Below are positions 1 to 64,000 of a DNA stretch of 64,000 bases, piece by piece. Position 1 is the stretch's first letter; each line of letters opens with the position of its first letter. The stretch is taken from NCBI GenBank assembly GCA_937876465.1, contig CALEHV010000044.1:9841-73840 (forward strand), read 5' to 3'. Origin of the DNA: an uncultured Bacillota bacterium. Its GTDB lineage: Bacteria > Bacillota_I > Bacilli_A > RFN20 > CAG-826. The position numbers and the translations under genes are program-made. The notes beneath the pieces were generated by a model, which was not told where the DNA came from, did no database searches, and was given only the letters and a program-made list of their open reading frames with translations.

Positions 1-938
1 TTCAAATTAGAGAAAATCCTAAACATGTTATTTATGTTTGGATGGATGCTTTAACAAACTACATCACCGCTTTAGGTTACGATTCAGATAATCCAGAAAA
101 ATTTGAAAAATTCTGGGAAGATCCTGAATGTGAAATTGTTCATATTGTTGGAGCTGATATTTCACGTTTTCATGTTATTTATTGGCCTATGTTTTTAAAA
201 GGTCTTGGATTAAGACTTCCTAACAGAGTTTTTGTTCATGGACTTTTAGATATGAATGGCGAAAAAATGTCTAAATCTAGAGGCAATGTTGTTTCACCAC
301 TCCCAATGATTGACCGTTACGGCGTAGATACAGTTCGCTGGTTCTTAGCTAGAGAATTTGCTTTTGGAAGTGATGGAAGATTTACTCCAGAATTATTCTC
401 AGAACGCACAAATACAGATTTAGCTAACAACTTTGGTAACCTAATCAATCGTACTTCTGCAATGATTGTTAAGTATTTCAATGGCAAGGTTCCTTCACTC
501 TCAGAATTATCTGAAAAAGATAAAAATATGAGGGATTTGACGGAAAAAACAATCAAATCTTACGAAATTTTAATGGATGATTTGAAGATTTCTGAAGGTC
601 TAACCGCTGTTACTGAATTACTTGATGCAGGAAATAAGTATATTCAAGAAACAGAACCTTGGACATTAGCAAAAGAAGGAAAAACAGACGAATTAGGTAA
701 TGTTATGGCCATCCTTGTTAACACTATTATTGTTGGAACAAAATTATTGTCCCCTGTTCTAGTTGAAACATGTGAAAAGGTCTATGCCCAATTTGGAATT
801 AAAAAGGACCTTCAAAGCTATGATGTATGCAATAAGTTCTGCCCATTCGAAGGTGTTGAAGTTAGTAAGGGAAATCCTTTGTTCCCAAGACTTGATGTTG
901 CAGTTGAAACTGAGTTTATTAAATCAATTTCAAAATGA
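1..938 (+). CDS. metG: methionyl-tRNA synthetase, C-terminal ~310 aa (5' end off-window)
   Basis: The frame is open from the window edge (..HVIYVWMDALTNY..). The class I KMSKS loop is present as GEKMSKSRGN, followed by a helical anticodon-binding-type region. Stop at 936-938. Confidence 0.9.
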   Translation, partial: QIRENPKHVIYVWMDALTNYITALGYDSDNPEKFEKFWEDPECEIVHIVGADISRFHVIYWPMFLKGLGLRLPNRVFVHGLLDMNGEKMSKSRGNVVSPLPMIDRYGVDTVRWFLAREFAFGSDGRFTPELFSERTNTDLANNFGNLINRTSAMIVKYFNGKVPSLSELSEKDKNMRDLTEKTIKSYEILMDDLKISEGLTAVTELLDAGNKYIQETEPWTLAKEGKTDELGNVMAILVNTIIVGTKLLSPVLVETCEKVYAQFGIKKDLQSYDVCNKFCPFEGVEVSKGNPLFPRLDVAVETEFIKSISK

Positions 939-942
939 TAAC

Positions 943-972
943 AAAAAAGGTAGCTTTGCTACCTTTTTTATT
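943..972 (+). terminator. rho-independent terminator after metG
   Basis: Stem ggtagc (949-954) / gctacc (958-963), loop ttt, then a T-run at 964-969; A-run on the 5' side. Confidence 0.75.
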
Positions 973-1004
973 TTGTGATAAAATAAGTAAAAAGAGTTAA
1001 AATT

Positions 1005-1928
1005 ATGTTTATAAAAGTACCCGTTTCATTTATGGTTAAGAACATGGAAAAAGGTGACAAGAAATTTTTGAAAAACACCAAAAGTTTCGGAACATTTTCC
1101 ATTATGAAAGATTTGCCTTATATCGATGATGGAGACGAATATCATAAGCTTGACGTTCTTGCTCCTGTTTTAGGAAAAGAAAATAGTATTGTTTTGTTCT
1201 ATATTCATGGTGGAGCTTATCTTTATGGCAAAAAAGAATATGCTCAAATATTCAACTCTTGGTTTACCAATCAAGGATACACTGTTGTCTCTATTAACTA
1301 TCGTTTAATTGATCCAAGTGAAAATATTGATATTGAAGATCAAATTAGAGATGTCTTTACTGCAATTAAATTTGTTTATGAGTTTAGACACGAATATAAA
1401 TTAAACTTTGATAAATTTTGTTTGATGGGTGATTCTGCTGGAGGACACTTGTGCTTAATGACAGATTTAGTTATGCACTCAAAAGAACTCCAAAAATATT
1501 ACAAAATTAGTGATGTTCCACCAGTCAACATCAAATGCATTGCTTTGAATTCAACCATGTATAACTTTAAATCTCTTGTACCTTTAGCAAGAAAATATTT
1601 AACAAAAAAAGGCACGAAAAAAGTGCTTGGAAATCGTTGCTTTGATGACGATTTTATTAAACAAAATTCCCCAAAAAATTATGTAGAAAAAGGCTATAAA
1701 TTTTCACCTCTATTTAACTCGTCTTCATACCACGATTATTTCAATGGTCAATCCTTAGGATTGAAACATGACGCAAAAACATACAATTTAGATTTAGAAT
1801 TTTTGTTTGAAACAAGTCCACGTAAATGTATAGGACATATTTATAACCATTTCGTCTTTGACGATGAGGGTTTAAAGTGTAATAACGCAATGTCTGCTTT
1901 CTTTAAGAAACATTGCGGTGTTGAATAG
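1005..1928 (+). CDS. alpha/beta hydrolase, esterase/lipase (hormone-sensitive-lipase-like family)
   Basis: Oxyanion-hole motif HGGAY and nucleophile elbow GDSAGG in the right order and spacing. The start could also be an internal Met (1032 or 1044). Confidence 0.75.
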   Translation: MFIKVPVSFMVKNMEKGDKKFLKNTKSFGTFSIMKDLPYIDDGDEYHKLDVLAPVLGKENSIVLFYIHGGAYLYGKKEYAQIFNSWFTNQGYTVVSINYRLIDPSENIDIEDQIRDVFTAIKFVYEFRHEYKLNFDKFCLMGDSAGGHLCLMTDLVMHSKELQKYYKISDVPPVNIKCIALNSTMYNFKSLVPLARKYLTKKGTKKVLGNRCFDDDFIKQNSPKNYVEKGYKFSPLFNSSSYHDYFNGQSLGLKHDAKTYNLDLEFLFETSPRKCIGHIYNHFVFDDEGLKCNNAMSAFFKKHCGVE

Positions 1929-1956
1929 TCAAACAAACTTAAATATAATTACTCAT

Positions 1957-4584
1957 ATGAGTAAATTGAATCAGAATAAAACCCCTTATTTAGACGCTCT
2001 TAAAGAGTATGTAAATACAGATGTATTGCCACTTGATGTCCCTGGGCATCATATGGGAAATGTTTCAAACAAATTAAAAACTTTCCTTGGTGAAATGTCT
2101 TTTAGAGCTGATATTAACGCTCCAATTGGAATGGATAATTTAGCAAATCCACATGGAGTCCTTTTAGAAGCTGAAGAATTGATGGCAGATTTTTGCAATG
2201 CCGATAATGCATTCTTTTTAATCAATGGTACTTCTTCCGGAATCTTAGCAATGATTATGTCTGCTTGCAAAGCAAACGACAGAATCATTCTTCCAAGAAA
2301 CGTTCACAAATCAATCATTAGCGCATTAATTCTTTCTGGTGCTTCACCAGTTTATGTCGCACCTAAACTTGATGCCGAATTAGAGATTGCCAATCAACCA
2401 ACTGTTGAAGATTATATTAAAGCAATGCAACGTTATCCAACTGCTAAAGCAGTTTTTGTTATTAATCCGACATATTTCGGTGCAGTAAATGACTTAAAAC
2501 GCATTGTAAAAGAAGCACATTCTAGAGGAATGGCAGTTTTAGTTGATGAAGCCCACGGCGCTCATTATTATTTTGACGAAAAAGGACCTGTTTCAGCTAT
2601 GAAAGCAGGTGCTGATATGGCTTCGGTTTCATTCCACAAAACAGGCGGTTCACTTACTCAATCATCAGTCTTACTTTTAAAATCAGAAAAAATTACTAGA
2701 GAAAAGGTTCAAAAAACATTAAACATTTTAAATACAACCTCTCCATCAACAATTCTTATGGCATCTTTAGATGCGGCAAGACAATATCTTGCTACTAAAG
2801 GACAAGAAAATATAAATAGAGTTCATGAGTTGTCTGATTATGCTCGCGAAGAAATTGCAAAAATTAAAGGATTCATTCCAGTTAATAAAGAACACTTTAT
2901 CGAAAAAGGCTGTTATGATTACGATGAAACAAAATTAGTCATTCAACTTGAACATTTAGATATTGATGGTTTTGCTTTATACCACTTATTGAAAGAAAAA
3001 TATGATATCCAAGTTGAACTTGCAGAAACATATGTAATCATGGGCGTTTTGGCTATTGGAAATAACAAATCTCAGATGACACGCTTTATTAAAGCGTTGA
3101 AAGATGTTTCAAAGAATCACTACAACAAGAAAAATAAATTTAATAAACACGGATTTGGATGTGAATTCCCGTTCCAAATTATTCGTCCAAGAGCAGCTTT
3201 CCATGCTCCTGGAAAACGTGTTCCATTGAAGAAAGCAATCAATCAAATTTCTAAAGAATCCATTATGATTTATCCACCAGGAATACCTCTAATTGTTCCT
3301 GGAGAAGTTTTTACAAAAGAACTTGTTGAAAGAATTGAAGAATATAAGAAAATGAACTGCACAATCCTTAGTGATTATGGCGCAGATTTCGTAAACATAA
3401 TTGATACAGATCGTTGGAATATGTATCACGTCTATGCCCACAAACTTTCAGACTATCTCTTAAAGAGAATCTCTACTCCTAGAGGTGACGGATATGAAAT
3501 GCCATTTGAAGGCGATAAACACAGCGGAACTATTGTTCTTCTTCCATTTAGAAAAGATACTTGGAGAAATAACGCTGAACCAGCTTTAGCAAATTACAAA
3601 GAAGTAATCTATGCAATAGCTAAATATGAACCAGTTTATGTAGGTATCCATCCACTTATTTATAACAAAGTTATAAATGATTATACTGATAAGAAAAACA
3701 TTTTTCCAATTAAGATTAGATACAACGACGCTTGGGCAAGAGATAACACACCTATCTTTGTAATAAACGAAGATAAGATGCGTTTAGTTGATTTTAGATT
3801 CAATGCGTGGGGCGGAGAAGTTGACGGTCTTTATTCAAACTATAAAGATGACGATTTATTGTCTGGACGTTTGGCAAAACACTTTGGGGTTGAACGTTAT
3901 TATTTGGACGACTTCATTCTTGAAGGTGGATCTATTCATGTAGACGGCGAAAAAACATGTATGGTTACAAAAGCTTGTTTACTTTCAAAAGGAAGAAATC
4001 CACGCTTATCTCAAGTTGAAATTGAAGAACAATTAAAAGAATACTTGGGCGTAACTAAAGTTATTTGGCTTGAAAACGGAATTTATGAAGACGAAACAAA
4101 CGAACACGTTGATAATGTTGCATGCTTTATCAAACCTGGCGTTGTTGCACTAGCATGGACCGATGATAAAAACGATCCTCAGTATGAATTCTCATCAAAA
4201 GCTTATAAGTTATTGAAATCTGAAACAGATGCTATGGGTAGAAAGCTTCAAGTTATCAAAATTAAACTTCCTAAACCTATTTATATGTCAAAAGAAGAAG
4301 CTAATGGTATCAAAGCTAGTAAGTATGATGCAAAAGCAAGACTTACAGGTTCACGTTTAGCTGCTTCATATATCAACTTCTATCAAGGTGAAAAATTTGT
4401 TATCCTCCCTGCATTCGGAGTTCCTGAAGATAAGCTGGCTAAGGCTAAATTAGAGTCTTTATATCCGGACAAGGACATTATCCAAATTAAATCTAAAGAG
4501 ATTTTGTTAGGTGGAGGAAATATTCACTGCATTACTATGCAAATCCCATATCAAGAGGAGTTCAAAAAGAAAAATGAAAATTAA
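1957..4584 (+). CDS. bifunctional fusion: PLP-dependent arginine (Orn/Lys/Arg) decarboxylase N-terminal half + agmatine deiminase C-terminal half
   Basis: One uninterrupted ORF. The N-terminal half has the PLP-lysine motif SFHKTGGSLTQSS of the SpeA-type OKR decarboxylases. From about nt 3490 it has the typical AguA N-terminus (MPFEGDKH..TWRNNAEPA..YEPVYV) and the catalytic end GGGNIHCITMQIP. The ATG at 1957 is chosen because the track start at 1918 overlaps the upstream gene. Confidence 0.8.
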   Translation: MSKLNQNKTPYLDALKEYVNTDVLPLDVPGHHMGNVSNKLKTFLGEMSFRADINAPIGMDNLANPHGVLLEAEELMADFCNADNAFFLINGTSSGILAMIMSACKANDRIILPRNVHKSIISALILSGASPVYVAPKLDAELEIANQPTVEDYIKAMQRYPTAKAVFVINPTYFGAVNDLKRIVKEAHSRGMAVLVDEAHGAHYYFDEKGPVSAMKAGADMASVSFHKTGGSLTQSSVLLLKSEKITREKVQKTLNILNTTSPSTILMASLDAARQYLATKGQENINRVHELSDYAREEIAKIKGFIPVNKEHFIEKGCYDYDETKLVIQLEHLDIDGFALYHLLKEKYDIQVELAETYVIMGVLAIGNNKSQMTRFIKALKDVSKNHYNKKNKFNKHGFGCEFPFQIIRPRAAFHAPGKRVPLKKAINQISKESIMIYPPGIPLIVPGEVFTKELVERIEEYKKMNCTILSDYGADFVNIIDTDRWNMYHVYAHKLSDYLLKRISTPRGDGYEMPFEGDKHSGTIVLLPFRKDTWRNNAEPALANYKEVIYAIAKYEPVYVGIHPLIYNKVINDYTDKKNIFPIKIRYNDAWARDNTPIFVINEDKMRLVDFRFNAWGGEVDGLYSNYKDDDLLSGRLAKHFGVERYYLDDFILEGGSIHVDGEKTCMVTKACLLSKGRNPRLSQVEIEEQLKEYLGVTKVIWLENGIYEDETNEHVDNVACFIKPGVVALAWTDDKNDPQYEFSSKAYKLLKSETDAMGRKLQVIKIKLPKPIYMSKEEANGIKASKYDAKARLTGSRLAASYINFYQGEKFVILPAFGVPEDKLAKAKLESLYPDKDIIQIKSKEILLGGGNIHCITMQIPYQEEFKKKNEN

Positions 4585-5431
4585 AGTAGCAATCACTCAA
4601 ATGAGTTGTTCATCCAATTACGATGAAAATATTAAAAAAGCAATTTCTAACGTTGAAAAGTGCGCTAAAAAAGGTGCAAATATTGTACTTTTGCAGGAAT
4701 TATTCTCAAATTTGTATTTCTGCCAAGTAGAAGATTATGACAAATTTGAACTTGCTGAAGAACGCGCAAAATCACCACTTATCAAGATGTTTAAAGAGGT
4801 TGCAAAAAAGCATCATGTTGTTTTACCAATTTCATTTTTTGAAAAGAGTGGAAACAACTATTTTAATTCGCTAGTAATGATTGACGCAGACGGAAAAGAT
4901 TTAGGTTTATACAGAAAAACTCATATCCCAACTGGTCAATGTTATGAAGAAAAATTCTACTTCTCTCCAGGAGATACAGGATTTAAAGTTTTCAAAACAA
5001 AATTTGGTAAAGTTGGTATCGGAATATGCTGGGATCAATGGTTCCCTGAAACTGCAAGAATTTTAGCTCTAAAAGGTGCAGAAATTCTTCTTTATCCAAC
5101 CGCAATAGGAAGTGAACCAGTTTTAGTTCGTGATTCTATGCCACATTGGAGAAACACTATGTGTGGACATGCTGCTGCTAATATTATTCCAGTTTGCGCA
5201 TCCAACAGAGTTGGCGTTGAAAAAGCGCCAGGTTCAAGCATGGTATTCCAAGGCTATTCTTTTATTGCAAATCAATATGGTGAAGTTGTTGAATCAATGG
5301 ATCGTGAAGAAGAAGGCTTTAGAATTCACGAATTTGATTTAGATGAAATAAACAAAGAACGTGTATCATGGGGTGTTTTCCGTGATCGTCGTCCAGAATG
5401 CTATGGAGATTTAAAGAAATATTCAAAATAA
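4574..5431 (+). CDS. aguB: N-carbamoylputrescine amidase (nitrilase/CN-hydrolase superfamily)
   Basis: The E-K-C triad contexts are present (LLQELF, YRKTHIP, GIGICWDQWFPE). It lies directly downstream of the agmatine deiminase domain. The ATG at 4574 (MKIKVAITQ) overlaps the upstream stop by 11 nt. Confidence 0.85.
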   Translation: MKIKVAITQMSCSSNYDENIKKAISNVEKCAKKGANIVLLQELFSNLYFCQVEDYDKFELAEERAKSPLIKMFKEVAKKHHVVLPISFFEKSGNNYFNSLVMIDADGKDLGLYRKTHIPTGQCYEEKFYFSPGDTGFKVFKTKFGKVGIGICWDQWFPETARILALKGAEILLYPTAIGSEPVLVRDSMPHWRNTMCGHAAANIIPVCASNRVGVEKAPGSSMVFQGYSFIANQYGEVVESMDREEEGFRIHEFDLDEINKERVSWGVFRDRRPECYGDLKKYSK

Positions 5432-6397
5432 ATGAACAAGAACGATAAGAAAAAGGAACTTCATAAAGGGAAAGTGAATCCTAACTCGATTAAAGAGTTT
5501 AAAGTTCACGAGGAGTGCGAACTTCTTCCTTTTTTGATTTCAAAATTTCCACATCTTTCTCGTAACAGTGTTAAATCTATATTGTCTAACCATCAAATTG
5601 CTGTAGACGGTGCTCCAGTATCGCAATTTAATCTTAAATTAGCTAAAGATGACATAGTCATTGTTAGCAAAATGAGAATTTCTAAAAAACAAAGAAAAAA
5701 TCTTCCAATAATTTTTGAAAATAACGAATTTATTGTTATTAATAAACCTTCAGGATTGCTTAGTGTAGCTAGTGATACCGAAAAAGGTAGAACTGCTTAC
5801 CGCATGGTTTCTGATTATATGCAGCAACAGGATAAACATAACAGGATTTATGTCGTTCACAGACTTGATGAAGATACATCCGGAGTCCTTATGTTTGCAA
5901 AAAATCCAGAGATAAGAGATGCACTTCAAAAGGCATGGTCAGATATAGTTAAGTCTAGACGTTATTATGCAATTGTAGAAGGTGAGATGGAACAAAAAGA
6001 AGCCCATCTTGTGAATTATCTAAAAGAAAATTCACTTAACCTTATGTATGTAACTGCTAGAACAAATGATAAGGATGCAAAAAAATGTATAACCAATTAT
6101 AAGGTTGTACGTTCAAACGGCTCCTATTCACTCCTAGATATCAATATTGAAACTGGTCGTAAAAATCAGATTCGTGTTCAACTCGGAAATTTAGGACATT
6201 ATGTTATTGGTGATGATAAATATGGAGAACCGAGCGATCCGATTAAGAGATTAGGTTTACATTCATATGAATTAAGCTTTGTTCATCCAATTACTAATAA
6301 AATGTTTAAATTCACTGCACCAATGCCAGAGGAATTTAACAAAGTATTTAACAAACAAGAACCAAAACCACAATTTAAGAAAGGAAAGTCAAAATGA
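5432..6397 (+). CDS. RluA-family pseudouridine synthase with N-terminal S4-like domain
   Basis: Catalytic motif HRLDEDTSGVLMFAK, with KNQIRVQL near the C-terminus. The start abuts the aguB stop. Confidence 0.85.
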   Translation: MNKNDKKKELHKGKVNPNSIKEFKVHEECELLPFLISKFPHLSRNSVKSILSNHQIAVDGAPVSQFNLKLAKDDIVIVSKMRISKKQRKNLPIIFENNEFIVINKPSGLLSVASDTEKGRTAYRMVSDYMQQQDKHNRIYVVHRLDEDTSGVLMFAKNPEIRDALQKAWSDIVKSRRYYAIVEGEMEQKEAHLVNYLKENSLNLMYVTARTNDKDAKKCITNYKVVRSNGSYSLLDINIETGRKNQIRVQLGNLGHYVIGDDKYGEPSDPIKRLGLHSYELSFVHPITNKMFKFTAPMPEEFNKVFNKQEPKPQFKKGKSK

Positions 6398-7977
6398 TTA
6401 AAAACAGATATATAGCTGCATTCACATCATCTGCATTATCTATTGCTCCTATGATTGCGATCATTTTGATTTTGCATTTCACAGGTTTAGGAACAATTAC
6501 AATTGGAGATTCTTTAAATAATATTTGGTTGTTATTAATTGCAGCTGTTATTTTAATTTGCGGATTAGCTTTATTCCAAATCGGAGTTTCAAAAAGCTTG
6601 ACTAAAGTTGGAGAATATATGGGAGCTTCCCTTTCTAAACAGAAAAAACTTTTCGTCGTAATTATATTTACGTTTGCGTTAGGACTTTTAATTACTTGTG
6701 CTGAACCAAGTATTTTAGTCGTTTCAAAACAAGTAACCATTATAGATAATCCAACTCTTAATGCTGTTTTGCTAATTGGTGCAATTGCACTTGGTGTTGG
6801 TATCTTTGTTTCTATTGGTGTTATAAGAATTTTAAAACAAAAATCATTGAAGGTTTGTTACCTAATATTTTATGCTTTAACATTTATGTTAATTTGCATT
6901 ATTGCAATAGGTGACGAAAGTAAGAGAATGATGCTTCCATTTATCTTTGATTCCGGAGGAGTTACCACTGGTTCAGCGACTGTTCCTTTCATCCTTGCTA
7001 TGGGTGCTGGTGTTGCTGCTGTTCGTGGTGGCAAATATGCATCAGACGATTCCTTTGGTCTTGTTGGAATAGCTTCAGTTGGTCCAATTATTACAACTGC
7101 AATAATGATGCTCTTTTTAACAAAAATTCCACCATATGGTGAAATACATGTCGGTAATGCAGATGTATTGTCTTCCTTTTTAGCAGCATTATTACCTCAT
7201 AGTGATAACGGAACATTTGTTAACGGTTCGTTATTAGATGTTTTAATTGCTTTAGCACCAATAATGATTATTTTCTTCATTTACAACGCTTTGTTCTTAA
7301 AACTTCCAAGAAAACGTATTTATCAACTTTTATATGGATTTGGAATTACGTATGCTGGCTTATCATTGTTCCTTTGTGGAGCAAATGGCGGTATGACTCC
7401 AATTGGCAGACTTGTTGGACAAAACATCTCTGCACAAGATCCAATTGTGATTATTGTTGTCGCATTTATTATTGGTTTAGTTACAATCCTTTGTGAACCT
7501 GCTGTTCACGTATTAACCAAGCAAATCGTGGATATTTCTGCTGGTGGTATAAAGAAATTTACAGTCGTTGCAGTCTTATCACTTGGAGTTGGAACTGCTA
7601 TTTGTTTATCTGCAGTTAGAGCAATTTACAATTTCAGTATTTTGTATTATTTAATTCCGGGATACGCGATTGTTCTTATCTTAATGTTCTTCTGCCCAGA
7701 TATTTATACTGCAATGGCTTTTGACTCTGGCGGAACTGCATCAGGACCAATGTCATCGTCATTTGTTTTACCAATGATTATAGGTATCGTTGCAGCAAGA
7801 GAAGGAACAGATAAAATTTATGAAAACGGATTTGGCGTTGTGGCCTTAATTGCATTAACTCCGATTATTGCAATTGAACTCTTAGGAGTTGTTGAAACAA
7901 TTAAGAACCAAAAGAGACTTGCTATTATGAAGTCTGTTGTTTATGGTCCTGAAGACGCTCAGATTATTCACTTTTAA
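6394..7977 (+). CDS. DUF1538-family polytopic membrane protein (duplicated domain)
   Basis: 527 aa, almost entirely hydrophobic helices. The motif FDSGG(V/T)(T/A)(T/S)G occurs twice (internal duplication). It is followed by two P-II-like genes, the usual DUF1538 context. ATGA overlap with the upstream gene. Confidence 0.7.
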   Translation: MIKNRYIAAFTSSALSIAPMIAIILILHFTGLGTITIGDSLNNIWLLLIAAVILICGLALFQIGVSKSLTKVGEYMGASLSKQKKLFVVIIFTFALGLLITCAEPSILVVSKQVTIIDNPTLNAVLLIGAIALGVGIFVSIGVIRILKQKSLKVCYLIFYALTFMLICIIAIGDESKRMMLPFIFDSGGVTTGSATVPFILAMGAGVAAVRGGKYASDDSFGLVGIASVGPIITTAIMMLFLTKIPPYGEIHVGNADVLSSFLAALLPHSDNGTFVNGSLLDVLIALAPIMIIFFIYNALFLKLPRKRIYQLLYGFGITYAGLSLFLCGANGGMTPIGRLVGQNISAQDPIVIIVVAFIIGLVTILCEPAVHVLTKQIVDISAGGIKKFTVVAVLSLGVGTAICLSAVRAIYNFSILYYLIPGYAIVLILMFFCPDIYTAMAFDSGGTASGPMSSSFVLPMIIGIVAAREGTDKIYENGFGVVALIALTPIIAIELLGVVETIKNQKRLAIMKSVVYGPEDAQIIHF

Positions 7978-7988
7978 AGGAGGTATAT

Positions 7989-8387
7989 ATGGCTTTACTA
8001 AAAAAGAAGAAAAAAGACGAACAACAACCGTCATTAGACAAGGTTATTGATAAGAAGTTATGCTTATATATTTCCATTGTTAACGAAGGATATGCAAATT
8101 CGGTAATTGATGTCTTAAAGCATCAAGGATCCAGCGCTCAGTTTGTTCAAAAAGGACAAGGAACAGCAAAGAAAGAAATCAGAGATATTTTAGGTATTGA
8201 AGATAATGGAAAAGATATTGTTGTTTCTATAATTACTGAAGACAAAGTTAAAAACGCGAAAAATGCACTAAATGCAATTTTTATAGCAAACAAAAAGATA
8301 CAAGGTATTGCGTTTAAAGTCTCGCTATCAAGTATCATCGGTGTAAGGGTATATCAATTCCTTGCAGACATTATTAAGGAGAATTAG
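7989..8387 (+). CDS. P-II-like (GlnB-fold) small regulatory protein, N-terminally extended
   Basis: 132 aa. It has a beta-alpha-beta pattern resembling the next gene (..ISIVNEGYANSVIDVLK..GSSAQFV..GQGT..), with a good SD (aggaggt) 6 nt upstream. Confidence 0.55.
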   Translation: MALLKKKKKDEQQPSLDKVIDKKLCLYISIVNEGYANSVIDVLKHQGSSAQFVQKGQGTAKKEIRDILGIEDNGKDIVVSIITEDKVKNAKNALNAIFIANKKIQGIAFKVSLSSIIGVRVYQFLADIIKEN

Positions 8388-8389
8388 TT

Positions 8390-8704
8390 ATGGCAGAAAA
8401 AATTGAAATGGTAATCGCAATTGTAAACCGTGGTTTCTCAGAAGAAGTTATGGATGCTGCAAGAGCTGAAGGTGCTCGTGGCGGAACAATTATTAATGCT
8501 CGTGGAACAGGAACACCTGAACTCGAAAAGAAATATGGTATTTCAATCACTCCTGAAAAAGAAATGCTAATGATTTTAGTAAGTGCGGATATTGTTGATA
8601 ATGTTTTATCTGCAATCTATAAGAGAACAGGAATGGCGTCTAACGGCCAAGGTATTGTTTTCTCGGTTCCAGTTAGTGATGTTGTTGGAATTAAAGCTGC
8701 TTAA
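8390..8704 (+). CDS. P-II-like (GlnB-fold) small regulatory protein
   Basis: 104 aa. The pattern MVIAIVNRGFSEEVMDAARAEGARGGTIINARGTG...MLMILV...GIVFSVPV is a P-II-type fold pattern. Confidence 0.65.
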   Translation: MAEKIEMVIAIVNRGFSEEVMDAARAEGARGGTIINARGTGTPELEKKYGISITPEKEMLMILVSADIVDNVLSAIYKRTGMASNGQGIVFSVPVSDVVGIKAA

Positions 8705-8722
8705 TTCTTACCAAAAATATAT

Positions 8723-8750
8723 ACGCTCACACTGTGGGCGTTTTTATTTT
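8723..8750 (+). terminator. rho-independent terminator after the P-II-like genes
   Basis: Stem acgctca (8723-8729) / tgggcgt (8735-8741) including one G.U pair, loop cactg, then tttttatttt. Confidence 0.75.
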
Positions 8751-8788
8751 ATTCGCTCTAAACATTTATGTTGTGCTAAAATAACGCC

Positions 8789-11700
8789 ATGGGAAATTCT
8801 TTATCAACAGAATTATCTTTCAGAGAAAAACTTGCAAATAAGTTTGCCTTTTTAAAAGACATTCATTGTTTGTTTTATTTTGTACTTTTATTAATTGGTG
8901 TTGGTTTAGGATTTTTTGGTTACGCTTTATTTACTCAGAGATTTACAACTCCATATTCTGGAGATTTTGCTCAACAAGCCTATCAAGCTTATTATGATTT
9001 CTACGATGATTGGTGGACTTTCTTTAGAACAGGTAAGTTTCCTTTCTTTGATACCAATACTTTTTTAGGAGCAGACAACGTTGCTGCTAATACGTACTAT
9101 GGCCTTTTTTCGCCATTTACACTTCCAATTCTTTTTGTTCCAAGAAACTTCATTCCTCAAATGATGGCTATAGTCAGTATTGCTAGACTTGTAGTTGGAG
9201 GATTGCTCTTTAGAGTTTACTTAAAATATTTAGGTGCTAGCGAAAGAAGTGCGAGATTATTTGCCATTGCATATGCATTCACTGGTTGGATGGCATATTA
9301 CTTGTGGTTTAATCCATTTTACGAAGTAATGACTTTCTTCCCTTTAATAATGTTTGGTATTGAAAAAGTTATTAAAGAAAGAAAAATTTGGGCTGTCACA
9401 CTCGGCTTTTTCCTATTAGGTATTTCTAACTACTTCTTCCTTTTAACCGCCGGAGTATTTGGAGTTATTTACGCAGGTTTTAGATATTTCCAAACATTAA
9501 AGCAAAGAAACGTTAAAGAAAATCTTCTTGTAATTCTTTATGGCTTCTTAGGTTTCTTATTTGGCTTTGGTATGACAATGTTTTGTGTGTTACCGGCCGT
9601 TTTATCTAGTTTCTCTATAAATAGAGCAACAGAATCAAAGTATTTGCCTACATTGATAGAAGCATTTAAAAGCGGCAATTTACAACAAGCTTTCAAAATC
9701 ATTTTTACATGTTGGCGTGGAGATGTTGTTACCGGAACCGACTATAATGCTTACAAGTTCTCTTTTGCGTTTCCATTAGCAGAATATTTCTTCCCACCAA
9801 TATCGGATAGATTTGTTAATGTAATGCATTATCAATATTTCGAAAACACCGGATCCAGCATCTTTATCTATACCCCATGTATGATTTTGTTTGGATGTTC
9901 CATTTATCGTTCGTTTAAGAACAAGAAGATTTCACATTTTATAGCAATAATTCTTGGAACAGCATGCTTGTTTATTCCTTTCCTATATTTCCTTTGTGGT
10001 GCATTCGTAACTGCATACGGAAGATGGGAAATTGTTATCCCAATAATGATTTATGCTTACCTCGCTCTGAACTACGATCATTTGGATGAAATTAAGAGAC
10101 CTGTTGTAATTGTTTCTGGTGCACTCACTTGTGCTTGCATGATGGGAACCATTTTCTTAGCAAAGGCTGTTATCTCAACTTATGAGAATTTCTTAGACTT
10201 TGGCGAAGTGGTTTATATGATTATCTACGAAGTCGTTTTATGCGCTGCAGAAACCGCTCTATTTGCAGGCCTTTGGAAGAAAAAAAGCTTGCATCTCTCC
10301 ATTAAATTAACATTAATTGGCGAAATTATTGTTGTAGGAACATTAGTTGCAAACATCCACTGTTTACAAGACATTGATACCTCTGTTGGAGGTGGAATGC
10401 CATATGTCGAAATGGAAAGTGCTTTGGTTCAAAGAATTAACGAAATTGATAACTCTTACTTTAGAGTTCATAACTCAAGAGCATATGATGGGAATTTCAA
10501 TGTTCAAATGTTAGAAAACTATAACGGACTCGCTTGTTTCCATAGCTTCTATAACAACGATGTAGATGATTTCTTAAGATTCTCGCAAATAATGATGCAA
10601 GATTATTCATGGACAGGTGGCGATTTCTTTAAACGTGCCAACTTAGATGAATTCCTTGGAGTTAAGTACTACATTTCTAAAGATAGCGAAATGACTTTCT
10701 ACTATCCTGATGCAAACGGAAATATGCAACCTGTTGTATTTGATTTCAATGTTCCATTAAATTACGAAAAGATTGATAGCGGAGTCGAAGGCTATTCATT
10801 ATATAGAAACACACAACAGATTGAATTAGGTACTTCATACGACACAATTTATTACAAACGTAATTGTTCTGAAGGAATAGGAAATGCGTTCTATCCAGGT
10901 GGTAGTGCAGAAGCACTTATTCGTAACGAAGAAGCATACTTTAAGGGTGCGATCTTAAATGATGCTGATGTCTATGACATCCACGATACATATGGAGACA
11001 TCTTCTCTTATGAAGAAGCACCATCTATTTATTCTATGGATGCTATTAAAGTTAATTATGAAACTGAAGGCGTTTATAGAAACAAAGATAACAATTATTT
11101 TGATCCTCTCGACCCATATAGGGATATAAATGAAGATTGCAGAATTGCTGATCCAAACAATCCTGGCGATCCTATAAATAGAATTCAGATTTCATTTAAA
11201 CCTACTGGAAGTGAATATTTCCCATTAGGTGCTGAAGGATCTTATTACATGTTTGACTATCCAATTAGAGGCTGGAGCCGTGATTATAATGCAACAGTTT
11301 ATTTGATTGGCGAAGATGATTTAGGAAATCCAAAAGTAATAACATTTGATAACACAAGAAACGGTTATAGGGACAATTCAAAGTGTGTTAGAGCTTTATA
11401 TTCTAAAGAAAAAGTAAAACGTATTATTGTTTGCGTTGACGGAAACGCATTCTATTGGAGAGCTACTTCACCATATAGTCCTGAACAACTTATTAAGTTG
11501 TATTATGAACCATTTGAAAATGTTTCCGCACGTTTCCAAAAAGCAATTGATAATGGTTTGCAAAATATTGCATATGATGTGAATCGTTATACATTCTCAA
11601 CAAATTATTCTTCAAATCGTTTTGTTATTACTCAATTAGCTCATACAAAAGGTTGGAAGGTTGTCGGAACCGATTCAAATGGAGTAAAGCATAACCTTAA

Positions 11701-11887
11701 AACATATAATGCTCAAGGTGGATTTGTAGGGTTTGTTGCTCTTAAAGGTAACGCTACATATGAGATGACATATGCAACACCTAACTTTAATAAAGGATTG
11801 CTTATTAGTGTTTGTTCATTTATTGGTGCAGTTGGTTTATCGGTTGTAACTGCAGTAATTCAAAATAAAAAGAAAAAAGAGATATAA
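8789..11887 (+). CDS. YfhO-family large membrane protein (putative glycosyltransferase for cell-envelope polymer glycosylation)
   Basis: 1032 aa. About 12 N-terminal TM helices are followed by a large extracytoplasmic domain and one C-terminal TM, and the YfhO-like N-terminal region (..TPYSGDFAQQ..FFDTNTFLGADN..YYGLFSPF) is present. Confidence 0.7.
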   Translation: MGNSLSTELSFREKLANKFAFLKDIHCLFYFVLLLIGVGLGFFGYALFTQRFTTPYSGDFAQQAYQAYYDFYDDWWTFFRTGKFPFFDTNTFLGADNVAANTYYGLFSPFTLPILFVPRNFIPQMMAIVSIARLVVGGLLFRVYLKYLGASERSARLFAIAYAFTGWMAYYLWFNPFYEVMTFFPLIMFGIEKVIKERKIWAVTLGFFLLGISNYFFLLTAGVFGVIYAGFRYFQTLKQRNVKENLLVILYGFLGFLFGFGMTMFCVLPAVLSSFSINRATESKYLPTLIEAFKSGNLQQAFKIIFTCWRGDVVTGTDYNAYKFSFAFPLAEYFFPPISDRFVNVMHYQYFENTGSSIFIYTPCMILFGCSIYRSFKNKKISHFIAIILGTACLFIPFLYFLCGAFVTAYGRWEIVIPIMIYAYLALNYDHLDEIKRPVVIVSGALTCACMMGTIFLAKAVISTYENFLDFGEVVYMIIYEVVLCAAETALFAGLWKKKSLHLSIKLTLIGEIIVVGTLVANIHCLQDIDTSVGGGMPYVEMESALVQRINEIDNSYFRVHNSRAYDGNFNVQMLENYNGLACFHSFYNNDVDDFLRFSQIMMQDYSWTGGDFFKRANLDEFLGVKYYISKDSEMTFYYPDANGNMQPVVFDFNVPLNYEKIDSGVEGYSLYRNTQQIELGTSYDTIYYKRNCSEGIGNAFYPGGSAEALIRNEEAYFKGAILNDADVYDIHDTYGDIFSYEEAPSIYSMDAIKVNYETEGVYRNKDNNYFDPLDPYRDINEDCRIADPNNPGDPINRIQISFKPTGSEYFPLGAEGSYYMFDYPIRGWSRDYNATVYLIGEDDLGNPKVITFDNTRNGYRDNSKCVRALYSKEKVKRIIVCVDGNAFYWRATSPYSPEQLIKLYYEPFENVSARFQKAIDNGLQNIAYDVNRYTFSTNYSSNRFVITQLAHTKGWKVVGTDSNGVKHNLKTYNAQGGFVGFVALKGNATYEMTYATPNFNKGLLISVCSFIGAVGLSVVTAVIQNKKKKEI

Positions 11888-11899
11888 AATATCTCTTTT
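11876..11899. terminator. bidirectional terminator between convergent yfhO-like gene and rsmI
   Basis: Palindrome aaagagata-taaaa-tatctcttt with A/T runs on both sides; it overlaps both stop codons. Confidence 0.6.
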
Positions 11900-12743
11900 A
11901 TTTGTGGTATGTTTCGTAAACTTTGCTTTTTCGAATATTTTTATCTTCGCTAACTTTTTTAATTGCGTCTTTAGCAGATAATCCGTTATTGATAAGTTCG
12001 TCTACTAATTTTTTAATGTCTTCATCTTTTAATTCAGTTTGAATTTCTTTTGGACATCCTTCAACAATTATCACCATTTCTCCCTTAAGCGTTTCAGGAT
12101 CAATTTGAACTAGTTCTTCTAGTGTTCCGCGGATGTACTCCTCATGTAATTTTGTTAATTCCCTAGCAATACAAGCATTACGGTTTCCTAATACATCTAG
12201 AAGAGATTTAACGATTTTATCTATTCGATGAGGAGCCTCGTAGAATATTAAAGTTTCTTTTTTGGATTTAAGTTCTGACAATTCATCTTTTCTTTCTTTT
12301 TCCTTAGGACTTAAAAATCCGTGGAAATAGAAATGGTCACATGGTAAACCTGATGCAACTAAAGCATTTAAACCTGCATTAGGACCGCTAATAGTTGAAA
12401 CATTAATTCCTGCTTCAATAGCGAGCTTAACAAGCTTTGCTCCTGGGTCAGAAATGCAAGGATATCCTGCATCAGACATATAAACAACTTTTGTTCCTGA
12501 AAGAATCTTAGGAATTAAGTTTTGAGCCTCGTTTACTTCGTTATGCTCTCTAAGAGAGACTGTTTGTTTTGATATACCTAAATAAGAAAGTAATTTGCCT
12601 GTTACTCTAGTATCTTCGCAGGCAATGATATCCGCGTCTTTAATTACTTCAATTGCTCTTGGTGAAATATCTCCAAGATTACCTATTGGAGTGGCGACTA
12701 AATAGATTAATGGTTTTGATTTATCAAAATTTAATGATCTCAT
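11898..12743 (-). CDS. rsmI: 16S rRNA (cytidine1402-2'-O)-methyltransferase
   Basis: N-terminus LYLVATPIGNLGDISPRAIEVIKDADIIACEDTR is typical of RsmI (tetrapyrrole-methylase fold). It sits in the conserved position next to yaaT/holB. Confidence 0.9.
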   Translation of the reverse strand: MRSLNFDKSKPLIYLVATPIGNLGDISPRAIEVIKDADIIACEDTRVTGKLLSYLGISKQTVSLREHNEVNEAQNLIPKILSGTKVVYMSDAGYPCISDPGAKLVKLAIEAGINVSTISGPNAGLNALVASGLPCDHFYFHGFLSPKEKERKDELSELKSKKETLIFYEAPHRIDKIVKSLLDVLGNRNACIARELTKLHEEYIRGTLEELVQIDPETLKGEMVIIVEGCPKEIQTELKDEDIKKLVDELINNGLSAKDAIKKVSEDKNIRKSKVYETYHK

Positions 12744-13564
12744 TTTTCTACTTTCTTAATCATTTGGTAGTCTTTTAAATCTTTAAGTGGAACGAATTCA
12801 ATGTCTTCTTCGTTTTCAAGTTTTACAACTCTAGAAAGAACGTTGATACCTGTAACTTTATAAATAACATCGTTTTTCTTGAATTGAGTTCCCATATAAG
12901 GGAAGTCTTTTTTGAGTTCTGTATAAGCGTCATCTTCGTATAAAAGACAGCAAATTAATTTGCCACAGTGACCACTTAATTTAGGAATGTTTAAAGATAA
13001 CATTTGGTTTTTGGCTCTATTAATAGAGATTCCTTCCATACTAGTAAGGAAAGTGGTACAGCAAAGTGGTAAACCACACATACCAATTCCACCAACCATT
13101 TTAGCTTTATCTCTAGAGCCTACTTGTCTTAATTCGATTCTGCAGTGAAATTTAGATGCAAGAACTTTTAAAAGTTCTCTGAAGTCAACACGATCATCTG
13201 CAACATACACAATAACCAATTTGCTTCCATCTAAGGCATATTCAGCGTCAATAGGGCGCATTTCAAGACCGAGCTTATTAATTTCTTCCATAGCAATTTT
13301 CATTGCTTCAGCGCTCTTTTTAATGTTTGTTTGATAAATAAGCAAATCATCATCACTAGCTCTTCTGATTAATGGCTTAAGCTCTAATTGGCTTTTGTAT
13401 TTTTTAATATTAATTAATTCTGTAGCTACAACACCAACTTGAAGTCCTCTAACGGATTCGGCGACAATTTTGTCGCCAATCTTAAGATCATCGATATCGG
13501 TGCCAAAGAAATAAGCTTTTCCTGAGCTAGAGAATTTGATTCCAACATAATATTTAGGATTCAT
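12740..13564 (-). CDS. ricT: PSP1-domain protein (YaaT/RicT-like)
   Basis: PSP1 C-terminal region with the cysteine cluster GMCGLPLCC..HCGKLICCLLYE; conserved synteny holB-yaaT-rsmI. Confidence 0.85.
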   Translation of the reverse strand: MNPKYYVGIKFSSSGKAYFFGTDIDDLKIGDKIVAESVRGLQVGVVATELINIKKYKSQLELKPLIRRASDDDLLIYQTNIKKSAEAMKIAMEEINKLGLEMRPIDAEYALDGSKLVIVYVADDRVDFRELLKVLASKFHCRIELRQVGSRDKAKMVGGIGMCGLPLCCTTFLTSMEGISINRAKNQMLSLNIPKLSGHCGKLICCLLYEDDAYTELKKDFPYMGTQFKKNDVIYKVTGINVLSRVVKLENEEDIEFVPLKDLKDYQMIKKVEK

Positions 13565-13566
13565 AT

Positions 13567-14547
13567 TTATTTCTCCTTTGCTATTTCATAAGCAATGTGG
13601 TCGAGAAGAAGACCGCGATTAACGTTCAACGATAATTTACTTATCGAAGACATAATTACATATAGGTCATCATCGACATGTTTTAACTTATTTTTCAATT
13701 CGTTTAGGTCATTTATAAGACTTAACAGAACAATATTTTCATAAACATCAACATTTAATATGTCTTGGAATAAAATTCCAAGTATTTTTAAGTATAATTT
13801 TGCAATATTGTTATCACCTAATTTAGGTGTGATGTAACTTTGATTAACATATATTGCTTCATCGGTGCTAATTTTAAGAGCTTCGATGAATGATAATAAG
13901 CAGTCTTTGACTGTTTGATATTCTTTAGAAGCTACTTTTTCTTTGATGCTTTCACCATCACTATAGAACGAACATAATAATTCAGCATCTAATTGTCCTA
14001 CTCCGCATCTTACTGCGTCTTGAATAACATCGTTTTTAGGTAAAGCCTTGAAACGAAGAATTTGAGATCTAGACATAATTGTTGGCAATATTTTTGATTC
14101 GTTTTCTGTGGTTAAGAAAGCATAAATATTATTATCTGGTTCTTCTAAGAATTTTAGAAGAGAGTTTACTGCTACAGCAGTCATATTTTCTACTAAATGT
14201 AGAACATAAATCATTATTCCTTTGGAATTGTGAGAAGTTTTTTCAAACTCATTCATTAATTCCTCGATATCGCCAGTTTTTATAGTTTCTTCTGAACCAT
14301 CGATGATGGCAATATCAGGATAAGAACCAGAATCGATTGCTAAGCAAGTCATACATGAGTCGCATGCAAGCGGAGACGGGTTATCACACACTATAGATTT
14401 TGCTAAATAAATAGCAGAATCTTTCAAGCGCATGCCTGGAGCACCAGAGAGCAAGTAGGCATGTGAAAGATGATCGCTTTTCAAAGCGTTAATAAAGGTT
14501 TTATAAATAACCGATTGATATTGTTCTAAATAATCCTTTACTTGCAT
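13567..14547 (-). CDS. holB: DNA polymerase III delta' subunit
   Basis: AAA+-like N-terminus lacking an intact P-loop (LLSGAPGMRLKD), a Cys-rich insert (CDNPSPLACDSCMTC) and SRSQ (sensor) in ILPTIMSRSQ. It sits between tmk and yaaT. Confidence 0.85.
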   Translation of the reverse strand: MQVKDYLEQYQSVIYKTFINALKSDHLSHAYLLSGAPGMRLKDSAIYLAKSIVCDNPSPLACDSCMTCLAIDSGSYPDIAIIDGSEETIKTGDIEELMNEFEKTSHNSKGIMIYVLHLVENMTAVAVNSLLKFLEEPDNNIYAFLTTENESKILPTIMSRSQILRFKALPKNDVIQDAVRCGVGQLDAELLCSFYSDGESIKEKVASKEYQTVKDCLLSFIEALKISTDEAIYVNQSYITPKLGDNNIAKLYLKILGILFQDILNVDVYENIVLLSLINDLNELKNKLKHVDDDLYVIMSSISKLSLNVNRGLLLDHIAYEIAKEK

Positions 14548-15164
14548 TGAGCTAATCTATCTTTAATTGCTTTATAAGCATCATTAACAACCTCATCGAA
14601 AGATTTTGATGCATCTAAAACGACATATCTATCAGGGAAACGTTTTGCTAAATCTAAGAATGTTCTTCTTACGCTTTTATGGAATTCAATTTTCTCTAAA
14701 TCGAGACGATTGACTTCTCTATTTTTGTTTGCTGCAATACGTGCTAAACCTATCTCGGGTTCAAGGTCAAATAAAAGTGTTAATTCTGGAAAATAACCGT
14801 CAGTTGCAAACATATTTAATGCTAAGACCCTATCAATTCCAAGTCCTCTAGCACCACCTTGATATGCAAGTGATGAGTCAATAAATCTATCTGAGATAAC
14901 GATTTTTCCTTCTTTTGATAAAGGCCAAACTTTTTCAACTAAGTGTTGTCTACGACTAGCAGCATAAAGTAATGCTTCAGTCATACTATCCATTTTTGTA
15001 TTTGCTTTGTCTAAGATAACGTTGCGGATTTCCTCTGCAATTGGAGTTCCTCCAGGTTCTCTTGTCAAAATAACTTCCAAGCCTTCTTTTTCTAAAAGTT
15101 CAGTAACGCGTTTTGTGACGCTTGATTTTCCTGATCCTTCTGGACCTTCAATAGTAACAAACAT
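14538..15164 (-). CDS. tmk: thymidylate kinase
   Basis: P-loop FVTIEGPEGSGKSS, DRF motif (SDRFIDSSLAYQG) and a LID region. Confidence 0.95.
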   Translation of the reverse strand: MFVTIEGPEGSGKSSVTKRVTELLEKEGLEVILTREPGGTPIAEEIRNVILDKANTKMDSMTEALLYAASRRQHLVEKVWPLSKEGKIVISDRFIDSSLAYQGGARGLGIDRVLALNMFATDGYFPELTLLFDLEPEIGLARIAANKNREVNRLDLEKIEFHKSVRRTFLDLAKRFPDRYVVLDASKSFDEVVNDAYKAIKDRLAQCK

Positions 15165-15176
15165 ATATTTCCCCCA

Positions 15177-15773
15177 TTAAATTTTCTTTCTTCCTTCTAA
15201 GGCTTTTGACAAAGTCAAAGAGTCTGCGTATTCTAGGTGCCCGCCCATAGGAAGACCATAAGCGAGACGTGAAACATTAATGCTCTTTGATTCAAGGATT
15301 TTAGCGATATATAAAGCAGTTGTTTCACCTTCTACAGTAGGATTGGTAGCAAGGATAACTTCAGTTACTTTATCTTTTTCAATTCTCTTTAAAAGAGCAT
15401 CGATTGTAAGATCTTCAACACCAACCCCGTTAATAGCGGATAAAACTCCGCCAAGAACATGGTATGAGCCGTTGAACGTTCTTAATTTTTCAAAACCTAA
15501 AATATCTTTTGAATCTGAAACAACGATAATTTTTGTTTTGTCTCTATTTGGATCTTTGCAGATATCACAGATATCGTCTTCGGTATAATTTCCACAAATA
15601 GGACATTTATGAACGTTGTTTTTAACCGCTATCAAAGCATCAGAAAAATCCTGAATTGCTTCTTTTTTCATTTGCAAAACAGAATAAGCCATTTTTTCAG
15701 CAGATTTACGGCCTACGCCAGGTAATCTTTGAAAAGAATCGGCTAAAATTGAGATGCTTTTTAGTTCTTTCAT
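15177..15773 (-). CDS. recR: recombination protein RecR
   Basis: HhH N-terminus (LPGVGRKSAEKMA), C4 zinc finger CPICGN..CDIC and a Toprim domain (IIVVSDSKD). Confidence 0.95.
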   Translation of the reverse strand: MKELKSISILADSFQRLPGVGRKSAEKMAYSVLQMKKEAIQDFSDALIAVKNNVHKCPICGNYTEDDICDICKDPNRDKTKIIVVSDSKDILGFEKLRTFNGSYHVLGGVLSAINGVGVEDLTIDALLKRIEKDKVTEVILATNPTVEGETTALYIAKILESKSINVSRLAYGLPMGGHLEYADSLTLSKALEGRKKI

Positions 15774-15776
15774 TAA

Positions 15777-16076
15777 TTAGAACATTCCTCCAGAACGTCC
15801 TGTGATTGCTTCGCTTGCAGCATTCATTTCTTCATCGATTTTTTCGCAAGCTTCATTGACTGCCATAACAATCATTTCTTCAATCATTTCTTTGTTTTCT
15901 TCTGAAAGTGCATCTTTATCGATATCGACTAATTTGAGTTCTTTGCTGCCCATAACGATAACAGTTACTGCACCACCTTTTGAAACTTTAAATTCTTTAG
16001 CTCTAATAGCATCTTGTGCTTTTTGTAATTCTCTTTGCATCTTTTGTGCTTGAGCTACTAATTGTTGCATGTTCAT
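15777..16076 (-). CDS. ybaB: YbaB/EbfC nucleoid-associated protein
   Basis: 99 aa. MQQLVAQAQKMQRELQKAQ is a typical N-terminus, and it lies in the conserved dnaX-ybaB-recR order. Confidence 0.9.
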   Translation of the reverse strand: MNMQQLVAQAQKMQRELQKAQDAIRAKEFKVSKGGAVTVIVMGSKELKLVDIDKDALSEENKEMIEEMIVMAVNEACEKIDEEMNAASEAITGRSGGMF

Positions 16077-16077
16077 A

Positions 16078-17814
16078 TTACTTTAATTCCTCCATGTTAA
16101 TTTCAATACCATCTATATTTGGCAATTTAGAAATTTGATTCAAATTGCTGAATAACTTTGTTAATTGAACTTTCTTATCTACATCAATAGAGTAAACAAG
16201 ATAATCGTGTCCAAATACTCTAGAGATAACATAGTTAATTGCTTCTTGATTTGCTTTAATGTTTGCTTTGTCAACATCCTTTGGCAAATTGAAATATAAG
16301 ATTAATATTTGATCGCCAATAACCCAAGGCATACTGTTTTGTAGCAAAGCTACAGTCTCACCAATATTTGGATCAAATATATAATTGCTTAATTCCCTCC
16401 AACGAGTTGCAAGTTCAATTCTTTCTTCTTTGTGTTTTGTTCCAAGAACAAGTAACTTGATTAACAAATCATCATCGAAGTTATACTTTTCTCCTTCATC
16501 TACTAATGCGTTCACATCAATATGTTCGTCAAAAACAGATGGCTTTTGAGGTTCAACAGGTTTAACTTCTTCAACAACAACCGGTTCAGGTTTTGGTTCC
16601 TCAATCTTAATCTCTTCTTTAGGTTGCTCAACAATAGGTTCAATCTTAATTTCAGGTTTAACTTCTTGTTGTACAACTGGAGCTGGAGCAGGTTTCGGCT
16701 CGCTAACCGGTTTAGCAATTTCCTTCTGAACATTTATTGAATCTGCGGTGCAAAGTTCAAGAACTTTAACCTCGAACATTGCTTTAATATCGTTAACAAC
16801 TTTATAGCTTGTTTGTGCCTTCATTAAAGCGTTAATCATCGTTATAACTTTAATATCATTAAACTCAGTTAAAGTTTCAGCGGCAGTAATTTCATCTAAA
16901 ACAGTTAAACAAGATTCGTCTTTAGTTCTAGAGAAAATAAGAATGTCTTTTAGGATATCCAATAAATCATTTGTTAAACGTTTAATGTCTACCCCGCCTT
17001 CTGAGAAAGCGTTAATTTTGCTTAGACAAGTGTTGATATCGCCGCGATTAATTGCTTTCAAGAAATTAACCTTTTCTTCAATTGATGTAAGACCAAACAA
17101 CAAGTTAACATCTTCAACTTTGATGGTGTTACCACTATAAGCTAATACTTGATCAAGAATTGACAAAGCGTCACGAACGCCTCCATCTGCAAGAGAAATA
17201 ATCAAACCTAATGCAGTTGGATCATAAGTAACTTTTTCTTTATCAAGAATTTCGGTCATCCTTGTGTAAATATCTGCATTACTTACTTTTGTAAAATCAT
17301 ATCTTTGGCAACGAGAAATAATTGTTGGAAGAATTGAATGTGGTTCAGTAGTTGCAAGAATAAATACAACATATTCAGGTGGTTCTTCTAATGTTTTAAG
17401 CAAAGCGTTAAATGCTTCTGCGGAAAGCATATGAACTTCGTCAATAATGTATATTTTCTTCTTACCCTTGATTGGAAGATAATTAACTCTGCTAATTAAG
17501 TTACGAGCTTGCTCGATACCTCTATTACTTGCAGCATCAATTTCAATTACATCAGGATGTGAACCTTCTGTAATATCAACACAGTTTGAGCATTTATTGC
17601 ATTGGCAGCCTTGTCCTTCTTCACAGTTAAGAGCTTTAGCAAACAATCTTGCCATAGTTGTCTTTCCTGTTCCACGAGGACCGCAAAAAAGATAAGCATG
17701 GGCAACTTTGTTGAGCTTCAATGCGTTCTTCAATGTTTTAATAATATGCTTTTGACCAGCTACTTCTTCAAAAGTTTGAGGTCTATATGTTCTGTATAAT
17801 GCTTTATATGCCAT
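16078..17814 (-). CDS. dnaX: DNA polymerase III gamma/tau subunit
   Basis: YRPQTFEEVAGQ, Walker A GPRGTGKTT, zinc module CQCNKCSNC and SRCQ. It contains a P/E/K/V-rich linker encoded at about 16520-16700. Confidence 0.95.
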   Translation of the reverse strand: MAYKALYRTYRPQTFEEVAGQKHIIKTLKNALKLNKVAHAYLFCGPRGTGKTTMARLFAKALNCEEGQGCQCNKCSNCVDITEGSHPDVIEIDAASNRGIEQARNLISRVNYLPIKGKKKIYIIDEVHMLSAEAFNALLKTLEEPPEYVVFILATTEPHSILPTIISRCQRYDFTKVSNADIYTRMTEILDKEKVTYDPTALGLIISLADGGVRDALSILDQVLAYSGNTIKVEDVNLLFGLTSIEEKVNFLKAINRGDINTCLSKINAFSEGGVDIKRLTNDLLDILKDILIFSRTKDESCLTVLDEITAAETLTEFNDIKVITMINALMKAQTSYKVVNDIKAMFEVKVLELCTADSINVQKEIAKPVSEPKPAPAPVVQQEVKPEIKIEPIVEQPKEEIKIEEPKPEPVVVEEVKPVEPQKPSVFDEHIDVNALVDEGEKYNFDDDLLIKLLVLGTKHKEERIELATRWRELSNYIFDPNIGETVALLQNSMPWVIGDQILILYFNLPKDVDKANIKANQEAINYVISRVFGHDYLVYSIDVDKKVQLTKLFSNLNQISKLPNIDGIEINMEELK

Positions 17815-17910
17815 AATTAATTACCGATTTTGATTATACTATTTTTGTTAGTTTCTTAAAAGCGAAAATGTCTTCTTTTAATATATTATTAACTTATGCC
17901 TTCTAACTCT

Positions 17911-17938
17911 TTATGAAAAAGTCTAAGTATGCTATAAT
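17911..17938 (+). promoter_or_regulatory. candidate sigma-A promoter for prfA operon
   Basis: ttatga (17911-16), a 16-nt spacer, then an extended -10 tgctataat (17930-38). Its position implies a very short leader, which argues against the GTG at 17941 as the start. Confidence 0.4.
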
Positions 17939-17940
17939 TC

Positions 17941-19026
17941 GTGGCGATTATGGAAACAAGTATGTTAAAAAGACTTGAAGCATCAAAAGTCAGACTTCAA
18001 GAAATCGACAAAGAATTATGTGACGAAAATGTAACTAGGGATATTAAAAGATTCCGCGAAATTTCACGTGAAAGAAAATATCTTGAACCAATTGTTGAGA
18101 GTTACGAAAAGTATATTAAATTACAAAACGATTTTGATGACACCGAATTGCTTATTGCTGATTCAGATCCATCAATGGTTGAATTTGGACACGAAGAACG
18201 TAAGAGATTAGGTGAAGAAATTGATAAGTTAGTTGAAGAAACAAAAGTGTTACTTTTGCCTAAAGATCCAGATGATGACAAAAATATAATTGTTGAGATT
18301 AGAGGCGCTGCAGGAGGAAACGAAGGGAACATCTTTGCTGGTGACCTTTTCAGAATGTATGTTCGTTATGCTGAAACACAAGGATGGAAGATTCAAATGA
18401 TTGATGAAAGTCCATCAGAAGCAGGCGGATATTCAAACGTATCTTTCATGATTAAAGGTGAAGGTGCTTATTCAAAATTAAAATTTGAAAGTGGTGCTCA
18501 TCGTGTTCAACGTGTTCCGAAAACTGAAGCATCAGGTAGAATTCACACCTCAACAGCTACAGTTTTAGTTATGCCTGAAGCAGAAGAAATCGATGTAGAA
18601 ATCAATATGGCTGATGTCCAAGTTGATACTTATCGTTCACAAGGCGCTGGCGGACAAAACGTTAATAAAACAGAATCAGCTGTTCGTATGACACATATTC
18701 CAACAGGTGTTGTTGTTTCTTGCCAAACAGAAAAATCTCAAATCCAAAATAGAGAAATCTGTATGCAAATGCTTAGAGCAAAGATTTATGCAAAGATGCA
18801 AGAAGAACAACAAGAGAAAATTGGTAATGAAAGGAAATTAAAAGTTGGTACAGGCGAGAGAAGTGAAAAGATTAGGACTTATAACTATCCTCAAAACCGT
18901 GTTACCGATCACCGTGTAGGTTTTACAATTCAAAAACTTGATCGTGTTATGGAAGGCGACTTAGAAGAAGTTTTAGAAGCTTTGATTCACTACGATCAAG
19001 AAATGAAGATGCTTAACGAGCATTAA
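17941..19026 (+). CDS. prfA: peptide chain release factor 1
   Basis: GGQ motif ([11 protein letters not shown]) and RF1-type PxT tripeptide (VPKTE). The likely true start is the ATG at 17962 (MLKRLE.., the usual RF1 N-terminus). Confidence 0.95.
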   Translation: MAIMETSMLKRLEASKVRLQEIDKELCDENVTRDIKRFREISRERKYLEPIVESYEKYIKLQNDFDDTELLIADSDPSMVEFGHEERKRLGEEIDKLVEETKVLLLPKDPDDDKNIIVEIRGAAGGNEGNIFAGDLFRMYVRYAETQGWKIQMIDESPSEAGGYSNVSFMIKGEGAYSKLKFESGAHRVQRVPKTEASGRIHTSTATVLVMPEAEEIDVEINMADVQVDTYRSQGAGGQNVNKTESAVRMTHIPTGVVVSCQTEKSQIQNREICMQMLRAKIYAKMQEEQQEKIGNERKLKVGTGERSEKIRTYNYPQNRVTDHRVGFTIQKLDRVMEGDLEEVLEALIHYDQEMKMLNEH

Positions 19027-19027
19027 G

Positions 19028-19885
19028 ATGGCAACATTATTTGAAGTATATAAAGAAGCCTTAAAAAAGCTTGAAAATCCAAACAAAGACGAAATCAATA
19101 TTCGTATGCTTTTGTGTGAAATTAATGGCCTCAATTCAATGACCGAATTTTACATCAAGAAAAATGAAAATATTAGGGATTTGCAAAGATTTAATGAGAA
19201 TTTATCGAGGTTTTTGAGTGGCGAACCAATTCAATATATTATTGGAAAAGCCGACTTTTTTGGGTCTACTTTTAAGGTTGATAGAAGAGTACTAATTCCT
19301 CGTCAGGAGACCGAAGAAGTGGCACTGTACGCACTACAAAAAATTGTTAAAGTTTTCCCAAATAAAAAAGTAAGATTAGCGGATGTTTGCTGTGGCTCAG
19401 GATGTATTGGAATCTCTCTTTCAAAACACATCAATACAGAAGTTTTATATTTGAGTGATATTTCAAAAGACGCATGCGATGTAGCTTTAGAAAATATAGC
19501 TTTGAATAACATAACAGGATATGTCGTTAACGGCGATTGCTTAAAGTCATTTATTAAACATGGTATTAAATTAGATGTTATTGTTTCTAATCCACCATAC
19601 ATTTTAAAAAAAGAAGACGTAGATAAATCTGTTTTAGATTACGAACCACATAACGCTTTGTTCACAAACGACGATTTAAGTGTTTATAGGTCTATTTTAG
19701 AGGATGCATATCAAGTAATGGATGACAAATTACTAATAGTTTTTGAAATAGGCTACTACTTAAGAGAGAAATTGATAAATCTTCTCCAAGAATTACAATT
19801 AGATTGTGTTTTCACATTTAGGAAAGATATGAATGATAAAGATCGTATATTCTCCGTTCTTTTGGAGCGTAAAATGGAATCATGA
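19028..19885 (+). CDS. prmC: release-factor glutamine N5-methyltransferase
   Basis: SAM-binding DVCCGSGCIG and catalytic NPPY (IVSNPPYI); immediately downstream of prfA. Confidence 0.9.
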   Translation: MATLFEVYKEALKKLENPNKDEINIRMLLCEINGLNSMTEFYIKKNENIRDLQRFNENLSRFLSGEPIQYIIGKADFFGSTFKVDRRVLIPRQETEEVALYALQKIVKVFPNKKVRLADVCCGSGCIGISLSKHINTEVLYLSDISKDACDVALENIALNNITGYVVNGDCLKSFIKHGIKLDVIVSNPPYILKKEDVDKSVLDYEPHNALFTNDDLSVYRSILEDAYQVMDDKLLIVFEIGYYLREKLINLLQELQLDCVFTFRKDMNDKDRIFSVLLERKMES

Positions 19886-20481
19886 AAATATTAAAACAAA
19901 ATGAATATAAAATAGGCGCTGAAATTCTTAAAAAAGGTGGAATTATTGCCTTTCCTACAGAAACAGTATTCGGGGTTGGAGTTATTTGGAATAATTTAAA
20001 TTCGTATAAACGCTTAATTGATGTTAAAAGAAGACCTCCAGAAAAGCCATTCACACTTATGTGTGGTAAAGTATCTGACATCGATAAATATGCTATTGTT
20101 AACGACATAGCAAGAAAACTTATAAATAAGTTTATGCCAGGTCAATTTACAATAATTCTTCCTGCAAAAGAAGGAATCGGAAATAATGCAGTTGCTAATG
20201 GTGTTATTGGAATCAGAGTTTCATCTGATAAATTGGTAGCTGATTTAATTAACGAAGTCGGAGAACCGTTATTCGTACCTTCTGCAAATAAAGCTGGGGA
20301 AAAGCCAGCAACAAAGACTGAAGAAGTAATAGATGCATTCCACGAAGAGTTGGATGCAATTATTGAAGGAGAATCTACTAGTAACGTTCCTTCTACAATA
20401 GTAATTGTTGATAAGGATGTAAAAATTGTTAGACTAGGATTAGTTACTGAAGAAGAAATTGCACAAGCAATAAAGGAGTAA
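19882..20481 (+). CDS. tsaC: L-threonylcarbamoyladenylate synthase (YrdC/TsaC-type, single domain)
   Basis: GGIIAFPTETVFGVG and KRRPPEKPFTLM are YrdC-domain motifs. 199 aa, with no Sua5 C-terminal domain. Confidence 0.85.
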   Translation: MKILKQNEYKIGAEILKKGGIIAFPTETVFGVGVIWNNLNSYKRLIDVKRRPPEKPFTLMCGKVSDIDKYAIVNDIARKLINKFMPGQFTIILPAKEGIGNNAVANGVIGIRVSSDKLVADLINEVGEPLFVPSANKAGEKPATKTEEVIDAFHEELDAIIEGESTSNVPSTIVIVDKDVKIVRLGLVTEEEIAQAIKE

Positions 20482-20483
20482 AT

Positions 20484-20912
20484 ATGAAATTATCAATCGC
20501 ATGTGACCATGCAGGTTACAACTATAAAGAAGAAGTTAAAAAATATCTTGAAAATAAAGGCCATCAAGTCATTGACTGTGGCACTTATTCACTTGAATCT
20601 TGTGACTATCCAATTTTTGGAAAAGAAGCAGCTAGAAAAGTAGCAAATAAAGAAGTAGATTTTGGTATCTTAATTTGCTCTTCAGGTGAGGGCATTATGA
20701 TTGCTGCAAATAAAGTTCCTGGAGTTCGTGCAGGCCTTGCTTACAATGACGATGTTGCTCGTTTAATAAGACAACACAATAATGCAAACATGATTGCTTT
20801 TGGTGCTAACTTCATGGCGCTTGAAGATGTTAAGAGAAGAATTGATATTTTCTTAGCTACAGAATTTGAAGGCGGTCGTCACGAAAGACGCGTTAACGAA
20901 ATCGAACAATAA
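20484..20912 (+). CDS. rpiB: ribose-5-phosphate isomerase B
   Basis: MKLSIACDHAGY.., ILICSSGEGIMIAANK and RHERRV are RpiB/LacAB family hallmarks. Confidence 0.9.
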   Translation: MKLSIACDHAGYNYKEEVKKYLENKGHQVIDCGTYSLESCDYPIFGKEAARKVANKEVDFGILICSSGEGIMIAANKVPGVRAGLAYNDDVARLIRQHNNANMIAFGANFMALEDVKRRIDIFLATEFEGGRHERRVNEIEQ

Positions 20913-20919
20913 GCAAAAC

Positions 20920-20941
20920 ACACGGCTATGCCGTGTTTTTT
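20920..20941 (+). terminator. rho-independent terminator after rpiB
   Basis: Stem acacggc (20920-26) / gccgtgt (20930-36), loop tat, then ttttt. Confidence 0.85.
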
Positions 20942-20984
20942 ATTGTCTGAAAAAAAGATTCCAAAATTGTAAATATGATTATTG

Positions 20985-22127
20985 ATGGAATCTTTTATTT
21001 GTCCGAGATGTGGAAACAAAAACAAACGCTATATTGGATATAAAAACGGTAAACCTTACTGTCGATTATGCATTTCAATGAAAGGTGAAATGGCAAAGGA
21101 AAATATACCAAGCAAATATTATCCAGTTTTAAGTTTGCATTATTCTTTAAGTCCTGAACAAAAGAAAATTTCAGACAAAATAATATCAAATTTTAAGTCT
21201 GGAATAGATACCTTAGTTTATGCAGTTTGCGGTGCCGGAAAAACTGAGTTAATTTTTGGCGTTATTCAATATGCTCTAACTAAGAAAATGAATGTAGGTT
21301 TTGCTATTCCAAGAAGAGATGTCTGCATTGAACTTTTTCATAGAGTCAAAGAAGCGTTTCCGCACAACAAAGTTGTGTCGGTTTATGGTGGGCACACAAG
21401 CGAACTTAACGGAGACATTATAGTATTAACTACACATCAATTATTTCGATATCCAGAATTCTTTGATCTTCTCATTTTGGATGAAATTGATGCGTTTCCA
21501 TATAATGGAAATGCTTTGTTGAATTCTATGTTCAAAAAATCTTTAAAAGGATATTCTGTTTTGATGTCAGCAACTCCTTCTGAAGAAATTCTGAGTTTGT
21601 ATAGAAAAGGGAAGCGAGATATATTGGAACTTAACACAAGATTTCATAAACATCCATTACCAGTTCCTAAAATAGTAGTTAAAAAAGGAATATCGAGACT
21701 TATATCTTTAATTAAATATTTGAAATCGTTCAATAAGGAAAATAAACCCGTTTTCGTATTTGTTCCAACAATAGAAATGGCTGAAAATTTGTTCTCAATT
21801 TTAAGAATATTTTGCAAAGGTGGAAATATAGTTCATTCAAAGCAAATTTTTAGGCAAAAAATAATAGAAAATTTTAGAGAAAACAAATACAAATATCTGG
21901 TTACTACCGCAGTGTTGGAAAGAGGCGTAACAATTAAGAATTTACAGGTAATAATTTATAATTCCGATCACTGTTTGTATAACGAGTATTCATTAGTACA
22001 AATAGCAGGTCGAGTTGGGAGGAAATTTGATGCTCCAAAAGGTGAAGTTATTTTTCTCGCATCTAAAGAAACAAAAGACATGCGAAAAGCAAGAGAAAAA
22101 ATCATTTCAAAAAACAAATTTTTGTAA
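20985..22127 (+). CDS. comFA: ComFA-like DEAD/DEAH-box helicase (competence)
   Basis: N-terminal zinc ribbon CPRCGN..CRLC, Walker A CGAGKTE, motif II ILDEID and motif VI QIAGRVGR; followed by comFC. Confidence 0.8.
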   Translation: MESFICPRCGNKNKRYIGYKNGKPYCRLCISMKGEMAKENIPSKYYPVLSLHYSLSPEQKKISDKIISNFKSGIDTLVYAVCGAGKTELIFGVIQYALTKKMNVGFAIPRRDVCIELFHRVKEAFPHNKVVSVYGGHTSELNGDIIVLTTHQLFRYPEFFDLLILDEIDAFPYNGNALLNSMFKKSLKGYSVLMSATPSEEILSLYRKGKRDILELNTRFHKHPLPVPKIVVKKGISRLISLIKYLKSFNKENKPVFVFVPTIEMAENLFSILRIFCKGGNIVHSKQIFRQKIIENFRENKYKYLVTTAVLERGVTIKNLQVIIYNSDHCLYNEYSLVQIAGRVGRKFDAPKGEVIFLASKETKDMRKAREKIISKNKFL

Positions 22128-22737
22128 AATATGTTTCAACGAAATTGAAGACAATTCGTTACATAGTTTGATACATCAAAAAGTTACGATTTGTCATCGA
22201 TGTTTTAATAAATTTAAACCTATTTTTAAATATTTCAATGTAGGGAAAATAAAATGTTTAGCTTTGTATAATTATGATGAAATTATTAGGGAAAAATTAT
22301 ATCAATTTAAAGGATGCTTTGATATAGAATTAGGAACCGTTTTCTTAGAGTATTTTAGGCCATTTTTAAGGCACAAATTTTTCGGATATATTATGGTTCC
22401 AGCACCATCTTTTGAAGATAAGAATATTGAACGAGGTTTTAACCATGTTGAGGTTATTTTTTCTTCACTAAAAATGCCTATAGAAAAATGCTTCATAAAA
22501 ACAGAAGACATTAAGCAAGCAGACTTGTCTTCAGAAGAGAGAAAAAATGTTGGAAATTATCTAAAAATTGTTAACGGAAAAAAGCTATCAGGAAAGAAGA
22601 TATTAATTGTTGATGACGTATACACTACTGGTTCAACAGTTAAAGCAATGATAGAAATGATAAAAGCATACAATCCAAAAGAAATAAAAGTTTTAGTTAT
22701 GAGCAAAACAATCAATCCTGTAGAACGTATTAAATAG
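22015..22737 (+). CDS. comFC: ComFC-like phosphoribosyltransferase-domain protein
   Basis: N-terminal Cys pairs (CKICFNE..CHRCF) and the PRTase loop ILIVDDVYTTGST. The only in-frame ATGs (22015, 22030) overlap the comFA 3' end by about 100 nt, so the exact start is uncertain. Confidence 0.8.
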   Translation: MGGNLMLQKVKLFFSHLKKQKTCEKQEKKSFQKTNFCKICFNEIEDNSLHSLIHQKVTICHRCFNKFKPIFKYFNVGKIKCLALYNYDEIIREKLYQFKGCFDIELGTVFLEYFRPFLRHKFFGYIMVPAPSFEDKNIERGFNHVEVIFSSLKMPIEKCFIKTEDIKQADLSSEERKNVGNYLKIVNGKKLSGKKILIVDDVYTTGSTVKAMIEMIKAYNPKEIKVLVMSKTINPVERIK

Positions 22738-22801
22738 TATTTATTGTTTAAGCATTATATAAATGCTAACATAGTAAAGTCGCAATTAAGGAGTTTAGTT
22801 T

Positions 22802-25219
22802 ATGGCTAATTTTATTGAGAAGTTATTCAGAGTAGACCAAAGAGTATTGAGAAAATACGAAAAAGAAGCAGATAAAGTCATCGCTTATGAAAAGCAAATG
22901 AGAGCAATGAGTGATGAAGAATTACGTGCAAAAACCCCATATTTTAAGGATTTACTCGCAAAAGGTGCAACATTAAATGATATTAAATATGAAGCTATGG
23001 CTGTTGCTAGAGAAGCAGCATTCCGTACACTTCATCAATTCCCATACAAGGTTCAAATTATTGGTTCATTAGTTATGCATGATGGCGATGTCGCTGAAAT
23101 GAGAACTGGTGAAGGTAAGACTTTAACAGCCACAATGGCTATTTATTTGAACGCATTAGCAGGTAAAGGCGCTTATGTTGTTACGGTTAACGAATACTTA
23201 GCTTCTCGTGATGCTGACTGGATGGGTCAAATTTATAGATTCCTTGGTTTAACAGTTGGATGCAACTTAAGAGAATTAACTCCTCAACAAAAGAAAGAAG
23301 CCCACTTATGTGATATTTGTTATACTACAAACGCTGAATTAGGCTTTGATTACTTAAGAGATAACATGGCTACTACAAAAGATAGACGTGTTCTTCGTGG
23401 CTTAAACTACGCTGTTATTGATGAAGCCGACTCAATTCTAATTGACGAATCAAGAACACCATTAATTATTTCTGGTGGTGCTAAAGCAACTGCATCTCAA
23501 TATAAAGTTGCTGATCGTTTCGTCAAAACTTTAAGAAAAGATAAAGACTACGATATCGATATTAAAGACAAAACCGCTTCTTTAACTGAAGAAGGTTCTT
23601 TAAAAGCTGAAAAGATGTTTGGAATTCGTAATCTATACGATCCAGAACATCAAGATTTAGTTCACCGTATTTATCAAGCTTTAAAAGCTAACTACATCAT
23701 GTCTCGTGATGTTGAATATATGGTTGATGATGAAAATCAAATTCAATTAATTGACCAATTCACTGGTCGTATCTTAAAAGGCCGTGAATATTCCGATGGT
23801 TTACAACAAGCTATTCAAGCTAAGGAAAATGTTGAAATCAAACAAGAGACAGTTACTCTAGCAACTGTTACATATCAAAACTTCTTCCGTTTGTTTACAA
23901 AAATGTCAGGTATGACAGGTACTGCAAAAACTGAAGAAGAAGAATTCCAAAAGATTTACAACATGCGTGTTGTTACCATTCCTACAAATAGACCAATTCA
24001 AAGAATTGATGCTATCGACTACATCTACGCTCATAAAGATGAGAAATTAAAAGAATTAACTGAAGAAGTTAAGAGAAGACACGAAAAAGGACAACCAATT
24101 TTAATTGGTACTGTTTCAGTTGAATCTTCAGAAGAGATTTCAAATTTATTAACCGCAGCCGGTATTAAGCACGAAGTTTTGAACGCTAAGAACCATGCTC
24201 GTGAAGCTGAGATTATTTCACACGCTGGTGAAAAAGGTTCTGTAACAATTGCTACAAACATGGCTGGTCGTGGTACCGATATTAAGATTAACGACGAAGT
24301 CAAAGCACTTGGCGGATTATGTGTTTTAGGTACTGAACGTCACGAATCACGCCGTATTGACAACCAATTACGTGGACGTTCTGGACGTCAAGGCGATCCA
24401 GGCTTTTCAAGATTCTATATTTCATTTGACGACGATCTAATGAAAAGATTCGCTGCAGAATCTGTTCAAAAGAGAATTGAATCTTTTGGTCCAGGACCAT
24501 TAGAGTCAAAAATGTTCTCAAGCGTTATTACAAACGCTCAAAAACAAATTGAAGGTCAAAACTTTGATATTCGTAAGAATTTATTGGACTACGATGATGT
24601 TATTTCACGTCAAAGAAAAGCTATTTATGAAAAACGTGATGCAATCATGTTTGCTGAAAATATTGACGATTTAATTCGCGAATTCTTTACAACAGCAGGT
24701 TTAGTTTTAGCTCATAAAGCTGTTCCAACAGATAGTAAAGAAGGATTAATTGACGGCGAATCATTACGTAAAATTCTCGAACCAAAATTTGTTCCTGAAG
24801 GATCGTTTGATGCAAACGCATTTAACTTAGCACCAGTAGAAGAAGCTGGAGAAGATTTGGGCACACTTTTATATGATGCTTACCTAGTAAGACGTGGACA
24901 ATGGCCAGCAGAAATTGCTAACCAAGTTGAAAGAGAAGTTGCTCTTCAAACAATTGATCAAAACTGGACAAAACAAATCGACACAATGTCAAGATTACGT
25001 GAAGGTATTCACCTTCGTTCATATGGTAACGTTAACCCATTGCAAGATTATGTTAATGAAGGCCAAGCTCTCTTTAGAGAGTGCTTAGAGAATATTTCTG
25101 TTGAATCTGCATTTAAATTTTTAAATGTTGTCATTCAAATTAGAAAACAACCTCAACCACAACCAGAAACTCCAAAACAAGAAGCAACTGATGTAGAAAG
25201 CAAGGATGTAAAGGAATAA
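22802..25219 (+). CDS. secA: preprotein translocase ATPase SecA
   Basis: MRTGEGKTL (Walker A), DEADSILIDE, TNMAGRGTDI and LRGRSGRQGDPG. It lacks the C-terminal zinc-binding tail and ends in a P/Q-rich tail. Confidence 0.97.
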   Translation: MANFIEKLFRVDQRVLRKYEKEADKVIAYEKQMRAMSDEELRAKTPYFKDLLAKGATLNDIKYEAMAVAREAAFRTLHQFPYKVQIIGSLVMHDGDVAEMRTGEGKTLTATMAIYLNALAGKGAYVVTVNEYLASRDADWMGQIYRFLGLTVGCNLRELTPQQKKEAHLCDICYTTNAELGFDYLRDNMATTKDRRVLRGLNYAVIDEADSILIDESRTPLIISGGAKATASQYKVADRFVKTLRKDKDYDIDIKDKTASLTEEGSLKAEKMFGIRNLYDPEHQDLVHRIYQALKANYIMSRDVEYMVDDENQIQLIDQFTGRILKGREYSDGLQQAIQAKENVEIKQETVTLATVTYQNFFRLFTKMSGMTGTAKTEEEEFQKIYNMRVVTIPTNRPIQRIDAIDYIYAHKDEKLKELTEEVKRRHEKGQPILIGTVSVESSEEISNLLTAAGIKHEVLNAKNHAREAEIISHAGEKGSVTIATNMAGRGTDIKINDEVKALGGLCVLGTERHESRRIDNQLRGRSGRQGDPGFSRFYISFDDDLMKRFAAESVQKRIESFGPGPLESKMFSSVITNAQKQIEGQNFDIRKNLLDYDDVISRQRKAIYEKRDAIMFAENIDDLIREFFTTAGLVLAHKAVPTDSKEGLIDGESLRKILEPKFVPEGSFDANAFNLAPVEEAGEDLGTLLYDAYLVRRGQWPAEIANQVEREVALQTIDQNWTKQIDTMSRLREGIHLRSYGNVNPLQDYVNEGQALFRECLENISVESAFKFLNVVIQIRKQPQPQPETPKQEATDVESKDVKE

Positions 25220-26335
25220 TGAAAGAGCTACAAGAACTTAAGTTAGAATTAAACGAAATAACTGAACAAGTCTATAGACTCGGTGATTCTCTTTGACCTC
25301 GATTTCTTAAATAAAAAAGTCTCTAAATTAGAAATTGAACAAAACAAAGAAGACTTTTGGAACGACCAAAAAGCTGCTTTAGCAATTATTGATGAGTTTA
25401 ATGATGCGAAAGAAGAGCGCGATACTTATCTAAATATAACTAAAGCACATAAAGATATAACTGATTTGATTCAAGCTTGTACTGATAATGACGAAGATAC
25501 TAAAAATTTCATTGAAGAAATGCTTGATGATTTGAACAAAAGTGTTAAGAATTTTAGACAAAAACTCCTTTTTAAAGGAGAATTTGATAAATTAAATGCA
25601 ATTTTAGAAATTCATAGTGGTGCAGGCGGCACTGAAGCTCAAGACTGGGCAGATATGCTTTCTAGAATGTATGTAAGATGGTGTGAACGCCATAATATAA
25701 AGTTTTCTGTTGTTGATTCTCAACCAGGCGAAGAAGCTGGAATTAAATCAATGACATTAGCAATAAATGGTAAGAATGCATATGGCCTTTTAAAGAGTGA
25801 AAAAGGAGTACATCGTTTAGTAAGAATTTCTCCTTTTGACGCAAACAAAAGAAGACATACAAGTTTTGCTTCTGTAAACGTTGTCCCTCAATTTGACAAC
25901 AATGTCGATATCAAAATTGAAGATAAAGATTTAAGAATTGATACATACCGTTCAGGTGGTGCTGGCGGACAAAACGTTAATAAAGTTGAAACCGCAGTTA
26001 GAATCAGTCATATTCCTACAGGAATTGTTGTTTCTTGCCAAGTTGAACGTAGTCAATTATCAAATAGAGAAATGGCTATGAACATGTTAAAAAGTAAACT
26101 CTATCAATTAGAGATGGAGAAGAAAGAAAAGCAATTAGCCAACATAGTTGGAGAACAAAAAGATATTGAATGGGGCAGCCAAATTAGATCTTATGTTTTT
26201 TGCCCATACACATTAGTTAAAGACAATAGAACAAACTATTCTGAAAGTGGAATAGATGAAGTAATGGATGGCAACATTGATGGATTTATGTATTCATACC
26301 TTGAAATGTTATCTCGAAATGCTGAATTAAAATAA
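25219..26335 (+). CDS. prfB: peptide chain release factor 2, requires programmed +1 frameshift (join 25219..25293, 25295..26335)
   Basis: A short frame [25 protein letters not shown] ends at the in-frame TGA (25294-96) in the context CTT TGA C. The +1 frame continues DLDFLNKK.. and contains SPF (RISPFD) and GGQ ([11 protein letters not shown]). The ATG overlaps the secA stop (TAATG). Confidence 0.93.
25281..25297 (+). promoter_or_regulatory. RF2 autoregulatory +1 frameshift site
   Basis: cggtgattct CTT TGA C: an SD-like GGTGAT lies a few nt upstream of the slippery CTT followed by the poor-context stop TGA-C. Confidence 0.9.
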
Positions 26336-28314
26336 TGATTGAACGTAAGTTTGAACTAGTAAGCGATTATAAGCCTACTGGAGACCAACCTAAGGCCATT
26401 AAGGACTTAGTTGAAGGAATTGCTAATGGTAAACCATTACAAGTCCTATTAGGGGCTACCGGTACAGGCAAAACTTTTACAGTTGCTAATATTATCAAAA
26501 AAGTTCAAAAACCAACACTTGTTATAGTCCATAATAAAGTTCTTGCTGGACAACTATACGAAGAGCTTAAACAACTATTCCCAAATAATAGAGTTGAATA
26601 CTTTGTTTCAAACTTTGATTTCTATCAACCTGAAGCTTATATTCCTTCAAGCGATACATATATTGATAAAAATGCTGTAATGAATGAAGAAATTGAAATG
26701 ATGCGTACAAGCGCAATCAATTCAATTTTGGAAAGAAAAGATACAATAATTGTATCTTCAGTTGCTTCAATTTATGGTTTAACAGATCCTGACGAATATA
26801 AAAATTTAGCATTCGATATTCGCGTTGGAGAAGAGCTTGATAGAAAGAAATTTTTCCAAAGATTAGTTGATGCTCAATATGTTAGAAATAGCTTAGATTT
26901 AAAGCCCGGTTCATTTAGAGTTAGAGGGGACATTATTGAAGTTTGCCCACCTCACACAAATGAAATTGTTATAAGAATTGATACATTTGGTGATGAGATT
27001 GAACGAATCGATGCTGTTAATTTATTAACAGGAGAAGTCAAAGAATCGTTTAAAACCTATCCGTTTTTTCCTGCATACGACCATGCTTCAACTAGGGCAA
27101 GAATTGAAAAAGCAGTTCAAACAATTTCTGCTGAATTAGAAGAAAGACTAGCTTACTTCAAAAACGAAGGTAAATTGCTAGAGGCAGAACGTCTTGAAAT
27201 GCGTACAAAACAAGATATGGATTCAATGTTAGAATTTGGAACATGTCCAGGTATTGAAAATTATTCAAGACACATTGATGGCAGACCAGCAGGAAGTAGA
27301 CCGTTTTCGCTTATAGATTATTTTCCAAAAGATTTCCTTTTAATTGTTGATGAGTCACACGTTACTTTTCCTCAATTGAAGGGAATGTATAATGGAGATC
27401 GTTCTAGAAAAGAAACACTTGTGGAATATGGTTTTAGATTGCCTTCAGCGTTAGATAATAGACCTCTTAGATTTGAAGAGTTTGAGAAAATAGTTTCTCA
27501 AGTTATATGTACTTCTGCTACGCCAGGTGACTATGAATTAGAAAGATGCCACGGCGTTGTTGCAGAACAAATTATCCGTCCAACAGGACTTCTTGATCCA
27601 AAAATTGATGTACGTAAAACAATAGGTCAAATTGATGACTTAATTTATGAGATTAAAAAACGTACAGAAAAGAACGAGAAAGTTATGGTTGTTGCTTTGA
27701 CTGTTCGTATGGCGGAAGATTTAACAGCATTCCTTAAGGAAAGAGGTATAAAAGTTGCATATTTGCACCATGAAATTAAGACATTAGAACGTAATGAAAT
27801 TATCTATCAATTACGTAAAGGAAAATATGATGTTTTAGTTGGTATCAATTTGTTAAGAGAGGGACTTGATATTCCTGAAGTTTCTTTGATAACAATTTTG
27901 GATGCTGACAAAGAAGGTTTTTTACGTTCAACACGCTCCCTTATTCAAGTTATTGGACGTGCCGCAAGAAACAAAAATGGCAAAGTTATTATGTACGCCG
28001 ATACTATGACAGATTCGATGAAATCTGCAATTGAAGAAACAAATAGAAGAAGAGCAATTCAAAAAGCTTACAATGATGAAAATGGTATTGTTCCGACAAC
28101 AATTGTTAAACCAATTCATCCGCCAATAAAGAATACTCAAACAGAAAGAGATAAAGCAAATAAGATTTCTTTTAAATCTTCTCAAAGTGAAATTGAAAAA
28201 GAAATTAAGCGTCTCGAGAAGGAAATGCATGCTGCTGCAAAAGAATATGATTTCGAACGAGCAGCAGAAATTAGAGACATTATTATTGAATACAGAACAT
28301 CATTATCTAAATAA
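26335..28314 (+). CDS. uvrB: excinuclease ABC subunit B
   Basis: [16 protein letters not shown] and the C-terminal UVR motif ([15 protein letters not shown]). The start overlaps the prfB stop. Confidence 0.97.
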
Positions 28315-28380
28315 AGAGTTTGCTTTACACATTAGATTGTGTAATTATATTAAAGCGAACTTGTTGAAAGGAGAACAACT

Positions 28381-28611
28381 ATGCAATGGTATGACATTTT
28401 ATTCTTAATCGTCGCACTTATCATCGTTGTTTTATCTTTACTCCAAGGCGGTAAATCAGAAGGTGCTTCTGGTGCTATTACCGGTGGAGGAATGAACATT
28501 TTCGTTAAGACAAAAGAAAGAGGATCTGAGAAAATTATTACATGGCTTACATTTTCGTTTGTCATTGTATTCTTGTTCCTTGCAATCTTGATAAGCTGTT
28601 TACAAGGTTAA
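28381..28611 (+). CDS. secG: preprotein translocase subunit SecG
   Basis: 76 aa with two TM helices and the typical loop LLQGGKSEGASGAITGGG. Confidence 0.85.
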   Translation: MQWYDILFLIVALIIVVLSLLQGGKSEGASGAITGGGMNIFVKTKERGSEKIITWLTFSFVIVFLFLAILISCLQG

Positions 28612-28629
28612 TAACTTGTCTTAGAAGAG

Positions 28630-28653
28630 TACCGCAAATGGCGGTATTTTTTT
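28630..28653 (+). terminator. rho-independent terminator after secG
   Basis: Stem taccgc (28630-35) / gcggta (28641-46), loop aaatg, then ttttttt. Confidence 0.85.
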
Positions 28654-28707
28654 AAATTTAAAATTTCGCACGTATTTGATATAAAATAGTAAATTGAGGC
28701 AAGAAAT

Positions 28708-29934
28708 ATGAAGAAAAGTATGTTAAAGAAGTACGCAAAACTTATTACTAAAGTTGGTGCTAATGTTCAAAAAGGACAAGAAGTTGAATTGGTGATTAGC
28801 GTTCATCAAGAAGAACTCGCTTGTTATATCGTTGAGAATTGCTACAAACTTGGAGCAAGCAAAGTTAATGTTAGATGGTTTTCAGATAAGACCAGCAAAA
28901 TTACAACTGTAAAAGCTTCAATTAAAACTTTGTCTGAAGTTACAGAAGAAGAACTCGCTAAACAAGAAAGACTTTGCACAAAATTACCAGCCTTCATTTA
29001 CATTGAAGATGAAGATCCAGATGCAATGAAAGGTGTAGACCAAGCTAAGGTTGCTAAGATTAGACAAGCAACATATAAAATTATCAAACCTTATAGAGAT
29101 AGAAGAGAAAATAAATATCAATGGGTTATTGCTGGTGCTGCATCACCCGAATGGGCAACAAAAGTTTTCCCTGGCTTATCTAAGAAAAAAGCAGTGGAAG
29201 CATTGTGGGATGCAATTTTAAAAACATCTAGATGCACAGATGATCCAATTAAAGCTTGGGAAGAACATAACCGTGATTTAGCTAAACGTACAGCATACTT
29301 AAATTACTTGAATTTAGATTATTTACATTACACAAGTAAAAATGGCACCGATTTTAAAGTATGGATGTTGCCAAATGTTAACTGGCTTGCTGGCGGAGAA
29401 ACAACATTAGGAAGTAATGTCTATTACAACCCAAATATTCCATCAGAAGAATGCTTTACAAGCCCAGAAAGAGGAAAAGCAGAAGGCATCGTATTTTCAA
29501 CAAAACCACTTTCTTATCAAGGCGAATTAATTGAAAACTTCTCAATAAGATTCGAAAAAGGAAAAGCGGTAGAAGTTCATGCAGAAAAAGGTGAAGAGCT
29601 TTTAAAACAAATGATTGCTATGGACGAATATGCAGGTTACTTAGGCGAATGCGCTTTAGTTCCATTTGATTCACCAATTAACAATACTGGTATCTTATTC
29701 TTCAATACTCTTTATGATGAAAACGCAGCATGCCACTTAGCTTTAGGCGCCGGTTTTACAAACTGTGTTCAAAACTTTGAGAAATATACTTTAGAAGAAA
29801 TGACAAAAATGGGTATTAATGATTCTTCAATCCATGTCGATTTCATGATTGGTTCTGATGATCTTAATATTGTTGGCTATACAAGAGACGGAAAGAAAGT
29901 CCAAATCTTTAAAAACGGAAACTGGGCTTTCTAG
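28708..29934 (+). CDS. aminopeptidase, M29 (AmpS/PepS) family
   Basis: 408 aa. The N-terminus LKKYAKLITKVGANVQKGQEV and the C-terminal half (..ECALVPFDSPI..LYDENAACHLALG..IHVDFMIG) match my recollection of thermophilic-metalloprotease M29 proteins. Confidence 0.75.
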   Translation: MKKSMLKKYAKLITKVGANVQKGQEVELVISVHQEELACYIVENCYKLGASKVNVRWFSDKTSKITTVKASIKTLSEVTEEELAKQERLCTKLPAFIYIEDEDPDAMKGVDQAKVAKIRQATYKIIKPYRDRRENKYQWVIAGAASPEWATKVFPGLSKKKAVEALWDAILKTSRCTDDPIKAWEEHNRDLAKRTAYLNYLNLDYLHYTSKNGTDFKVWMLPNVNWLAGGETTLGSNVYYNPNIPSEECFTSPERGKAEGIVFSTKPLSYQGELIENFSIRFEKGKAVEVHAEKGEELLKQMIAMDEYAGYLGECALVPFDSPINNTGILFFNTLYDENAACHLALGAGFTNCVQNFEKYTLEEMTKMGINDSSIHVDFMIGSDDLNIVGYTRDGKKVQIFKNGNWAF

Positions 29935-30266
29935 AATTCATAAATATCGTTCGAAATATTTTCATCAACGATATCAATAATTTCATTTAAAGGTAATTTA
30001 CCTTCTGGAAGGATGAGTTGTTTATTTACTTCATCAATTCTTTTAACAATAGTTTTAACTGTATATAGATATCCGTCGTAAAAATATGTGATGGTTAATT
30101 CTTGTTTTTTATAGTTAAGTAAAATGCGGTTTATTTTTTCTGCTTTATCTATTGAAATTTTTGGTTTTTCAATTTTGTTTTTTTCATATCGCATTTTCTC
30201 TAGGCAAGTAGACTGTTCAATCAAAGAAGAATAAGGTGCCCATTTTTTCATTCCACGTTCGCTCAT
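29931..30266 (-). CDS. YolD-like protein
   Basis: 111 aa, starting RGMKKWAPYSSL. It is translationally coupled (4-nt overlap) downstream of a Y-family polymerase, the usual YolD context. Confidence 0.7.
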   Translation of the reverse strand: MSERGMKKWAPYSSLIEQSTCLEKMRYEKNKIEKPKISIDKAEKINRILLNYKKQELTITYFYDGYLYTVKTIVKRIDEVNKQLILPEGKLPLNEIIDIVDENISNDIYEF

Positions 30267-31510
30267 TTTCTATGTCCTCCAATTTGATTGTGTCTTTCTT
30301 TAGCAGTACTTTTCTCTAAAAGAGAAGAACCTCTTAATACAGAGTCTTGTCCGTACTTTCTTTTAATGTTGTCCATAGCCTTTTGCATTTTGGCTCTTTT
30401 GATTTGCTCTTCTGGATTATCAAATAAAGACATTTGAACAGGTTTATCGCTTGTTAATTGCCCATATGAAATATAAATTCCACGAGTTAAATGTTCCCCG
30501 ATATATTTAAGAAAAATTGATTTAATTTCTTTAAACAATACTTCGCTATCATCAGTTGGTATAGGTAGTTTACTTTGATGTGAGAAACCACCTTCCAAAT
30601 CATCATATGTATATCTAATTGATAGAGAAACACTTTCTGTTTGTTGTCCATGAGCACGTAATCTATTTGAAAGATCGTCATTCATTTCTCTTAAAAGTAT
30701 TAAAGTTTCTTCTTTTGTATAATCTTCATGCAATGTTTGACCTAACGAAAAACTATTTTCTTCTGGAATGTACTTGTCTCTAATATTTGTATCATCAATG
30801 CCGTTAGCGTGTTCCCAGAGTTGCTCTCCAATAACGCCAAACTTTTCTTTTAGGAATTGTTCAGAACAATTTGCTAATTGTCCAACAGTAAAAATACCTA
30901 GATTATTTAGTTTTCTTTCATATCCATGTGAGATACCCCACATTTTAGAAAGTGGTGTAACTTTCCATAATTTATTTTTGATATCTTCTTTTGTCCAAAT
31001 AGCAATGTAAGGCGCTCTTTTCTTACCGTCTAAATCTAGCGCAAGTTTTGCCATTAACATATTCTCTCCAATACCTGCAGTTGCAACTAATCCTAGCTCT
31101 TTAAGAATTCTTTCTTGGACCTTCATGACTAGTTGTCTTGGAGTGCAATTATACATTTTTAAGTAAGGAGTTAAATCGATAAACAATTCATCAATTGAAT
31201 AAACGTGAATATCGTCTTCTCCAAAGAAATCTAAGACAATTGAAACGACTTTTGCAGACTTTTCGACATATGTAGTCATTCTTGGAACAGCAAAAATTAA
31301 TCCTTCAATCTTAGGTAATTCTCTTTTTCTACAACGTGAAGGAACCCCCATTGCTTTTAAATATGGAGATACTGATAAAACAATAGTTCCTTCACCACGA
31401 GATTCATCACAAACAACTAGTGGAGTTTTGAAAGGGTCTAACTTGCGATCTACGCATTCGACAAATGCATAGAAGGCCTTCATATCAATAACAGCGAAAG
31501 TTCTCTTCAT
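30263..31510 (-). CDS. Y-family (translesion) DNA polymerase, UmuC/UvrX-like
   Basis: N-terminus FAVIDMKAFYAFVECVDR, palm motif YSIDELFIDLT and a little-finger region. Confidence 0.85.
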   Translation of the reverse strand: MKRTFAVIDMKAFYAFVECVDRKLDPFKTPLVVCDESRGEGTIVLSVSPYLKAMGVPSRCRKRELPKIEGLIFAVPRMTTYVEKSAKVVSIVLDFFGEDDIHVYSIDELFIDLTPYLKMYNCTPRQLVMKVQERILKELGLVATAGIGENMLMAKLALDLDGKKRAPYIAIWTKEDIKNKLWKVTPLSKMWGISHGYERKLNNLGIFTVGQLANCSEQFLKEKFGVIGEQLWEHANGIDDTNIRDKYIPEENSFSLGQTLHEDYTKEETLILLREMNDDLSNRLRAHGQQTESVSLSIRYTYDDLEGGFSHQSKLPIPTDDSEVLFKEIKSIFLKYIGEHLTRGIYISYGQLTSDKPVQMSLFDNPEEQIKRAKMQKAMDNIKRKYGQDSVLRGSSLLEKSTAKERHNQIGGHRK

Positions 31511-31595
31511 CCTATTCTCAATTCTACTTGATTCATTTGTAAATAATTAGTCGAAATTAAAAATTCGACGAATTAATGATATTATATGTTTTGTT

Positions 31596-32978
31596 ATGGA
31601 CGCATTTATCGAATGGGTTAAGACACAATTATTAAATTTAGTTGGCTTAGACAAAATTCTTGCTGGGGAAACAACTCCACTTGCAATTTTGAATCTTGTA
31701 ACTCGTTGTTTAACACTTGTTTTAGGCATCTGCGTTGCTTATAGATTTGTTTATACAATTATTGGTTTCTTTGGAAAGGCACCTAAATATCCCGAGGCAC
31801 CAAAGACAAAAAGATATTGTTTTATAATATGCGCTAGAAATGAAGAAAAGGTTATTGGAAATACTGTAGAATCGGTTTTAAAACAGAACTATCCGAAAGA
31901 ATTGCTTGATTGTATTGTATTAGCCCATAACTGTAACGAAGACGACCATACTGCAGAAATTGCACGTTCTAAAGGCGCTAAAGTATATGAATGCCAACAG
32001 CCAAATAAACGTCGTAAAGGTTGGGGACTTGAATATTTGTTTGAACAAATTGAAAAAGACATTGGAATTGACTATTATGACGCTTATTTATTTTTAGATG
32101 CAGATAACGTTGTTGATGTTAACTTCACAGCAAAGATGAATGATGCATATTCAACTGGTAAGTTTGATGTTATCTATGGATATAGAAACATTAAAAACTT
32201 TGGAGATAATATCATCTCATCAGCATATGGTTTTAGCTTCTATAGATATATCCTTTCATGTCATAGACCTAGATCCATTTTGGGTTCTGGAACAATGGCT
32301 GGTGGAACAGGATATTTAGCAAGCGCAGAAGTTCTTAAAGATGGTTGGCATTACTATGAACTTCTTGAAGATAATGAGATGGTCTTAAAAAATACCGCAA
32401 AAGGATACAGATTTGGTTATTGCGAAGAAGCTGTTACATATGACGAACAACCAACAAACTTTAAAATCTCGTGCAGACAAAGAATGAGATGGATTAAGGG
32501 TGGCTTTATTGTTTTCTTTAAGTATATTTGGATATTAATTGGCTCTGGATTTAAGAAACCTTCATGGACAAAATATGACATTTTTTGGGAACAATTTCCA
32601 TATTCATTTATTACCTTTATTTTTGGTTTTTCTTATCCAATCGCAGTATTAATAACAGCATTAGTTCAATTAGCAACAGGAGGCTCACTTTCTTATGCTG
32701 ATTTTGAACCTGTTGTTTCATATGTAATTGGCTCATTTGTAGGAACATGTGCATCCTGCTGGCTTTTATCTATCCTATGTTCTATTAGAGAAAGAAAGAA
32801 CATTAGATGTTCAGTGCCAAAACTCATTTTATATAACTTGGTTTGGCCATGGTATGACCTCATATCAATTCCATTAGCTCTCTTATCTTTATTTATGCAT
32901 ATTACTTGGAAACCAATTCCTCATAAGGATGCACGAAGCATAGAAGATATAGAGAAAGAAAATATTGTTGGTAAATAA
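31596..32978 (+). CDS. membrane-embedded processive family-2 glycosyltransferase (PgaC/IcaA/cellulose-synthase-like)
   Basis: N-terminal TM helices, a GT-A core (FIICARNEE.., DxD as FLDADN), the processive-synthase signature QRMRW (32478-32492) and 3-4 C-terminal TM helices. Confidence 0.75.
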   Translation: MDAFIEWVKTQLLNLVGLDKILAGETTPLAILNLVTRCLTLVLGICVAYRFVYTIIGFFGKAPKYPEAPKTKRYCFIICARNEEKVIGNTVESVLKQNYPKELLDCIVLAHNCNEDDHTAEIARSKGAKVYECQQPNKRRKGWGLEYLFEQIEKDIGIDYYDAYLFLDADNVVDVNFTAKMNDAYSTGKFDVIYGYRNIKNFGDNIISSAYGFSFYRYILSCHRPRSILGSGTMAGGTGYLASAEVLKDGWHYYELLEDNEMVLKNTAKGYRFGYCEEAVTYDEQPTNFKISCRQRMRWIKGGFIVFFKYIWILIGSGFKKPSWTKYDIFWEQFPYSFITFIFGFSYPIAVLITALVQLATGGSLSYADFEPVVSYVIGSFVGTCASCWLLSILCSIRERKNIRCSVPKLILYNLVWPWYDLISIPLALLSLFMHITWKPIPHKDARSIEDIEKENIVGK

Positions 32979-32991
32979 ACCAACATATTAT

Positions 32992-33067
32992 GGGTCTGTA
33001 GCTCACCTGGGAGAGCGTCTCGTTCGCAATGAGAAGGTAGCCGGTTCGATCCCGGTCAGATCCACCA
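32992..33067 (+). tRNA. tRNA-Ala (anticodon CGC), CCA encoded
   Basis: Manual cloverleaf: acceptor GGGTCTG/CAGATCC with the Ala identity pair G3:U70, a D-arm gctc..gagc, anticodon stem tctcg/tgaga, loop ttCGCaa, a T-arm ccggt-tcgatcc?-type GGTTCGATCC and 3' ACCA. Confidence 0.85.
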
Positions 33068-33308
33068 AACGCATTTTAACCAATCCTAAAAAAGTAAGTA
33101 TTCCTGTAACTTCAAATTCTACAAATAAAGAAGTAGGGATAGCGGGCTGGAACTGCCCTGATTTCAACACGCTGGAAAGCGTGCTTGAGTCGATACTCGG
33201 TAATTCAATTGCCGAGTAGTTCACCGGGGGTTATTAAATATCAGATAGACGGTACATTAAATCGTAATGAAATAATGGCCTTATTCGCAATTTTGTTTTG
33301 CAAAAAAT

Positions 33309-33366
33309 AAAAGCTCGTTTACAAACGAATGTTATTTGATTCGTTTTCTCTAACGAGCTTTTTCTT
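33309..33366. terminator. bidirectional compound hairpin terminator
   Basis: Outer stem gctcgtt (33313-19) / aacgagc (33352-58) encloses inner stem aaacgaat (33323-30) / attcgttt (33339-46). There is an A-run on one side and a T-run on the other. It ends the minus-strand permease gene. Confidence 0.7.
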
Positions 33367-34496
33367 TATATTTTCATGTCGCCTTCTTTAATCCAACCAA
33401 GTTTTCTAAATAATAAATCTATAAAGAAGACTAAGACTGCAGGACCAACTAATTCTAGAACAATAATTCCTACCCATGTTTGCCAGGAATCAACGCCCAT
33501 GCTAGTTATTGTTCCAATAATACCAACTAGTCCTGCGGTACCCATACCAGCGCTTGAACCCATACAAACTACTTTAATTAAGCATGTAGAGATTGGTCCA
33601 AGTATTGCTGAAGCAATAATTGTAGGAAGCCAAATTACAGGTCTCTTAATAATGTTTTTGAATTGGAGCATGCTTGTGCCAATTCCAATTGATATAACTG
33701 TTCCAATTGGATTGTCTTTACGTGATTGAATGGCAAAGCCAATCATTTGGGTGCAGCAACCAACAATAGCTGCACCAGAAGCAATCATTAAGCCTTCATT
33801 TGGTGTTTCGCTTGCTACAAATATCATTGCTGCAATTGCAGCGCTTGAAATTGGTGCAGTTAAAGCCATACCCATTAATACAGCAATAATGATGCCCATT
33901 AAGAATGGAACAACATTTGTTGCGTTACTAACGATCCATTGAACTCCATATGTAACATAAATTAATGGATATCTAACTAACATAGAAATTGTTGCACCAA
34001 CAATTACTGTGAACAAAGGAACAATTAATATATCAACAGGAGTTTTCTTAGTTAAAACTAATTTCATTAATAATGCAGTGCAAATAACTGCTACATAGAT
34101 TGTTAAAGGATCCCCTATTTGAATCTTAAATGCGGTGTGCATTGCAGGGTCATATGCACTTACAAATGCTGTGCTTAAAGAGAATATAGCGGCAAGCTCA
34201 CCTACAACAGCTAAGCAAATAACCTTTAACGGATCTAATTTTAAAGCTAATCCAATACCTACGCCTACGCCTATACCCGTCAATACTTGAAGGATATAAG
34301 AGATGGATATTACTTTGCCATCTCCAATAACTTTAAACATAAAGTCGCAGAAAGGATTTCCTGCTCCTAAATGAAATAATTGTCCAATTGCACCAAAAAT
34401 TGTTCCAACAATTAATGTTGCAAATAGTCCGTGTGCCATTCCATTAAGTGTGTTAATGAAGAATGATTGAATTTTTTTACCTATAGTCTCTTCCAT
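33366..34496 (-). CDS. polytopic membrane protein, PTS EIIC-like (EIIC_2-type) permease, tentative
   Basis: 376 aa, about 10 hydrophobic helices, Gly-rich. The N-terminus (IQSFFINTLNGMAHGLFATLIVGTI) resembles proteins annotated as PTS transporter subunit IIC. No EIIA/EIIB partner is in the window. Confidence 0.45.
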   Translation of the reverse strand: MEETIGKKIQSFFINTLNGMAHGLFATLIVGTIFGAIGQLFHLGAGNPFCDFMFKVIGDGKVISISYILQVLTGIGVGVGIGLALKLDPLKVICLAVVGELAAIFSLSTAFVSAYDPAMHTAFKIQIGDPLTIYVAVICTALLMKLVLTKKTPVDILIVPLFTVIVGATISMLVRYPLIYVTYGVQWIVSNATNVVPFLMGIIIAVLMGMALTAPISSAAIAAMIFVASETPNEGLMIASGAAIVGCCTQMIGFAIQSRKDNPIGTVISIGIGTSMLQFKNIIKRPVIWLPTIIASAILGPISTCLIKVVCMGSSAGMGTAGLVGIIGTITSMGVDSWQTWVGIIVLELVGPAVLVFFIDLLFRKLGWIKEGDMKI

Positions 34497-34585
34497 AGCA
34501 AGTAGATAATACTTATTCTTTATAAATAAAACAACATATTGTTTGTGTAAGCGAATACACTAAGTGCTAAATTCTAACTAGAGGT

Positions 34586-34780
34586 ATCGAAATAAAATTT
34601 GAATTAAAAGACAAAGTTGTTACTCTTTGTGAAAGAGACGGAATTGCAAAAGGAAGCAAAGGAGAAGTTATTCAAGCTTTTGCATTCCCAACAGAGAATT
34701 ATATGGTTCAATTCAATGATGAATTTGGAGCATTAATTAAGTTGGTAACCTATTGCGATCACGAACTTAACAAAGCTTAA
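34586..34780 (+). CDS. small DUF4926-like ORF without canonical start codon (possible pseudogene or non-ATG start)
   Basis: The open frame after the stop at 34568-70 reads ..IEIKFELKDKVVTLCERDGIAKGSKGEVIQAFAFPTENYMVQFNDEFGALIKLVTYCDHELNKA*. agagg lies just upstream of ATC (34586) and ATA (34592), and there is no ATG/GTG/TTG. A terminator-like hairpin follows. Confidence 0.35.
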   Translation: MEIKFELKDKVVTLCERDGIAKGSKGEVIQAFAFPTENYMVQFNDEFGALIKLVTYCDHELNKA

Positions 34781-34789
34781 TTAAAACTA

Positions 34790-34835
34790 AAGTATCCTAA
34801 CTGTTGAAGTACAAAAATAGGATACTTTTCTTTTA
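34790..34835 (+). terminator. hairpin + T-run after the small ORF
   Basis: Stem aagtatcct (34790-98) / aggatactt (34819-27), a 20-nt loop, then tttcttttaaa. Confidence 0.5.
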
Positions 34836-34855
34836 AATGATAAATAAATTGTATT

Positions 34856-34877
34856 CGCATACATGCGCATTATGCGT
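34856..34877. promoter_or_regulatory. overlapping inverted repeats CGCAT-AC-ATGCG and GCGCAT-T-ATGCG(t): candidate operator, site 1
   Basis: Read directly from the sequence. The same GCGCATTATGCG core recurs at 36317-36329, and a related palindrome lies at 49168-49179, each upstream of a promoter of the fibre locus. Confidence 0.5.
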
Positions 34878-34904
34878 AATAAAGCTACTTTTATTTTTGT
34901 ATTC

Positions 34905-34933
34905 TGATAACAAATTTTCTTGCATGATATATA
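34905..34933 (+). promoter_or_regulatory. candidate promoter of the 35080 gene
   Basis: tgataa (34905-10), a 17-nt spacer, then an extended -10 tg-a-tatata (34925-33). This is a weak -35; other registers are possible. Confidence 0.3.
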
Positions 34934-35079
34934 AAATTAAATCTATAATAAAAATGCACATAGGAAATAACTAGCAATCGTCCCAAGTTGTTGTTTATTT
35001 CTGCATATCCCTATCATCCACTCAATAAAAATATTAAATGTTGAGTGATTTAGTCATTCAACGAAAGGAATTATTAAAA

Positions 35080-35763
35080 ATGAAAAAATCAAAAATCTTA
35101 GTTCCAGCAATCGCACTTCTCGCATTAGGCGTCGCTGGTTCAACAGTTGGTACAGTTGCTTGGTTCCAAGCTACAGCTGCTTCAACTAGTGTTGCTGCAG
35201 ATACAGCTAATGTTGAAACTATTTCTGGCGTTACAAACACTGACGCATTTGAAGTTACAGCAGTTCTTACTGGTTCACTCGACAATATTTATTTAACAAA
35301 TGATGCTGGCGAAACAAAATTAATCGTTAACAATGAGAATGTTGTTGTTACACCGTCAGAAGGTACTGGTTATAAAACATTAACAGTTAATGCAAAAGTT
35401 GACTATACAGGTTCAGGTTCACCTGTTTCTGCAGATTATGTCTTAAGCGCATGGAAAGAAACAGTTAAGGCTAGTGGCATTAATTTTACAGTTACTGATA
35501 CTTCAACTGGACTCGGAGCAGGTGCAGGCTTAAAATTCTGGACTGCAGCTCCAACATCATCATGGGCAGGTGAAGCTAGTGTTTCCGTAAACTGCACAAA
35601 ACCTGTCGCAACCGCTGTTACATTTACTGGAAGTGGTAATGCTTATTCAGCAGATATCGAATGTAATTTAGCTGTTTATGTTGGTGTCAAAGGCGTTGAT
35701 GATCTTGTGCAAGAATCAACTGATGCATATCAATTAACAGTTACACCAGCATTTGGTGCATAA
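35080..35763 (+). CDS. secreted 227-aa protein with SipW-cognate-type signal peptide; candidate major fibre subunit
   Basis: MKKSKILVPAIALLALGVAGSTVGTVAWFQATA.. (K-rich n-region, hydrophobic core, GTVAWF). The mature part is T/S/A/G/V-rich with only two Cys. It is monocistronic, with its own promoter region and a strong terminator. SD aaagga lies 10 nt upstream of the ATG at 35080; the track start at 35038 lies inside a hairpin loop and lacks an SD. Confidence 0.65.
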   Translation: MKKSKILVPAIALLALGVAGSTVGTVAWFQATAASTSVAADTANVETISGVTNTDAFEVTAVLTGSLDNIYLTNDAGETKLIVNNENVVVTPSEGTGYKTLTVNAKVDYTGSGSPVSADYVLSAWKETVKASGINFTVTDTSTGLGAGAGLKFWTAAPTSSWAGEASVSVNCTKPVATAVTFTGSGNAYSADIECNLAVYVGVKGVDDLVQESTDAYQLTVTPAFGA

Positions 35764-35785
35764 TTAGTTAAAGATTAATAAAACT

Positions 35786-35812
35786 GGTCACATTAAAAAT
35801 GTGACCTTTTTT
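35786..35812 (+). terminator. rho-independent terminator after the 35080 gene
   Basis: Stem ggtcacat (35786-93) / atgtgacc (35799-806), loop taaaa, then tttttt. Confidence 0.9.
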
Positions 35813-35881
35813 ATATTCATTTAAAAAATTATTTAATAATGTTAGACTATGTTATCATTAATAAAGAAAAGGGAATTTTAT

Positions 35882-36259
35882 ATGAACAAAACAACGAAAC
35901 GAATCTTAATTTTCACAGGATTAGGCCTTGATATCGCGGCTATGGTTTTCCTTCTTGTAATCGCTATAATTATGCTCGCTACAATGCCACAGATAATTGA
36001 TCCAGCGCATCCTGAATGGGTTATTTCCAAGAATGGTGAATTTATAGGAAACCTTCAATTAAATCCGACTCTTTATTTTTGCACTTGCGTTCTTCCTTTA
36101 ATCCTTCTTTTTATTGCAAATATTGTTGGTGTTATTCTTTATGTTAAGAAACACGCCTCAAAGAAAGCCATTCTTGCAGATCTTAGCGATGCTCAAAAAG
36201 AAGCTCTTAGAGCAGAACTTCTTAAAGAGATGAACAGCAAAGAAGAAGACAAAAAATAA
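35882..36259 (+). CDS. small two-TM membrane protein with charged C-terminal helix, unknown function
   Basis: MNKTTKRILIFTGLGLDIAAMVFLLVIAIIMLA.., a second TM LYFCTCVLPLILLFIANIVGVILYV and the tail LSDAQKEALRAELLKEMNSKEEDKK. SD aaaaggga lies upstream of the ATG at 35882. Confidence 0.6.
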   Translation: MNKTTKRILIFTGLGLDIAAMVFLLVIAIIMLATMPQIIDPAHPEWVISKNGEFIGNLQLNPTLYFCTCVLPLILLFIANIVGVILYVKKHASKKAILADLSDAQKEALRAELLKEMNSKEEDKK

Positions 36260-36277
36260 CAAATATTTAAGTTTATA

Positions 36278-36310
36278 AAGGACGTTTCGAAAGAGGCGTC
36301 CTTTCTTTAT
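36278..36310 (+). terminator. rho-independent terminator
   Basis: Stem aaggacg (36278-84) / cgtcctt (36297-303), a 12-nt loop, then tctttat (a weak T-run). Confidence 0.6.
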
Positions 36311-36316
36311 ACATAT

Positions 36317-36329
36317 GCGCATTATGCGC
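36317..36329. promoter_or_regulatory. perfect palindrome GCGCAT-T-ATGCGC: candidate operator, site 2
   Basis: It ends 12 nt upstream of the -35 hexamer of the operon promoter; its centre is about 54 nt upstream of the predicted TSS. Confidence 0.5.
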
Positions 36330-36340
36330 GAAACAAATAT

Positions 36341-36370
36341 TTGACAGAAAAATATCCTTTTTCATATAAT
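36341..36370 (+). promoter_or_regulatory. sigma-A promoter of the ten-gene operon
   Basis: Consensus TTGACA (36341-46), an 18-nt spacer and consensus TATAAT (36365-70). The predicted TSS is about 36377, immediately 5' of the riboswitch aptamer. Confidence 0.8.
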
Positions 36371-36380
36371 TAAATTAGTC

Positions 36381-36446
36381 AAATGGCAAAGCTACAGCAA
36401 TGTAGTGACGCAAAACTATAGGGTCTCTCTGAGATAGCCAGGTGCC
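36381..36446 (+). promoter_or_regulatory. c-di-GMP-I (GEMM-I) riboswitch aptamer, copy 1
   Basis: aaatGGCAAA, then hairpin gctaca-GCAA-tgtagt (GNRA tetraloop), the linker GACGCAAAAC, a second hairpin cta-taggg-tctc-tct-gaga-tag with a 5' internal loop, and gccaggtgcc. This is the two-hairpin GEMM-I layout with the conserved GCAAA/ACGCAAA elements. It lies in a 5' UTR 98 nt upstream of the ATG at 36544. Confidence 0.8.
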
Positions 36447-36543
36447 TAGATTTATGGAAGATCGTTTAACCGGATGATAGGTGATCGATTCCTTAGTAAA
36501 TCGTTGGGACAACATAATCTATTACTAATATTGGAAGTATTAT

Positions 36544-37359
36544 ATGGTTGATTTCAAGTTGCTTTACAAACGCAAGGCGAAAAAGATCGTTCCAATAGTT
36601 GGAGGTTGCTGCCTCGGTGTTATTGCAGTCTTTATTGGAGTAGCACTATTGGGCCAACGTTCAGCTCCACTTACAGTATCTTTAAATAACTCTGGTGCAT
36701 CACTTGCATTAAGTAGTTCACAAAAAGAAGGTTCACCTAAGACTTCATTCCTTTTAACTAAAGGTGTTCCTGGATATACAGAAATTGACGGAAGATCTAT
36801 TTCTTCATATGAACAAACTATGGAGATTGATAGTGAATTCTCAGAATCTGTTTTGTCACAGGATAAAAAGTCTACACTATTTTTTAAATACACTTTCTTT
36901 GTTCACAATACTGGAAGTAAGAACGCAACTTATACCTTGAGTTTAAATGTATCAAATCCTAATAGAACAGCAGATAATTTTGATCTTGCCGATATTTTAC
37001 GTGTACGTTTTTATGAGAATGCAGATGAAAATACACACACATATAAGACATACGCAAAAGCAACAACATATTTTGATCCAAATGCTGGAACATATGTTGA
37101 AGGTAAGGAACATATATCTGGTGCTGATACACCTCTTGTTGACGAAAACTTTGTAAGTAATAAAACAATTCTTACAAGTACAACTGAAAACTTTGAACCA
37201 AATGCTGTAAAACGTTATACATTCCTTTTCTGGCTTGAAGGAAACGATCCTGATAGCGATGGAAAAGAAGAACCTATTGGTAGTAGTTTAGCTTTAGGAG
37301 TAGGCGTAGACGCACATGAAGCAGACCAACCAAGCGAAGAAACATCTCAAGAAGAATAG
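36544..37359 (+). CDS. N-terminally membrane-anchored TasA/camelysin-like protein (tentative), acidic C-terminus
   Basis: One N-terminal TM (IVPIVGGCCLGVIAVFIGVALL) without the AWF motif. It has beta-rich stretches (STLFFKYTFFVHNTGSKNATYTLSLNVS) and the C-terminal motif FLFWLEGNDPDSDG..SSLALGVGV, which is related to the (Y/I)(L/I)EGWD motif of the next two proteins. Confidence 0.5.
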   Translation: MVDFKLLYKRKAKKIVPIVGGCCLGVIAVFIGVALLGQRSAPLTVSLNNSGASLALSSSQKEGSPKTSFLLTKGVPGYTEIDGRSISSYEQTMEIDSEFSESVLSQDKKSTLFFKYTFFVHNTGSKNATYTLSLNVSNPNRTADNFDLADILRVRFYENADENTHTYKTYAKATTYFDPNAGTYVEGKEHISGADTPLVDENFVSNKTILTSTTENFEPNAVKRYTFLFWLEGNDPDSDGKEEPIGSSLALGVGVDAHEADQPSEETSQEE

Positions 37360-38377
37360 TTTAATCGCTTGTCTTTCAACAACCATCTTAGCATTGTCTC
37401 TCACAGCTGGTACCTGTGGGACTTTTGCTTGGTTCACGTATGCGACACGTACCTATGTTGAATACGAGGGCGTAACGATTGGAATGGGTGGTTCAATCCA
37501 ATTAGGCTTTGATCCACATTTAGATCTTACAAACTATGCAAACTATGGTTTAGAAAGAGAAGAATATGAAGGTCGTTATCTTTATTGGTCAAATGGCGAT
37601 GCTGATGAAAATACATTGAATTATATTCTTTCGTCTATGGGCTATGCTACAGATAAAATGAGTCCTGTTTCCAGCGGTTCTTATTCATATGGAGACAGTG
37701 ATTTTTCTTTGCATCGCGCGCCTCGCTTATACGAAGCAATACAACCAGAAGCAGAGAAAAAAGAATACATTTTCTTGCCTATGGTATTTAGAGTAACCGG
37801 AGATTTAGAACCTGATACATATGTTCCAAATCAATCAATCTATCTTTTAACCGCAAATGTTAAGAGTGAAGAGAATATTCGCAAGAGTATCCGCATACAT
37901 ACTTCAAATGCAGACAGCACACACTTAATTAATCCAACTATAGAAACTGATGGATCAATTAAAGTAGGTGGAGCATTAGATTTGAATGGTGATGGATACT
38001 ACGATACTTACGACGAAAATATTAATGTTTATGAGTTTATGTACGGTGAATACGAGGGCGACAAAGTCCATAAAAACACACCGGAAGCTCAAGATTCTGA
38101 CGTTCCTGAAAGCGAACGCACAACATTCTTAGCGCGCCATAAAATGGGTACATATGCGGTAGATGATACATTAAGCACTCCTAAAACTGCAGATTACGAA
38201 GGCTTTAGAAAATTTGCTAAGAAACAAACCCCAATTGCAAAGACCAACGAAGAGACATCAAATTATGCATTCGTTGATTTAACTGCATTTATTGAGGGTT
38301 GGGACTTATCTGTTATTGAAGCCGAAAAGGGCAATCAGTTTAGCCTAGAATTAAAATTTGGAATAGCTGAATTATGA
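37316..38377 (+). CDS. secreted protein with SipW-cognate-type signal peptide, paralogue A (minor fibre component candidate)
   Basis: ..LALSLTAGTCGTFAWFTYA... It shares LDLNGDGYYDTYDEN and C-terminal FIEGWDLS..FSLELKFG with the next ORF. It overlaps the upstream ORF by 44 nt. Confidence 0.6.
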   Translation: MKQTNQAKKHLKKNSLIACLSTTILALSLTAGTCGTFAWFTYATRTYVEYEGVTIGMGGSIQLGFDPHLDLTNYANYGLEREEYEGRYLYWSNGDADENTLNYILSSMGYATDKMSPVSSGSYSYGDSDFSLHRAPRLYEAIQPEAEKKEYIFLPMVFRVTGDLEPDTYVPNQSIYLLTANVKSEENIRKSIRIHTSNADSTHLINPTIETDGSIKVGGALDLNGDGYYDTYDENINVYEFMYGEYEGDKVHKNTPEAQDSDVPESERTTFLARHKMGTYAVDDTLSTPKTADYEGFRKFAKKQTPIAKTNEETSNYAFVDLTAFIEGWDLSVIEAEKGNQFSLELKFGIAEL

Positions 38378-39411
38378 GAAAAAGAACTGTTATTGGAATT
38401 GGTACATGTTTAATTGCGATTGCGTTATCTGCAAGCGTACTTTCAACAGTCGCGTGGTATAACGGTTCATCACACTTACAAATCGAGAACTTTAACATTG
38501 GTTTTTCGTCTAAGGAACTTAAAATTTCTACAGATAACGTAGATTTCAAGGATCGCTTAGGTAAAAACGATTTAAACCAAGTTGATAAGTTCATACCTGT
38601 AAGCAGCATGTTTTCATCATTCTGGTTAAATTCTAAACAGGAACAACCTGTATTTAGAAAAGGCTTTGATGAAGAAGAAGTTAGAAAAACTACTTATACA
38701 TCTATTGATGATTACGCAGTTGCTGAAAGTGGATTCTTGTCACAGGTTCTATATTTGAAAAGTGATACAGATGCATCTGCAACTCTAGACATAGAAAAAA
38801 CCTATGTCCGCCCTAACGAAGATGCAAATAATGATATTGCTAATAAATTAGCAAGTAAATATCCTGAAATGTCTCATGAACAGATTGTTAATAATTTAAA
38901 CAAGATTTCTGATTCATTACGTATGTCAATTCTTGTACTTGATGAGGAACAAGAACATGAATTAGACGATTATGCTTATTACATTATCGATCCACATAAA
39001 AATGGAGACACCCTCTATGGTGGACTTTTAGATAATGATTTAGACGGATATTACGATAATTACGATGGAAAAGAAGTGCTCTTTGGTGAAGCGAATAATG
39101 TTAGTGAGTCTACACTTGTGTACACTGATGAAAAAGCTCACCACGAAGGCAAATCTTATTCTATATTTGAAGCATCAACAAAAGATAATGTAAAACATTT
39201 AGACTTAGGAAAATCTGTTGATGCTGGTTTGCAAATTGCAAAAGAAAATTCTCTCAGTTTAGTTGAGTCTCAAGACATTCGAATCTCCCTTAAGACTAAT
39301 GTATCTAAACGAATTGTCTTCTCCCTTTACTTAGAAGGTTGGGATTTAGACAATACAAATTTATCAATGTATGCGCATTTTTATATGAGCCTTGTGTTCA
39401 AACTTGCGTAA
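38374..39411 (+). CDS. secreted protein with SipW-cognate-type signal peptide, paralogue B
   Basis: ..IAIALSASVLSTVAWYNGS.., LDNDLDGYYDNYDGK and C-terminal YLEGWDLDN..FYMSLVFK; ATGA overlap with the upstream ORF. Confidence 0.6.
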   Translation: MRKRTVIGIGTCLIAIALSASVLSTVAWYNGSSHLQIENFNIGFSSKELKISTDNVDFKDRLGKNDLNQVDKFIPVSSMFSSFWLNSKQEQPVFRKGFDEEEVRKTTYTSIDDYAVAESGFLSQVLYLKSDTDASATLDIEKTYVRPNEDANNDIANKLASKYPEMSHEQIVNNLNKISDSLRMSILVLDEEQEHELDDYAYYIIDPHKNGDTLYGGLLDNDLDGYYDNYDGKEVLFGEANNVSESTLVYTDEKAHHEGKSYSIFEASTKDNVKHLDLGKSVDAGLQIAKENSLSLVESQDIRISLKTNVSKRIVFSLYLEGWDLDNTNLSMYAHFYMSLVFKLA

Positions 39412-39434
39412 GGAGAAAAGGAGGCAAATAAAAT

Positions 39435-40970
39435 ATGGAAGACTATTTCGCATATTTAGGAAAAATGATTGTCCAATTTTTCCAAGATGTTGGACAGTGG
39501 TTTTGTGATTGGGTAGCTTTTAAATATTCAAGACTACCTGGTAATTTCGCCCGTTATGGTGATTATTTTGGTTCATATAGCGGCGGATTTGGCGTTGGAG
39601 GATGGATTATGTTCGTCGTCTTCGCCATTGTATTTGTTGGACTTATAGGAGCGATTTGTTATGGATTGTTCTTGTTGATTCGCAAATATGTTCGTTTCGT
39701 TAAAGGTGAACTCGATAAAGACGCTTTAAAGCTTCAAGTTGAAAGACTTAATTACGAACTCTATCAAATCATGCAAGAAAGAGATCGTATCTTGGATTTA
39801 AAAGTCAAAGCTCTTGGTATTAATACCAAAAAGCCAGCTGGAGAAGAAGGCGAGAAATCTGAAGAAGAAGAAACAGTTGAAGAAATTGCTTCCCGTTTCC
39901 CAAAGCTTACTCATGTTGACCACGAGTATGCTGGTAAGAACATGGAGATTCCAGAAGTTGAAGGCTTAACATTGAGACAATTATGTGAAAATTTTAGAAA
40001 CTTTGCTGCCTCTCAACTTGGTTTGTACTACACAATTACAACTATCCGTCAATTATTTGCCGGTATGGGCGCAGGTAAATTAGTTATTCTCGAAGGTATT
40101 TCTGGTACTGGTAAAACTTCCATGCCATATGCCTTAGGTAAATTCTTTGCTCACGATGCAGAAATCTGTTCAGTTCAACCAAACTGGAAAGATAGATCAG
40201 AACTTCTTGGTTATTACAACGAATTTACTAAGAAATTCAACGAATCTGAATTCTTACGTGCTTTATATACATGTAACTACAGAAGAGACTTTAACCTTAT
40301 CGTTCTCGATGAAATGAACTTGGCTCGTGTTGAATACTACTTTGCTGAATTCCTTTCTGTTTTGGAAATGCCTAACCCAAATGAATGGAACGTTGAAATG
40401 ATTGGTAGCCACGATCCAAACGATCCTAAGTTATTTAAAAACGGTAAACTCAAAATTCCTCAAAACGTTGTCTTCTTCGGAACAGCTAACAACGATGACT
40501 CTACATTTACTATTTCCGATAAAGTTTACGACCGTGCTATTTGTTTGTTCTTTGATAACAAAGGTATTGCTTTTGAAGCACCATACCAAGCACCAATGGT
40601 TATTCCGTTCTCACAAGTCCAAAAACTTTATGATGAAGCAGACGCTAAGTACCAAGTTGATGAAAAGACACTTGCTAAGTTTGCAACTCTTGATGACTTT
40701 GTTATTAAGAAATTCAGACTCGCATTTGGTAACCGTATTTTAAAACAATTGAAAAAATTCGTTCCATGCTTTGTTGCTTGTGGTGGAACAGAATTAGATG
40801 GAATTGACTTCATCTTTACAAATAAAATTCTTAAGAAATTCGAATCTTTAAACATTGGCTTCCTTAAAAACGAACTTAAAGAACTTGACGCAATGCTCAA
40901 TAAATTATTCGGATCAGGAACATTCCCAATGGCTCACAAATTCATCGAAAACATGCTTAGAATGAACTAA
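39435..40970 (+). CDS. membrane-tethered McrB-family (AAA_5-type) AAA+ NTPase
   Basis: An N-terminal TM helix (GGWIMFVVFAIVFVGLIGAICYGLFLLI) and a coiled-coil (LKLQVERLNYELYQIMQERDRILDLK). Walker A is GISGTGKTS (40095-40118) and Walker B IVLDEMNLARVEYYFAEFLSVLE (from 40299). FFGTANNDDSTFTISDKVYDRA is the McrB-clade pattern DEMNLA..VEYYF..GT(A/V)N.D(D/E)(S/T). Strong SD aggagg. Confidence 0.7.
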   Translation: MEDYFAYLGKMIVQFFQDVGQWFCDWVAFKYSRLPGNFARYGDYFGSYSGGFGVGGWIMFVVFAIVFVGLIGAICYGLFLLIRKYVRFVKGELDKDALKLQVERLNYELYQIMQERDRILDLKVKALGINTKKPAGEEGEKSEEEETVEEIASRFPKLTHVDHEYAGKNMEIPEVEGLTLRQLCENFRNFAASQLGLYYTITTIRQLFAGMGAGKLVILEGISGTGKTSMPYALGKFFAHDAEICSVQPNWKDRSELLGYYNEFTKKFNESEFLRALYTCNYRRDFNLIVLDEMNLARVEYYFAEFLSVLEMPNPNEWNVEMIGSHDPNDPKLFKNGKLKIPQNVVFFGTANNDDSTFTISDKVYDRAICLFFDNKGIAFEAPYQAPMVIPFSQVQKLYDEADAKYQVDEKTLAKFATLDDFVIKKFRLAFGNRILKQLKKFVPCFVACGGTELDGIDFIFTNKILKKFESLNIGFLKNELKELDAMLNKLFGSGTFPMAHKFIENMLRMN

Positions 40971-40974
40971 TTTT

Positions 40975-42843
40975 ATGGCTAAGAAATTATCTACTTATCA
41001 AAAATTGCAACGTAGTTACGTAAAGAAAACTAGTTCTTTGTATTCTAAAAACGAAGGCAAAGAAGTTTTCGATATGCTCTCCAAGGGTGAAAACAAATAT
41101 TTAAAACTAAATAGAATGGAAACATCTTCAATGGATATGACATGGATCAAACGTATTGAAGATTGTTTGGGTTCTATTGGAGAAATTGTTCAAAACCCAA
41201 AGAAGACCATTCAAACGTTAACAGAAGTTGTTCAAGTTGAAAAAGTTAAGAAAATTGGAATTGAAACAGTCCAACACCTTTCAAGCCATACTCAATTCAT
41301 TAAGACAGTTGATGAAAACGGAAATGTTACTCCGTCAAAATTATTAAACGTTTTCAATGATGACTACTATGCCATCTACGAAAACAAATTTATTGCTACA
41401 TTATTAAGACATTTAATTGTGTTCGTTGAAAAACGTTACGAATTCGTTATGCAACAAGCAAAAATGACTGATGTCTCTTTGCTTTGGGCTAAGAATCGTA
41501 CTCAAGTAGGCGATGCAGTTATTGAAATTGAAACAAAGGTTCGTTATTCTCAACCAGCTGAACAAGCAGCTGCTGATAAACTCAAAGGTTACATTAAGCA
41601 AATTAAAGATATTAGAAAATATCTCAAATTCTATATGCGAAGTGAATTTATGAATATCTTGAGAAGAGAAAAAGATGTTCGTAATCCAATTTTGCAAACT
41701 AACATTATTCGTAAAAACCCAAAATATCATAAATGTTATTTATTATGGTTATTCATCGAACGTTATAGAGAAGCAGGAATTGAAGCAAAGGTAGAAGAAA
41801 ACTATGCTGATTTAACTAAACAAGAAATTGAAGAATTAAATCAAGTTATGTGTTCTAACTTCTTAGCTTTAAAAGGAAAAGACTTTAAAAAATCTAACAA
41901 GAAACAAAAAGTTTATAAGCCAAAAATCCTTAATACCTATGATGATGTTATCTATAAACCTGCTTATTATGATGGACCGATAGAGTACATTCGTGTGGAT
42001 GATAAATATAGAGAATATAGTGAATCCTTACACGATCTTCCACTTCATCCAACTCGTAAAGTAGCTGAATACGAAGAAGAAAAATACCAAGAGAATAAAG
42101 CCACTAGAGAAAAGACAAAACAAATTGATAGCTTGTTAAAACGTAAAGAAGCTGAAAAAGCAAATTACGAAAAACAAGAAGCTTTAGCTGAGATTAGAGA
42201 AAAAGAAAAAGACGAATACATCAAGGCTAGAGCAGAAAAAGAAATACGTGAAGAAGCAATCGAAAAAGTTGATAAAGCACGTAAAGAATTAATTAAGAAG
42301 GCTAAGAAAACTTCTACAAAGAAAGCCAAACCTGTGGTTAAAAAGGAAGAGCCTAAGAAAGAAGAGGTAAAACCAGAAGTTAAGGTTGAAGAACCTAAAC
42401 CAAAAGTTGAACCTAAGAAAGAAGTTAAGGCAGAACAACCAAAACCAAAGAAGGCTAAACCAAAAGCCGCTCCTAAGAAAGTTAGTAAACCTAAAAAACA
42501 AGTAGAGGAGAAGAAGAGAGAACCAAAACCAGAGGTAAAACCTGAGGTCAAGGTTGAAAAACCAAAGGCAGAGCCAAAGAAGGCTAAACCAAAAGCTGCT
42601 CCTAAGAAAGCAGTCAAGAAGGAAGAGCCTAAAAAAGAAGTTAAGAAGGCTGAACCTAAGAAAGAAGTTAAGGTTGAAAAACCAAAACCAGCTCCTAAGA
42701 AAGTTGTTAAACCAAAAGAACAACCTAAGGAGAAAAAAGTTGAACCTAAAGTACAAGCAAAACCTGTTGTTAAACAAGAAGAACCAAAACAGGTTAAGAA
42801 ACCTTTTGTATTAATTGGAAATTATAGAAACAAGGTGAAATAG
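40975..42843 (+). CDS. McrC/DUF2357-like N-terminal domain protein lacking a recognisable nuclease, with coiled-coil and lysine/proline-rich (histone-H1-like) tail
   Basis: 622 aa with no signal peptide. The N-terminal ~330 aa contain ..VEKVKKIGIETVQHLSSHTQFI..YAIYENKFIATLLRHLIVFVEKRY.., resembling the DUF2357 partner of McrB-like ATPases. Then comes an E/K coiled coil and about 160 aa of KPK/KKE/PKKA repeats. No PD-(D/E)xK motif was found by eye. Confidence 0.45.
   Translation: MAKKLSTYQKLQRSYVKKTSSLYSKNEGKEVFDMLSKGENKYLKLNRMETSSMDMTWIKRIEDCLGSIGEIVQNPKKTIQTLTEVVQVEKVKKIGIETVQHLSSHTQFIKTVDENGNVTPSKLLNVFNDDYYAIYENKFIATLLRHLIVFVEKRYEFVMQQAKMTDVSLLWAKNRTQVGDAVIEIETKVRYSQPAEQAAADKLKGYIKQIKDIRKYLKFYMRSEFMNILRREKDVRNPILQTNIIRKNPKYHKCYLLWLFIERYREAGIEAKVEENYADLTKQEIEELNQVMCSNFLALKGKDFKKSNKKQKVYKPKILNTYDDVIYKPAYYDGPIEYIRVDDKYREYSESLHDLPLHPTRKVAEYEEEKYQENKATREKTKQIDSLLKRKEAEKANYEKQEALAEIREKEKDEYIKARAEKEIREEAIEKVDKARKELIKKAKKTSTKKAKPVVKKEEPKKEEVKPEVKVEEPKPKVEPKKEVKAEQPKPKKAKPKAAPKKVSKPKKQVEEKKREPKPEVKPEVKVEKPKAEPKKAKPKAAPKKAVKKEEPKKEVKKAEPKKEVKVEKPKPAPKKVVKPKEQPKEKKVEPKVQAKPVVKQEEPKQVKKPFVLIGNYRNKVK
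42330..42800 (+). repeat. degenerate in-frame tandem repeats encoding the K/P/E/A/V-rich tail
   Basis: aaggctaaaccaaaagc(c/t)gctcctaagaaag occurs at 42451 and 42580 (129-nt period). The EVKVE(E/K)PKP-coding unit recurs near 42374, 42541 and 42662. Confidence 0.8.
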
Positions 42844-42846
42844 TTG

Positions 42847-43680
42847 ATGGCAAAAAAGCAAAAGAAACCAAAAAGCAAACAACGAAAAATACTTGAGTGG
42901 GTTGCCACTGGTGTCTTTTTAGCTTTAATAGGCACAGTTGCTGGTTTTAGAATTTATCAAGCAGCATCTGGCGATCATGCTATTTTTGGAACTCAGTTTC
43001 CAGTCGTTTTAACAGATTCTATGGAAACCGACTATATGGTCGGCGATGTATTGAAGGTTAAAGCAGTTTCTCCTCAAGAAGTAAAAGAAGCTTTTGATAA
43101 AGGCGAAACTATTGATATTTCATTCAAATGGAATATTGGAACAGCTTCAAAACCAAATATTCAAATGATGACCCATAGAATCATCGATGTAATGTACTTT
43201 GTAAATACAGAAGACAACTACTCTTCTAATTACAAATACAATGCAAATACTTATTCATTTAATAACGATCAATACCATTACACCTTTGTTACTCACGGAA
43301 TCAACAAACATTCTAGCCAAACAAAAGAAGGCGAAGATTTAACAAATCAACTTCAATTTTCAAATGAATCACAATTCGTTGGAAGAGTTACTGGAAAGTC
43401 ACAATTCCTAAGAGTAGCAAACCAAATATTTACATCTGTTTGGACCCTTATCCTTTTAATACTAATTCCTGGATTATATATAGTGATCACCTCTGTTATC
43501 GATTTATTTAAAGCATTTGACGATGACGAGGATACAGAGAAACTTGTTTTAGAAGGCGGTGGAACTACACCCCCTCTAGAAGAGAAGAAGGAAGATCCTT
43601 TAAAAGGGTTAAGCGAAGAAGATAAAGAAAGACTTAAAAAAGAAATGCTTGAAGAACTTTTAAAGAGAGGAAAGAAATAA
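42847..43680 (+). CDS. sipW: archaeal/ER-type signal peptidase I (SipW-like) with C-terminal TM and charged tail
   Basis: An N-terminal TM, the catalytic Ser box VVLTDSMETDYMVGDVLKV (Ser codon 43018-20), the His box MMTHRIIDV, a later FVTHGINK..FVGRV region and a C-terminal TM (VWTLILLILIPGLYIVITSVI). It follows directly after the upstream stop (tag ttg ATG). Confidence 0.7.
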   Translation: MAKKQKKPKSKQRKILEWVATGVFLALIGTVAGFRIYQAASGDHAIFGTQFPVVLTDSMETDYMVGDVLKVKAVSPQEVKEAFDKGETIDISFKWNIGTASKPNIQMMTHRIIDVMYFVNTEDNYSSNYKYNANTYSFNNDQYHYTFVTHGINKHSSQTKEGEDLTNQLQFSNESQFVGRVTGKSQFLRVANQIFTSVWTLILLILIPGLYIVITSVIDLFKAFDDDEDTEKLVLEGGGTTPPLEEKKEDPLKGLSEEDKERLKKEMLEELLKRGKK

Positions 43681-45218
43681 TGCCTACTGTCCGCAAATAT
43701 ACTCGTAAAAGACGTTTAGGTATTGCTTTAGCAGTCATTGTTTGGCTTGCTGTAATAGGTGCTTTTGCAGCCTACCTCATTTTAGATTTGTTCAAAGATA
43801 TAATATGGATAAAAATACTGTTTGCAGTTGTTATCCCTACTGTATCTTTCGGATTACTTGGAATAATTTTAGGTGCAATTCAAAAAAAGAAAGAGCTTGA
43901 AGCTTTGATTGATGATAACGAATATAGATTTGGTAAAGAAACATATTTTTACGACCAAAGTATGTTCATCAAAAAGGTTAATAATTTACGTAAATACAAA
44001 TTTAGAAAACAAGAATGCTATTTAATTACTTTTGTTGTAACTCCAAAGAAGGAATTAAATTCACGCAATCCATATTTCACTCAATTAAATGGCTATATAT
44101 CAGATTACTTTATTGATACTTTCTCAACAAAGAAGATGTTTGGCAAACATAGAGTGGTATATTGCTATGCAAGAGATCATTTCACATTTGCCACATTTAT
44201 GCCTTTAGAAAAAACAATCGAAGTGGTTGATTTAATTAATAGACAAATTTTTGAATTAGTTAAAACTAGAGACATTAAGATTTTCGTTTCTCCTCATTTC
44301 GGTATCGAAAAGATTTCGTGTCCATCATTTAGTAAGGACTATAACCAAGCCTTAGTTGCTCTTAATTACGCAGAACGACATTTTGAAGAATACGCAGTCT
44401 TCTCTAAAGAAATGGTTAAAGAAGCTAACGTTGATGAAATCTTAGAAATTGAAAAAGCTCTTAAAACAAATCAATTTGTTGTTTACTATCAGCCAAAATT
44501 CTCTCTTAAAACAAAAGAGTTTGTTGGAGCCGAAGCTTTAGTTAGATGGAACCATCCTCAAAAAGGAATACTTGGTCCTGGAAAGTTTATTGAAAAAGCC
44601 GAACTTGGTGGTCTTATCCACGATATTGACTTGTATGTCTTTAAAAAAGTTATTTCTGATCTTAAAGAGCAAAAGAAGAATGGCAAGCGCGTATTACCTG
44701 TTTCGACAAACTTCTCGCTATATGAATTTTATTTCCCTAACTTTATTGATGATTTAATTAAATTAGTTTATGACGCAAATATTCAAATTAATTTGCTTGA
44801 AATAGAAATTACAGAAACAACATCTCAAGCATCCACTCTATTAGCTGTTGGTATTTTAAAGAAGTTAAAAGATTATGGCTTTAGAATCTCAATGGATGAT
44901 TTCGGTAGCGGATTTTCTAACCTTTTAGAGTTAAATACACTTCCGATTGATACATTAAAAATTGATAAATCCTTCATAGACGGAATAGCAAGCGATAGAA
45001 AGACAGCAGAAATTGTTAAATACATTATCGCTATGTGTAAGGCAAATGGCCTTGAATCAATTGCTGAAGGGGTTGACTCAAAACAAAAAGTTGACATCTT
45101 ATCGAAGGCTAACTGTGATGTTGTCCAAGGATTTTACTATGCGCAACCAATGCCATTAGATAAATATTTAGAATTTCTTGAAGATAATGACTTTGAGAAG
45201 AAAGGAAACAAAAAATGA
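43680..45218 (+). CDS. membrane-bound degenerate-GGDEF / intact EAL protein (predicted c-di-GMP phosphodiesterase)
   Basis: Two N-terminal TM helices. All EAL-domain catalytic motifs are present: YQPKF..GAEALVRW (EAL codons 44532-40), STNFS, EIEITET, MDDFGSGFSNL, LKIDKSF, AEGVD and VQGFYYAQP. The GGDEF position reads ARDHF. TAATG overlap with sipW. Confidence 0.8.
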   Translation: MPTVRKYTRKRRLGIALAVIVWLAVIGAFAAYLILDLFKDIIWIKILFAVVIPTVSFGLLGIILGAIQKKKELEALIDDNEYRFGKETYFYDQSMFIKKVNNLRKYKFRKQECYLITFVVTPKKELNSRNPYFTQLNGYISDYFIDTFSTKKMFGKHRVVYCYARDHFTFATFMPLEKTIEVVDLINRQIFELVKTRDIKIFVSPHFGIEKISCPSFSKDYNQALVALNYAERHFEEYAVFSKEMVKEANVDEILEIEKALKTNQFVVYYQPKFSLKTKEFVGAEALVRWNHPQKGILGPGKFIEKAELGGLIHDIDLYVFKKVISDLKEQKKNGKRVLPVSTNFSLYEFYFPNFIDDLIKLVYDANIQINLLEIEITETTSQASTLLAVGILKKLKDYGFRISMDDFGSGFSNLLELNTLPIDTLKIDKSFIDGIASDRKTAEIVKYIIAMCKANGLESIAEGVDSKQKVDILSKANCDVVQGFYYAQPMPLDKYLEFLEDNDFEKKGNKK

Positions 45219-45955
45219 TTTTAATTGTTGGTTCAAATCGAGATGATGTTTTGTATTACGAAAGCATTGTTAAAGACGCTAAAGAAGTTGATATTTTAAG
45301 TCGATATCATGTTTTGATTGGCAAAATAGGTTCTCAAGAAATTATTGTTTTGCAAGATATTTACACATCATATGTTTCCTCCTCTGTCTTATGCTATTTA
45401 TTTGAGAAATACGTAATTGACATGGTTATTGTTGTTGGCCGCTGTTCATTGTTGAAAGGTTCAGGTCAGATTGGTGATGTCAGCTTGTGCAGATATTCAA
45501 TGTTTGGCGATGTAGATCAAATTGCTGCAGTTAAAGGAACTCTGTTAGGCCAGATTCCTAATTACCCTCCATACTTTACTGCATATCTAGATGCAAATAA
45601 CTCAATGAAGAAATGCTTGGAAGAAACTTTTGATGGTCAAGTTTTTGAATCAACATATATTTCTTCCTCTTTCTTTAGACAAAATAAAGAAGAAGTTAAA
45701 AATCTTTCTGAAAACGAATATGTTTCATCATTAAGTGGAAACATTGTTTTAGACGGAGAGACAGCAGGAGTTGCTCTTGCATGTAATTTATTTGATATTC
45801 CATTTATTTCTATAAAAGTTGTAGAAGCAAACGGTGGAGAATATACATCCTTAGAAAATTACTTACTTGCTTTGAAACAATATGGTAATGCTGGCAAAGC
45901 AGTAGTTAATTTCATTGTCGAAATGGCTAGAACGGATGTTAACCATCTTGAATAG
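45215..45955 (+). CDS. divergent nucleoside phosphorylase/MTA-SAH nucleosidase-fold (PNP_UDP_1-like) protein
   Basis: It is colinear with Pfs/MtnN (MILIVGSNRDDVL.., ..GETAGVALACNLFDIPFISIKVV..), but the GSAGG-type phosphate/ribose loop reads VGRCSL and the catalytic Asp region (RAISD) reads KVVEA. Confidence 0.5.
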   Translation: MILIVGSNRDDVLYYESIVKDAKEVDILSRYHVLIGKIGSQEIIVLQDIYTSYVSSSVLCYLFEKYVIDMVIVVGRCSLLKGSGQIGDVSLCRYSMFGDVDQIAAVKGTLLGQIPNYPPYFTAYLDANNSMKKCLEETFDGQVFESTYISSSFFRQNKEEVKNLSENEYVSSLSGNIVLDGETAGVALACNLFDIPFISIKVVEANGGEYTSLENYLLALKQYGNAGKAVVNFIVEMARTDVNHLE

Positions 45956-45960
45956 GAGGA

Positions 45961-48900
45961 ATGACTATGAAGAAAAATTCTAAACGAGATATTATTACTC
46001 TTAAAAGTTATCTAAAACGTCACGTTATTCTTCTTTTAGTGATGTGCCTTTTATTCTTGTTACTTATTGGCTTAGTTGTAGTTTCGTCAATCTTATTAAA
46101 AGACGACATGATTCTTTATGTCTTGTATGGTTGCTGTGGAGTATTCTTAATTGCTCTTGTGGTCATGTTTATAGTCTTTAATGTTAGATTCTTTAGAATC
46201 ATGTATAACGACGCATTAATGGTTTCTAAACGTAATTTTGAAGCATTAGCAAACTTTGATAAAGAATTAGAATATTGTTCACGTAACGACTTTGCAGAAT
46301 TTAGAGAACTAAATAGTTCTTTTAAAGACTTATCAAAGAACTTGGATGGAAGAACAATTATTTCTAAAGCGTTAAGCTACGACTCAATTGAACTTGAATA
46401 TTTAGATGAAGAAAAATATCAAGTCAAAGAATCTTCTTTAAAGAATAAAATCGGAGAATTGATTCTTGCTCGAGAATCCTTTAGAAACGCCTTAATTGAT
46501 ATTAGTTATGATTTACGTGACGAAACAATTAATGAGAAAGATCACGAAGTAATCTTAAAGTATATAAAGAATAATTTGCCGTATGATCACACATTAGTTG
46601 CTTTAAAAGATAACGCGCAAGGATATTTGATTTATATACCTGCTCTTGATAGCGTTTCTCAAATTAAAGAAGAACTATCTTCCTTGATGAAGAATATTTC
46701 ACTTATTAAAAAGGTTAACGCTAATAGAACAATTGTTAGCCCATCTGTTTCAATGGTTATGTATCCTTATTCAGACATAGACAATCTGTTTAATGATTTA
46801 AGCTATGCAAAGAGAAGCAAATTACCTCTTAATTTCTATATCCCTAAGCGTAAGGATGAGAAGAACAAAAAGATGCTTGTGTCTTCTTTAAACATGAACA
46901 ACGTCTTTAGATTGCAAGAACAAATATCTTCAATTGATACTTCTCCAGATAACTATGATAAGAATCTAAAACTTATTTATGAGATGGTTAAAGAAATCTC
47001 TAACTACTATAACTTCTCCTGTGGTGGATGTATTTTCTTCGATCACGAAAAGAATGGATTCTATTCCAAATTTAGTCATAGTCCAACGAATTCTTCCATA
47101 TTTAAAGATAACGTTCGTATAAACAAAGAATTCGTTAATGTTGTTGTTGAAGTAGCCGATATAGACAACAGTTATTACTTCTCATCTCGTAAACACGTTA
47201 ACGATGATTTTGCTCACTTTATGGACAAATATCATATTAAATCTGGATTGTTCTATGTTGTTAAAACTAATAATAACGTAATTGGACTTCTTTACTTTGT
47301 TAAGAAGTCATCAGATTTAATGTTTGATTCATTCATGAAAGAAAATTTAATTACTTCGTGTTCTTTAATTAGTAATTTCTTTAAGGAAACAAATTCAATT
47401 AAATTAGCTTCTGTCATGTCAAATAGATTTAACGACATGGTTAAATTCTCCAATTCGTTGATTTACTCAATTGATAAAGAAACATATGAAATTGCTATGT
47501 TAAGCGATTCGTTAAGACGCTTGCTACCGAAAGTTCAAGCTGGAGATAAATGTTATAAGGCGTTGTATGATTTAGACGCCCCATGTAAGAATTGTCCTTT
47601 ATTGAAGAACAAACATATGATTTCATCCTTGTGCGGTGGAAATTATGAATCTATGAGAATCTTGCAAATTAAGAATGATTCATCTGCTCATATCTTATTG
47701 AAATCAAACGATAATAAGTTCACATATGAACGTTATGACCAAGAAACGCTTCTTGCAACATTCTTCTCGTTTAAAGAAACGATGGAGAAATATTTGTCAG
47801 TTGGTTTATTAGGAAACGTTTTATTCGTCTCTGTAAAGAATATACAGGATATCATTAACGACATAGGAAATGCAGGTTTTGCTAACGCTTTGAAACAATT
47901 CTGTAATGGAGTAGTTGGCATCTATCAAAAAATGATTGATGTTTATTATTATTCTAAAGACACAATAGCTCTTATTATGCCTAATTCTTCTAGAGAAGAC
48001 TTAGTTAACCTTGCTGAGGCTATTTCAGATGGCGAAATAGAAGTTAAGGTCAATGATAAAGATATACGCTTGAATTTGGTTTATTTAGCAAAAGCCTATA
48101 CAAACGAACAAACATTTGAACAACTTGTTGAAACATTTGAAGAAAACCTTATTCAAGTACGTAGTATGCCAGTCGATGAGATTTACTTTGTTGATGCAAA
48201 TTACAAACGTAATGCTTCTAAAGAAGGTTACTTATTCGAAACCTTACAAGACGCATTCGAAAACAAAACATTCCAAGTCTATTTCCAACCAATTGTTAGA
48301 AACTCAGATCGTCTTATTGAAGGTTCGGAGTTGCTCTTAAAGGTCTTTGACCAAGAGGCAAATGCTTATATTGATATTGCACACGCTCTTCAAGTAGCTG
48401 AGAAGCGCGGATACACTTCTAATATCGCTTTAGGATTGCTTGATTACGTTGAAGGAATAATCAAAAAATATGGTTTTACATTCTTCTTAACAAGTGGACT
48501 TAATCACTTATCTTTAAACATTAATCACACATTCTTAAAAGATGGAAATTTCATCAATAAATGCTCAAAAATTGTATCTGAAAATTCACTTCCAAAAGGA
48601 TTCCTATCCTTCGAAATTGATGAAGAAGACGCAGCCAACAATTTAGATGTATTTACTTCAGTTAAGAAAGAAATTGAAGATGCTGGATGCTTGCTTTTAT
48701 GCGATAACTTTAGAGGTGAATTCACAAGTCCTAAAGTATTAGCTGAAGCCGGTTTCAGCGGAGTTAAGATTGACTCTAATCTCGTTGAAATCATTAGAGA
48801 TGGTGAAACAAATAAACGCATCATGAACATCTGGAGCGATGTTGTAAAAGCTCATATCAATATCTTCTTTACCGGTGTTGCAACACGTATTATTTCAGAA

Positions 48901-49026
48901 GAAATTGTCTTTGAAGATCATGATTCTTACGTTCAAGGAAACTACTTCTTCGCTCCTCAAAGTGAAGAGGAAATGTTTGAATCAATCCGTCAACGTAACA
49001 TGAAAGATAAGGAAATGGACAATTAG
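45961..49026 (+). CDS. large membrane protein: 2 TM + ~500-aa unknown region with Cys cluster + degenerate GGDEF + degenerate EAL (c-di-GMP receptor candidate)
   Basis: TM helices are at the N-terminus, with a Cys cluster CYKALYDLDAPCKNCP...LCGG (about 47551-47640). The GGDEF position reads YSKDT. The EAL domain is recognisable (FQVYFQPIV..) but reads ELL (48328-36) rather than EAL, DNFRG (48703-) rather than DDFG(T/S)G and FTGVAT rather than AEGVE. The better-spaced start is the ATG at 45967, after SD aggagg. Confidence 0.65.
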   Translation: MTMKKNSKRDIITLKSYLKRHVILLLVMCLLFLLLIGLVVVSSILLKDDMILYVLYGCCGVFLIALVVMFIVFNVRFFRIMYNDALMVSKRNFEALANFDKELEYCSRNDFAEFRELNSSFKDLSKNLDGRTIISKALSYDSIELEYLDEEKYQVKESSLKNKIGELILARESFRNALIDISYDLRDETINEKDHEVILKYIKNNLPYDHTLVALKDNAQGYLIYIPALDSVSQIKEELSSLMKNISLIKKVNANRTIVSPSVSMVMYPYSDIDNLFNDLSYAKRSKLPLNFYIPKRKDEKNKKMLVSSLNMNNVFRLQEQISSIDTSPDNYDKNLKLIYEMVKEISNYYNFSCGGCIFFDHEKNGFYSKFSHSPTNSSIFKDNVRINKEFVNVVVEVADIDNSYYFSSRKHVNDDFAHFMDKYHIKSGLFYVVKTNNNVIGLLYFVKKSSDLMFDSFMKENLITSCSLISNFFKETNSIKLASVMSNRFNDMVKFSNSLIYSIDKETYEIAMLSDSLRRLLPKVQAGDKCYKALYDLDAPCKNCPLLKNKHMISSLCGGNYESMRILQIKNDSSAHILLKSNDNKFTYERYDQETLLATFFSFKETMEKYLSVGLLGNVLFVSVKNIQDIINDIGNAGFANALKQFCNGVVGIYQKMIDVYYYSKDTIALIMPNSSREDLVNLAEAISDGEIEVKVNDKDIRLNLVYLAKAYTNEQTFEQLVETFEENLIQVRSMPVDEIYFVDANYKRNASKEGYLFETLQDAFENKTFQVYFQPIVRNSDRLIEGSELLLKVFDQEANAYIDIAHALQVAEKRGYTSNIALGLLDYVEGIIKKYGFTFFLTSGLNHLSLNINHTFLKDGNFINKCSKIVSENSLPKGFLSFEIDEEDAANNLDVFTSVKKEIEDAGCLLLCDNFRGEFTSPKVLAEAGFSGVKIDSNLVEIIRDGETNKRIMNIWSDVVKAHINIFFTGVATRIISEEIVFEDHDSYVQGNYFFAPQSEEEMFESIRQRNMKDKEMDN

Positions 49027-49040
49027 CCCAAAAATGAATA

Positions 49041-49073
49041 AAGATGTGTAAAATTACACATCTTTTTCTTTTG
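49041..49073 (+). terminator. rho-independent terminator ending the ten-gene operon
   Basis: Stem aagatgtgta (49041-50) / tacacatctt (49055-64), loop aaat, then tttctttt. Confidence 0.85.
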
Positions 49074-49167
49074 TTCGGATTTTATTGTTTTAGGCCAAAA
49101 TTAGCTTAAAAAAGCAAAAAATTTTTACATCGGTTTATTTATAAAATAAATAAGTTATGTTTCTCTC

Positions 49168-49179
49168 GCGTATATACGC
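49168..49179. promoter_or_regulatory. perfect palindrome GCGTAT-ATACGC: candidate operator, site 3
   Basis: It ends 11 nt upstream of the -35 hexamer, the same geometry as site 2, and has the same half-site family GCGYAT. Confidence 0.45.
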
Positions 49180-49189
49180 TATGTGAGAT

Positions 49190-49218
49190 TTGTATTTTGA
49201 TACCAATATATGTAATAT
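49190..49218 (+). promoter_or_regulatory. candidate sigma-A promoter of the giant-adhesin operon
   Basis: ttgtat (49190-95), a 17-nt spacer and taatat (49213-18). The predicted TSS is about 49225, just 5' of riboswitch copy 2. Confidence 0.55.
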
Positions 49219-49233
49219 ATAAGTAAAGATAGA

Positions 49234-49299
49234 AAATAGCAAAACTACAGCAATGTAGTGACGCAAAACTAAAGGGTCTCTAAGAGATAGCCAGCTGCC
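49234..49299 (+). promoter_or_regulatory. c-di-GMP-I (GEMM-I) riboswitch aptamer, copy 2
   Basis: It aligns without gaps to copy 1 with 6 substitutions in 66 nt (manual alignment), and has the same GCAA-capped hairpin, GACGCAAAAC linker and second hairpin. Confidence 0.8.
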
Positions 49300-49333
49300 T
49301 ATAAGAATTTGTCGGTGTCTGGCTTTTTAATTT
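49289..49333 (+). terminator. intrinsic terminator forming the expression platform of riboswitch copy 2
   Basis: agccag (49289-94, the 3' part of the aptamer) pairs with ctggct (49319-24). The stem is extended by tgcc/ggtg (C-G and G.U pairs) and followed by ttttaattt. Aptamer folding and terminator folding are therefore mutually exclusive. Confidence 0.65.
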
Positions 49334-49354
49334 ATAGCTAGAGAAAGGGTAGCA

Positions 49355-52300
49355 ATGAATCGTCTTCAAAAAAAGATTATTACAATTGCGTTAGCGTTAG
49401 GTAACATTGTTTTATCGTGCGTCGTTGCTGCTACTGCTACATACGCTTGGTTTAAAGCTAGTAATGCTACAATTACAACTCAATCCGCTTCTACAACAAT
49501 CAAATCTGAAGCTGGTGGTTCAACACTTCAATGGGAAATCTTAAAGTTTGATGATAACGAGAAGAAAGGAATTTCATATAGAGAAAACGATGAGTTCTTC
49601 CTTCAACCTTACGATCAATACTTAACTGCTAAAAATAAACATACAAACGTTATTCTTTGGGCCGATGTAATGGTTTCCAATTTTACTAGTGCAAATCAAT
49701 TGTATGTTGATATTGAGTGTTCTCCAGATCATGACCCTGTTTATTCAAGTACAGCCACACCTGAAGAAAAGGTTCCAAGCTATACCTCAAATATATGTCA
49801 ATTCAAATCGACAGTTTACTCATATACTGATGCAGATGATAACGAAGTTGTAGTTAATGATGTCTTAGATAACACAAACGCTGCTACTCGTTATGAAACC
49901 ACAACAAACTTCTTTGCCGGAATTAAAACTCCAGGGACACGATTTGTTGCATTACATAACAGCACTCCAAACAAAGATCATTCAATTACCCTTTGTCCAA
50001 ATTTTGATATTGGTGCATCAACTGCCAAGAAAATTACAATTGCAGTTGAATGTTCATATAACGAAAAATTAGTTGCTCACTATGCTAATGGTCGTTTAGG
50101 CACGATTAATTTAGCAGGCGACATTACAAGTTTTAATTTTCGCACAGGCGCATCATACAGTGGTGCATACGTCAAAGTCACAAATCAATCACAGTTAGAT
50201 ACATCAGGCCGTTATATGATTACTTATGACGGAACAGAGTATGCTGGTGATGATATGAAAGCTGCTTTTAATGGTAGCGGAACATCTTCAGAGGATTTCA
50301 CTGGAAAATTAAACTATCGAGATGTCTTTGCTCGTAAAGGTAGAATTACCGAGACCGAAGTTACTCATGCACAATCCTGGGATTACAACATCGCAGACAG
50401 TAAGTTAACATCCAATTCCGGATATGTAGTTGGTGCTACAGGTTCAGGAATGGGCGCTTCAAAATCCGGTTCTTATACAAACACACTTACTTACAATTCT
50501 GGATTAGTAGATACAGGATCTAATTCAAAATATTTAAATCACAATGCTACTGCTGGTGGCACCAAATATAACTATTACGATTCAGCTTCTGGAACAAAGA
50601 GAAAATCTCCAGAATTTTATCGTTATGATGCAAGCGCATTTGGTGACATGATTTTGTCCGGAATTCAATTAGGCGGTTCAATTAATCACCAATTAGAAAA
50701 GGGCCAACCATTTAGTTATGGTGGTACAGTTACTGCTGTTTATAACGAAGGCACAGCTTCTGAATTTACAGAGAATATTCCTGTTAACGATCCAAACTTA
50801 TCCTTTACTGGATACGATATGAATAATGACGGTAACTATCTTGTTACTGTTTCCTATACAGATGTAGAAGACAATATTACTGTTACAGCAAATTACAACT
50901 TAGAGGTTTATACTCCTGAAGCTACTTTAGTTAGCTTATCAATTGCTGGTCAACAAACCCAATTCGTTGAAGGAGATACATTTACTTTAGGCGATAATGC
51001 TGTTATTACTGCTCATTATAGTGATGGTACAAATCCTGTAATTCAAAACAACGATTCACGTTTGACTATTAATGGTCCTACACAACAGCAAATGGATACC
51101 GAAGGAACATATGAAGTTAATATCTCATTTAATGATGGTACAACAACTAAATCTATTGAACCTTATGATATTGAAGTTGTTGCTCAGACAGCAGCTGTAT
51201 ATCAAAGAATAACTTCTACTTCAGATTTAACAAATGGAACTTATCTTTTTGTCCATGAAAATAATAGTGTCGCATTAAATGGTGGACTTTCAACAATTGA
51301 TGTTGTGTCTAATACAATTTCTGTTTCAATTAGTAATTATCAAATTGAGGCAACAGCGGAAGTTGATGCTGCTGCTTTTACATATAATTCAACAACAAAG
51401 TATTTTATGAACGCTAATAATAAATATCTTTCAAACAGTAGCGATATTGATTTAGTTGATACTGGAGTTGCTCATAATGTTTCTTTTGATTCGGATAACG
51501 CAATTATTAAAATTGGAACAGAAAGTAGCTCACCTAGATTACGTTTTAACAATAATGATGGTCAAAAACGTTTTAGATATTATACAAATGACAACATGGA
51601 CGCAATCCAACTTTATAAAAAAGTAAATGTATCACCATTAACTTCCATCACTTTAAGTAACACAACAAACACATATTATACAGGTGATACTTTTGTTAAT
51701 CCTACAATCACTGCTCATTATAAAAATGGAACTCAAAACAACATTGATCCTTCTCAATGTAGTATTGTTGACCAAGCAACAGGCTCAAGCCCTGATTTAA
51801 CAACAGCTGGAGTAAAGACTATTGAAGTTTCATATACTGAAAATGGTGTTACAAAATCAGATACTTATGACATTACAGTTACACAGACATTGCCAATTTC
51901 TTTAACTAACCTCAGTGGTTATAAGACACAGTTCTATACAGGTGATACTTTTGTTATTGATTCTTCAGGAAATTCTTTCTCTGCTTTAGTTACTTATAAT
52001 AGTCCGGCTACAAAAACAGTCCATTCATCTGATGTCTCTCATTCAACTCCAGACATGAGTACAGCTGGACAAAAAACAATTACAATTTCCTATACAGAAA
52101 ACGGAACAACAGTTAGTGCTACATATAATATTACAGTTACTCAAAAAGCAATATCTTCAATTGCAGTAACTACAATGCCTAGTAAAACAACATATACTCA
52201 AGGTGAATCTCTAAGTACATCTGGTATCACTGTTACTGCAACATATAATAATGGCAGTCAAGAAAACGTTACATCTGGTTGTACATACAGCCCAACAACT

Positions 52301-53701
52301 TTAAATACTGTTGGCACACAAGCCATTACAGTTACACATACAGCATCTGGTAAGACAACTACATTCAATGTTACTGTCAAAGCTCCTGTAGTTTTAACTG
52401 GTATTGAATGTAGTGGATATACTGAAGAATATACTGTTGGAGATACATATCAATTTGATGCGACTGTAACAGCCAGCTATTCAGATGGTTCTTCACATAC
52501 AGTTACTCCAACCAGTGTTAATCCATCCACAATTGATACTTCGACAGATGGAGATCATACTATCACAGTCTCTTATACCGAAGGCAGTGTTACAAAAACT
52601 GATTCGTACACAGTTTCGGTTGTTGCAGGATCATCTACAACTTCTGTAACATTCGATTTCAAAAATAATAGTTACAGTTTAGCTACATCTCAAAGTGGAA
52701 GTAAAACTGCTGAAACTGGTGCTGCCAATATGACTATTAATAATTATGCATATAACACTTCAAACAAAGAAGTTCGATTGTATAAGTCAAATAGTAATTA
52801 TGGTGGAACCTCTAAAATGGTTTTCACAATTGATGAATCAAAGGTTATTAAATCAATTGTTATAACTGGAGCGGGTGCAGCCAACTTATCTCTTGGAGCT
52901 GGTGGCGGATCTTACAGCAATGGAACATGGACCGGTTCATCAACAAGTGTCACAATTCAAAACAACACTTCTTCAACGCAAGCCATTTATACAATTACAA
53001 TTACATACGAAAGTGGATCCACTCCTACCCCTGCAAGTATTTCTGTTAGCCCAACTACATTAAGCATGACTGTTGGCGGATCAGATCAAACTATTACTGC
53101 AACTACTTCAGGTGGCTCCGGAGGAAGTATTGAATGGTCTTCAACCAATACTTCTGTTGCAACAGTTGCAGGTGGAACCGTTCATGCTGTTGCTGCTGGT
53201 TCAGCGACAATTAAAGCCAATTATGAAGGCGCTGAAGCAACTTGCGAGGTTACAGTAACAGGAAGTTCTAGTGGAACAACAGTAAGTATTTCTTCATTTA
53301 GTTCTATATCAGGCAATATTGGTAGTGGTTCTATTGTTAGTTATTCGGCGTATAAAGGCGGAGGAACAAGTGGTCCAGCTGTAAATGATGGAGCAATTAG
53401 ACTATATCAAAATAGTAGTGGAAGTACCGGAGGATATGTTGTTATCGGAGTTTCGTCTGGACATAAAATTAAATCAGTAACCATTAAGTCTACAATGGGA
53501 ACAACAACTGGATATTATTTAGGAAATCCAGGAAGTACAACACCAAGTAAGAGTTCGTTTGAAGTAAGCAACTATAGTTTATCTGCAAATGCAGAATATA
53601 CTGTAAGCGACCTTGATACACAGTATATTACCTTTGCCTGTTTTGGTACATCAAGTAGCACACGATTGTACTTGTCATATATTTCTGTAACTTATTTATA
53701 A
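49355..53701 (+). CDS. giant (1448 aa) secreted multidomain adhesin-like protein with SipW-cognate-type signal peptide
   Basis: ..VVAATATYAWFKASNA... It carries six Ig-like repeats, one Big_2-type domain (ISVSPTTLSMTVGG..VHAVAAGSATIKA..CEVTV, about 53038-53262) and two copies each of two unassigned modules. No LPXTG or other wall-anchor motif is present. Confidence 0.75.
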   Translation: MNRLQKKIITIALALGNIVLSCVVAATATYAWFKASNATITTQSASTTIKSEAGGSTLQWEILKFDDNEKKGISYRENDEFFLQPYDQYLTAKNKHTNVILWADVMVSNFTSANQLYVDIECSPDHDPVYSSTATPEEKVPSYTSNICQFKSTVYSYTDADDNEVVVNDVLDNTNAATRYETTTNFFAGIKTPGTRFVALHNSTPNKDHSITLCPNFDIGASTAKKITIAVECSYNEKLVAHYANGRLGTINLAGDITSFNFRTGASYSGAYVKVTNQSQLDTSGRYMITYDGTEYAGDDMKAAFNGSGTSSEDFTGKLNYRDVFARKGRITETEVTHAQSWDYNIADSKLTSNSGYVVGATGSGMGASKSGSYTNTLTYNSGLVDTGSNSKYLNHNATAGGTKYNYYDSASGTKRKSPEFYRYDASAFGDMILSGIQLGGSINHQLEKGQPFSYGGTVTAVYNEGTASEFTENIPVNDPNLSFTGYDMNNDGNYLVTVSYTDVEDNITVTANYNLEVYTPEATLVSLSIAGQQTQFVEGDTFTLGDNAVITAHYSDGTNPVIQNNDSRLTINGPTQQQMDTEGTYEVNISFNDGTTTKSIEPYDIEVVAQTAAVYQRITSTSDLTNGTYLFVHENNSVALNGGLSTIDVVSNTISVSISNYQIEATAEVDAAAFTYNSTTKYFMNANNKYLSNSSDIDLVDTGVAHNVSFDSDNAIIKIGTESSSPRLRFNNNDGQKRFRYYTNDNMDAIQLYKKVNVSPLTSITLSNTTNTYYTGDTFVNPTITAHYKNGTQNNIDPSQCSIVDQATGSSPDLTTAGVKTIEVSYTENGVTKSDTYDITVTQTLPISLTNLSGYKTQFYTGDTFVIDSSGNSFSALVTYNSPATKTVHSSDVSHSTPDMSTAGQKTITISYTENGTTVSATYNITVTQKAISSIAVTTMPSKTTYTQGESLSTSGITVTATYNNGSQENVTSGCTYSPTTLNTVGTQAITVTHTASGKTTTFNVTVKAPVVLTGIECSGYTEEYTVGDTYQFDATVTASYSDGSSHTVTPTSVNPSTIDTSTDGDHTITVSYTEGSVTKTDSYTVSVVAGSSTTSVTFDFKNNSYSLATSQSGSKTAETGAANMTINNYAYNTSNKEVRLYKSNSNYGGTSKMVFTIDESKVIKSIVITGAGAANLSLGAGGGSYSNGTWTGSSTSVTIQNNTSSTQAIYTITITYESGSTPTPASISVSPTTLSMTVGGSDQTITATTSGGSGGSIEWSSTNTSVATVAGGTVHAVAAGSATIKANYEGAEATCEVTVTGSSSGTTVSISSFSSISGNIGSGSIVSYSAYKGGGTSGPAVNDGAIRLYQNSSGSTGGYVVIGVSSGHKIKSVTIKSTMGTTTGYYLGNPGSTTPSKSSFEVSNYSLSANAEYTVSDLDTQYITFACFGTSSSTRLYLSYISVTYL
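50650..51186 (+). repeat. two Ig-like (Big_3-like) protein repeats, ~85-90 aa each
   Basis: Pattern ..G(D/Q).F....V(T/I)A.Y..GT........(L/F)...G.D.....G.Y.V.(V/I)S(Y/F)......(T/S).......(V/I)(E/V)V. Confidence 0.6.
51626..52625 (+). repeat. four tandem Ig-like (Big_3-like) protein repeats, ~80-85 aa each
   Basis: A recurrent motif, e.g. YTGDTF...ITAHYKNGT...PDLTTAGVKTIEVSYTENGVTKSDTYDITVTQ, PDMSTAGQKTITISYTENGTTVSATYNITVTQ, LNTVGTQAITVTHTASGKTTTFNVTV and IDTSTDGDHTITVSYTEGSVTKTDSYTVSV. Confidence 0.7.
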
Positions 53702-53716
53702 AATGAAAGGAGAGAC

Positions 53717-56700
53717 ATGCTTAGATTATTAAAAAAGAACAAATTAATTATAGCACTATCATTATTCTTAATGAGTGGCGTAACAGCAGTAGTAGTTTCT
53801 ACTATTGCATGGTTTAAGGATGTCAGCATGTTTTCTCCATCAAATGCTTCTAGCTCTGTTATCACTAATTACTTTGACTCAGGAAAAGGAACACAAGCTG
53901 ATCCTCTCGTTATAACAAGACCAATACATTATTACAATCTCGTTTATCTACAAGAAACAAATCCTACTATTGAAGCAATTAGCGCTCAACCATTTGCTGA
54001 TTCAGTACTTTATTTCCAATTTGGTAAAAAAGATATTGACGGCAATGGTGGAACAGGCGATGAGAATATTTACAAATTCTATAACTATGGAGACGATGGA
54101 ACATTGCAATATAACGCTCAAGGCGATGAAACATATTCTCCAATTCTAAATATGAATTACTATAGTGGAACACGCGCTTTACCTCCATTAGGTTCAAGCA
54201 CACATCCATTTAAAGGACATATTGTTGGAAACAACTTAACTGTTTCAAAATTACACATTAATGGTGAAGGGTATTCAGATATTGGTATTTTTGGTTATGT
54301 AGCTCAAGGCGCTACTGTTTCAAATTTATATTTTGAAGCACCTTATATTGATGCCGGCAAAAATGATTGTACTAAGACCGGATCAAGTGGACACGATCCA
54401 CATCCAACCCACACATATATTGGGTATTTGGCTGGTCACGTTTACCAAGCTAACTCATCGTTCTCTAACGTTTACGTTAATAACTGTGAATTAGAAAATA
54501 CAACAGGCAATCAAAGTGAAATGATTAATACTTATGGTTATTTCGGCCACGTTGATTTGCCATCTGATATTCAAACAGAATCAGCAAGCTATTCTGCGGA
54601 AGCAAAAGCAAGCGATATCTATAACGCTGTAAACGGCTCTTATTCTGATGCAAGTAGTCAATCGGTTGTTTCAAGAAATACTTCTTACACTCCTAGCGGA
54701 ACATATGGTTCAGCGGTTACTAATTCCGGTGGCACTTATAATATGGGAAGTTATTCAGCCAACAATCCATATTCTTTATCAACCATCGGATATACTGGCG
54801 GCGAATCAGTTAACATGAATATCCGTTATAAGATTTCCGAAGGAAATCTAAACCCATTAGACATTAATACTACTCAATTAGATTCAAAACCAACCGAAGA
54901 AGAGTGGAAACAAAAAGATGATGGATCATATGTTTATTGGGATTCAGCAAATAGTAAATGGACTTATGCAAAAGTTGAATCGCATTCTTCTGGAGAAGAA
55001 GTAACGGTAGATTACAATTGCTTTACAATTTCATATACTTATAATTCAAAGAATTACTTCTTGAGATACGATAATGGTAATTTAGGATGCGCTCAAATCG
55101 ATTTGAATGCAAGCGGTGACCCAGTAACAACTTTAGGTGACGATTATTATTTCGTCTTTAAGAAAACCGAAGGCTCTAAAGGTATTGAAGAATTTACTTC
55201 AAATTCAAATAGTGCCTCCGTATACATTTACTCTCCTGCATATCAAAAGTATCTGTATATACAAGAAGTGTCTTCTAGTAATGAATATACTCCTCAATTT
55301 ATTGATACAGCAGAATTGAAGTTTAATATTTCCGGACAACCAACAACAGAAATTTCAACAGTTTTAGGTTCCTACACCGATGCTCTCCATGGTGAAAGCC
55401 ATGTTTGGAGTAATAGAAAAACATCTACAAATCCAGGCACAACATTTACAATTGGAAAACCTGGCACTAGATCAAGTGTTGTTGGTTCAGAATATAATCT
55501 TATTACTAGTTCAACTGGTGTTCACGCTGGTGATGTTGTTGTTATTGCAACAGGATTTGATGTTGGTAAGAGCCATTCGTATAGTGGCTATTATGTAATG
55601 ACTGGTCAAAACACAAATAACCGTTCAGCCGAATTAACTACTGTAGTTAATAATAAATTAACACCGATACCAGGAGCTGCCGAATTCCTTATTGGAGACG
55701 GTTCCAGTGTTGTAGAAGATTCCTATACTTTCTTTGATCAATCTTCTACTTATAAAGAAGATAATAGTGGTTATCTTTATGCTTCTAGTAGTAACAGCAA
55801 CTATATGAACACCAACAAATTAAGTACTGCTGGAGATAACGCCTATGCAACCATTAATATTGACGCAAACGGATATGCTGAAATACGTTTCCAAGGTCCA
55901 AGTACGCGTGACTATATGTATTTTAACTCAAACACTCAGGGCACATATCCAAATTATTCTCAATTTAGTCCTTTATTCTCATGTTATGGATATAAATCTG
56001 TGGGTAGTAGTTTAACTGCTATTGGATATGATGATTCGCATAACCAATTCCATTATCCTAAATTATTTAAAAAGACAGAAATTCACGGTAGTGATGAAGA
56101 TTATTCAACTTGTGTTGTTAGAAGATACACTTCATACGCCCCTATTGAACAGACCGTAACACCATACGATATGTTTACCGCCCCATTATCTGCAGATGCT
56201 GATAATCCAGCAAGTTATTCGTCTACCCCATTTAACGTTAATCCTGATAAAGATGTCACGTTTATATTCGCTTCTTCAAGAGTTTCTTTTACTGGTTCTA
56301 GCGAAACATATTGGGCAAAAGTTACTAACCAATCAGAGATTACTTCAGGCGATAAATATTTAATTGTTAGTGAAGACGATGGAGTTGCGTTTGATGGCTC
56401 TTTAACAGCGCTTGATGCGGGTAAAAACAAGATTTCGGTTACAATTTCAGATTCTAAGATTACTGAAAATGCCACCGCTTTAATTGCAAGTTCGTTTACA
56501 ATTTCAACAGTAACTGGAGGATATTCAATCCAATCTTCCAGCGGATATTATATTGGCTCCTCATCTACTGGTAATCAACTTAAAACAAGTACATCATATA
56601 GTGCTAGTACCTATCTGAATACAATTTCTATTGACACAAATTCTAATGCAACAATTAAGGCAGGTGGAACAGAAAATCAAACATTGGCTTATAACTCTGT

Positions 56701-57637
56701 ATCAGGGGATACAAACGAACGTTTTAGATATTATAAAACAGCAGGAGGTACCAGCAATAACCATTACCCTCAATTATTTAAATTGATTGAAGCTCAAGGT
56801 AGCACAGAAACATATATTGGTGACTTAGTCGGCAATAGATATAATCCAAATCGTATTGATGTTGTAGGTCCAGTTTCTTTCAGTTCGAATTCTTATAGCT
56901 TTACAGGAACCAGTTCAGTTACAAGTTCACCAAGTGGAAAATATTACACTACGTCATTTATTAAGAGTGGTATTTCTATCCTTGTAGATAAAAACGGATC
57001 AAGAGATCTTGGACATTTAATTGTTGATTATAGCGGTTCTTCAGAACCATACTTATTTAGCACTTCAGGAAGTTCTACAACATTATCTACTGCAGGTGCT
57101 AGAGATACAGACGGAAATGCAGGCGATAACGTCCACAGTTACTTATTGAACTTTAACAATACAAATATTTTGACGCTTGCATATTGCGGAATTGATTCAA
57201 GTGGCAATATTGTATCGTTAAATAGTGGTTCATTAGAAAAATATGTATTAGTCGTTGGTGCTGCAACTAGTGTTGCATTTAGTAACGTACAATATAACTT
57301 CCTTAAACCTCAGGGCAATGTCGGAAACTTTGGAAGTGTCGATTATAGAACAGCTCAATATGATAGCAACGGAGTTATAACTCAAGCATCGCTAAATGAG
57401 CAAGTTGCTAACTCTAATATCTCGATTTTCTATGATATAACAAATGAGAACCATGTATTCTCGATGACTGTTTTATACGACTCATCTACTCAAACATATA
57501 ATTTAACAGTAGAAACCAATATGGATATTGTTATAACCGTCTTCCTCTACGATAACACTTCAAAGGTTATTGTTAACGGAGATACATCACATACATATAT
57601 GGCATCCTCAAATGTAATTCCTATCATAGTGAATTAG
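53717..57637 (+). CDS. giant (1306 aa) secreted adhesin-like protein with SipW-cognate-type signal peptide and GLUG-like beta-helix region
   Basis: ..GVTAVVVSTIAWFKDVS... There is a GLUG-like stretch (HPFKGHIVGNNLTVSKLHING..IGIFGYVAQGATVSNLYFE..YIGYLAGHV..FSNVYVNNCEL, about 54190-54500) and two copies of the module shared with the preceding protein. No LPXTG. SD aaaggag lies 15 nt after the upstream stop. Confidence 0.7.
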   Translation: MLRLLKKNKLIIALSLFLMSGVTAVVVSTIAWFKDVSMFSPSNASSSVITNYFDSGKGTQADPLVITRPIHYYNLVYLQETNPTIEAISAQPFADSVLYFQFGKKDIDGNGGTGDENIYKFYNYGDDGTLQYNAQGDETYSPILNMNYYSGTRALPPLGSSTHPFKGHIVGNNLTVSKLHINGEGYSDIGIFGYVAQGATVSNLYFEAPYIDAGKNDCTKTGSSGHDPHPTHTYIGYLAGHVYQANSSFSNVYVNNCELENTTGNQSEMINTYGYFGHVDLPSDIQTESASYSAEAKASDIYNAVNGSYSDASSQSVVSRNTSYTPSGTYGSAVTNSGGTYNMGSYSANNPYSLSTIGYTGGESVNMNIRYKISEGNLNPLDINTTQLDSKPTEEEWKQKDDGSYVYWDSANSKWTYAKVESHSSGEEVTVDYNCFTISYTYNSKNYFLRYDNGNLGCAQIDLNASGDPVTTLGDDYYFVFKKTEGSKGIEEFTSNSNSASVYIYSPAYQKYLYIQEVSSSNEYTPQFIDTAELKFNISGQPTTEISTVLGSYTDALHGESHVWSNRKTSTNPGTTFTIGKPGTRSSVVGSEYNLITSSTGVHAGDVVVIATGFDVGKSHSYSGYYVMTGQNTNNRSAELTTVVNNKLTPIPGAAEFLIGDGSSVVEDSYTFFDQSSTYKEDNSGYLYASSSNSNYMNTNKLSTAGDNAYATINIDANGYAEIRFQGPSTRDYMYFNSNTQGTYPNYSQFSPLFSCYGYKSVGSSLTAIGYDDSHNQFHYPKLFKKTEIHGSDEDYSTCVVRRYTSYAPIEQTVTPYDMFTAPLSADADNPASYSSTPFNVNPDKDVTFIFASSRVSFTGSSETYWAKVTNQSEITSGDKYLIVSEDDGVAFDGSLTALDAGKNKISVTISDSKITENATALIASSFTISTVTGGYSIQSSSGYYIGSSSTGNQLKTSTSYSASTYLNTISIDTNSNATIKAGGTENQTLAYNSVSGDTNERFRYYKTAGGTSNNHYPQLFKLIEAQGSTETYIGDLVGNRYNPNRIDVVGPVSFSSNSYSFTGTSSVTSSPSGKYYTTSFIKSGISILVDKNGSRDLGHLIVDYSGSSEPYLFSTSGSSTTLSTAGARDTDGNAGDNVHSYLLNFNNTNILTLAYCGIDSSGNIVSLNSGSLEKYVLVVGAATSVAFSNVQYNFLKPQGNVGNFGSVDYRTAQYDSNGVITQASLNEQVANSNISIFYDITNENHVFSMTVLYDSSTQTYNLTVETNMDIVITVFLYDNTSKVIVNGDTSHTYMASSNVIPIIVN

Positions 57638-57641
57638 ATAC

Positions 57642-57672
57642 AAAAAATACGCACATAGTTGCGTATTTTTTT
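57642..57672. terminator. bidirectional terminator between the adhesin operon and convergent xdhC-like gene
   Basis: Stem atacgc (57647-52) / gcgtat (57661-66) with an A-run 5' and tttttt 3'. Confidence 0.8.
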
Positions 57673-57680
57673 AAACTCGT

Positions 57681-58532
57681 TTATTTGAAATATTTTATAT
57701 TTTCAGGAACATTATTTCTCATATGAGAATTGATATCTTCTTTTCCATAGAATACAGATAATATTTCACCTGCAATTGATATAGCAACTTCTTCAGGAGA
57801 ATCTCCTCCAGTGACTAATCCAATAGGAGAATAGAAGTTTGATAGATCTATATCTTTTCCATGCGCTTCGTAAGAGCGTTCAAGATAGTCTCCAACCTTC
57901 TTTTTGCTGCAAAGCATTCCGAAGTATTTGGGTTTAATATTTAGTCTTAATATTGCATCTAATACGTTGTAGTCGTTTGTATGACTTGGTGTGCATACGA
58001 CAACGAACCTATTATTAGGTATTCCGTGTTTTTCTATGTATTCAACAAAGCCTTCGTTTACTTTAATGTCTGCAGAGTCATCTAATGCATCTAAAACTTC
58101 TTTTCTTTCATCAATGATTGTTACAAAGAAATTTAATGGTTTTAAGACTCTAGCAAGTGCAGCTCCACAATGTCCTGCACCAAATATATATACGTATTGT
58201 TTAGGACCTACAAACTCATAGAAAAGTGTTACCTTTCCGCCACAAGCCATAGGCAATTGAACTTCGCCATTATCAACATAAATATCTCTTTCGCATAAAA
58301 CATATCTTTCTGTAAAAGATTGGCGATTTACAAGGATTTCTGCACATTTATTACGTGCATAGAACTCAATTGCGCCGCCACCTACAGTACCCCAAGCAAC
58401 ATTGCCTTCGGTTACTAACATTTTCTTACCTACATCAGCTGGACCTTGTCCTTCTTTTTCGGTAACTGTGACTAAAACACAATCTTTTCCCTGTGCTCTT
58501 AATTCTGTTATTTTTGAAAATAAATCTACCAT
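57681..58532 (-). CDS. XdhC/CoxI-family accessory protein (XdhC_CoxI N-domain + Rossmann-like C-domain)
   Basis: N-terminus ..LRAQGKDCVLVTVTEKEGQGPADVGKKMLV..WGTVGGGAIE and C-domain YIFGAGHCGAAL.. are typical of XdhC-like proteins. Confidence 0.7.
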   Translation of the reverse strand: MVDLFSKITELRAQGKDCVLVTVTEKEGQGPADVGKKMLVTEGNVAWGTVGGGAIEFYARNKCAEILVNRQSFTERYVLCERDIYVDNGEVQLPMACGGKVTLFYEFVGPKQYVYIFGAGHCGAALARVLKPLNFFVTIIDERKEVLDALDDSADIKVNEGFVEYIEKHGIPNNRFVVVCTPSHTNDYNVLDAILRLNIKPKYFGMLCSKKKVGDYLERSYEAHGKDIDLSNFYSPIGLVTGGDSPEEVAISIAGEILSVFYGKEDINSHMRNNVPENIKYFK

Positions 58533-58712
58533 AATTGTCTTGGTTATATTTTACAAAAAAACACTAATAAAATATACAAAATTTTATGCTTTGAGTTTCG
58601 TTACTCTTACCGAACCAAATAATTTGTTTTTGAATAATGGTAAAAAATTATTTAATTTTTACTATAAATGTATAAAATATAAGTGCATTTATTTTAATAA
58701 AGGAGAAATACT

Positions 58713-59684
58713 ATGCCATTAGTAAATTCAAAAGAATTATTTAAAAAAGCATACGAAGGTGGCTACGCAATTGGTGCATTTAACTGCAACAATATGGAAA
58801 TTGTCCAAGCTATTACAGAAGCCGCTAAAGAATGCAATTCACCAGTTATTCTTCAAGTATCTGCTGGTGCAAGAAAATATGCCAAAGCATGTTATTTAAG
58901 ACATATGGTTGAAGCTGCTGTTGAAGACACAAACTTACCAATCGTCTTACACCTTGATCACGGTGCAGACTTTGAAATTTGTAAAGATTGTATCGATGGT
59001 GGATTCACATCAGTTATGATTGATGCTTCAAGCAAATCATTTGAAGAAAACATCGCAATCACAAAGAAAGTTGTTGAATATGCACACAATCACGTTCCAT
59101 ACGTTACAGTTGAGGCTGAATTAGGAACATTAGCTGGCATTGAAGATGAAGTTAAAGTTGAACATGGTGCAGAATCATACACAAACCCAGACCAAGTCGA
59201 AGAATTCGTCAAACGTACAGGTGTTGATAGCTTAGCTATTGCTATTGGTACTTCACATGGTGCATACAAATTCAAACCAGAACAATGCACACGCAATAAA
59301 GACGGCGTCTTATGCCCACCTCCATTAAGATTTGATATTCTTGAAGAAGTTAGCAAGCGTCTTCCAGGATTCCCAATCGTTTTACACGGTTCAAGCTCAG
59401 TTAACCAAGAATACGTTGAAATTATCAACGCACATGGTGGTAAATTAGTTGATGCTGTTGGTGTTCCAGAGGAGCAATTACGTCAAGCTGCAAGATTAGC
59501 AGTTTGCAAAATCAACATTGACTCAGATTTACGTTTAGCAATGACTGCTGGTATTCGTGAACACATGGAAAATCATCCAGACCATTTCGATCCACGTCAA
59601 TACGTTGGTGATGGTCGTGCTTATGTTAAGAAATTAGTTGAACATAAGATAAGAGACGTTTTAGGTTCAGTTGACAAAATCTAA
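58713..59684 (+). CDS. fba: class II fructose-1,6-bisphosphate aldolase
   Basis: GGYAIGAFNCNNME, VILQVS, HLDHG, GTSHGAYKF and LHGSSSV. Strong SD aaaggag. Confidence 0.95.
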   Translation: MPLVNSKELFKKAYEGGYAIGAFNCNNMEIVQAITEAAKECNSPVILQVSAGARKYAKACYLRHMVEAAVEDTNLPIVLHLDHGADFEICKDCIDGGFTSVMIDASSKSFEENIAITKKVVEYAHNHVPYVTVEAELGTLAGIEDEVKVEHGAESYTNPDQVEEFVKRTGVDSLAIAIGTSHGAYKFKPEQCTRNKDGVLCPPPLRFDILEEVSKRLPGFPIVLHGSSSVNQEYVEIINAHGGKLVDAVGVPEEQLRQAARLAVCKINIDSDLRLAMTAGIREHMENHPDHFDPRQYVGDGRAYVKKLVEHKIRDVLGSVDKI

Positions 59685-59702
59685 TTAAATAAAATTTAAA
59701 AA

Positions 59703-59740
59703 AGATTAACCTCAACTTGCGAGGTTAATCTTTTGTTTTA
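59703..59740 (+). terminator. rho-independent terminator after fba
   Basis: Stem agattaacctc (59703-13) / gaggttaatct (59721-31), then tttgtttt. Confidence 0.9.
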
Positions 59741-59762
59741 ATCCTTAAAAGGTAGAAAAGTT

Positions 59763-60485
59763 ATGAAAATTATTACAGGAACTATAGAAGAATTAGATGC
59801 ATTAGTTGCACAAGAATTTGTTAAGGTTGTTAACAAGAAACCAAATGCAGTTTTAGGCCTTGCTACAGGCACGACTCCAATTGGTGTTTACGCAAATTTA
59901 AGTAAAATGTGTAAAGAACACAAAGTGTCCTTTACAGGTGTTAAAACATATAACCTTGACGAATATAAAGGAATTGATCCTGAAAACGATCAATCATATC
60001 GTTACTTCATGAACAAATATCTTTTCAGCTGTATTGATGTAAAAATCGAAAATACACATGTTCTTTCTGGCAAGATTGCTAGTGATGCAGAAGCTGAAAA
60101 ATACGATGAAGAAATCGCTAATGCAGGTGGAATTGATATTCAAATTTTAGGTATTGGTTCAAACGGTCATATCGCTTTTAACGAGCCAGGTACTAAGTTT
60201 GATAGCAAGACGCATATTGTTGCTCTTACTGAATCCACAATTAAAGATAATTCTCGTTTATTTAAGTCAATCGATGAGGTTCCTACCCATGCTATTACAA
60301 TGGGTTTAGCAACAATTGTGAAAGCTAAGAAAATTGTCTTAGTTGCCTATGGCAAAAACAAAGCCCTAGCTATTAAGAAACTTATTGAAGATGAACCAAG
60401 TGAATCACTTCCATGTTCAATATTGAAAAAGCATCCAGATTGCACAATATATGTAGATGAGGATGCTTACTCATTGATGAAATAA
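59763..60485 (+). CDS. nagB: glucosamine-6-phosphate deaminase
   Basis: LGLATGTTPIG, NLDEY, ILGIGSNGHIAFNEPG. Confidence 0.95.
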   Translation: MKIITGTIEELDALVAQEFVKVVNKKPNAVLGLATGTTPIGVYANLSKMCKEHKVSFTGVKTYNLDEYKGIDPENDQSYRYFMNKYLFSCIDVKIENTHVLSGKIASDAEAEKYDEEIANAGGIDIQILGIGSNGHIAFNEPGTKFDSKTHIVALTESTIKDNSRLFKSIDEVPTHAITMGLATIVKAKKIVLVAYGKNKALAIKKLIEDEPSESLPCSILKKHPDCTIYVDEDAYSLMK

Positions 60486-61444
60486 TCTTTAATAAATTTT
60501 TCCCAAGGAACTCCGTTTAATTCGAGAGTTCCTTTCTTTTTGAGAATCTTTAATGAATTTTTACATTCAACTTTTAATTTTTTGTATTCTTCTTTGGTAT
60601 ATCCAGATTTAATTATTTGTCTATCTCCCCAAATTAGAAGATGTCTTCTCGCATTTAAATTTAAATACATTTTTAATAGAGTTGGTTCTTTCTTTTCGAT
60701 TAAAAATCTTTCAGTAGCAAATATCTTAATAAACCAAGGAATACGAGTGGTGTCTTTTGCACTTGTGGTCGATTCGTATGTTTTATCGTAATAGTAAATT
60801 GGTTTAGAAATTAAGACTAATTTTGAACAATTCATGAATATTTGGAAATTTGTCAAAACGTCCTCTCTTATTATGTTTTCTGGTGGCAAAATGAATGATT
60901 TTCCTTGCAAAAGTTCTGTTTTATAGATTTTGTTCCACATGAAACCATGCATGAAACTATCTTGCATTAAGGCTTTCAACATGCCTTTTCGATCATATGT
61001 TTTATTTTTAGAAAAGAAGTTCTTTTTTGCTTTTCCGTTTCTAACATAATAGTAACTTGAAGCAACAATATCAGCATTGGTTTCTTTTATCTTGCTAACC
61101 ATTATTTCTACAGCGTCTTCTCTATAGTAATCGTCGCCATCTATAAACATTAGGTATTCACCTTTAGCTTCTTTTATTCCACGCAATCTAGCAAAGCCAA
61201 CAGAGCGAGTTGTAACATCAATATTTTTAATGTTTGAGTTTTTCTCAATGAAAGAATTAATAATGCTTAAAGTATTATCCTTACAAGGATCTGAAACGCA
61301 AATAACTTCAAATGAATAGGAAGTCTTTTGGTTAAGAATTGATTCTAAACAACGAGTAATACTTCTTTCGTTGTTATAGACAGGGATAATAATTGAAACA
61401 TCATATTCCATAACTTCTTTATTATAAATGGTATTTGATTGCAT
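60467..61444 (-). CDS. family-2 glycosyltransferase (soluble, non-processive type)
   Basis: VSIIIPVYNNERSITRCLESILNQ and the DxD motif as FIDGDD. The start is taken as the ATG at 61444 (or 61411) because the longer track ORF would overlap the divergent lipoprotein gene. Confidence 0.8.
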   Translation of the reverse strand: MQSNTIYNKEVMEYDVSIIIPVYNNERSITRCLESILNQKTSYSFEVICVSDPCKDNTLSIINSFIEKNSNIKNIDVTTRSVGFARLRGIKEAKGEYLMFIDGDDYYREDAVEIMVSKIKETNADIVASSYYYVRNGKAKKNFFSKNKTYDRKGMLKALMQDSFMHGFMWNKIYKTELLQGKSFILPPENIIREDVLTNFQIFMNCSKLVLISKPIYYYDKTYESTTSAKDTTRIPWFIKIFATERFLIEKKEPTLLKMYLNLNARRHLLIWGDRQIIKSGYTKEEYKKLKVECKNSLKILKKKGTLELNGVPWEKFIKDYFINE

Positions 61445-61490
61445 ATCACTAAAGTAAAGTGTTATATTTAAAAAAACTAAGGATTTAATT

Positions 61491-61976
61491 ATGAAAAGAT
61501 CGTTGTTCGTGTTGTGTTCCGCATTTGCATTAGTCTCTTTGTGTGGCTGCAATAATGGTGGAACAACAACTAGTGAAAGTCCTATAACTTCTACTTCAGC
61601 TTTTATTACAGATTGGACTCAAGAAGAAAAAGAAATGATGTCTTCTAACTTGTTTGGACAAATAGTTCCTTTTTATTATGTTATGGGTCAAAAAATGGAA
61701 AACAAAATGGATTCTGAATATCCACATATACATATAGGTGCTGAAAGAGGTACTATACAGCACGCACAAGGTTTACAAACTATATTGCGTGATGGTGGTT
61801 GGACAATTGCGTTAGCATTAGGAGAATATGCTCCTTGGCCTTCATTTTTCTCTGCTCAAAAGAATGTTGGTTCTGATAAGCATCTAGAAATTCAAGTTTT
61901 TCTTGGAGTTGAAGGCGAAGAACCTACTGCAGGAAAATGGAATTACGATATATTCCCTTGTAATGGTTTAATGTAA
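61491..61976 (+). CDS. small lipoprotein, unknown function
   Basis: Signal peptide MKRSLFVLCSAFALVSLCGC with the lipobox-like L-C-G-C, followed by an NNGGTTTSES linker. Confidence 0.65.
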   Translation: MKRSLFVLCSAFALVSLCGCNNGGTTTSESPITSTSAFITDWTQEEKEMMSSNLFGQIVPFYYVMGQKMENKMDSEYPHIHIGAERGTIQHAQGLQTILRDGGWTIALALGEYAPWPSFFSAQKNVGSDKHLEIQVFLGVEGEEPTAGKWNYDIFPCNGLM

Positions 61977-62041
61977 TAGTAAAAAGATTTTTATTAAATC
62001 TTTTTATTGAATATAAGAAAAGTATTGTTTAAAATAAATGT

Positions 62042-63283
62042 GTGCAAAAACCTTTAGCTGATTTATTAAGACCAACTTCTTTAGATGAAATGTTTGGCCA
62101 AAAGCACCTTTTAAATAAAGGTAGTGTTTTCCGTAAAGTAATTGAAGCTAATCATGTTCCAAATATGATTTTTTATGGACCTCCAGGAGTTGGAAAGACA
62201 ACGATGGCTAACATCATTGCTAATTCAACAAATAAAGCCTTATATAAATTAAACGGAACAACCGCATCTACTGAAGATATAAAAGAAGTAATTGGAGAAA
62301 TTAATTCTGTATTCTCACAAAATGGAATCCTTCTATATCTAGACGAGATTCAATATTTAAACAAAAAGCAACAACAATCATTATTAGAGTTTGTTGAAAG
62401 CGGTGATATTACTTTAATTGCTTCAACTACTGAAAATCCTTATTTCTATATCTACCCAGCATTACTTTCTAGATGTACAGTTTTTGAGTTTAAACCTATA
62501 GAAATTGATGAGATTAAAAAAGGTTTATTAGCCGCTTCTAAAAAGCAAAATATTAAGGTTGAAGAAGACGCTTTAGAATTATTAGCTTTGTCTGCTAATG
62601 GAGATATGAGAAAAGCCTTTAATAATTTCGATTTTCTTTGCAAATCTCTAACAAAATCCGAAAAAATTACCAAAGAAATGGTCGATAATATCGTAATTAA
62701 AGCCAATATTTCATATGACCGTAGCAAGGACCATCATTTCGATAATTTATCTGCTTTTATGAAGTCTTTGAGAGGCTCTGATCCAGATGCAGCAATCTTC
62801 TATTTATGTAAGTTGTTGGAAGGCGGAGATCTTATAGCAGCTAGCCGTAGATTATTGTGTTCTGTAAATGAGGATGTTGGTTTAGCTTATCCTCAACTAA
62901 TTCCTATAGTTAAAGCATGCGTTGACAGTGCTCTTCAACTTGGAATGCCAGAAGCCAGATTGCCTTTATCTAACGCAACTTTATTAATTGCAAATGCACC
63001 TAAATCCAATTCTTCTTATAAAGCATATGCCGCCGCAGAATTTGATATTAAGATGGGCAAAGGAACAAGCGTTCCAAGACAATTGCAAAATACACACTAT
63101 GATGGTGAAGATGCTTCTATTAAAGGACAGAACTATAAGTATCCTCACGATTACAAAAATCATTATGTGAAACAGCAATATTTACCAGATGATTTAAAAG
63201 ATAGCGTTTATTATGTTCCACAAGATAATAAAAACGAGAATCTTACAAAGGAATTCTGGTCAAAAATTAAAAACAAAAAATAG
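62042..63283 (+). CDS. rarA: replication-associated recombination protein A (AAA+ ATPase)
   Basis: PLADLLRPTSLDEMFGQKHL, Walker A GPPGVGKTT, LYLDEIQ (Walker B) and a MgsA C-terminal region. GTG start. Confidence 0.9.
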   Translation: MQKPLADLLRPTSLDEMFGQKHLLNKGSVFRKVIEANHVPNMIFYGPPGVGKTTMANIIANSTNKALYKLNGTTASTEDIKEVIGEINSVFSQNGILLYLDEIQYLNKKQQQSLLEFVESGDITLIASTTENPYFYIYPALLSRCTVFEFKPIEIDEIKKGLLAASKKQNIKVEEDALELLALSANGDMRKAFNNFDFLCKSLTKSEKITKEMVDNIVIKANISYDRSKDHHFDNLSAFMKSLRGSDPDAAIFYLCKLLEGGDLIAASRRLLCSVNEDVGLAYPQLIPIVKACVDSALQLGMPEARLPLSNATLLIANAPKSNSSYKAYAAAEFDIKMGKGTSVPRQLQNTHYDGEDASIKGQNYKYPHDYKNHYVKQQYLPDDLKDSVYYVPQDNKNENLTKEFWSKIKNKK

Positions 63284-63376
63284 GACAAATTGTCCTCCTA
63301 AAGAAAAGTAAAGGGGACAAAATGTCCTTTTTTTATTTACAAATGAGGACAAAATGGGTATTCTATTAATAGAACT

Positions 63377-63856
63377 ATGGGATTAAGAGAATTTAGAAAA
63401 CTGAATTTTGTTACTCAAAAGGATGCTGCCTTAATTTTAGGGATACCTGTTAGGACGTTAAGACGATATGAAAATAATGAATCGTACGGAAACATTCATA
63501 AACGTTCTATGTTTCTTAAAATTTTGGAAGAAAATTGTTCTATAACAGAAACAAAGGGTTTATTAACAATAGAACAAATAAAACAAAAAATCAGCGAACT
63601 TTTTGATAACGAATACAAAAACCTGGTGGATTTTTGTTATTTGTTTGGAAGTTATGCAAAAGGGAACGCCAAAGAAAACAGTGATGTTGACTTATATATT
63701 TCTTCTTCTTTGACAGGATTTGATTTTGTGGGGTTAATTGAGAGAGTAAGACAAGTCTTACACAAAAATGTTGATATGTTGCGTACAAGCGAATTAATCA
63801 ACAACACAATTTTAATGAATGAAATAATGAAAGAAGGAATCAAAATTTATGGATGA
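63377..63856 (+). CDS. fusion of XRE-type HTH domain and MNT-type nucleotidyltransferase (MntA-like antitoxin)
   Basis: N-terminus FRKLNFVTQKDAALILGIPVRTLRRYEN (HTH). The C-terminal half carries the NTase signature FGSYAKGNAKENSDVDLYI (GSx10DxD). Confidence 0.75.
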   Translation: MGLREFRKLNFVTQKDAALILGIPVRTLRRYENNESYGNIHKRSMFLKILEENCSITETKGLLTIEQIKQKISELFDNEYKNLVDFCYLFGSYAKGNAKENSDVDLYISSSLTGFDFVGLIERVRQVLHKNVDMLRTSELINNTILMNEIMKEGIKIYG

Positions 63857-64000
63857 AAAGTCAGATGGTTTTTACATTAGAAAAGCGTTAACTGAGATAG
63901 AAATAATTATTAACTATACGAAAGATATAACATTTGAAGAATTTGTTAATGATGTTAAAACAATTGATGCATCAATGTTTAGATTGCAACAAATGTGCGA
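63849..64000 (+). CDS. HepT-like / DUF86 (HEPN) toxin, N-terminal 50 aa (3' end off-window)
   Basis: ATG at 63849 overlaps the upstream gene by 8 nt. MDEKSDGFYIRKALTEIEIIINYTKDITFEEFVNDVKTIDASMFRLQQM fits the DUF86 N-terminal pattern. The RX4HXY motif would lie off-window. Confidence 0.55.
   Translation, partial: MDEKSDGFYIRKALTEIEIIINYTKDITFEEFVNDVKTIDASMFRLQQMC

Follow-up and report, generated by a model that had tools for sequence, protein, structure and literature searches.

A predicted c-di-GMP-I (GEMM-I) riboswitch of the transcriptional ON type upstream of an operon for two giant secreted proteins in an uncultured Bacillota bacterium

In this study, we concluded that positions 49228-49333 of the window (the whole 64,000-nt stretch of DNA that was analysed, from an uncultured Bacillota bacterium) probably form a c-di-GMP-I (GEMM-I) riboswitch that acts on transcription as an ON switch, a reading built on covariance-model matches, folding energies and comparison with related leaders. 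The element, referred to here as copy 2, is the second of two GEMM-I elements in the window and lies directly before an operon encoding two giant secreted proteins. The identity of its ligand and the direction of its response in vivo are what we infer from this evidence, and both are weighed below.

The GEMM-I call of the initial annotation held up when it was checked against the covariance model. Rfam cmscan matched 49228-49302 (+ strand) to RF01051 (c-di-GMP-I, GEMM-I) with 57.2 bits and an E-value of 1.5e-08, compared with a gathering score of 35, and the match spanned model positions 1-87, that is, the full length of the model. A second RF01051 match, at 36375-36449 on the + strand (53.6 bits), is copy 1, and one tRNA together with these two aptamers made up the three gathering-level Rfam matches in the window. 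The two copies are the only GEMM-I elements in the whole 1.37-Mb, 97%-complete assembly.

On the Rfam alignment, all on the + strand, copy 2 has a P1 helix of 4 bp (AUAG, 49229-49232, with CUAU, 49299-49302), a junction strand J1/2 (AAAAU, 49233-49237), an adenine at the position equivalent to G20 of Vc2 (A49238, Rfam model position 11), a P2 helix with a GCAA loop (49239-49264), the A47-equivalent A49265 directly after the P2-closing C, a short P3 (49267-49296) in which the distal part of the model with its tetraloop receptor is deleted, and the C92-equivalent C49298, the first C of an invariant GCC. Absence of the distal P3 and its tetraloop receptor is usual with GYRA loops, and a 5-nt J1/2 before position 20 is presumably a feature of Vc2 as well. 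The aptamer had been drawn from 49234; its start is at 49228/49229, so that the 5' strand of P1 fell outside the earlier box. The three-helix junction of P1, GNRA-capped P2 and P3 is thus present, as are A47 and C92 (Vc2 numbering), whose roles as ligand contacts have been described (PMC6140456, PMC5888326). A49238 stands immediately 5' of the P2-closing G-C pair and 27 nt from the junction adenine, and the same 27-nt spacing is found in Vc2 (20/47) and in Gs1761 (14/41, from A14 to A41) (PMC6140456, PMC5888326). The G that RF01051 carries at position 20 is A49238 in copy 2; in Vc2, this nucleotide reads the Hoogsteen face of Galpha (PMC6140456, PMC5888326). Because natural members of the family with A here are known (GEMM-Ib, Cbe 1-2 and, if its A11 is the equivalent position, Bc2), the substitution changes the expected affinity or specificity, not family membership. 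Judged by its sequence, the region is a genuine GEMM-I riboswitch of the ordinary type, and it is predicted to bind c-di-GMP.

The evidence for an ON switch begins with the terminator. AGCCAG (49289-49294) and CTGGCT (49319-49324), followed by TTTTAATTT (49325-49333), were found exactly as annotated, and the reported distance of 27 nt to the ATG at 49355 is correct when measured from the last T of the first T-run (49328). The terminator proposed to compete with the aptamer proved real, but its extent had been understated as a 6-bp stem: the intrinsic terminator hairpin at 49289-49324 (+ strand) has 14 bp and two 1x1 mismatches. From the outside, it consists of the 6 bp between AGCCAG and CUGGCU, a C.U mismatch, 4 bp between UGCC (49296-49299) and GGUG (49314-49317), a U.C mismatch, and 4 bp between AUAA (49301-49304) and UUGU (49309-49312) closing a GAAU loop, and its energy is -14.3 kcal/mol for the full hairpin vs -6.1 kcal/mol for the outer 6-bp stem alone. 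The U-run that follows at 49325-49333 on the same strand reads UUUUAAUUU. The initial annotation had divided AGCCAG into two nucleotides of its hairpin 2 and four flanking ones; on the Rfam alignment, all six belong to the 3' strand of P3. The whole 5' arm of the terminator (49289-49304) is made of an AG bulge and the entire lower 3' strand of P3, a G, the C92-equivalent, the entire 3' strand of P1 and two further nucleotides. Nucleotides 49289-49302 are therefore common to aptamer and terminator, and the two structures are mutually exclusive. This is the layout of an ON-type expression platform, a G+C-containing hairpin and then a U-run with the 5' arm inside the aptamer. An OFF switch was considered and rejected, since a separate antiterminator is lacking and the aptamer itself supplies the 5' arm of the terminator.

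Folding energies point in the same direction. The minimum free energy structure of 49226-49336 (-26.5 kcal/mol) consists of P2, the upper P3 hairpin and the terminator. The complete aptamer secondary structure reaches only -9.4 kcal/mol, short of the -12.2 kcal/mol of P2 and upper P3 by themselves, so lower P3 and P1 would need energy from the ligand or from tertiary contacts. The calculated energetics without ligand thus favour the terminator, as is expected for a default-OFF switch that is turned ON by its ligand. Counted against the ON reading are the length of P1, only 4 bp in copy 2, and the A at position 20, since in Vc2 this nucleotide weakens c-di-GMP binding and admits cGAMP (PMC6140456). 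The terminator is also among the weakest of its kind, at about -14 kcal/mol vs a median of -19 kcal/mol (rank 10 of 63 ON-type leaders), and its C.U mismatch at arm position 7 occurs in none of the nine other orthologues. Since the terminator is weak and carries this mismatch, regulation by copy 2 may be leaky.

Considering these results, we propose a model for the switch that we regard as likely. Transcription would start at about 49225 from a weak sigma-70-type promoter, so that the mRNA would begin with the aptamer. In the unbound RNA, P2 and upper P3 would stay formed while the intrinsic terminator arises from pairing of the strand AGCCAGCUGCCUAUAA (49289-49304) with 49309-49324, and the polymerase would halt in the U-run, about 27 nt short of the ATG, leaving the operon off. 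Binding of c-di-GMP at the three-way junction (A49238, A49265, C49298) would lock lower P3 and the 4-bp P1, keep the strand from the terminator and allow read-through into the genes of the two giant secreted proteins (49355-57637). Only about 10-22 nt separate the point at which P1 is complete (49302) from that at which the terminator 3' arm is (49324), and the switch is for this reason probably under kinetic control. Upstream of the ATG, a Shine-Dalgarno-like GAAAGGG (49343-49349, + strand, from reading of the sequence) leaves 5 nt before the start codon. As a separate observation, this Shine-Dalgarno sequence falls in the loop of a small hairpin, GCUA(GAGAAAGGG)UAGC, in the segment 49331-49361, immediately ahead of the ATG; two other genomes (G023 and G019) have comparable hairpins, and the other orthologues lack them.

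Comparison with related leaders also supported this design. GEMM-I elements were present in 16 of the 37 species genomes of the genus (all those in the collection), several of them with two copies 12-13 kb apart on one strand, as here. A set chosen independently of terminator complementarity was assembled from orthologues of the 1448-aa gene downstream of copy 2 (36-51% identity over the N-terminal 300 aa); these came from a protein homologue search, and a query of the genome contigs with the first 500 aa returned no relatives. The ten orthologous leaders (five from genomes of the genus and five from metagenome contigs) were aligned with MAFFT and were not fitted to any structure. All ten have the aptamer and an overlapping terminator before a giant Big_3 protein, with a gene for an EAL protein of about 1010 aa or another gene as upstream neighbour. 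The six orthologue contigs that were read all carry a GEMM-I-clan aptamer; four have the order EAL gene, intergenic region, giant Big_3 protein and second giant protein, and in two the upstream gene is different or unannotated. Aptamer pair cells were 93% paired across the ten leaders vs 25-45% with slid partners, and seven aptamer pairs showed compensatory change (three in P1, three in P2 and one in P3). The terminator helix was 97% paired in the same alignment, its single unpaired cell being the C.U of the window at arm position 7, and RNAalifold independently predicted P2, upper P3 and an 11-bp terminator from the ten sequences. Taken together, the physical overlap, the thermodynamics that favour the terminator and a layout kept in all ten orthologous leaders lend strong in silico support to the ON direction that had been predicted for copy 2.

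A wider sample of relatives gave a similar picture. A terminator complement followed by a T-run (at least 9 of 11 nt complementary to AGCCAGYUGCC, within 130 nt) was found in 33 of 50 GEMM-I leaders vs 3.9% of shuffled downstream sequences. In a loop-excised alignment of these 33 leaders, the terminator helix was 94% paired vs 14-52% when slid, a figure that is partly so by construction because the 3' arms were picked by complementarity, which does not apply to the covariation or the T-run. Three terminator pairs were compensatory in this set: U-A/C-G at arm position 7, G-C/A-U at position 9 and C-G/A-U at position 11. A metagenome scan with the core pattern gave 88 further stretches, of which 80 were kept as loci, many with the same platform, and the leaders concerned precede either proteins with an N-terminal hydrophobic segment and an AWF motif or the first gene of a fibre operon. 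The copy-2 leader design is common in rumen, gut and digester metagenomes. Two other kinds of leader were seen alongside this design. The genus has a second class of GEMM-I leaders with G at position 20 and a separate downstream terminator instead of an overlapping one, which are probably OFF switches by their sequence layout; they precede membrane proteins of about 490 aa (MERKRRFRIP...) in several genomes (G009:C7, G021:C83, G011:C52, G020:C68 at 77-156, G009:C10 at 2121-2201; loci L041, L042, L045, L046, L049), and the genome of the window has none. In addition, two orthologous aptamers (L222 at 572-653 and L224 at 572-652) had RF03167 (c-di-GMP-I-GGC) as their best match, with 62-63 bits vs a cut-off of 59. 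They keep GACGCAAAG, the standard sequence around position 47, and the match looks like a cross-hit of the model rather than a binding-site variant.

Copies 1 and 2 had been annotated as near-duplicates, and their gap-free alignment with six differences in 66 nt was reproduced (36381-36446 vs 49234-49299). The four substitutions that had been assigned to structural elements kept their places on the Rfam alignment: two in the P3 loop (UCU vs UAA), one in the P3 internal loop and one that converts a G.U to an A-U pair, which is the first pair of the GCAA-capped P2 stem. The remaining two were correctly reported as differences, but their placement in flanks of unclear pairing did not stand, and they can now be assigned to position 20 and to lower P3. 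The first (G36385 to A49238) is the ligand contact at Vc2 position 20 and had been missed in the first reading; the second (G36442 to C49295) is a lower-P3 position that is non-canonical in both copies and in copy 2 also forms the C.U mismatch of the terminator. The description of the substitutions as structure-neutral is therefore accurate for base pairing but not for the nucleotide that contacts Galpha, which changed from G20 to A20. Because one substitution exchanges this nucleotide, the two copies are, as far as their sequences indicate, unlikely to be functionally equivalent in affinity or specificity.

The change at position 20 bears directly on the ligand. In Vc2, the G20A mutation lowers c-di-GMP affinity from picomolar to 53 nM and allows binding of 3',3'-cGAMP at 120 nM, and among riboswitches with a natural A, specificity extends from binding of both ligands (Cbe 1-2) to selectivity for cGAMP (Geobacter) (PMC6140456, PMC6456294). 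It can thus be asked whether copy 2 is GEMM-Ib-like or bispecific, with 3',3'-cGAMP as its physiological ligand, alone or together with c-di-GMP, and with the same ON design. A49238 aligns with Rfam model position 11, that is, with Vc2 G20, and has the A of GEMM-Ib; the Vc2 G20A mutant binds the two ligands about equally (PMC6140456), natural A-variants of both kinds exist as noted above, and A is the majority in ON-type leaders of the clade. Among 114 distinct clade leaders, those with ON-type platforms had 44 A and 14 G at position 20 (A20 in 44 of 58) and the rest had 20 A and 26 G, counts that are descriptive only because the sequences are related. The genome, however, offers no sign that the organism makes 3',3'-cGAMP, the other mark of GEMM-Ib. 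A search of the 97%-complete MAG for SMODS/CD-NTase (PF18144) gave no match. Hypr enzymes, which make cGAMP, have Ser at GacA position 348 (PMC6456294), and the sole GGDEF protein of this genome has the canonical Asp there and an intact GGDEF motif; its sequence runs from an Asn to an Asp nine residues on and to GGDEF 26 residues after that Asp (GHEYGD ... RIGGDEF). Moreover, the ten orthologous leaders of the 1448-aa gene are split evenly at position 20 (five A, five G), which fits one shared ligand tolerated by both variants. We tentatively take A11 of Bc2 to be the position-20 equivalent, since position 11 of the Rfam model is. [quoted passage not shown] A physiological role of cGAMP at copy 2 is therefore, in our view, quite unlikely. 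With one canonical GGDEF cyclase and without a recognisable cGAMP synthase, the genome makes c-di-GMP the likely ligand of copy 2. By analogy with the variants studied elsewhere, it is a reasonable prediction that copy 2 would sense c-di-GMP with lower affinity than copy 1 and would show cross-reaction with cGAMP in vitro.

Copy 1 (36375-36449, + strand; G at position 20), which heads the operon at 36544-49026, has lost part of this design. It has a consensus promoter (TTGACA-18-TATAAT, 36341-36370, + strand, from the sequence), and no aptamer-overlapping terminator was found for it at 36450-36560. All of its orthologues keep a perfect overlapping terminator (GGCAACTGGCTTTT); where they read GGATGATAGGCAACTGGCTTTT, the window has GGATGATAGGTGATCGATTCC without a T-run. 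The terminator-equivalent segment of copy 1 in this genome reads GGTGATCGATTCC, and the T-run is absent. In the minimum free energy fold of the copy-1 leader, AGCCA (36436-36440) pairs with UGGUU (36545-36549) at the start codon, which might provide translational control, or nothing. A loose fold-based detector flagged a copy-1 terminator that was rejected as this same long-range AGCCA/UGGUU pairing over 110 nt, and the span of the detector was limited to 80 nt for the clade-wide ON-type counts. Between the terminator position and the ribosome-binding site of copy 1, we also observed a box, TTGGGACAAYAATAATCTA (36504-36521; also at L009 and L010-type loci), that every copy-1-type leader of the genus keeps and that recurs in many contigs from metagenomes. 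The copy-1 aptamer is most similar to copy 2 of its own genome (90%), the two being near-closest relatives of each other, and it shares the short P3 of copy-2-type aptamers, while P3 in most copy-1 orthologues is 13-17 nt longer. This similarity and the copy-2-type P3 suggest, from a small sample, intragenomic conversion between the two copies, which fits their description as near-duplicates; another genome (G022) has the same pattern of within-genome similarity between its copies (88%).

The state of copy 1 raises the question of whether copy 2 is itself a decaying or decoupled remnant, whose aptamer controls nothing and whose hairpin is a constitutive partial attenuator or inert. A genome reduced to 1.37 Mb in which the first copy lost a terminator kept by all its orthologues could harbour such a remnant, and the weak copy-2 terminator with its unique C.U mismatch would agree with one. 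Against this, the conserved junction nucleotides and helices of the aptamer are all intact and score highly, the terminator retains 14 bp and its U-run, the cyclase and one EAL protein look intact, and the design is kept across all orthologues. We therefore regard decay of copy 2 as very unlikely and retain the functional ON switch as the preferred reading.

The promoter assigned to copy 2 was recognised by alignment with the orthologous leaders, which share TTGnnn-17-TA(A/G)AAT ending 8-9 nt before P1. The predicted promoter of the window lies in the same register (-35 TTGTAT at 49190-49195, a 17-nt spacer and -10 TAATAT at 49213-49218; 49190-49218, + strand); a consensus scan of the + strand found no promoter for copy 2, since its -35 box matches the consensus at only three of six positions. 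The sequence places the transcription start at about 49225, and the aptamer would thus begin the transcript. A strong bidirectional terminator at 49040-49065 separates the copy-2 unit from the upstream EAL gene. A perfect palindrome, GCGTATATACGC (49168-49179, without strand), 10 nt upstream of the -35 box, is by its sequence a candidate operator or activator site. It lies within a terminator-like hairpin (49164-49188), which was rejected as part of the riboswitch because the hairpin precedes the predicted -35 box and includes the palindrome. The copy-1 promoter has a palindrome of its own (GCGCAT-T-ATGCGC, 36317-36329), so that in both copies the palindromes are 10-12 nt upstream of the -35 boxes, and CGCGTATA-like palindromes also occur upstream of orthologous promoters, which may reflect a shared transcription-factor site. 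It is highly improbable that a transcription factor at the GCGTATATACGC palindrome exerts the main control of the operon while the riboswitch fine-tunes it, an arrangement that would be compatible with the ON switch and is suggested by related palindromes that precede the promoters of copy 1, copy 2 and the orthologues by similar distances, but that involves a palindrome family only loosely conserved in sequence and a purely hypothetical factor and leaves the conserved overlap of aptamer and terminator unexplained.

Copy 2 would regulate two genes. The first (49355-53701, + strand) encodes a 1448-aa secreted Ig-repeat protein in which Pfam domains Big_3 (three) and Big_2 were recognised, and the second (53717-57637, + strand), 15 nt after it and with conserved synteny, encodes a 1306-aa protein with no Pfam family. 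At the N-terminus of each, a basic stretch leads into a hydrophobic helix and then (Y/I)AWFK: the hydrophobic segment of the first is followed by ATYAWFKA, and the second has the same signal type with STIAWFKD. The two giant proteins resemble each other in this signal region only, and N-termini of this kind are also encoded by the majority of the remaining GEMM-I-controlled genes in the clade. When Pfam was run with relaxed E-values, neither protein gave a match in its N-terminal 300 aa, and the NCBIfam model of the SipW-cognate signal matched neither N-terminus; the term SipW-type signal would thus denote motif resemblance only. With its Big_3 and Big_2 domains and its secretion signal, the first protein is plausibly an adhesin. 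The operon headed by copy 1 encodes a SipW-like signal peptidase (42844-43680; 40.9 bits, below the curated cut-offs of 190 bits), an AAA_5/McrB-like protein and two EAL proteins, and the locus combines a fibre operon of the SipW/CoCoPALM type with an operon of giant secreted proteins.

The c-di-GMP machinery of the genome is small: a single GGDEF protein, two clear EAL proteins that are both encoded by the copy-1 operon, and one sub-threshold EAL match; a PilZ domain was found nowhere in the genome. The GGDEF protein (G000:C29; L052, 799-1932) is 377 aa long, with several membrane passes at its N-terminus and a canonical RIGGDEF, and no riboswitch precedes its gene. As a canonical cyclase and EAL proteins are encoded, c-di-GMP is probably made and degraded in this organism, and with these few proteins, no PilZ and two riboswitches, the recognisable c-di-GMP output is concentrated on this locus. 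As a tentative extension that we consider doubtful, the whole c-di-GMP network might act only through the two riboswitches of this locus: copy 1, with G20 and its terminator lost, would be mostly constitutive or act at translation and would provide the phosphodiesterase feedback, true gating of output by c-di-GMP would fall to copy 2 alone, with its A20, lower affinity and weak terminator, and A or G at position 20 would serve as an evolutionary dial for the switching threshold of the adhesin.

Taken alone, copy 2 is an ordinary riboswitch, since GEMM-I ON switches with overlapping terminators before adhesins are experimentally established (Bc2/cap). Its value lies in its context, which offers c-di-GMP as a testable input for a SipW/McrBC-like (CoCoPALM) fibre locus with its two giant secreted proteins. 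Neither c-di-GMP nor riboswitches are mentioned in the publication that introduced the name CoCoPALM (PMC11090510), and a literature search found no report that links SipW/TasA systems to c-di-GMP riboswitches. The unusually minimal c-di-GMP circuitry makes this a clean natural system for second-messenger signalling by riboswitches only, and the natural toggling between A and G at position 20 in the orthologous leaders of one gene is a ready series for work on affinity and threshold in ON switches. Relative to the initial annotation, the present analysis adds the full extent of the terminator, the P1 helix, the promoter, A20, the weak and mismatched nature of the terminator and the conserved context of the locus.

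Several characterised systems can be set beside copy 2. The leader of flgB in Clostridioides difficile (Cd1) has the same aptamer class, comes from a Firmicute and also acts by transcription termination, but it is an OFF switch: there, aptamer and terminator form together, in competition with an antiterminator, whereas in copy 2 the terminator itself competes with the aptamer (PMC9262584). Vc2 from Vibrio cholerae shares the three-helix junction, the GNRA-capped P2 and the A47 and C92 equivalents (PMC6140456, PMC5888326); its G20 and its long P3, which bears a tetraloop receptor, contrast with A20, a GCAA tetraloop and the lack of distal P3 and receptor in copy 2. The closest known systems are pilM and Bc2/cap. 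The GEMM-Ib riboswitch of pilM (Gmet_0970, Geobacter metallireducens) is likewise a transcriptional ON switch in which aptamer and terminator are mutually exclusive (PMC9262584), with a short ligand-binding interval (25 nt in pilM) (PMC9262584, PMC6456294), A at position 20, a short P3 and a distance of 61 nt from position 20 to the C contact (60 nt in copy 2). It differs in being selective for 3',3'-cGAMP made by a Hypr GGDEF enzyme, whereas the genome of copy 2 has a canonical GGDEF only and no CD-NTase was found in it. Bc2 of B. thuringiensis BMB171 is an ON GEMM-I riboswitch before cap, which encodes a collagen adhesion protein, and as in copy 2, an intrinsic terminator comes directly after the GEMM-I aptamer and shortly ahead of a large surface-adhesion gene (a putative one in the case of copy 2), with an A (A11) among the conserved ligand-binding nucleotides of Bc2 (PMC4933901). 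For Bc2, c-di-GMP was shown to raise read-through both in vitro and in vivo (PMC4933901), whereas the response of copy 2 is a prediction. Further differences are that Bc2 belongs to a cultured Bacillus from another branch of the phylum and lies 76 nt from its transcription start, whereas copy 2 comes from the MAG of an uncultured gut or rumen member of the Bacilli with a reduced genome, has its aptamer at the predicted 5' end of the transcript, and has as its target a two-gene operon with AWF-type signals next to a locus of the SipW/CoCoPALM type.
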